The position numbers were made by a program, and so were the translations under genes. The notes beneath the pieces were generated by a model. The model was not told the DNA's origin, searched no databases, and was given only the letters and a program-made list of their open reading frames with translations. A stretch of DNA of 32,106 nt from Kipferlia bialata. Lineage: Eukaryota. The stretch spans positions 1 to 32,106 of the forward strand of contig BDIP01000090.1 in assembly GCA_003568945.1 (NCBI GenBank), given 5' to 3'. Shown in pieces: positions 1 to 32,106 of the stretch. Positions within the stretch are counted from its first letter, which is position 1; the number at the start of each line of letters is the position of its first letter.

Positions 1-34
1 TCTCTCTCTCTCTATTATCCCTCTCTCACCCCAT

Positions 35-857
35 GTTTGGCAATGGCAGACAGGGCAACCTGGCCCGTATCCTGATGGCTGTCTTCATGCTGCTGAGGTA
101 TCATTTCGGTTTATACATGTATATATAACTCAATACTATGTAAATATTTCCCCTCACCCCAGGTCTGTCTTCAGCATCACGTACTTTCTCTCTCTATATC
201 TATCTCCCCACCGTCTCTATCTCTCCCACTCTCTCTCTCTATATAGTTTTCTCTCACCCCAGGTCTGTCTTCAGCATCCCATACCCCCTCTTTCTCAACC
301 AAACCCATCTCTTTTTGTCACTATACTGTATATTCAGTTATATCATCCTCACCCCAGGTCTGTCTTTAGCATCACACACACTTTCTCTCTCCCAGTGTAA
401 TTGTATGCTTGTGTAATTGTATGCTTCTCTTAGTCAGCCGACCCCAGGTCTGTTTTCAGCATCACATACTTTGTCAAGACAGCCGGCATGTTCCTCAGTG
501 AGCTGTATCCAGGTGAGAGAGATATGGTTAGAAATTTCATTGTTCTATTTTGGTTAGAAGTATCATTGTACATGTTCTGTTGATTTATGGACTGTATATA
601 GTCACTCACTGTAGGCGATGCCACCGAGGAGATGGAGACTGTCCTGTCATATGTGCTGGTGGGACTCAGCCTGGTGTACACTGTATCATCAGGTACACAC
701 ACTCTTTAGTATTTATATATATAGATTTATAGATACATACATATATCTATATGATGTTTGTGCTAGTGGGACTCAGCCTGGTGTACACAGTATCATCAGG
801 TACACACACTCTCTAGTATTTATATATATATATGTATATATATACCTCTCTATATAA

Positions 858-895
<38 letters not shown>

Positions 896-1476
896 TATGT
901 ACTAGTTGGACTCAGTATATAGGGGTATATATATATATATATATATGATATATGTACTAGTGGGACTCAGCCTGGTGTACACAGTGTCATCGGGTACACA
1001 TACTCTCCATCATATAAATATAGATTAATATGTATTAATAGAAATGTATAAATCCATGTTTCCATGTGTTTCCCTTACCCCTATGTCTCACCATCTTCAC
1101 CGACGTCATTCAGTTCTTTGTCATCCATCTCTTCTCTCTCTCTCTCTCTCTCTATATATTTATATATATATATATACATATATATAGATAACACCAGGTC
1201 TCACTGGAGCCATCTTTACCGACGTCATCCAGTCCTTTGTCATCTCTATTTCTCTCTCTCTCTCTCTGTCTATATACAAAAGCATATACTATAATGTATA
1301 TGTCTTACCTTTAGGATTGACCGGTGCCATCTTCACCGATGTCATGCAGTCCTTTGTCGTCTCTATTTTTCTCTCTCTCCCTCTGTCTATATACAAAAGT
1401 ATATACTATAATGTATATGTCTTACCTTTAGGATTGACCGGTGCCATCTTCACTGATGTCATCCAGTCCTTTGTCG

Positions 1477-1511
<35 letters not shown>

Positions 1512-2533
1512 ACCTCTATAACACTAGGTCTTACTGGTGCCATCTTCACCGACGTCATCCAGTCCTTTGTCATCATTGGAGCATTCATTGCATTTGCCAT
1601 AGTGTTCTTCAGAGAAAGCATCCCTGCTGCATTCACTATCCTTCTACCTAGGTACCTAGATACTGTATATGTATATATTGTGTTCTTGTGTTTCTGTATC
1701 TCTTATTCTCCTTTTCTAGTGTGGACGGTGGTACTCCCAACAACAGTGCATACTGTATTCACTGGCTCTATATATGTATATATGTATATTGTTACATGTT
1801 CTTGTTGATGTACTTCTTACTCCAGTGTTGACGGTGGTGCCCCCAAGTCCTATGTCCGCACCTCATATACATATCATATACACATGAATGAATATATATG
1901 TTATTTCTGTAACCTATCTATATCTATCTATATATCTATATATATGTATATATAGTTCTAACCTCAAGTGTAGATGGAGGTGCCCCCAAGTCCTATGTCC
2001 GTACCTCAGCAGAGTGGCTGTCCATGTGGCCATCTGCCAATGAGGCAGTGCCAGACGGAACCTCATACACAAAGTGAGTCGTATATACACACAGGGATAT
2101 TTATATTATGACGTGTGTATTCTATCTATTTGTAAATATATACGTATCTGGCCAAGTGCCAATGAGGCAGTGCCTGAAGGGACATCTTACACAAAGTACG
2201 ATGTTCTTTCTGTTACTATTGACACTATATACTGAACATTGAATGTCACTGATGTGTCATTTGTACATTTTTTGTGGTCATCATTTATCTCTGCGGACGT
2301 CCACCCGTGTCAGCTATGATAGTAGTCCCTGTATGTCTGACCCCAGGTACAACAACGTGGTTGTGCTGGCTGTCTCCTACATCATCAAGAGCATCCTGGA
2401 GGGCGCAGGTACAGTACATATTTGCGTGTAAATGTATATCTAGTGAGAGGGTGGGGGATTGTTCAATATGCGTACTATATCTTCAAGTATAAGCAGAGCA
2501 TCCTGGAGGGGGGAGGTACAGTACATCATATCG

Positions 2534-2568
<35 letters not shown>

Positions 2569-5500
2569 GACCAGAAGAGAATGGAGTTAGGTATACATAG
2601 CATGTGTGTACACATCAGTACATATGCTATCTCACCCCCAGGTGGCAATGAGACTGGTTTCATTGTGCAGAGGTTCTTTGCATGCAACAGTGACAAGGAC
2701 GCAGGTAGGGGAGTTCTATCTTCGTGTGTGGTATTAATACATAATTTATAGCGCAGCCTATTCCTGTCTTTCCCGAGGCAAGATGTCCTCCCTGTGGATG
2801 GCTGTATATATGTATATGTATATGTATATCNNNNNNNNNNNNNNNNNNNNNNNNNNNNNNNNNNNNNNNNNNNNNNNNNNNNATCACTATATGTATTAAT
2901 TAAAACATATTCATTTCTTACCCCTAGGCAAGATGTCGTCCCTGTGGATGGTCCTGGATATATACATACATATTATATATATATGTGTGCGTGTGATTGT
3001 ATGTGGATATCAATATATGTTTAGATTCGTGTCTAACCCTAGGCAAGATGTCGTCCCTGTGGATGGTCCTGGCTGCACTGAGATGGCCATTTGTGGCCAC
3101 TGTTGCCATCATGGGCATCAACTACAACATGACAGCTATCAGGTACAGTATATATACTATATACTATGTATAATCATTTAAGGATTTATGTATATATAAT
3201 ATGTTTCTCTCTGTGAGTTGAGAATGTGGCCATCATGGGCATCAACTACAACATGACAGCAACAAGGTATATTGTAGACACTGTATATTACACTCAGTGT
3301 GTTCTATATCACGTAGTTTAGTAATCCCTCACCCTCCAGTCCCATTGAGGACCCCGAGCGTGTCCTCTCTGCCGTGATAGCCAACGTGATACCCACAGGG
3401 CTCAAGGGGGTAATAGTGGCAGGTATGTAGTTACTTACACGATATGTGTAATGTATATCTACGTGATGTCCTTATCCTTCAGTTCTGCTTGGCAGTGCCA
3501 TGGGCTCCTACAATGCAGTGACCAACGGAGCAGCTGCATACTACGTGCAGGTAAGGATATTGTTTTTTTCCCTAGACATACATATGTCTAAATGAATCAT
3601 ACTATGTATTCTTTGTCTCTCTTCTCTCATTTCCAGGATATCTTCAGACCCTTCATCAAGCCAACTGCCAACCAGAGGGAGCTGGTGTTCCAGGTACATA
3701 CAGGACTATTTTTAGAGATACAGCGTACACATTGAGTACATTCCAGGAAGATTGTATATGTATAGTATATATATATATATATATATAAGTGTGTTTCTTT
3801 GTGTTATTGTGCACTGACCTCCAGGGTAGGCTAGCCTCTGTTGTGATTGTTCTGCTGGGTGCCATGTTTGCACGCATCAGCCAGGTGGGGCCATGGTGTA
3901 TTGGGATTTCTTCTCTTTATGTATATATATATGATTATTCATATAATAATATATTCTGTTCTCACCCATCAGTATGGCAGCGTGACTGAGCTGTGGGGCT
4001 GGGTCAACATGTCGCTGGGGGCTGGCGTACTCGCACCTCTGCTAGTCAGGTATTCTTTTTTATTCCCATATACTTTCCTGTGTATGGGTTATACATATCA
4101 AACTATTTGACACTGGGCTGGCGTACTCGCATCTCTCCTAGTCGGATGTGAGTTTTGTCTCTATTATCATTCTATTTTCTGTCCCCCTCACTTTAGATGG
4201 GTCTGGTGGCGTCTCAATGGATACGGCTTCTGTGCCGGTATCGCAGGGGGTACACTGGCAGCCATCATCCAGGTATTCTATTGTTTGTGTATATATATGT
4301 GTGATTATATGTGGCAATTGCACCACCTCTTTCCGGGGATATACCACTCTACATTCCCCTCTGACCCCTAGGGCATCTGGTTCCCCCTGATGTCTGAGTG
4401 GTGCATGTTCCTGGTTGTGACACTGGTCTCATGCATAGCAATGTTCATAGTGACACCCCTCACCAAGCAGACAGACACATTCGTCCTGGGTACGTGAATT
4501 GACATATATATGTATATATAAATATGTGTGTGTATATATATGTGTATACTCGCATATATCTCTCTTTCCTCGGTTTCCTTTGTTTGGTCACAAGCTTTCT
4601 GTGTGGTGTTATCTGTATATCCCTCTCTCATCTCCAGTTGAGTTCTTCCAGAAGTGCCAGCCCTGGGGTCTGTGGAGCTTTGTCTACCCACTTGTAGGTA
4701 TACAAAAGTACACTGTCTATATACTTAACTCGATACTCATTCGGTATATACTGTGGTATATACTTGGATGTATACATATGTCTCTGACCACTAGGCAAGG
4801 AGCTTGAGCACCACACCCAGAGTGAGATGAAGAGAGACCTGGTCTCTGGTAACTTTGCCTGGATCGGCCAGATTGCCTTCTACCTCGGCATACTCACACT
4901 GGCCATCCCAGGTACTCTCTCTATCTTTCTATTTCTCTCTCTCTCTCTATCAATACCATAATTTGTCGGCATCCCAGGTGTTCTCTTTGTTACTCTCTCT
5001 CTCTCTCTCTTTATCTCATTGCCCTTCCCTCCATATCTCTTGTTCTCTCTCTTTCTCTCTGTATACTCATCCTGACCATCCCAGGCACTCTCGTTGTTAC
5101 TCTCTCTCTCTATATCTATTTCTCCCTCTCATTGTAACTCTATCATGTGTATATGTCGCTCCCTCTATTTATGCGGATACTTACCCCTAAGGGAGTCCTG
5201 GTATAACGTGTAGTATATCTCATTATCTCTATCTCTCTTTGTCCCCAAGTCTCCTTGAAATATCTCCAATATATATACTTATCTTAGGGGAGTCGTGGTA
5301 TGACGTGTACCTGTCCTTCTCAGTGGCAACGGTGTGTGCGGCAGGTAGGGATATTGACACTATTAGTATATACATGTATATTCATATGCGTCCCTGTTAG
5401 TCTTTCTGACTTGTGGCGATGTTTGATGTATATACACCTTTAATTAATACTCTTTGCCAACATATATTCTACTGCACTATCCCTCAGGCCTTCTGTGGTG

Positions 5501-5984
5501 CAGATACACACACACATATACATGCATATATATACATTCACACCCTTATCATCAGGCCTTCTGATTGTGTGGTACAGACACACACAGACATACCCGTTCT
5601 CTCTCTCTTTCACCCATGTATATATGCACACTAACCCATCAGGCCTTCTGATTGTGTGGTACAGACATCTACAGGACAAGGATGGGAAGGACAGGGCGAG
5701 GGAGGAGGAGAGAGACATGGAGAGACAGCTAGGTAGGGGTGAAGACATATAGTGAATTTACACCCCCCCCCTCCCCCCCCACACACCCATACATACATAT
5801 CTATTTGTCTATTTGTATGTGTAGTGATTTTGATTATGGACTGATTGTAGGTGTCAGTCCCCGTGGTTCTCTTAAGAGACTGGATGGAGATGGTGCTGGG
5901 GAGGGAGAGAGTGACAGTGAGGGCCAGGGACAGGGAGAGAGGGCATCTCTACTCGGAGCAGAGACTAGGTCTTCACTGTACTAG
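35..5984 (+). CDS. Sodium:solute symporter (SSS/SLC5 family), 5'-partial, 20 visible exons
   Basis: Phase-consistent exons: 35-97, 448-512, 615-692, 1528-1651, 1969-2073, 2347-2408, 2642-2704, 3043-3142, 3340-3422, 3483-3550, 3637-3693, 3825-3884, 3973-4049, 4197-4272, 4372-4489, 4638-4697, 4795-4911, 5288-5344, 5643-5732, 5851-5984 (TAG). SSS motifs: YTVSSGLTGAIFTDVIQ, VQRFFAC, IPTGLKGVIVAVLLGSAMGS, YYVQDIFRP, WWRLNGYG, with many hydrophobic helices. Confidence 0.9.
2831..2882. other. Assembly gap (N run) inside a symporter intron
   Basis: Run of n characters. Confidence 1.
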
Positions 5985-6392
5985 TACCGAGGAAATAGAA
6001 CGTATCTATATGATTTGGAGTGACTTGAGTTAGGCTCAAAGTCCAAGATCCTAGGAGCCTAGCAAAATCTCTGCCTTGGTGAATGTGAAAAAGGGTTCAC
6101 TTCCCTTGGGTTCCAAAAACGCTATATTGCCTATTCATGCTTCTCTGTAGGCTCAGTATGCCGCCCCCGTCAGGTATGTACACCACCAAACCTCTATTAT
6201 TTGAAACCGCACGCAGTGATCATAATCCCTTTCCATTTGTTTGAAATATTTATGTGTATCTATCCCAGTGTATGTACTTGTGCATGACTAGATATACAGA
6301 CCCCATATATGTACTATATATATATATTATATATATGTTGTAGAGTACATGTGTCAGCAACACATCATATTTTTACTCTCTAGATATCATCT

Positions 6393-6419
6393 CCCCCCCC
6401 CCCCCCCCCCCCCCCCCCC
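6393..6419. repeat. Poly-C tract (27 nt)
   Basis: Homopolymer run upstream of the first recognisable copine exon. Confidence 0.95.
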
Positions 6420-6628
6420 TCCCCCCTCCCCCTCCCTCCTCATCTTCTCTGACCCCTCTGCGTGATCATATCAACATATATCTCTCTGGACCCATACTTC
6501 ACTAATACTCTCCCAGAACTCTCAATTCACTCAGCCTCCACCCCTCCCCCCTCCGGACCACTCCGAGGGATCCCGCCTCTCTCTCTCTCTCTCGCTCTCT
6601 TTGTTAACTCAACCCCCTGACTCCTCAG

Positions 6629-8501
6629 CATGACCCAATCAACCTGTACCGCTTTGGGTGTACTGACACCACGGACCAGAGGGTGCTGCCCCTGGGGCAG
6701 GCAGGTGAGTGGCTAAAGAGAGTGATCGATATTTACAGGTTATTAGGTTACGGCATCAGTATAGTTATCCTACTTGCTGCCCCTGGCACAGTCAGTTGAG
6801 ATATATATATATATATATATATCCCATTACGTATATTCTGAGACTGATATGAATAGTATATACATATACTGGCACGATCAGGTGACAGTATCAGTGTCAC
6901 TAATATTGTATTCATTATAGTGTATGTTATAATAGCTAGTAGATATGTATACTGATATTCAGGTGACGGCACATGCGCTGGGACAGAGGTGAGGTCTCTC
7001 TCCCTCTTTCTAACCTGGAAGGGTACCGATACTTGGTGTTGAAGGTTCACGTGTCCGGGCTGTTGACCCACGTTGACCTCTCTCTGAGTGTGTGTCCCTC
7101 TACACACTCTACCCACTGCATCTGTATCTCCGATACTCTTTCATCTCTCTCCCCCCTCTTATCACCAGGCAGCCCTGGCCTGCTACCGTCAGTCCATCCC
7201 TAATATCGTGATGGGTGAGAGAGTGGCCCTGGCACCCCTGATTGACCAGACCATTCGGTACGGATTTCTCTCTCTCTCTCTCGTCCCCTCGTTCTTCATC
7301 CAGAAGATACATACATATATATAGACATTTGAGACACCTCTCGGTTCTCTCTCCGCCTTCCCCCGTCGCTCCCATATCCCTTCAGTCTAAGTAGAGCAGT
7401 TTCTCTATCTCACAGTTCATATATAGACATATTTGTATCTTTGTCTCACCCCCAGTGATGTGCAGGGGACTGGCCAGTACATGATATATTTACATATATA
7501 TTATGTTAAATATATATACTAGGCTAGTACTGACCCCAGCGATGTCCAGGAGACTGGCCAGTACACTGTGCTGTTGGTACTGACCTGCACTGACACATCA
7601 GGTGCATCAGTGTCTGCAGTATATATATATTATATATGAGTATGTACATATATACCAATAGTACACTGTACTGTTAGTCCTGTCATGCAATGACAGATCA
7701 GGTTTATGTGTAGAGTATACTATATATATATATATATACAGTATTATCATGTATGCCACAAGGACAAGCGCTGACACATCAGATGTGCAGGGTGTATATG
7801 TAGATAATATACTATGTATTTGTTAAGTATATATATATGCATATATATCTGTTAGTCCTGACCTGCACTGACACATCAGATGTGCAGGGTGACATTGCTG
7901 CCCTGGAGAGACTGGCAGAGTACCCAATCAGTGTCATTGTGGTATGGGTTATATGTATATACTTACACATGTCTATTTTTCATTCACAGACTGTATATCA
8001 ATGTATATATATGTGTGTTTGTGTGTGTGTATATACATATACCAGTGTGTCATGGAGAGACTGGCAGAGTACCCAATCAATGTCGTTGGTATGTGATATA
8101 CACACATATTTATACATTAGCAGACTGCATAATAGTGTGCGTGTATATATATATATATATATCAGTGCCAAGGAGAGACTGACAGAGTACCCAATCAGTG
8201 TCATAGTGGTATGTGTTACTTATATATATATATATTTGACACATATACACTCCAATCCAAATCTACATAAGTTGTACAAAAAACAACAACCCCCATAACA
8301 CAGTCAAATTTTTATGTATTCATAGTTCAGTAATTACACCCTTCTCTCTTAACCCCAGGTCTGCCTGGGTGTTGGCAGTCCTGATGGCAACCCCCACAAG
8401 TACCGCCATCCCCTACCCACCCTTGAGAGAGACATACCCAAGGGACTGTCCAGAAAGGCCAGACAGCACTACGAGACATTTGTCTATGACTCGGTATGAT
8501 G

Positions 8502-8548
<47 letters not shown>

Positions 8549-9546
8549 AAGAGAGAGAGAGAGACATTTTATTTTCCAAAGGGCTTCTCTAAGAGGGCCA
8601 GACAGCACTACGAGACATTTGTGTATGACTCGGTATGGTGAATGCATGCATTCATATAGTTGTATTACCTACAGATTTATTTCTCTCTTCTCATTTTCTT
8701 ATGCCAGGTTATGGGGTATCCCTCCTCCTTAGACATCTGTCTCTCTCTCTCTCTCCCTCTCTTTATATATAGATATGTTTATCCCACTCCAGGTCATGGG
8801 CTGTCCCGGTATCTTAGATATATAGCTCTCTCTATTACATAGATATGTATATACATACCCCAGGAGATAGGCTGTCCCCATATCTTGGATATGCCCCTCT
8901 CTCTCTCTATATATATATAATTATATATATATATAGATATTGATATATAGACATGTTTATCCCAGGTGATGGGCTGTCCCCGTATCTTTGAGGGAGACAC
9001 TGAGCTACCCACTGAACAGATACAGGCTGCTGCTATGCTGCAGTACCTGCCCAAGCAGTACAAGGTACAAATATGTATATATATGAATATTGGCAGTGTA
9101 TATATATACAGAATAAATACAGAACAGATACAGGCTGCTGCTATGCTGCAGTATCTACCAGCTCAGTATAAGGTGCATATGTATATATATAGTGAATATA
9201 TATGGTGTATATATTCAGTATATACACAGAACAGATACAGGCAGCTTCTATGCTGCAGTATCTACCAGCACAGTATAAGGTACTATATAATACTATAAAT
9301 GTATCCAAGGTCTAAAGCCCTCATCCCCACCTGTATACAATAGTATATGTAACTTTATATATTCTCAGGGTATCTCGACGTCTCTCTCTTCCTTCATCCT
9401 ATATAACCACTTCGATCCCCAGAAGATGCAGGCCATTCAGATGTTCATAAAATATGTATGTATTTATGTATATGTCCTTCCCCTACTTCAACTCCCCTCA
9501 TCTTCAGAAGATGCAGGCCAGGGGTCTCATCCCTCAGGATGAATAA
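6629..9546 (+). CDS. Copine/RGLG-type VWA-domain protein, 5' part missing
   Basis: Exons 6629-6704, 6963-6988, 7169-7257, 7540-7601, 7880-7941, 8359-8493, 8966-9064, 9508-9546 (TAA). Translation INLYRFGCTDTTDQRV..C.G...ALACYRQSIPNI...ALAPLIDQTI...GQYTVLLVLT...LAEYPISVIVVCLGVG...AMLQYLPKQYK follows the copine/RGLG VWA motif order. The N-terminal DFTxSN segment is not found. Confidence 0.72.
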
Positions 9547-9875
9547 GACACTCATGTGACCCAGCGTGCGCCCACAGGTGTAGATAGATACTGATACCGA
9601 CACATCACAAGTGTATACAATGGGTCCAGAGGGGAACTGGCTCTTCCAGACAGACTTGATACTAAGTACTCTTTCCCGAAGCTCACAAAGAGTCTGCTCG
9701 TCACCGTCCCTTGGCTTGTGTGTATTGTAAATAGAAGAAGTGTGAGTTTCCAAGTCTGTTATATTCCCATTCTCTCTGCCTTCCAACTCTGGTGTGTACG
9801 TAAGCTGACTTCTACGAAACCCTGAGCTGTCTGTATGGGGAGACCACGTATCTCTATCAGAGACTCTCCAATGTC

Positions 9876-12800
9876 CTACTCCGGTGAGTACTGCTGCACC
9901 CGGCAGAACACCATCTCCTCAAAGGACAGGCTGGGGTCAGACTAGCCGGAAGGAACCAATATTAGTAGTATTCCAATCGACTGTTCCAAGTTTGAATAGC
10001 GTACCTTGTGGCCCCGTCCATCTGCCTTCTGGGAGCCTCACCATGAATGCAGGATCTGATACTCTCTGTGGTTTAGAAGGCAACACCCATACAATAATAG
10101 ATAAGAACCTCAGAAGAAAGAGGCCCCCAACTAAATATTACTCTTATATACATATGGAGAGTGAAAATAGAGTGTATGGAATTTGGGTAGATGCTAAACC
10201 CAGTACATATACCTATGACGGCATCGTCTGCCTTTGTGCTCTTGGGTGACCTGGCCATTAGAACCCCAATAAGACATGATTGTGTATAACTATAGAAATT
10301 GGAGTACAATCCTCGCTCATAAACCCAAAGCCTCTCATTACTAGAGTATATGTGTAGACTCTACACTGTAGAGTACCTGAGAGAGAGTAGCAGTCTGGCA
10401 TTGGTCTCGCTCACACCCTCCGCCCCAAATAGTCCCTCAATGGTGACCTTTGGGTTAGTCGGTTAATGACTGTATGGCTGAGTTACTAAGTTGTGTATCA
10501 TAAATGCGTGTACCTTGATGAGACGTGTGACATCACTGTTGGGCTGGGCGTAGTTGGGTATAGCCAGCATAGACTGGGTGAGCTTGGTAACTCTCCTCGT
10601 GAAGGCAGGATCAGTGGCGCTCCCTAGATTAGCCACATGGCTCTTGAGGAAGGTGTCTGAAATGAGTCATTCGAGATGCAAGGTAAGGTGAAAGGATATA
10701 ATGTGTACCAATTACACATCTCTACGATAGGTATATTCTATGTTTGGATTTCCCTTACCTATGCGGAAGATGTCTGAGATGAACCTGGCTTTGACGTCTG
10801 GGTTCTGCGGGTTAGGATATGTATACAGAGAGAGAGCATATATCTAACACCTCCAAGTGTCAGTGTAGTTATTCGACCAGTTCTGAGGTCATTCACCTCA
10901 GAAGTAAGTATACTATATATAGTTGATGACATAACCTATTGAACGTAGAATGTGAAGATAATGCACACATACCCGCAGTGTGTGTGACTTCTTCATCCAG
11001 CCTAGACCCCAGATGGGCTTGGCTGTGCCATCTCGGCCGGTAAGTCTGACGTCAATAGGAGAAATAGTTCTGACAATACTTTGCAAATTGGTAAACAGTG
11101 AATCTGCTCGTGCCCTGGTGTGTAGGTTTCCTGGTAAAAGAGATTTTACATAGTAACCACACCACTACCTGAGGAGAGCAGCTGTAAGATAGGCAGCGAA
11201 GAGCTGGTTGGGCAGCAGGTTACGTACAGTGTCCTGGTATTTAGTAATTAGGTGACTGTTTGATCAGAGGGTATATATATTCTAACGTGGTATAACACCG
11301 AGTATAGTATGATGTAAACTGTAGAAGTCTTTGTAATAGAAGGTGTATAGTAAAAACTCTAACATATACTACCATATAGACTATATATGGTTGACACTAA
11401 CCACCAATGCTGGAGAAAGAGTTGACTGGACATCGCTTAGCAAGTAGCCAAGGGCCCGTAGGGACAGGTCTTTGGTTAGTGTTAGTGTTAGTCAGTTTGA
11501 GTTAAAGCACTGGAACATAAGGGACAGAAGGGAAATTGTCTATTTCAAAGAGAGATGCTTTATGACTAATCAAGAGAGGCGTACAGCTACTAGTAGTAGC
11601 CTACTACAATGAAAAACACCTTTTAGTGGAGCCACTTATACATGTAACACAGCGGCTTTCGAATACTATATGCAGAATACATACAGTATTCTATATTTGT
11701 ACTTCATGTGCATACCTATGACGACCCCTTCGCCTGAGTCTAGCCACTGGAGGTGAGTATTGAATTGAAAGTGTTGACAAAGGTTTGAATGTATATGCAA
11801 ATAGGTAGCATTCGGGAAGATATAACCTTCTGTGTCATGATGTCGTGGGCTGATCGGGTAAAGATGTCATCTCGCATCATGCTCCTGTTGTGAATAGACA
11901 ACTGAGTTGTAGATATATTTGTGATACATAAAAATAGCTACCTAATATAACATCTGGAGTTATAGTCAACCCTATGAGTTGTGAATCTCCACCCGTATAC
12001 TTATAGTAGTACTCTATGTGTGTGTGGACAGCGGTGTACCTGACATACTGCCGGCTAAGTGACTCCGAGACTCGGCTTAGCTCAGTCCTAACGTCCTCAA
12101 GGATACTAAGTGTCTGGGTGTCAGAAGCATTTCAGGTTATAGAACAGAAGAGTATCTAGAGTCCTCAAGGATATAGACACACGTGACAAAGTGTTGCCGA
12201 CAACATAAGGAATGTTGACACACATAGACATGCCACGTAACTATGACTGCCAGAGTGACACGTATATCTATACTACTCATAGTATGAGTCTCATACCTTG
12301 TCGACTGTCTCTGTGAAATGATCATCACATACAGCCTCAACAAGCGCAAGTGACACATCATCAAGGGAGCTCTGAAGGGCAAACACATCGTTCCAGAGTA
12401 CGGTGACTGCCTAGGTGTTAGCTACTAGAATTGCAAGACAACTAGTGAAAGACCTAGTAGGATTTGAAAGGCAATAGGCGCTACTTACCTTGTGTGCCTG
12501 CCAGGATCGAATATCCACTGTCCCTGCATCTATATCTAGATCAAAGTATGTGGCAGAGGCATAGAAGTCCCATGGGTACTGGTCTATGGACACAACGTCA
12601 GAGTCAGGGACCATGCTGTAACTAGGACAGGGGATGGTCATGCCTGTCAAAGTAAGAAGAATATACTGTATCATTCACATGCTTGAACCTATGTCATTAT
12701 CGAACTGATATTTTCCATACCTGGAACAATAGATGAGTAGAACTCTGCTACATGAGAGTAGGATGCGGCAATTGCTGGTCCAAGAACTGACATAATCTGA

Positions 12801-15800
12801 CGTTAGAGTCGAAGACGTGATGATTTGTATTGCACTCGACTCTGCATCTTGGTGCTTGCAAGTTGCAATGATATACATTATGTCTTGGACAATAGTAAGG
12901 TGCCAAAATATGACTATTCATCAGCAAGACAATATCTTTGGCAGCCCCCATAACAGACATACTACTACTAGCCTTTGGGTCTGCTGTGTCACACTCTCTC
13001 TTGAGCCTGTCCGTCACTGCTGCTGTAAATAACTGCGGCACAGAGGTAAGTATGCTCGTGTTAACCTGGGATCAAGCATTACTTGAAATGATTTAACCAA
13101 TCAGACCATCACAATGGCATTTGGCTCTTGTCATAGATATGATGCAACAGTTATTATATTGCATATGTGATTTCCCGTATATATTCCGTTACCTGGCTGT
13201 GACAGCCAGGCTGGCTGTCTCCACTGGTCAACTGCGAGTCCTTCCCAGAGAGTGCCCTGTCAATGAGGAAGCTATACCAATCACTATCAGCTTCAATGTG
13301 TTTCATTATCGTTTGTAACGGTAACGCCCTTTGTGACAAAGGCTTTGTCTCCTCAGGTATCATACCTGGGATACAATGTGGCGACTATACTGTCCCACTG
13401 TGTTGTCAGGTTAAGTGTGATCTGTGCCTCATGGGCAGAGGAGAGTCTGAACAGCATCACTGTTGTCAATTGAGAGCTCGGCAAAGTACACATGTGTTGA
13501 AGGATTCGGTAGCCGGAGCACTTCCAAAACGTATATGTGCGATATACAGATGATATATATGACTGAGAACACAGAACATCATCTTTGTCACCTGCAAGTG
13601 GCTGCGGTGGAGAGCTAATATCCTCCTGGAGATAGGGGGCATCGCTGTCTACACTGCCCACACCTATGGTTGGTTGGAGATAGAGAGCTTATGGTGATTA
13701 CATCTTAGTCTAATTGTGTCTAATAGTAAAAACAATGTCTTATATGATACCTCATCATTTAACAATCCTAATATAGCGGTTACAAAGTTTGTAATACAAA
13801 CTGACATTGTACACTAGAGACACACCTAGGAGTCTTGCTCTCTCATCCCACTTGTGGGCAAACTCCATCACGGAGAGAACTACATCCCGAGGCACATCGT
13901 TCTCGAGGATAGTGTCTATCATGGAACCAAACACCTGACGTGAAACTGATTCTGAAAACGACTGGTTATGACTACACTATTCAGCTAGTTACCTCCAGTT
14001 TAGCTTAGCCTTAAGATAGATTAAAGTAGAATTTGTTCATAACATACCACGTTGAGCAGACTGTGGTGGTGCTTCACATACTCTGCTACCACAGGCAGTG
14101 GGGAGAATATTGGACCTAGGCTAGTTGCCACATCCTGTGGTTAGACTCTAGTTGCTATTGAAGTAGAGTATGAATCCTTGGTGAAACCGAGTGGAATGCA
14201 TCTGACTCACCTCTGTTCTCTGGAGAATGTCTTCACAATGCTCCAGCATCAGAGCCACATTGTCGACACTGGCTAGGATAGGGCGACCTGAGAAAGAGTG
14301 AGAAAGACACATAAGTGTTACTATACACATAGCCGCAACATATGCTGCCACAAAGAAAATAAAATATAATAGTTACGGACACGTACTGCTGTCGATGCTG
14401 AAGATGGACTGCTGGAGGGACTTGAACGCTGCAGCGACCCAAGAGGTTGGGGTGTTGTCACCCGTCTCGCCTCTGTCACCCACCAATGACACATCCTCAC
14501 TAGCCTGGGCCTTAAGTACATCAGCAACGTCCCTGGAGGTATAAGAATGTAGAGCCTCAATGTACAGATAGAACGTACTAGAACATTTAAGATGATGTAA
14601 GAGTACGGGTGTTAGCATTGAACCATATGTACGTTTACTCAAACTAGAACACAGTCTACCTCAGAGTGTCCTCTCGCCCATTCTGTGCCCACGCGAACCA
14701 GTGCTGTGGAGTGCGCACTATGGCTGACTTGAGCCTGTGATTAGATGACAACACAATACTTTCCATGTGGTATCATTATCGCACTGTCGAGACATCCCTA
14801 TATTCCGACTCCTCCTGCTTCAGACTAAGACTTAGTGTCTTCAGACTAAAACTTAGTGTCTTCACATATTGAGATACAGTCACCGATAGGAAAGAAGAGT
14901 AACTACCAACCTTGCTTGAAGAGGCCCTATGGGCTCAAGGCAGGAGAGTGTCCTCCTAGTGTATGTGTTGAGGGTCAGTGTGTGATCAGTGTCCGCGTTC
15001 CATCGTAGAGGGCGAGTGATCAATGGCTGAGCACGATGGGGACCAAGTAGTGGACTGCGTAGGTGCTCCATGACATCGTCCAGTTCTGGGGTTAGATCGA
15101 AAAACACGACACGGTAAATGTTCATAGTACTAATAATCTATCTTAGTAGTGCCACTCACCCACACCATAGAGTTCCAATACTCTTGCACGCATTCTCCCA
15201 TACACATTTTGCATAGGCTGCAGTCTCTCATAGGCCAAAAGATACCTGGATTGAGAGAAAAACTACTGTACGGTTTGGTATAGAGGTACTGCAACATGCA
15301 GTCTGCAAGTATACATCTCCTGTCGTCATATTACTGGCATACCTCTCATCACGGAGAAGCGTTGCCACAGACTCACTCTCAGTGACAAGGTCAACCTGGT
15401 GATGAAGATGGCGGAGATAGAGAGGAATCTTAAGCAAAGGTCTATCTATGCCCTTGACTTGGGGGTGATTGGTACGGTAAAGAATCTACACGTACCTTGT
15501 ATCCCTCCAGAGCAGCTGTAAGAGCAGCTTCCAGCTTTGGATCTGGTAACCCGCCTAGGGCGTCCTGAGGATTATCATGTTGGTCAATATGTCGGTTGAG
15601 GTAATTACAAACACAGTGACAAACCTTAGTCTGTCTGAAGACCGGTAGCCACGCCATGACATTGTATGCTACCTCTGTCCACATTGAGAGACCAGGAGCC
15701 TAAAATCAGTGGATTGTTGAACGTGAACCTACGCATACCTTGCCATATGCAGGACGGTGTTTGACAGTCTACATGTTGCTGTGAACAAGTAGGAACATCG

Positions 15801-18800
15801 ACTATCACAGGTAATGCCTTCAAACCTATAGATAACTTAGACATAGTCAGACATAGACTGTGTTGTTTTCGAACACAGTTTGGTTGAGAAGGTCAAAGAA
15901 CGCGTATATCTCTCACTGCATGGGACATTGTAAATAGATTTCAGTCACTTACCACTAGTGTCATCTTCGTAGGAGATGTCTCTGGCCCGTCAAGCTCCAA
16001 CTGAGTTTAGCTAAGTACAGTAGGGAGTACAATAATTATAGATCGTCAATAGAATATACCAAAGTGTCATACCTCAACGTCGTTGAGGTCTAGGGAGTGG
16101 GTAATCCTAAGCAGGTCAGGAGACTCCCCACTCTTGGGTGCAGCGCCGGAGGACCTCCTTCTGCCTACGACCTGGCTCACCAGGAGATGGTCGTTCAACA
16201 GGAACAACGTCCGGTTGCGATGGACCTTGACGCCAAAGGTCGACGACTGCACCTGATGTCAATGATAGTTAGGTGCATCAACACACATACCCGATTATGC
16301 TCCCTGTACCTGCATCTGCATCTCCTGCTTCAGTGATACATGGGGCTGGGTGAGGAACTCTACCATCTCGTCTCTGTTGCCACCTGTGAGTCTATAGCAC
16401 AGGGCAAGGATACCGTCCTTTCCCTCGAGGTGTCCTTTAGTGCTCTGAACACTCTGTGCAACCTCCTTGAGACCATGCAAGGCCCTCTCCATATCCTCTA
16501 TCTCAGGGTGTCTGGGAGGCAGCTTCTTCAAGTACTCCCCTGCCAGCAACTCATAGCGCATAACACGCTGCCAGGGCTCAGCGAGAAGAGATCCCACAGT
16601 ACTGCGTCAAGAAGATAGAGGAGGTGAATGCAAGTTACATGATGTAAATGACAGGCAACGCGCCAGCAAAACATACAAGTATCCGTCGATACAATGCAAC
16701 TTGTTACACTTGATACCTGGGATACTCTTCCTTTCCGACAGTACGGACTTGCACTCTTGTAAGGGCCTCGCACACACTGTCTTGCTCCATGAATGTCTTA
16801 CAGCTGTCATAGTAGGCGACATATCCCTTGAAGGAACTGATCAGAGGGGTCCACTCAACCAGCAGAGTCGCCAAAGTCTTGTTGGCAGTCTTCATGCCCT
16901 GGAGGCTGGACACGAATATGTCACTCACATTGCGGACCAAGTCGAGACCTGTGGCATATCTAGCCAGCTCCTCCTGCTGTGCCTCACTCAGAAGCGGGAG
17001 GAGGTCACTGAGCCTTGTGGACAGCTCACACACACGAGCATTAAATGTAAGCTCAGAGGACAGTATCTCTGCTAGGACCCTCTCATGAGTTGGCATGTCT
17101 CCTGCCTCTGAATAAGCAGGTGTTGAGATGCTGGTTGTTGTGACGGTAGACAGGTCACCGGTGGAGAGGTCAATGGACGCCACCGGAGCATCATCTGCAG
17201 CCCCATCCACATCATTCCCAACGGGTTGCTCCCCGGTAGGGTAGAGACCTAGCTCGTCTAGCAGCAGCTGGCATAGCGACTGATAGCAGGGTGAGACACT
17301 CAGGCATCTCTTTGGCTCTGGTGTGATACATAGAATCCCAGAGTCCAAGAGTACACTGTACCCAGGAGTGACGGAGAGCTCCACTACTCCAGCGGAGGAC
17401 ATAGAGACAGATCCACTTGGGTCCTGTCCCAGAAGGGCCAGAAGAGGCAGCAGACCAGACAGTCTCACTGCACCAGTGATACCAAGTCTCTCTAGCACTG
17501 CCTCACCGGTAGGTGCATCCAGTAGAGGGGAGTAGGGGTTGGAACACGACAATGAGCAAGAGAGAGATAGAGAGGGCGCACACATGACACGGCTACCAAT
17601 GCGCTCCTGCAGAAGCTCTAGCATGGCGGGGTTTCCAAGAAGAGAGCGGAGGGAGGGGGAGAGATACTCAGGGAGGCCGTAAAGTGACATGGCCTGAGAG
17701 ACCTCGTCTCGTGAGAGACGTGGGAGATGGACCGTGTAGGAGCCTGCCTCGGGGCTCGAGAGGCTCTGTGTGGCGGACAGGAGAGTAGCGTCCTCGATAC
17801 ACTGGCCCCAAACTGCAGGGGTGGAGGTGACCATAACTAGTGTGTGTCCGTTAGTGGCCTAAGGGTGAGTGGGTACCAAACTAAACGACACTGACGGTGT
17901 GGACTGTGTACAGTCAGCAGATAGAAGGAACATAGACACAATGGCTTGAGATACGTTGTATGTAATTGTATACTTCATGCATTGAGACACCGTTGACAGT
18001 ATTGGACACATCACTGTACCTCAAGTAGCTGTGTCACCCAAGTGAGTATCTTTCTCCTCTTTTCCGCTGTTTCCACCTCCTGCAGACCGTCGAGGACAAA
18101 GAGAACCCTCCTGTCACTCCCAGTGATAGAGACCAGGAGAGGGGCTAGCTCACTCATAGAGGACACCCCAAAGAGAGAGTGCAAGGTCTCCTCCAGTGGC
18201 TGACTCAGTGACAAGTAGTAGGGCACCGTGGAGAGTGTCTTGTCACGGACTGTCTGGAGAGTTAGTGCAGCAGCCTCCCAGGTCTTACCCATGCCCCGCT
18301 CTCCTAGGAGGACCATGAGAGGCATAGTACCCTCTGCTGCTACCTCCTAGTTGTTGGTGATATGTATACAGGAGGGGGGGGGGACTGGCCATTACTATAC
18401 ACCCTATAGAGTGTATATGCCACGAGTATATACCAGTTACACCCGCAAGTGAGACTATACTACTCATAACTTATGAGTCTCATAAGTATGGATCTATGTA
18501 GCAGTATACGAACCTGACCAATGAAGTCTGTGTATGCCTTGTGCACACTCTCTCTCCTGACATAGAGAGACTCATTGTACTGGGTGCCTCCCTCACTGCA
18601 AAGGTCCTGCTGCAGCAGAACACCCTCAGCTACCTGCAGAGCGGTGTCTAGAGGGATAGAGGCAGAGGTTGGCACCTTGGCCAAAGCGTGTAGACCACCC
18701 AATGCTGCTCTACAGTTCTCGACAGCCATCTCTCTCCCTCCCTTACTGTAGCAGATCATGCCCTCGCAGTGTGAGAGGTAGGTATCCACCTCAGGGGTGA

Positions 18801-19272
18801 GGGTGTCAAGGTGCCACACCCAACTACGCCAGCAACTGAGGATATAGTCAAGGTCTAACTTGCCATCGTTGTGGGAGAGTAGGCACTGGAGCTGCTGGAG
18901 GTAGGGCAAGACCACCCTGCTGACTAGACACCGTGTAGCGATCTCTTGCTCCTCTGAGGGTCTCTCTGGGTCAACGGGAGTGCCCACCATGCCACTGACC
19001 ACGCTTGACATGTCCTTGTCACCACTGTAGACAGGGGCAAGGTGGCTCAGAAGCGCTGTATGGACGTCACTCTCAACTGCACCCAGTCCTTGGCCACGCA
19101 TGTCGTGTGTGATAGCTGCGGAGAGGGCCCTCAGGCAGTGGGATACCAGTGAATGGCCGTTGGCATCTGTACACAGTCCAATGGCTGCAGGCACCACAGG
19201 GCTGGCGGGGTCGATAGACAGACCCACCAGAAAGCCCAGGAGGGAGTCACGGCAACCTTCTACCCCTGGCAT
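9876..19272 (-). CDS. Large multidomain protein: N-terminal helical region + STAND/NACHT-like NTPase + RhoGEF DH + PH + long unassigned C-terminal region (>30 exons)
   Basis: Exons 19272-18514, 18346-18020, 17903-17882, 17836-16717, 16601-16310, 16252-16073, 16000-15953, 15768-15739, then a largely phase-consistent run of short exons down to a TAG at 9876-9878. Phases near 10800-11130, the exact start and the last exon are uncertain. The link across 15953-15768 is inferred from completion of the PH domain. Confidence 0.65.
14818..14864. repeat. 21-bp tandem repeat (~2.2 copies) in an intron
   Basis: cttcagactaagacttagtgt / cttcagactaaaacttagtgt / cttca. Confidence 0.85.
15625..17090 (-). other. 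Dbl-homology (RhoGEF) + PH tandem within the large gene
   Basis: ERVLAEILSSELTFNARV (DH CR1), FKGYVAYY, SLLAEPWQRVMRYELLAGEYLKKLPPRHPE...MERAL (DH CR3), PH strand RTLFLLNDHLLV, and a C-terminal helix with W (NVMAWLPVF). Confidence 0.85.
17600..18570 (-). other. STAND/NACHT-like P-loop NTPase module within the large gene
   Basis: YVRR motif, Walker A GERGMGKT, Walker B VLFVLDGLQE, sensor-1-like IMVTST, and a GxP motif (LLGNPAMLELL). Confidence 0.75.
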
Positions 19273-19610
19273 GACGTGAAAGTCAGGCAGTGTGGTGAGG
19301 AGTGGGTAAAGAGTAGGAAAGCTGTGCTTGTCATGCAGTAGACAATCAGTGTGACAGGCAAAAACTTAGTAAGGGTCTAGGAGCTCTTTCAAAAACTGAG
19401 AAAGGGGCTAGCTCCTGATACTGTATTTAGTGGCAGATAGCCCCTCTCTCATTGGTAGCCTCTATAGGTCGCCACACTCACTGGAGTTGAGAGGTGGTTA
19501 CCCACCAGAACACATACATAGAGGGTTGTAGCTGGGAGGGAGAGAGCGTGAGAGAGAGAGGGTTGTAGCTGGGAGAGCGTTCCACCTTCTGACCTGGCAG
19601 TGAGAGAGAG

Positions 19611-19643
<33 letters not shown>

Positions 19644-19777
19644 GGATAGGGGTAGAAGGGAATGCTCTCCGGCCGAGCCAAGGCTGCGTCCATATTCACA
19701 GACACACAGGTAACATACCTACATTTGAGAGAGAGGCGGAGGGAGTGTGTATGGCATGAGTCGGCGAAGTGACTCAC

Positions 19778-19779
<2 letters not shown>

Positions 19780-19823
<44 letters not shown>
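19780..19823. repeat. Poly-C tract (44 nt)
   Basis: Homopolymer run upstream of the first recognisable NAPRT exon. Confidence 0.95.
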
Positions 19824-19826
<3 letters not shown>

Positions 19827-19983
19827 CCCGTCTTCAATTGGATTGTCATTCTATATACATTTGTCTGCCAAACAATTATTAGAACTCTGCCCTAACTTGG
19901 TCTATGCCCTTCATTGCCATAACACCTCATATTATATATATATGTATAGTATGTTACAGTATATACCATTGTCTTAACCTCAG

Positions 19984-21855
19984 ATTCCCGAGCCCTCCTC
20001 AGGTATGTGTCCACTCGTGTTACTGTTGTGTTACACAAGAGATGGCAGACACGCCCCCTCTTGAACCTGCGGAACAATAATTAACACCCGTATCACCATT
20101 GCCATATATACTACATATTGTGTGGGACAAGAGTGAAAAAGTAGAGAGGTGATACTCTTATCCAGTGGGATTCCCTCCTACCTTCTATATTCCTCGGGGA
20201 GTTACACATAGTATTGAACGCTCCTGCTCTCTTCCAGTCTCCATAAATGCATAGTTCCCCCCCTCCCCCCAGGTTTCATGGGCCCCATGATGACTGACCT
20301 CTACCAGTTCACAATGTGCTATGCATACTGGAAGCTAGGTAGGGTGGCGCATGATTCCAGTGAGAGGTTCCAATATAGGTTTAGGCCTGATGCCCTATAT
20401 ATCAGTGGCCCCTCACAGCCCAGTGACACCCCCACTCTCTCTCTCTCTCTCTCTCTCCTCTCTACTCTCCCTCTATCCAAGCCCCTCCCCCCCAGGTGTG
20501 AGTGAGAAGACTGCCACCTTCGAGCTCTTCTTCAGAAAGAACCCATTCAAGGGGGAGTTCACAGTGTTTGCAGGTGGGTGTGTGTGTGTACTACTTATCG
20601 GTGTGTGTCATCCCACCTCTCCTGTATGTACAACCCCCCCCCCACCCTAAACCCTAGGTATGGATGAAATTGTCAAGTGTCAGTATCAGTATGCAGTATC
20701 TGTATGTATATAGATACACTGATACTGATACTGACCGCTAGGCATGGATGAGATTGTCAAGTATCAGTATGTGTATATATATATACTGATACTGACCCCT
20801 AGGCATGGATGAGATTGTAAAGTTCCTGCACCACTTCAAGATCAGAGAGGACGATATCGACTACCTCAAGGTGTGTGTAGAGTGTGTATATATAGATATA
20901 GATAGACTTCCTCAAGGTATGTGTAGAGTATGTATATATACAGAATACAGTAAATAAATGGACATGAAGTGTATGGGTATATACGATACGATTTATGACA
21001 TCGGCTACCTCAAGGCACAGTGGATATATATAGATATGTAGATACAGATATCAGGGTGTGTATGGAGTGTATATACCCGATATCCTAGAGAGGACGACAT
21101 CGACTACCTCAAGGTATACAGTGAGTATATATATATATATATATATAGATAGATAGATAGATATAGATAGACTACCTCAGGGCACACAGTGTACATATAC
21201 AGTATAGAGTATATATATGTGGATATTGTATATATAGGTATTTACGACATATGATATCCGCTACCTCAAGGTGTATATACAGTGTATATATATCAATGTA
21301 TACATGGAGTGTATATAGGCGGTGTATATAGAGTATATACACACGATTACCTGCATGAATGTAGGTGTATCCATGCACCCGTCACCCCCGACCCCTCACC
21401 CCCCCCCCACCCCTAGACCGTGATGCCCGATGCCGAGGATGGGTTCTGGCAGTACCTGAGGGACCTGGACCTGTCCGGTGTCACGCTCAGGTGGGGGGCA
21501 TAGTGTATGTGTATATGTATATGAGTCAGATGGGTGGCCTAGTGTATACACCTCATCTGTCACTCTATCTGACACTGACCCCAGGGGTGTCAAGGCTGGG
21601 ACACCCGTGTTCCCAAAGATCCCCCTCATCACTGTGACAGGACCCCTTGGTATGTTGCATATATATGTGTATGTATATATAGATGTGTGCGTGTGTATAT
21701 ATGAACATGTACTCAATAGTGTGTGACATACGAAATTCACTGTGATTGTTGCATGTCTACTCCTAACCGTTAGGTGCCGTTCAGCTGCTCGAGACGCCCC
21801 TTCTAAACGGTGTCAACTACCCCTCCCTGCTGGTCACAAATGCAGCCAGAATGAG
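19984..21855 (+). CDS. NAPRT: Nicotinate phosphoribosyltransferase, N-terminal portion only
   Basis: Exons 19984-20002, 20273-20338, 20496-20573, 20803-20870, 21417-21490, 21585-21649, 21774-21855. Translation includes MMTDLYQFTMCYAYWK, FELFFRKNPFKGEFTVFAG, DIDYLK, GTPVFPKIPLITVTGPL and QLLETPLLNGVNYPSLLVTNAARMR. The start codon and the C-terminal barrel (EFGxRR onward) are absent. Confidence 0.92.
20871..21272 (+). repeat. Array of five degenerate copies of the NAPRT exon 3' end plus donor
   Basis: GACTACCTCAAG|GT-like copies end near 20915, 21014, 21113, 21181 and 21269, separated by TA-rich spacers. Confidence 0.9.
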
Positions 21856-21923
21856 GTACTGTCTCTCGAGCACGGTCACTATATGGTATCACATATACGT
21901 CTGTATATGTATTGTGTATCAAG

Positions 21924-21948
21924 CCCCCCCCCCCCCCCCCCCCCCCCC
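21924..21948. repeat. Poly-C tract (25 nt)
   Basis: Homopolymer run between the NAPRT and FAR-17a fragments. Confidence 0.95.
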
Positions 21949-21971
21949 GTTCTCCCCTCCCCTGACCCCAG

Positions 21972-22342
21972 TTGACCAACTTCACAGCCACGTGGGTTGT
22001 GGTCTATGCCGCCCTGTCCGTGGCCCCCATGCTGTTCCCAACCCTGGCCCAGGTGCAGTGGGACGCCATATTCCACCCAAGAGGGTGGCTCAGGTGAGGC
22101 CTCAGTCATACCATGCATACCCCCCCCCCCCTCTCTTTCTATCATGTGTATGATCCCGTGTACTCTATATTATACACTCTGTGTCTCCCTGACCCCCAGG
22201 CACAGTCTGTTTGCTGTTGTGCTTGACCTCACTGCGTGTCTGTCCATTGGCTACTGGGCTGTGGATGACATCGATGCCCAGACAGACCTCTGGCCAAAGT
22301 GGGCCCAGAGGTGGAGCCTCGTGCACAACATGGGTGCGGGAA

Positions 22343-22377
<35 letters not shown>

Positions 22378-23270
22378 GTTATTCTCTCTACCCCCCCCCC
22401 CTCTTCTTACCCAAGCCATCCACGGGTCCAATGTGATATGGCTCCTGCTGGATGTGTGCAAGTTCGACAGAGGCCTCTCAGGGTGGGTCCATGCCACTCC
22501 TATCGTCTCTCTCTCTCTCTCCCCATGCCCTTACCCTCTCAGTGCCTACCGCCGCAGCACTGTGATCTGGACGTGGGTGGCGGGTGTCGTCTACACCTCC
22601 CTCGCCATGGGCAGTGGGGTCATGACAGACGTCTACCCCTACTTCTTCTTCAGACCAGAGCACCCCCAGAGGAAGCTATTCGTACGTGGCTACATATTCT
22701 CTTTCTCTCTCTCATTTCACCGTCAGATTGTGACCACCTTTGTCCTTGGTGGTGTGTGCCACTTTGCCTTCATGTACATCATCAACAGGCTGGCCAGACA
22801 CAACCCCATACCCGAGGAGGACGTCACACCCCATGTGGCACCAGAGACACCAGGTGTGTGTGTATGTATGTGTGTATGTATATATATATATTGTATTGCG
22901 TATGTATATATATATGTCCCCATTGTACTGTGTCCCCTGACCCCCAGGTGGTCTGCGTGTGTACGGTGCTGTTGAGAGTGCGCCTGTCTCGATCGGTGAC
23001 TTCAGTGGGTACAGTGAGGGTGACGGGTACTATGATGATGTGGATGATGAGGAGGAGTACGAGGAGAGTGAGAGCGGGAGTGAGCTGGAGGAGTTCAACC
23101 CCGACACCCCCATGGCCTTCCTGACACCCCACACCCCAGAGACAGACACACCATTGAACAGACTCAAGACAACACCCACCGTCAGTGATGGTAAGGGGTG
23201 GGGGCACACTGCATCTAGACTGTGGTCCAGGGTCCAGTCAGCCCTGGTGCCTCTGGACGTCAAGGCGTAG
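21972..23270 (+). CDS. FAR-17a/AIG1-like multi-pass membrane protein with acidic C-terminal tail, 5' part missing
   Basis: Exons 21972-22093, 22200-22333, 22416-22482, 22543-22681, 22727-22853, 22948-23270 (TAG). Motifs LTNF, GYWA, IHGSNVIWLLLD and VYPYFF with hydrophobic helices, then DDVDDEEEYEESE. Confidence 0.65.
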
Positions 23271-23479
23271 GAGAGTAGGGTGATTGGTGTGAATACAGTG
23301 TGTGTGTGTGCATGGACTCTTGGGTTGGAGGCCATGATATGTGTGTAGAATCTTAATCAGTTCGTAGTTGTTATTTCACTAGTTAGTGGCAGTCTGTGGA
23401 AAGAGGGGCGGTGACCATAAATATGTCCACATGTCGTTGTTCTTGCAAGGAGGGCATGTGAGTATACACTAGGTGGTTT

Positions 23480-23500
23480 GGGGGGGGGGGGGGGGGGGGG
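23480..23500. repeat. Poly-G tract (21 nt)
   Basis: Homopolymer run after the last recognisable RRP36 donor. Confidence 0.95.
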
Positions 23501-23628
23501 CAAGTCCAGACACATCAGATGTCCACTATGACACCGGAGGTGGAGACACAAGAGAGAGAAAGGCAAGTACTTGAAGGGACACAGGTGGCAGGGATATATA
23601 TGGAGAGTAGAGAGATAGATACACCCAC

Positions 23629-24073
23629 CTTGGATAGTTGTCCCAGGAGCTCGCCCCTATCCTCATCTGAGGCCTTCTTGAGGGCCTTCCGGATGCCCTT
23701 CTCCTCTGCAGAGCGCATCTCCTGCAGAAATGCAAACTGCTGGTCGAACTTGTCCTGTCTGAAGGTGCCAATGGCAGAGTCGAACCTTGGGTCCAGACCC
23801 CTCTCCTCCTCGTGGTACTGGTAGGCAGACCCACGCACAGGGCGGGCAGCGTCCACCTCCTGGGGGCCAGCCTTCTTCTTCGACTTCTTGGACTTGCCGT
23901 GCCTAGAGGTGTCATAGATGCGCTCCCTCAAGAGACTAGTGCGAGATAGCTCTCGGTGCTGCCTGTGTGAGTTAAACTGAGGAGAGTGCAGACAATACCG
24001 TAGATACGTACACTGTGGGCTTGAATCCCTGCTGGGCGAGCAGGTCCCCCATAGGGGTATCGTCATCGTCCAT
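23629..24073 (-). CDS. RRP36: rRNA biogenesis protein RRP36 (DUF947), 3' part missing
   Basis: Exons 24073-24012 and 23962-23629. KAGPQEVDAARPV...LDPRFDSAIGTFRQDKFDQQFAFLQEMRSAE matches the RRP36 core. No C-terminal exon is recognisable after the donor at 23628. Confidence 0.8.
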
Positions 24074-24374
24074 CCAGGATCCATAAAGAGAGGGTAAGGA
24101 TGGAGTCCAAAACAGATCCACTCTTCCAATGATTCTTCAATCGAGGCCATTCCATGGAAGACGAAGCAGGAGTGCATGAGGGCACATTCAATTAACACAA
24201 AGGAGTGCTTCGTTCATAAAACACAGAGTGAAACCATTGAATGACAGACACTGAAGAGACACCGAGACACAATCCTGAATCCAACAGACACAAGAAACAC
24301 ACACATGAAAAGAAAGACACCGTCACAAGCGAGCCAACACAGCAGAGAAGAAATTGGATAGGTTCTATTCAAAC

Positions 24375-24827
24375 TTACTCCTGCTCCTGCTTGAGGGTGT
24401 GGTGGCACCTTCCGCAGTAGAGGCGGGTGGTGGATCCCTGGGAGTGGCGGGAGTAACGGACACCGGCACCGCAGTGCTGGCAGTCGGAACGGAGACGGCG
24501 GATCTCACCCTCACCGGAGACCTCGAAGTACTTGAGGACAGCCAGGGGGTTGGGCTTCCTGACCTGCTTGACCTTGCTGGTCTTGCCGACAGCCTTCTTC
24601 TTTCTCTTCTTGGCACCACCGTCGAGGGGAACAACGACGTTGATGGTGCTCTCCTCCTCAAGGCACTCAAGAGTGGCCTCAGTGAGGATAGAGGAGCCGG
24701 TGGCCAGAACGAATCCGGACATTCCGGTCATAGACTCGACAGCGTCAGTCACATCAGCGACGCAAGCGCCAGAGGCGACCTCAAGGGCGAAGGTGCTGCA
24801 AGGGGCACGGACAAACAGCTGGACCAT
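24375..24827 (-). CDS. RPS27A: Ubiquitin-like domain-40S ribosomal protein eS31 (S27a) fusion, intronless
   Basis: 150-aa ORF. A 71-aa UBL ends in LDGG, followed by AKKRKKK, LAVLKYFEV, IRRLR, and zinc finger CQHCGAGV...RLYCGRC. Confidence 0.93.
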   Translation of the reverse strand: MVQLFVRAPCSTFALEVASGACVADVTDAVESMTGMSGFVLATGSSILTEATLECLEEESTINVVVPLDGGAKKRKKKAVGKTSKVKQVRKPNPLAVLKYFEVSGEGEIRRLRSDCQHCGAGVRYSRHSQGSTTRLYCGRCHHTLKQEQE

Positions 24828-25087
24828 GTTATATCAAGGCGAAAAACACACCAACGCTGCTTCGATGTAGGTTTTGACCCAGACCTTTCTTTCAAACGGA
24901 GACAAATAGTACCCTGTTCACTTTTATTGCAAAAGTGGTATCATATTTCCAGACGAAAAACATTGTTTTTACTCTGCTTTCCGACGAACCTCATTTCGAC
25001 TATTTCCACGGGGTGTAGCTGCCAGCTTTCCAAAAACAGTGGGGCAGTTCAGCACCATATGAGTCCACTGTACACAGACAGTGTGAG
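24828..25087. promoter_or_regulatory. Probable bidirectional promoter region between RPS27A and the RFC subunit
   Basis: 260 bp between divergent ATGs, microsatellite-free, with short A/T runs. No specific element identified. Confidence 0.5.
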
Positions 25088-26629
25088 ATGCTCTGGATTG
25101 ACAAGTACAGACCCAAGAAGCTGAGTGACCTTACTCTGCACCCAGAGATCACAGATCGGTTGGAGAGGCTGGTGAGTGACTGTGTTCGGACATAATATGT
25201 ATTGAGTAGTATTCATCAGCGTGAGTGTCCGTGCTCACTCCCAGGCTGACTCCCCTAATTTCCCTCATCTACTGGTCTATGGACCTGAGGGAAGTGGTCG
25301 GAAGACCAGAGTTCTTGCTCTGCTTCACAAGATGTTTGGCGCCAGTGTCCAGACTGTGAGAGCCAGTCAGTACGAGTACACTACTGGATCCAAGAAGGCT
25401 GAGATCCCTGTGCTTATGTCCAACTATCACATTGAGCTCACTCCTGCCGATGCTGGTAACGACGACCGTGTAGTGGTGCAGCAGATCATCAAGGAGATTG
25501 CCTCAACAATCCCTGTCAACCAGAAGAAGGAGGCTAGGTCGTTCAAGGTGGTGGTGCTGAACGATGTGGACAGGCTCTCTCAGCTTGCCCAGCAGGCTCT
25601 GCGTCGTACTATGGAGCGGTACGCTTCGTCTTGCCGCATTGTGTTTGTTGCCAACAGTACCTCGAGACTCATCCTGCCTCTCCGCTCTAGGTGCCTCCCA
25701 GTCCGTGTCCCGGCCCCCTCTGAGGAGGACATAGTTCAGTGCATGAACAGAGTGGCAGACAAGGAGCTTAACATTGACTGTGATGATGAGGTGTGTTAAG
25801 TGCCAGCCATAGTATTTCCAGGAGTATTTCAACATATAGTAGGTGTAAGCGGTATTGTTGAGAGACTCTCTTACATCAGGGACTGGCCCGGGTTGCTGCT
25901 CAGAGCAGGGGAGACCTCAGGTACATCAAGTGTCTTATACCCCAATGTCTTGGTTTTATGTACTGCTTCTTATCCAGTCTATATTATGTGTCAATCATGT
26001 CAGTACTCTATACATCTCTCACCCTTAGGCGTGCCCTCCTTGTGATGCAGGCCATGGTGACCCAGTTCCAGCAGGTCAATGCCTCTACACCCCTCGTGGC
26101 GGCAGAGTACGAGCTCATCCTGAGGGACATCGCTGCCACTGTCGTCAAGAAGCAGGTGAGATATATATTCACCGATCTGTATACACATATGCCACTCTAT
26201 GTGAGAGGTGAGAGAGTGAGCCGCATTGTATTTACCTTTCCTACAAGTATATGTCCCCATTCTGACTCCTCAGGAGCCCAGTGCTCTTGTTGGCATCCGG
26301 TCCCACCTCTACACCCTCCTCGGTGCCCTCATCACACCCACAACCATCCTGGAGACACTAGTGAGGGAGATTGGTACGTATATAACAATAGTCTGCTATC
26401 TATTTCACCCTCATTGGGCCGATTGGTGCGTATGTATCATGGTCTACTCTAATTTTACCCGGCTTTACTATTGATATTCTTACCCCCAGCCCTACTGTTG
26501 CGCAATGACGTTGTCAAGATGGAGATGACATTCTCTGCCACTACATACAGTAGCAGGATCAACCAGGGTGGGTATTCATCCGTATCCTTTATATATCTAG
26601 TTCACTCAAGGCTCCATGTCCATTGATCA

Positions 26630-26662
<33 letters not shown>

Positions 26663-26746
26663 ACCATAGGCTCCATGCCCATTGTGCACATCGAGGCCTT
26701 CCTCGCCAGGACCATGATGCTCATTGCCCAGTATAACCGTCAGTGA
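25088..26746 (+). CDS. RFC3: Replication factor C small subunit (human RFC3 / yeast Rfc5 type), complete, 7 exons
   Basis: Exons 25088-25171, 25245-25790, 25880-25920, 26029-26155, 26274-26374, 26490-26567, 26670-26746 (TGA). Motifs MLWIDKYRPK, PHLLVYGPEGSGRKT, SNYHIELTPADAGNDDRVVVQ, AQQALRRTMERY, LRSRC, GDLRRALL, IVHIEAF. Confidence 0.95.
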
Positions 26747-27393
26747 TGGGTACACACCCGCCTTGGCTATGGGAGTGTTCTCCTGCTGTGTAGTTGTAGT
26801 TAGTGTGTGATTTGTGTTTGTGTCTTATCGATTGTTGTTTTTCTTGTTCCCTTCCGTGTATTTTGTGTTGTTATTGTCAGCATGTCCCACCACTGCTTGC
26901 AAGTGTGTTCAATAGAGTCTGTGGTGTTCAATGTCTCCAGTGTCTAAAGTGTACCATGAGTCCAATACCCCATCTTTATTATTCAGTCCAATGTTGAAAA
27001 GATACATGACGTGATGGTTCCATACTAGTAGAACAGGACCCTGACACCGCTACTGGCCGACGACTATATCTCTGTGTCAACGATGGCTTGGGGAGTATGA
27101 CGTAGGGGCAGAGCCTACACATACATGCCCTCTTGGCACCAAGGGGTGAAGAGCCTGGGGCTCCAGGCCCTCCCATATACTAGTACAAGAGACGAAGGAT
27201 AACACCAACGGTCAGCAGTGTCCATGCCATAACTCGTCACTCTGAAAGGCAGAGGGCGTATCCGTATGTGTCTTGACCTCTGTTGCGGGAAGAACTGGTC
27301 ACTATCCACTACCCGCCTGTCCTAGATGGATGTGGGACGGGCCCACGATACATAGCGGCATCTCTCTCTCTCTACCTCTGTGGGTGGGTGTAT

Positions 27394-27465
27394 CTAGAGC
27401 TTCTTCATCTCATAGTCTATCTGCTCAATCTCGGCCTCTGCGGCTGCTATCCTGGCCCTCAGCTC
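27394..27465 (-). CDS. Orphan terminal exon of an unknown coiled-coil protein
   Basis: ctgaccctag acceptor, then ELRARIAAAEAEIEQIDYEMKKL-TAG. Two acceptor echoes lie upstream (~27532, ~27574). Upstream exons are absent beyond the G20 tract. Confidence 0.6.
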   Translation of the reverse strand, partial: ELRARIAAAEAEIEQIDYEMKKL

Positions 27466-27645
27466 CTAGGGTCAGATATAAATACAGTAATATTACAAAT
27501 ATATACACATAAATACTGGCCCTGAGCTCCTGAGGTTAGTATAAATGGATATCAGTATATATAGCGTAAGCTCCTAGGGTGTGAGAACACATATGTACAC
27601 AGAGAGACAACTGTCGGGAATATCACTAGACACATATATGCATAC

Positions 27646-27665
27646 GGGGGGGGGGGGGGGGGGGG
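27646..27665. repeat. Poly-G tract (20 nt)
   Basis: Homopolymer run between the orphan exon and the FPGS fragment. Confidence 0.95.
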
Positions 27666-29431
27666 CGGGTGCAGTCTCTTGATTTCCCCTGAGATCCAGT
27701 TCGGTTTGGGACGGTACTTGTTCTCTCTCTCCTTGTCTACATATATACATGTATTGTCCTTGCATCCCACCGCAGGAGTGTGTGGGACGACACCCTGTCT
27801 GTGCTGGGTGGTTCTAACCCCTATACCTCAGACGGACAGGAGCTGTCGGTGGGGGTGTTCTTTAGACTAGTCACACTGGCATGCATGAGGGCATTCAGAG
27901 ACGAGGTATGTTCTTATAACAACCACAGTGTGTCACTCCTACTATGTATGTGATTACTAACCCTCACCCCCAGGACTGCACTGCGTGGGTGCTAGAGACA
28001 GGGATAGGGGGCCAGTACGACCACACCAATGTGGTGACACCCACTGCTAGGTATAGAGGGGAGAGTGTAGTAGTGGCTGCATACACTATAGATGCCCCTC
28101 ACCCCAGCTGCATCACCAGACTGGGCATGTCATTTCTCATCATAGATCATACTGCTACTGTGTATATGCACACTCCCACTCCCTCACCCAGCTGCATCAC
28201 CAGGCTGGGCATGGACCACGAGCATCTGCTGGGGAGTGACATTGTATCAATAGCACAGGCCAAGGCCGGCATCATCAAGAGGGAGAGGCCCTGCGTCACT
28301 TTGCCACAGCACCCACTCGCCATGAGGGAGATACGGGATAAGGTGGGTGCATGTATGTATACATATATATATGGTGCTTAGACCCATATCCCCCCTGACC
28401 CCCAGGCTAAGCGTGTACATGCCCCTCTGAGTGTTGTGGTACCTCCCTATGATATGGAGGGTGACACACCTCTGCAGGGGGTTTACCAGAGAGAGAACGC
28501 GGCACTCTCCAGAGAGGTGGGTAGAGCATATGCTCTCGTATTTATTATTCGCATCTATCCTCACCCCCAGGTCTACAGACAGATGTCAGGGTGTGACCAT
28601 GATGGAATACCCTTGCTGGCCGAGGGGGACGTCTCGTGGCCAGGTAGGGCAGTATCAGTACCACTATCTATGATGGGAGAGAGGGAGTATATGGTATACA
28701 CTCCCATAGACAGTCTCCTCACTTACCACTCGGCCGTGCCCAAAGAGAGCCCCTCCCCCACCCTCTGAAGGGGTATATGTACCTAGATGGTGCCCATACT
28801 GTAGACAGTGTGCAGAGTGCAATGGTATGGGTCAGACACAGCAGGTGAGCACCTTATGTGTCATAAGTATATATACTCTATGGTGTGTTAATTTAACCTG
28901 CCACCCCTCACCTCCCAGCCGTGCCCCTTCCGGCGTCCCCCAGGTGCTGGTGTTTGGGTCTGACAGGAGGCGTAACTGGAGAGAGATGCTGAGACACATC
29001 AGTGAGGGGATGGGTCCAGGCCCAGTCCATGCCCTGTTTGTACCAAGGTATATATGCCTCTCTCTCTGTCTCTCTCTCTCTCTCTCTGCACCCTCATTCC
29101 CAGGTCCATGTCCTTCCAGTCCACCACCCCCTCTCCTTCTCAGTCTGGTGTTGACAGTGGCACCCAGGAGATGGCTAGGTACTGGGATACACTCAGAGAG
29201 GGACAGGAGGGGGAGAGAGGGGAGGCCTTGGTATGCGTAGAGCATCTGCCCCAGAGGTTGCTGGAGATTGCATCAGACAGTGAGGCCATGCCCTATGTGC
29301 CGGGTACTGCCCTCCCCACCCACCCCACAGAGGGTGTGCGTGATATGGATGTGGTGTGCACAGGGTCTCTCTATCTAGTGGGGGGGGTGGGTAGGGTGCT
29401 GGGGGTGGACATGCAGGGGAGGCGATTCTGA
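27666..29431 (+). CDS. FPGS: Folylpolyglutamate synthase / dihydrofolate synthase (FolC family), 5'-partial
   Basis: Spliced motifs ISPE, FFRLVTLA, VLETGIGGQYDHTNVV, ITRLGMDHEHLLG, KAGIIK, GVYQRENA, WPGR, YLDGAHT, CTGSLYLVG; TGA at 29429-29431. The P-loop (GTKGKGS-type) exon is absent. FPGS versus DHFS activity cannot be distinguished. Confidence 0.9.
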
Positions 29432-29564
29432 CCCCCTGCACCAATTGATTGTCATAATAGATCGTTCGAGCAACACAAGACACATTTGATTTATACGTAT
29501 TTGGTACATAGATATGGCAGCATATCTGCTGCCTCACACAACACACATACACACTCTCTCCCCT

Positions 29565-32106
29565 CTACCCCCCTATGAGTATGTCGTAGAGGGGCCATGA
29601 TACAAGCATGACATAGAAGTAGGAGATGATGGATATCACGACCCCTGCCGCTATGAAGTCCCTGTTGGACAGGTATCTCTTGCCACTCTCAGAGTCAATC
29701 TGGCCGGAGCAGCAGATGTTGGGGAACCCAGACACTGGGGGTGAGGGGGGAAGGGGGGGGGAGAGTGGACACACTCTCTATACATACATATGTGTATGTA
29801 TATATATATCCCTTACCTGGCAGCAGACATGCACTGCTGTCGAGCAGCACTCCACACACAGCCATCTTGGCACTCCCGACCATCTCCAGAGACATTGTGA
29901 CCAGGGGTGGTATGAGAATGAAGGCTGCCACAGTGTGGGACACAAAGGAGCCAACCAGGAGGACTATGACGCCAAACACACCCATGGTGCCCCAGGCGCC
30001 TAGGGGTCAGAAGAAGTGGAACACTATTATCATCCATATATACATGTATGCATGTGTGTGTGTACCTATGCCCCTGTCGACACAGAAGTCCTCAGCGAGT
30101 TCTGCCAGCCAGTCGACCAGACCAGAGGAGTGGCAGACCTGGCCCAGGACACGGCCTCCACCTGGGGGGGTCAGTATATAGTACAGTACATATATACATA
30201 TGCACATACGCATATACATGAGCGGGGGTATGGGGTGTACCTAGCAGCAGGAATATGGCCCAGGGCAGCTGTGCCAGGTGCTGTCTCTCGAGGATGTGGA
30301 ACCCAAAGTACACCACAAAGGGTATCAGGGCGATGATGCCCATGTCGCCAAACACATAGTCCAGGGCACCAGATAGGAGCCACAGCACGACAGTCGCCAC
30401 AAAGATGGCATAGGTCAGCACCTGGGGGTGGGGGGTATCTACACACACATATGTATATGTAAGTAAATGCATATACATACCTGCTGGTGCGTGAGGTCTC
30501 TCTTGAGCTCCGTGTGCTCCGAGTAGTTGATGGTCTGTAGCAGGATGCCTCGGGCGTTGTCCACAGGCTCAAAGCTGAAGCGCCTGGTATTAGGATGAGA
30601 CTAGGATATGAGATTATAATGAATGCTATAGCGCAGGAATACTGCACACACACCTGTCGCTCCCCAAGAGGTTGTTCCTCTCCCCGCCACTCATCTCTGA
30701 GTCTGACCCGTCACCTGGGGGTAAGGGGTTATATATATATATCAGTAAGTAGTTACACACTTACTGCTTCACATATATACAGCCCAGACTCTTCCCTTTC
30801 ACCTGGGGGGAAGGGGATATGAATATGACTCGATACAGTTGCACTCAATACTTCACATATTCAGTACACAGCCCATGTTCTCCCTCACCTAGCACGCTGT
30901 CCCCCTTGGGCACCCTGGCGATGGGGTCCACAATCTGCACACTGGGGTAAGGGATGGACAAGACGCCATACACCGCAATCTCCCTACGATATACACTATA
31001 TACTAATCCACACCTGTTAGCGTCCTCTGGGTTCTGCTCTGGGTTCCGCATGGGTCCAGAGATGGAGGACAGGGAGAGACGCCTCAGATGGCCTGGGGTT
31101 GGATACAGCAGAGAGTAATCCGGACTCAGCATCATTCATATCTATAGTACACATATACTATATATACCCTGTCCAAACTGGATCATATGTAGAGTATTCT
31201 TTTGCATTCATATTGACCCACCTGGTCCGAACCCATACATGCAGACCAGTGCCAGCCAGCAGAGCAGCAACTGGCCGATGCCTAGGAGTGAGACATGAGG
31301 GACAGGGAAAGATGTACCCACACAGAACAGCCACTACGCCACACCATACCCACCTGATGTGATAGCAAACAGGCACCACTGTGGGAATGAGGGCATGGCG
31401 TCTGGGTCCACATCCCTAATGGCACTGAGGGTGATGGCATTCTGGGGGGAGGCAAGGGGGGAGGACTGGCCACCGATGTTGGACCCCAGACTGACACTCA
31501 TCAGAAGCAGCCTGCACAGGTCTCTGCTCCTAGGGGTCTGGCAGGAGGGGTTGAACAAGGACACAAGCTGAGGGTAGAGGTGGGGGGGGGGGGGCAGTAT
31601 AAAGTAGAGAGAGTGCAAATTGTACATATGTGATAAATAGTATTACGCACCCTTGGAGTGATGAGTGAGATCACCACGCAAGGTGCCGACACATTGCTGA
31701 TAATGGCGCTGAGACCATAGCATAGCACAGTCACAGTGAGGGATAGGGCCAGGGGTGTGGCCTCAGATATGTTGTGCAGCAGAGAGTCCGCAATGCGCCG
31801 ATCTAGTCTGGGGTCAGATATATACATTAGAGACTATACTGTGGTAAGAATTACACTCACTTGTATGCACTGAGTGCCACGCTGAGTGTCAATATCAGTA
31901 TCATAGACATATACAATAGAGACTATACTTCTACACATACACCCCACTCACTTGTAAGCACTGAGTGCCACGCTGAGTGTGAACCCCCCCAGCACCAGGG
32001 CGGTGGTGGAGTCAACGAAGGCGGAGTACATCTTGGTGGCCGTCTCAGCGGCTGGGGGGTCAGACAGAGAGAGGGGGGGGGGGGGGAAAGGGGGGGCGAT
32101 ATTATC
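29565..32106 (-). CDS. DASS/SLC13-family anion transporter, Pho87/Pho90/Pho91-like; 5' end beyond the window
   Basis: LVLGGFTLSVALS, LSAIISNVSAP, LGSNIGGQSSPLASPQNAI, TVVLWLL..FGDMGIIALIP, LPWAIFLL, SSGL, SFVSHTVAAFILIP, LPVSGFPN, GKRYLSNRDF; TAG at 29565. Confidence 0.88.

Follow-up and report, generated by a model that had tools for sequence, protein, structure and literature searches.

Intronic repeats called mirages have been reported in amphioxus, in Adh3, in the globins BflGb6 and BflGb9, and in PGBD5 and troponin C (PMC3087553, PMC3902484). As described in PMC3087553, they are tandem copies of an intron-exon boundary, taken from either exon end, many of which keep the AG or GT while normal splicing is undisturbed. 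The unit identity of BflGb6 is given there as 81-100%, and mirages are proposed as a route of intron gain, their birth being called unclear (PMC3087553). Our literature search, with supplements outside its scope, found mirages in amphioxus only (PMC3087553, PMC3902484) and returned no report of codon-biased intronic copies among titles and abstract starts. The copies that we describe here belong to this repeat type, which is already known; their codon-frame excess beyond ordinary decay is new in the searches made.

Kipferlia bialata is a free-living unicellular metamonad (a fornicate) and a relative of Giardia. The window, that is, the whole stretch of DNA analysed, comprises positions 1-32,106 (32,106 nucleotides) of K. 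bialata contig BDIP01000090.1 on the forward strand, and all counts rest on this stretch. Its first gene, G1 (35-5968, +), resembles sodium:solute symporters (SSF, PF00474) and has 20 exons and 546 open codons in the window, with its 5' end outside it. In the joined-exon open-frame model, all exon boundaries of G1 are GT-AG, the first acceptor excepted. PF00474 was carried by 29 of 30 atlas matches of G1 exon 4 (score 0.92-0.94), and a Pfam search gave no match for seven G1 exons tested, nor for exon 4. A search for relatives of exon 4 yielded no usable sequence among 21 candidates, one further repetitive match due to chance, and no solved structure. Besides G1, six further genes were modelled with open frames. 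The model of the copine gene (G2; KIPB_000735, PF07002; 6629-9546, +) is in agreement with the deposited protein from residue seven onward, and the exon at 25299-25793 was 100% identical to protein KIPB_000740.

The first exon of G1 (33-97) has a loose end at 35, the spliced run extending upstream of it. Its genomic acceptor reads AT instead of AG on a contig without any other letter, and is preceded by a strong branch/pyrimidine motif (score 9.1). Either the acceptor is non-canonical or this is an identical copy of the whole exon, with the working twin located outside the contig.

We aligned each exon locally to each intron by a codon-blind procedure, in which the alignment itself set the boundaries, and counted matches scoring at least 15. 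The results showed 36 copies of a splice site with the adjoining exon edge, distributed over 24 arrays and six genes. Matches were found in 24 of 114 adjacent exon-intron pairs, compared with 0 of 576 pairs that share a gene without being adjacent and 2 of 2958 pairs drawn from different genes. Copies lying upstream were exon starts in 19 of 19 cases, and copies lying downstream were exon ends in 17 of 17, showing the geometry of junction-spanning duplication; whole-exon copies numbered 0 of 36. The counts leave out two genes, one on the minus strand (about 9640-19300) and one at about 23600-24830, as well as the exons of the seventh gene after 28643, and copies scoring below 15 (for example near 899, 1720, 7766, 20916, 21015, 21181 and 21270).

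The splice dinucleotide was intact in 29 of the 36 copies (AG in 17 of 19 upstream, GT in 12 of 17 downstream). Copied acceptors had a median score of 5.1 (n=18), compared with 4.5 for real acceptors (n=57) and -8.8 for other intronic AGs (n=342), as expected if they were functional in another allele; copied donors scored 1.2, below the 3.5 of real donors. The median length of the 21 copy-bearing introns was 282 bases, against 88.5 bases for the 36 introns without copies. Fifteen of the 24 arrays hold one detected copy and multi-copy arrays hold 2-4, with periods of about 95 bases at exon 2 and about 96-117 at exon 4, and the spacers are often unalignable. The ends of many copies adjoin runs of (TA)n or (TC)n, which may point to a role of microhomology.

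In G1, exon 5 (1969-2073, +), an open frame that is spliced in a contig with no other letters, is followed by a copy of its end (2149-2197, +) including the GT donor at 2196-2197. The six codon differences listed by the original prediction between exon 5 and 2149-2195 (TCT/AGT, CCA/CCT, GAC/GAA, GGA/GGG, ACC/ACA and TCA/TCT; seven bases, five codons silent) were all recovered, and use of this copy would cause a frameshift. Upstream, a copy of the exon 5 start (1826-1865, +) with an intact AG ahead of it shows four differences, all four silent, and its use would likewise shift the frame. The statement that the copies of exon 3 (615-692, +; predicted from its open frame) near 760 and 955 differ silently only also held: both downstream copies of its end with GT, at 759-799 and 950-993 (+), differ from it only silently.

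Exon 4 (1528-1651, +), real by its open frame and the spliced contig, is preceded by four copies of its start (1085-1125, 1198-1244, 1315-1361 and 1432-1478, +), all of which stop at exon base 47. Divergence is greatest in the two copies closest to the exon, which also have a different acceptor. Copies 1198 and 1432 share a breakpoint and differ in eight codons, seven of them silently, and exon 4 is represented by at least three sequence versions. The claim that exon 4 copies show only I/M and I/V replacements stood for 1198, 1315 and 1432 and failed for the omitted fourth copy (1085-1125), which carries Ser/Phe, starts 6 bases short and has AT where AG is expected. The three nested copies in 1198-1527 are in frame and run without a stop as far as the real exon (330, 213 and 96 bases). 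Upstream of exon 2, its start is copied three times (163-190, 263-284 and 358-379, +) with intact acceptors, and contig 26-808 holds these copies together with exon 2. Local alignment also revealed copies (all +) of the exon 6 end (2495-2515), the exon 8 start (2778-2801 and 2928-2957) and end (3225-3260), the exon 13 end (4115-4143), the exon 17 end (5057-5084), the exon 18 start (5191-5212) and the exon 19 start (5556-5587). Multi-base codon changes between exons and copies included TCT/AGT, CTT/TTG, AAG to GCT and GCA, and AGA/AAG.

Beyond G1, the copine gene contains 11 copies in 7 arrays (6775-9279). A nicotinate phosphoribosyltransferase-like gene has copies on both sides of exon 20803-20870 (20660-21113, +), a replication factor C subunit gene has a copy of the start of its last exon (26611-26632, +), and the gene at 27776-28643 has a copy of the exon start at 28192 (28108-28129, +). 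On the minus strand, a membrane-protein gene carries a copy of an exon end with its GT (31861-31892), and a short, uncounted acceptor and exon-start copy below the score threshold lies at 30780-30802 (-), ahead of the exon at 30714. The last 31 bases of copine intron 7602-7879 copy the end of the preceding exon with two silent differences and supply the branch motif and AG, and a second copy near 7766-7790 spans the junction; this intron is a candidate for intron gain or acceptor takeover by duplication.

Several features of the gene models were observed alongside. In the deposited model P0001 (25088-29450), the replication factor C subunit is fused to the next gene and the copy at 28108 is read as coding together with its intron, so mirages can mislead gene prediction. 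At 21855-21972, 116 bases separate the nicotinate phosphoribosyltransferase-like fragment from the exons of an unrelated membrane protein, and the phases show no obvious join, possibly reflecting a misjoin, a truncation or a fusion. The minus-strand gene at about 9640-19300, which looks RhoGEF-like from its motifs, has introns without microsatellites and without near repeats, unlike the neighbouring genes, and comparison of the window with itself gave no near repeats between 10,000 and 20,000. Copies thus seem to go together with microsatellite-rich introns.

We then assessed how mismatches relate to the codon frame. With alignment-set boundaries, the pooled mismatches fell unevenly on codon positions 1, 2 and 3 (23/18/79). 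The original prediction that mismatches are mostly synonymous was overstated, as 48 of the 120 mismatches over the 36 copies are not silent; still, 72 are silent, compared with 30% under a composition-matched neutral null, and none of 5000 permutations reached the observed value. Its premise that neutral intron copies should ignore the codon frame was wrong, as the exon side is under selection. With a selected exon and a neutral copy, silent changes accumulate on both sides and replacements on one, so a silent excess is already expected. This corrected null gives about 46-47% silent mismatches and a 0-fold/4-fold ratio near 0.5-0.6.

Against this corrected null, we found that 39 of 776 0-fold sites (5%) and 52 of 211 4-fold sites (25%) differ, a ratio of 0.20 (array bootstrap 0.13-0.32). 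Stratified by base, the ratio was 0.21, with 39 0-fold changes against 59 expected at a ratio of 0.5 (P=1e-5); the stratum in which the exon base is C gave 0.48 (10/143 versus 11/75). Taking one copy per array yielded ratios of 0.17-0.25 with a largest P of 0.005, and removal of the three arrays named in the original prediction left 0.23 (33/579 versus 37/151, P=0.001). In full-pipeline simulations of a selected exon and a neutral copy, the ratio was 0.55-0.62, and 0 of 200 runs reached 0.204 or less in each of five settings. When conversion between exon and copy on the same chromosome was simulated, whichever its direction, ratios of 0.57-0.85 were obtained in 6 of 6 settings. When a prior coding phase was simulated, in which each lineage took up 0.12-0.13 selected changes per site before 0.03-0.04 of neutral decay, the ratio was 0.19-0.22 in two settings.

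A permutation-based test against the corrected null, which is conservative because it is conditioned on the observed change types, was marginal, with 58 of 102 unique changes silent versus 47% (P=0.025); by gene, it gave 30/48 for G1 (P=0.05) and 22/45 for copine (P=0.31). In the G1 core, 8 of 331 0-fold sites differ versus 27 of 100 4-fold sites. The copine gene, with 19/223 versus 16/60, did not fall below 0.5 (P=0.13), and alone it does not beat the corrected null. Comparing copies with one another, 4 of 84 0-fold and 7 of 24 4-fold sites vary in G1 (P=0.002), whereas the copine copies look neutral (12/94 versus 3/25, ratio 1.06). The copine copies therefore serve as an internal control, indicating that copies decay after formation.

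Next, assembly support was assessed by contig mapping over positions 1-6250 of the window; the contigs come from one sample and possibly from the same reads as the window. Contigs without other letters span 26-808, 1523-1909, 1962-2525, 3231-3752 and 3801-4913 at a depth of 339-446. Three of these (26-808, 1962-2525 and 3801-4913) hold an exon and its copy on one DNA contig, 1962-2525 holding exon 5 and its copy, and at these joins they speak against an assembly artefact. Copies such as 1198-1478 sit in repeats bridged by no listed contig. Other letters were listed solely at 1337-1400, outside exons, in the overlap of two near-identical units. Among the contigs mapped on G1 exons, no second allele or paralogue was found at 80% likeness or more. 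The G1 locus in the sequenced material looks homozygous. A copine exon search matched its own protein only (1 of 1 candidates), and two metagenome scans for relatives gave 202 and 38 pattern matches, of which none was confirmed.

Splicing was evaluated with a 2065-base contig from a run guessed to be RNA. This contig is spliced, and its offsets fit G1 exons 4-20 exactly, indicating that it skips the copies; for instance, 1526-1649 maps to 617-740, 1967-2073 to 741-847, and 3041-3139 to 971-1069. The eight listed pieces contain no other letters, in a setting where contigs drop rare forms. Several copy bins had no contig cover in this run and were not counted as evidence. The spliced contig always takes the AG and GT that yield the shortest exon (across 1652-1968, 2074-2346 and 2705-3042), and the upstream decoy acceptors that it skips score like real ones.

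Based on these results, we consider it more plausible than the rival readings, with a probability of about 0.6, that many of these mirages arose when homologues of long-standing divergence underwent unequal crossover or template switching, in which case copy and exon would stem from two different working alleles. In one such switch, synthesis or exchange would leave chromosome B inside an exon and re-enter chromosome A in the upstream intron, and the product would carry the B acceptor and exon start followed by the whole exon of A; the mirror event would leave a downstream copy. At birth, the copy would differ from the exon by allelic divergence, mostly silent, and ordinary recombination between a copy and its own exon would have the same effect. 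A later exchange between an existing copy and the exon of another allele, within the shared tract, could create new versions at the same breakpoint, and copies would decay neutrally after birth. Splicing might pick the AG and GT of the shortest exon, or wrong products might be degraded. The reading requires no function of the copies.

This origin implies that exon and copy were both coding for most of their separate history, and the observed ratio of 0.20, well under 0.55-0.62, favours the part of the original prediction that invoked capture from diverged alleles, with no donor allele seen. A probably diploid genome, as reported (PMC5874029), fits this origin. In 24 of 34 copies, the 20 intron bases past the splice site were no nearer to the real flank than unrelated introns were, and the likeness of the flank did not go along with the divergence at 4-fold sites (0.29 versus 0.24). 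A single capture event does not predict this mismatch, which speaks against it, and tract-level exchange after birth was probably involved. For this model, alleles must differ by about 0.2-0.25 at 4-fold sites, a diversity that we infer. Divergence of this size between alleles is near the highest diversity known in eukaryotes; alternatively, the homologues may be of hybrid or old asexual origin. It is tempting, and somewhat doubtful, to go further and read the copies as a fossil population sample, each of them a fragment of another working allele that homologues have exchanged time and again. Their 25% 4-fold divergence would then reveal a hyperdiverse, recombining species, whether by cryptic sex, by hybridisation or by old asexual homologues exchanging sequence. 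If so, diversity and selection could be read from a single homozygous assembly.

Other explanations were weighed against the capture of homologous alleles. Duplication on the same chromosome, after which the copy decays neutrally and the exon gathers silent changes, would make the copies older versions of the exon's own allele. Such decay surely contributes to the pattern: it predicts a silent excess without extra assumption, it fits the copine gene (P=0.13; copy versus copy 1.06) and the C-base stratum (0.48), and the permutation-based test rejects it weakly (P=0.025-0.05). As the explanation of the pattern it is unlikely, with 0.20 seen against 0.55-0.62 simulated (0.57-0.85 with conversion) and with the G1 core at 8/331 versus 27/100, and it needs silent sites in the exon to change about five times faster than an intron 100 bases away. 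The simulated conversion values also bear on the proposal that echoes are swapped back into the exon, since same-chromosome conversion alone cannot give the pattern, and the 'archive' function attached to that proposal found no support. A donor in the form of a paralogue, or of a homeologue left by an ancient hybridisation or genome doubling, which has meanwhile disappeared or escaped notice and whose exon edges were imported by recombination, would account equally for the coding-constrained divergence and the multi-base codon changes while needing no high present-day diversity. We looked for the paralogue named by the original prediction and saw none: no contig with other letters fell on G1 exons at 80% likeness, and the copine exon matched its own protein only (1 of 1 candidates, which is weak evidence). 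Together with the position of 36 of 36 copies beside their own exon, on the side set by tandem geometry and in six unrelated genes, and with at least three versions at exon 4, this makes such a donor rather improbable.

Occasional use of the copies as translated alternative exon parts, with selection keeping their codons, would agree with the intact AG or GT in 29 of 36 copies, with acceptors scoring like real ones, and with the three nested exon 4 copies that are in frame and stop-free. We judge it very unlikely. Use of 22 of the 29 copies with an intact site would give a frameshift or stop, including the copy at 2149-2195; the bias is equal in the 29 copies without an open frame (0.20) and the 7 with one (0.22), so that translation, as originally suggested, is unneeded; open frames occur in 7 of 12 in-frame cases, a small excess over the 4.1 expected, and a single nested array accounts for three of the seven; no copy of the 36 spans a whole exon; and the spliced contig, bearing in mind that contigs drop rare forms, joins the real exons with no other letters. 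The K. bialata genome is a short-read assembly and is reported as probably diploid, with k-mers suggesting diploidy (PMC5874029). Two haplotypes joined in tandem through microsatellites could thus be imagined, and many copies do border on (TA)n or (TC)n runs, at which contigs are interrupted. Separate contigs nevertheless cross exon and copy at 26-808, 1962-2525 and 3801-4913 with no other letters and a neighbour-like depth of 339-446; they may share the reads of the window, so it is the joins that are tested and not the sample, and we give the artefact almost no weight. Three other candidates were rejected: recursive splicing, as only some copies begin with GT and the codon constraint is left unexplained; a cDNA origin, ruled out by the intron-side splice sites kept in the copies; and truncated alternative exons, ruled out by the tandem geometry in 36 of 36.

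A spliceosome reported to keep only 87 of 174 surveyed proteins (PMC6679479) passes over decoy acceptors whose scores match those of real ones. If capture from homologous alleles is right, mirages would be born between homologues and not by slippage of one chromatid. Across the genome, thousands of copies would then preserve alleles that the sequenced material lacks, and in this free-living relative of Giardia they would offer a test of diversity and of recombination. If it is wrong, the locus is one more mirage-rich locus, in a protist.

Silent-cassette systems, such as Borrelia vlsE, Neisseria pilS/pilE and trypanosome VSG, also keep partial unexpressed copies near an expressed sequence. These systems store protein-changing variants of surface antigens, and transfer from donor to expressed site has been shown. 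In contrast, the K. bialata variants are mostly silent (0-fold 5%, 4-fold 25%) and lie in housekeeping and transport genes. In human germline minisatellites, unequal exchange or conversion carries repeat units from one homologue to the other; the K. bialata arrays differ in that one unit is a working exon edge, so that units would record coding alleles. Mutually exclusive tandem exons duplicate the whole exon with both splice sites, which was seen in 0 of 36 K. bialata copies.

Gao and Lynch are said to have described intron gain by tandem genomic duplication in 2009. In this process, an internal duplication is reported to leave exon-like sequence in the intron, and in the classical cases exon-only sequence around AGGT is duplicated to give a new intron (PMC3443670). 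Copine intron 7602-7879 resembles it, taking its acceptor from a copy of the preceding exon's end, whereas nearly all K. bialata copies duplicate an existing splice site inside an existing intron. The mirages of amphioxus are the closer match. As there, K. bialata copies lie in tandem beside their own exon and keep the AG or GT in many, not all, cases, and the spliced contig, from a run guessed to be RNA in which rare forms would be invisible, contains the real exons and skips the copies. The word 'synonymous' is absent from the main text of PMC3087553, and its supplementary alignment of BflGb6 could show the same bias. The K. bialata arrays differ in having units of 1-4 copies, microsatellite spacers and intron flanks that are often unalignable, and in a divergence that follows the codon frame beyond what a selected exon and a neutral copy would give.

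Follow-up and report, generated by a model that had tools for sequence, protein, structure and literature searches.

KIPB_000736 of Kipferlia bialata: an NLR-like STAND module joined to a DH-PH module and a C-terminal helical rod

Gene structure of KIPB_000736

Does this locus encode a single protein in which a STAND switch is joined to a RhoGEF module and, if so, is that module the output of the switch or its sensor? The window (the whole stretch of DNA that was analysed, 32,106 nt) had been given a first-pass annotation that placed a STAND/NACHT-like NTPase fused to a DH-PH module between 15625 and 19272. The fusion is genuine and larger than that span. The gene, Kipferlia bialata KIPB_000736, runs on the minus strand from 19272 to 9876, with its stop codon at 9878-9876. 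Position 15625, taken earlier as the gene end, is a splice donor, beyond which the annotated frame runs through 21 further GT-AG exons. The part overlooked amounts to about 580 annotated residues, or about 740 when paralogue-guided exons are included.

There are 28 annotated exons and likely 34, our view of the splicing resting on splice signals and comparison with a paralogue. Two exons absent from the public model (15245-15160 and 15085-14911, within 14911..15245) keep the frame and raise the score against the paralogue from 149 to 317. Four more (12113-12040, 11884-11827, 11746-11716 and 11469-11402, within 11402..12113) form the best beam-search chain against the paralogue (113 vs 40), again with GT-AG borders and the frame kept. 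An extra exon near 13065/13032-12955 gave only a slight gain in this score (299 vs 267) and was left out. The restored frame has 1685 codons in 34 GT-AG exons with no internal stops, and the predicted product is likely to be one protein of about 1685 aa. Its domain order is a helical N-terminal domain, a STAND NBD-HD1-WHD, a DH-PH module and a helical rod of about 740 aa.

The motifs lie where they had been placed, all on the minus strand: Walker A at 18304-18281, Walker B at 18103-18077, VTST at 17831-17820, GNP at 17636-17628 and the DH domain from 17087. GNP and the DH motif CR1 do share a single exon. The start of that exon, given as 17836, is at 17858, where it joins the donor at 18020 in phase 0. 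Bacterial contamination is ruled out by the 33 GT-AG introns and by the eukaryotic neighbour genes; those within the window are housekeeping genes.

The N-terminal domain and the STAND module

The N-terminal domain (aa 1-200, 18673..19272, minus strand) is all-helical according to model helices, alignment and hydropathy. Residues 22-46 of this domain (19209-19135, minus strand) form a hydrophobic hairpin segment that is common to the Kipferlia paralogues and to Asgard archaeal relatives. We regard it as a putative effector or membrane-facing domain. The hairpin of KIPB_000736 is only modestly less hydrophobic than the others (1.46, rank 32 of 40).

The nucleotide-binding domain (aa 229-408, exons 1-3, 17721..18588, minus strand) is identified by Pfam, model, structure match and alignment. 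The model and structure match also define HD1 (aa 409-456, with a conserved Pro439) and a winged-helix domain (aa 480-566), together at 17247..17720 on the minus strand. In the annotated protein, Pfam NACHT matches aa 263-406 with an E-value of 7.9e-8 (32.8 bits, above the cut-off of 26.7). The STAND model is confident (pLDDT 84.4, pTM 0.86) and matches NLRs, CED-4 and archaeal STAND ATPases. The earlier STAND identification is thus borne out, since the region models as NBD-HD1-WHD; the contrary outcome was looked for and did not appear. Residues 229-560 match STANDs at Z 12-17, the best being PAB2304 (2qen; Z 17.0, rmsd 3.8, 277 aligned) and SSO1545 (2fna; Z 15.4, rmsd 4.1, 277 aligned), and CED-4 and ZAR1 are top Foldseek matches. 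However, identity to the archaeal STAND ATPases, CED-4, Apaf-1 and ZAR1 is only 12-15%, and ORC/Cdc6 proteins score nearly as high (Z up to 14), so the fold alone cannot fix the subclade.

No HD2 is seen after the winged-helix domain: the model ends at aa 578, within a low-complexity acidic and Ser/Thr-rich linker (aa 567-619, 17088..17246, minus strand). This linker is missing in the paralogue KIPB_004599, and the paralogue passes straight into DH, which suggests that HD2 is absent.

The Walker A lysine is intact (GERGMGKT, Lys274). In Walker B (DGLQE), Gln342 stands where 57 of 60 relatives carry Asp and two carry Gln, so that the earlier remark on this residue holds; the Glu that follows this column is present in 58/60. 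Similarly, the sensor-1 Arg, found in 56/60 rows, is replaced by Thr375 (Thr in 2/60). The D[GAS]hDE signature that defines the NACHT clade (10.1101/2022.07.19.500537) is carried by the family as a whole but not by the degenerate DGLQE of KIPB_000736. The equivalent NLRP3 substitutions, D305A and R351T, are reported to leave 0.18 and 0.10 of the wild-type ATP turnover, and Thr is the native sensor-1 residue of NLRC4 (PMC9633759). Thr375 therefore lowers the catalytic expectation without bearing on descent. Because Gln replaces the Walker B Asp and Thr the sensor-1 Arg, KIPB_000736 is predicted to hydrolyse ATP slowly. The GxP motif is where it had been reported, but its glycine is not a family trait (2/13 Kipferlia rows), whereas the proline is near-invariant among these 13 rows.

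In its NBD-HD1-WHD fold the protein resembles the NACHT-clade NLRs (NLRC4/NAIP, NLRP3) and bacterial NACHT proteins (VIA Z 14.7 to 8fvu chain B and 12.8 to NLRP3), as does its family in the D[GAS]hDE signature and KIPB_000736 itself in the sensor-1 Thr shared with NLRC4. It differs from them in its DGLQE, the lack of a visible HD2 or a repeat sensor, and its helical N-terminal domain.

The DH-PH module

The DH domain (aa 620-800, 16430..17087, minus strand) is defined by Pfam and alignment; RhoGEF matches aa 623-794 with an E-value of 2.2e-14 (54.5 bits, above the cut-off of 27.6). The PH domain (aa ~828-945, exons 4-8, 15553..16348, minus strand) is weak in Pfam (PH_EXO84, E 6e-4, below cut-off) and is conserved in both paralogues that share this layout. 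With NACHT and RhoGEF both above their cut-offs in the same annotated protein, the proposed STAND to DH-PH fusion is upheld. Nor did the combination prove common among the relatives compared: RhoGEF was seen in only 2/60 STAND relatives, both from Kipferlia.

KIPB_000736 keeps the CR1 Glu631, located by its motif where the RhoGEF match begins, and the CR3 motif, with Arg758 at the Lys position. At position 795 it carries Gln, and the paralogue and human DH domains carry Asn there. This helix-6 Asn is a catalytic-surface residue of DH domains, and the DH of the closest paralogue retains it.

The DH-PH tandem is like that of Dbl-family RhoGEFs (P-Rex1, NET1, ASEF). Dictyostelium Roco5 joins DH-PH to a nucleotide-switch/LRR protein, whose Roc domain is a Ras-like GTPase. 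To our knowledge, none of these four proteins has a STAND ATPase.

The C-terminal rod

Behind the PH domain lies a helical rod of about 740 aa with restored exons (9876..15552, minus strand), which is 32% identical to the rod of a paralogue over 719 aligned residues. The last 320 aa of the paralogue (aa 1420-1740) match Sec6/PATROL1 clusters in the Atlas (0.96, 191/256 features), and its ten best named Atlas matches all belong to one family or clan. This suggests that the rod of KIPB_000736 is likely a CATCHR rod (Sec6/MUN/PATROL1-like), a group that includes Sec6/EXOC3, M-Sec, Munc13 MUN, PATROL1, Cog4 and Vps53.

Unlike these proteins, KIPB_000736 carries its rod behind a PH domain, and no sequence or structure E-value is significant. 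Queried as annotated (an incomplete model), its own rod gave no usable Atlas match; a low-confidence rod model (pLDDT 45) gave only non-significant matches to Sec6p, Cog4, the myosin V cargo domain and MUN, and its top VIA rows are generic helical hairpins. Searches of PDB sequences gave no CATCHR match and a word-based homologue search with the paralogue's rod gave no match. Pfam Sec6 does not match KIPB_000736 at E<=1 or the paralogue at E<=0.01, and we have therefore not classed the rod as Sec6 proper. A first-glance idea that the C-terminus was WD40/BEACH was dropped.

Paralogues and Asgard relatives

The first-pass annotation had overlooked the rod, a 13-member family and a link to Asgard archaea. 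Among the 50%-identity representatives searched, the Kipferlia clade has at least 13 members. Within these 13, the C-termini swap between LRR (P0006, P0009, P0011 and P0012), ARM (P0007, P0008), MORN (P0004, P0005) and DH-PH, all in the same slot. KIPB_000736 has no Pfam LRR, and is therefore NLR-like and not a strict NLR. Prokaryotic relatives fill the sensor slot with LRR, HEAT, WD40 or FHA. DH-PH thus occupies the sensor slot and not the effector slot. Word-based homologue searches with KIPB_000736 retrieved only itself, and a profile search was swamped by LRR proteins.

The layout is repeated in two paralogues, KIPB_004599 (STAND-DH-PH, the model ending after PH without a rod) and KIPB_003295 (STAND-decayed DH-PH-rod), and the three copies with a DH fall into a single clade (support 99/97). 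In KIPB_003295 the Walker B and sensor-1 motifs are intact and PH and rod are kept, but its DH has lost the CR1 and CR3 motifs and gives no RhoGEF match at E<=0.01, a decay that appears decoy-like.

The nearest named relatives outside Kipferlia are Asgard archaeal STANDs (Promethearchaeota, Thorarchaeota, Hodarchaeales, Asgardarchaeum) with LRR, HEAT or WD40 repeats. The N-terminal hairpin, the motif ahead of the NBD, the Walker motifs and the WHD motif are common to them and Kipferlia, but they have intronless genes, repeat sensors and intact motifs, and none was seen with DH-PH. They are patchy (12/201 genomes), a distribution that resembles a conflict gene. Their gene neighbourhoods are mixed; of 32 ORFs scanned, one encodes a TIR-LRR protein. 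In PADLOC, 0/6 Kipferlia proteins were matched and 4/8 prokaryotic relatives had weak or repeat-domain matches only.

Quick trees place Kipferlia within Asgard (98 unrooted, 89 rooted), but support for nesting is below 80 in a careful rooted tree, and in an AU test (32/52 rows) a placement of Kipferlia outside every other ingroup row was not rejected (p 0.242). The only confirmed locus among 596 pattern matches in a metagenome scan, a distant 1468-aa STAND, served as tree outgroup only. A late transfer from Asgard to Kipferlia is likely, but not proven.

A proposed sensor with integrated domains

What the analysis establishes directly is the domain order, STAND fold, family and motif changes; ligands, partners and output are inferred. 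The reading we favour, at a probability of roughly 45%, is that KIPB_000736 is a sensor NLR-like STAND that monitors Rho-GTPase and vesicle-tethering machinery through an integrated DH-PH and a likely exocyst-type rod. The slot that holds LRR, ARM or MORN in relatives speaks for it, as do the decoy-like DH decay in KIPB_003295, the two STAND substitutions of KIPB_000736 and the patchy Asgard distribution. PH and rod would place the protein on membranes where a Rho/Rac GTPase and tethering factors work. The DH, most of whose GTPase-binding residues are retained, would either bind that GTPase or bait an intruder's effector, and a change at the DH would release NBD-HD1-WHD. Since hydrolysis is predicted to be slow and the hairpin is more polar, KIPB_000736 may signal by nucleating or partnering intact-motif paralogues, comparable to NAIP/NLRC4 and plant sensor-executor pairs.

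The plant integrated-domain NLRs (RRS1, RGA5, Pik-1 and the Exo70-bearing RGA2a and RGH2) likewise join a STAND core to a host domain at the sensor end, which in RGA2a and RGH2 is an exocyst-type helical rod; plant sensor NLRs of this kind are described as able to do without a P-loop, and the nucleotide site of the sensor partner in a pair as possibly dispensable (PMC9528084). They differ in that KIPB_000736 lacks LRRs, belongs to another STAND clade, integrates DH-PH and a likely Sec6/MUN-like rod, and has no linked executor gene in its window.

Several observations run against the sensor reading. Glu631 and CR3 are kept, as is the helix-6 Asn of the closest paralogue, which is as expected under selection for exchange activity. 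The neighbours in the window are housekeeping genes with no paired gene among them, PADLOC matched no Kipferlia protein, the Asgard neighbourhoods are mixed and the drop in hairpin hydrophobicity is modest. Additionally, bacterial NACHT proteins do include some with C-terminal effectors (10.1101/2022.07.19.500537).

The claim of an NLR-like switch wired to Rho therefore stands in part: the fusion is there, but Rho output is one of two readings, because DH-PH fills the repeat slot of the paralogues and one DH has decayed. Extending that claim, the protein may be domesticated for signalling, a slow or nucleotide-locked STAND scaffold gating and clustering an active DH-PH GEF while a CATCHR-like rod tethers vesicles or SNAREs, so that a single membrane site would couple Rac activation with exocytosis or phagocytosis. 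This is a tentative but serious rival, close to the sensor reading. It would account for the reciprocal pattern in which the DH surface is kept in two STAND-degenerate copies and lost in the STAND-intact one, and for the retention of the rod in two old paralogues; CR1 Glu and CR3 Lys are named as catalytic (PMC5727386). It fits poorly with Gln795 and Arg758 in place of the conserved Asn and Lys, with a decayed DH in one paralogue and a missing rod in another model, and with sensor repeats in the slot of all other members with a recognised C-terminus.

It is improbable that KIPB_000736 is a decaying or scaffold-only product of fast domain shuffling in a growing family, with no working switch and no working GEF. 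Walker B, sensor 1, DH helix 6 and the hairpin are all altered in this one protein, and its branch is long (0.81 + 0.72), but the restored frame is stop-free over all its exons, the fold is modelled confidently and Walker A is intact. Both STAND substitutions also occur in a paralogue that is just 37-38% identical, and are therefore old and kept. We consider it very improbable that the rod belongs to a distinct gene further downstream (e.g. a Sec6-like subunit) misjoined by gene prediction. The rod is about as long as a free-standing CATCHR subunit and KIPB_004599 does stop after PH. However, the PH-to-rod intron (the exons around the junction are 15699-15625, 15564-15496 and 15395-15343, minus strand) measures 60 nt and keeps the frame without a stop, so that the frame is open whether spliced or not, and the junction recurs, with sequence alignable across it, at the independent locus KIPB_003295. 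A merged model is also unlikely because the layout recurs in two paralogues.

Significance

Animals, plants, fungi and bacteria are known to have NLR-like immunity. The present data point to an expanded NLR-like family in a free-living protist, in which KIPB_000736 carries, in place of sensor repeats, a module for Rho-GTPase exchange and what is likely a tether rod. Repeated transfer from prokaryotes to eukaryotes is considered the source of eukaryotic NACHT modules (10.1101/2022.07.19.500537). A protist repertoire with its closest relatives in Asgard archaea would either have reached eukaryotes late from Asgard or be a relic that the other eukaryotes sampled have lost, and is surprising either way. 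The fullest version is doubtful as a whole: that a free-living fornicate acquired an entire effector-STAND-sensor cassette from an Asgard archaeon well after the origin of eukaryotes, enlarged it into an NLR-like repertoire of its own and arrived independently at integrated-domain receptors that guard Rho-GTPase and exocyst-type trafficking, the work being divided between sensor and executor copies. The Asgard STAND family, uncharacterised and with a conserved hydrophobic hairpin, is a candidate defence system. As three natural paralogues have lost ATPase or GEF motifs in a reciprocal manner, the question of decoy versus output is directly testable. The STAND-DH-PH-rod layout ties a conflict-type switch directly to the control of actin and exocytosis, and KIPB_000736 is likely to guard or steer the trafficking machinery of the cell.

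Gene model of KIPB_000736 and neighbouring genes

The motifs named in the first-pass annotation were all found on the minus strand of the window. However, exon 3 starts at 17858 rather than at 17836, and position 15625, which had been taken as the gene end, is a splice donor beyond which coding continues. The 60 nt intron that follows is in frame and stop-free, so reading stays open beyond the PH domain. The long exon-3 frame belongs to a 1521 aa Kipferlia bialata protein, KIPB_000736, and the 28 annotated exons of its gene were mapped on the minus strand from 19272 to the stop at 9878-9876, with GT-AG boundaries at 27 of the 27 introns. Pfam searches identified NACHT (aa 263-406, E 7.9e-8, above the cut-off) and RhoGEF (aa 623-794, E 2.2e-14), with only weak matches to PH (aa 830-901). 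Using the paralogue P0003 (KIPB_003295) as a guide to exons absent from the annotation, we found six more that have canonical splice sites and fit the frame, which brings the gene to 34 exons and a stop-free 1685 aa. With these exons restored, the C-terminal rod is identical to P0003 at 227 of 719 aligned residues and scores 636 against 42 +/- 5 for 200 shuffles, a score somewhat inflated because the six exons were picked to maximise that match.

Directly behind the stop, the sequence stays open for about 144 codons (9448-9878, minus strand); this stretch has no Pfam match and could be untranslated sequence or a small gene of its own. The neighbours include the housekeeping genes RRP36 (23518-24213, minus) and an AAA gene resembling a replication factor C small subunit (25088-26747, plus). 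There is also an intronless ribosomal protein S27a gene (24378-24833, minus); its ubiquitin-like N-terminus has diverged so far that Pfam ubiquitin gives no match at E<=0.001. Two intron-rich genes (1100-7300, plus; 29500-32106, minus) look membrane-transporter-like by eye and are presumably sodium:solute symporter-like and arsenite/citrate permease-like; the single exons searched gave no Pfam match.

Fold and switch residues of the STAND module

A model of aa 1-578 built from a 60-sequence alignment (pLDDT 84.4, pTM 0.86) was ranked by Foldseek with CED-4, ZAR1, NRC3, ORC/Cdc6, Apaf-1, Avs4 and NLRC4. VIA-align matched it to 2qen (Z 17.0, rmsd 3.8, 277 aligned), 2fna and a wheat resistosome (both Z 15.4), the NAIP/NLRC4 entry 8fvu (Z 14.7) and Avs5 (Z 14.3); BrxC also matches (Z 15.6), as do ORC/Cdc6 proteins (up to Z 14). 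As the structural matches cover about aa 229-570, the proposed STAND identity holds as NBD-HD1-WHD; an HD2 is not evident.

The Walker B Gln had been flagged as unusual and as a possible influence on hydrolysis, and the alignment agrees: 57 of 60 rows have Asp at column 342, and Gln is confined to KIPB_000736 and P0002, its closest paralogue. At column 375, Arg is present in 56 of 60 rows and Thr in the same two proteins. According to PMC9633759, the matching NLRP3 substitutions D305A and R351T leave 0.18 and 0.10 of the wild-type ATP turnover; the paper describes D305A as a disease allele with gain of function, R351T forms no ASC specks yet retains about half of IL-1beta release, and Thr is natural at the sensor-1 position of NLRC4. 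By analogy with the reduced turnover of both NLRP3 mutants, KIPB_000736 is predicted to hydrolyse ATP slowly, which is compatible with either an on-biased or a scaffold-like protein.

The Kipferlia paralogues

With aa 1-578 as the query, exhaustive phmmer searching (E<=0.001) returned 60 proteins, 13 of them from Kipferlia (self, P0002-P0012 and P0026), including the first 11 non-self matches. The C-termini of the paralogues carry RhoGEF (P0002), MORN (P0004, P0005), ARM (P0007, P0008) or LRR (P0006, P0009, P0011, P0012), and the domain search recognised none in P0003, P0010 and P0026. RhoGEF was seen in 2 of the 60 (judged on the best five families for 31 of them). In the model of P0012 (KIPB_009169), the STAND is preceded by a domain like RNA polymerase I A49 and followed by LRRs; the A49-like part is either a further case of domain integration or a sign that the model merges two genes.

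P0003 (1748 aa) aligns with KIPB_000736 over the STAND at E 6e-45, over the PH and the end of the DH at E 2e-17, and over the C-terminus at E 2e-17 and 9e-22. It has intact STAND motifs, but its DH is without the CR1 and CR3 motifs. In a careful rooted tree of 52 rows, a subset of a 76-row set, the 12 Kipferlia rows included form one clade (100/99), the three DH-bearing copies group together (99/97) and KIPB_000736 pairs with P0002 (100/100). Because the DH-bearing copies group in this way, DH-PH would most simply have been gained once.

The C-terminal rod

By eye, we take the rod to resemble Sec6. An Atlas search with P0003 aa 1420-1740 gave Sec6/PATROL1 clusters at 0.96 (191/256 features), followed by Sec10, Vps53 and RINT1 sets; the rod of KIPB_000736 itself, from the incomplete annotated model, gave no match, and there was no Pfam Sec6 match. 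A two-sequence model of the rod was poor (pLDDT 45) and had no significant Foldseek match. The Sec6p C-terminal domain was best by probability and query TM-score in that non-significant list (0.85, TM 0.31), which also held Cog4 and myosin V cargo domains, and VIA placed Cog4 (Z 8.8) and Munc13 MUN (Z 8.5) amid many generic helical rows. It is quite likely that the rod is CATCHR.

Asgard relatives and origin of the family

We looked up 18 of the 47 non-Kipferlia matches, and the three with taxon names were Hodarchaeales, Lokiarchaeota and Promethearchaeota, all Asgard. A GTDB genome scan seeded with a 20-protein alignment of such matches gave 49 pattern matches, of which 17 loci were confirmed, by title 14 Asgard, two uncultured archaea and one Gammaproteobacteria. 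Neither the matches looked up nor the scan included a named eukaryote besides Kipferlia. The Asgard relative P0013 matches 12 of 201 genomes sampled from the Asgard phylum. In the phylum of the Gammaproteobacteria-titled locus it matches 1 of 301, which is the seed genome. That locus (L005, G003) is a close member of the Asgard family, explained by either mis-binning or transfer.

The Asgard proteins (P0013, P0017, L001-L017), apparently uncharacterised so far, have a conserved N-terminal amphipathic-plus-hydrophobic hairpin, replaced by CHAT in some members (P0029, P0057), and C-terminal LRR, HEAT, WD40 or FHA. The likeness to Kipferlia extends to the hairpin. In Promethearchaeum syntrophicum MK-D1 (L015:7056-8192) a TIR_2-LRR gene comes next after the STAND-LRR gene, which suggests an immune-type pair.

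Quick trees place Kipferlia beside a Promethearchaeota-rich group. The careful rooted tree, with two long branches as outgroups and sampling centred on the query, did not resolve this placement, and an AU test did not reject Kipferlia outside all other rows (p 0.242). Given the patchy distribution, late transfer is the simpler reading and probably the correct one. PMC11291487 raises the possibility of a common ancestry between Asgard proteins and some of the eukaryotic NACHT groups; among the rows listed in its supplementary table, Kipferlia appears only under viperin and Argonaute.

Functional interpretation

The usual STAND order is effector N-terminal, switch central and sensor C-terminal (10.1101/2022.07.19.500537), and the DH-PH-rod of KIPB_000736 occupies the position where relatives have repeats. 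This position, the decayed DH of P0003 and the degenerate KIPB_000736 switch favour a sensor with integrated host domains (probability roughly 0.45). Plant NLR-IDs are comparable in having host domains integrated at the sensor slot, and some bear Exo70 and work without a P-loop (PMC9528084).

The first-pass annotation had envisaged an NLR-like switch wired to Rho signalling. This stands in so far as the DH surface of KIPB_000736 is mostly retained (Glu631, CR3 motif), and a domesticated STAND-gated GEF and tether is a possible, though somewhat less likely, alternative. Less likely than either are a decay product, which we consider improbable, and separate genes merged into one model, which is very improbable.

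The STAND-RhoGEF fusion and its family were not described in the literature searched, which included few subscription papers, so prior publication is possible. They were likewise absent from the available portions of PMC10853773, PMC7539657, 10.64898/2026.10.28.762692, PMC5727386, PMC8305018 and PMC6784791, and the passages seen of PMC13581612 and its 7 supplements do not mention Asgard, Kipferlia or RhoGEF. No literature was found on a Kipferlia exocyst. Taken together, KIPB_000736 is a real gene whose architecture is new, inside a known kind of system.
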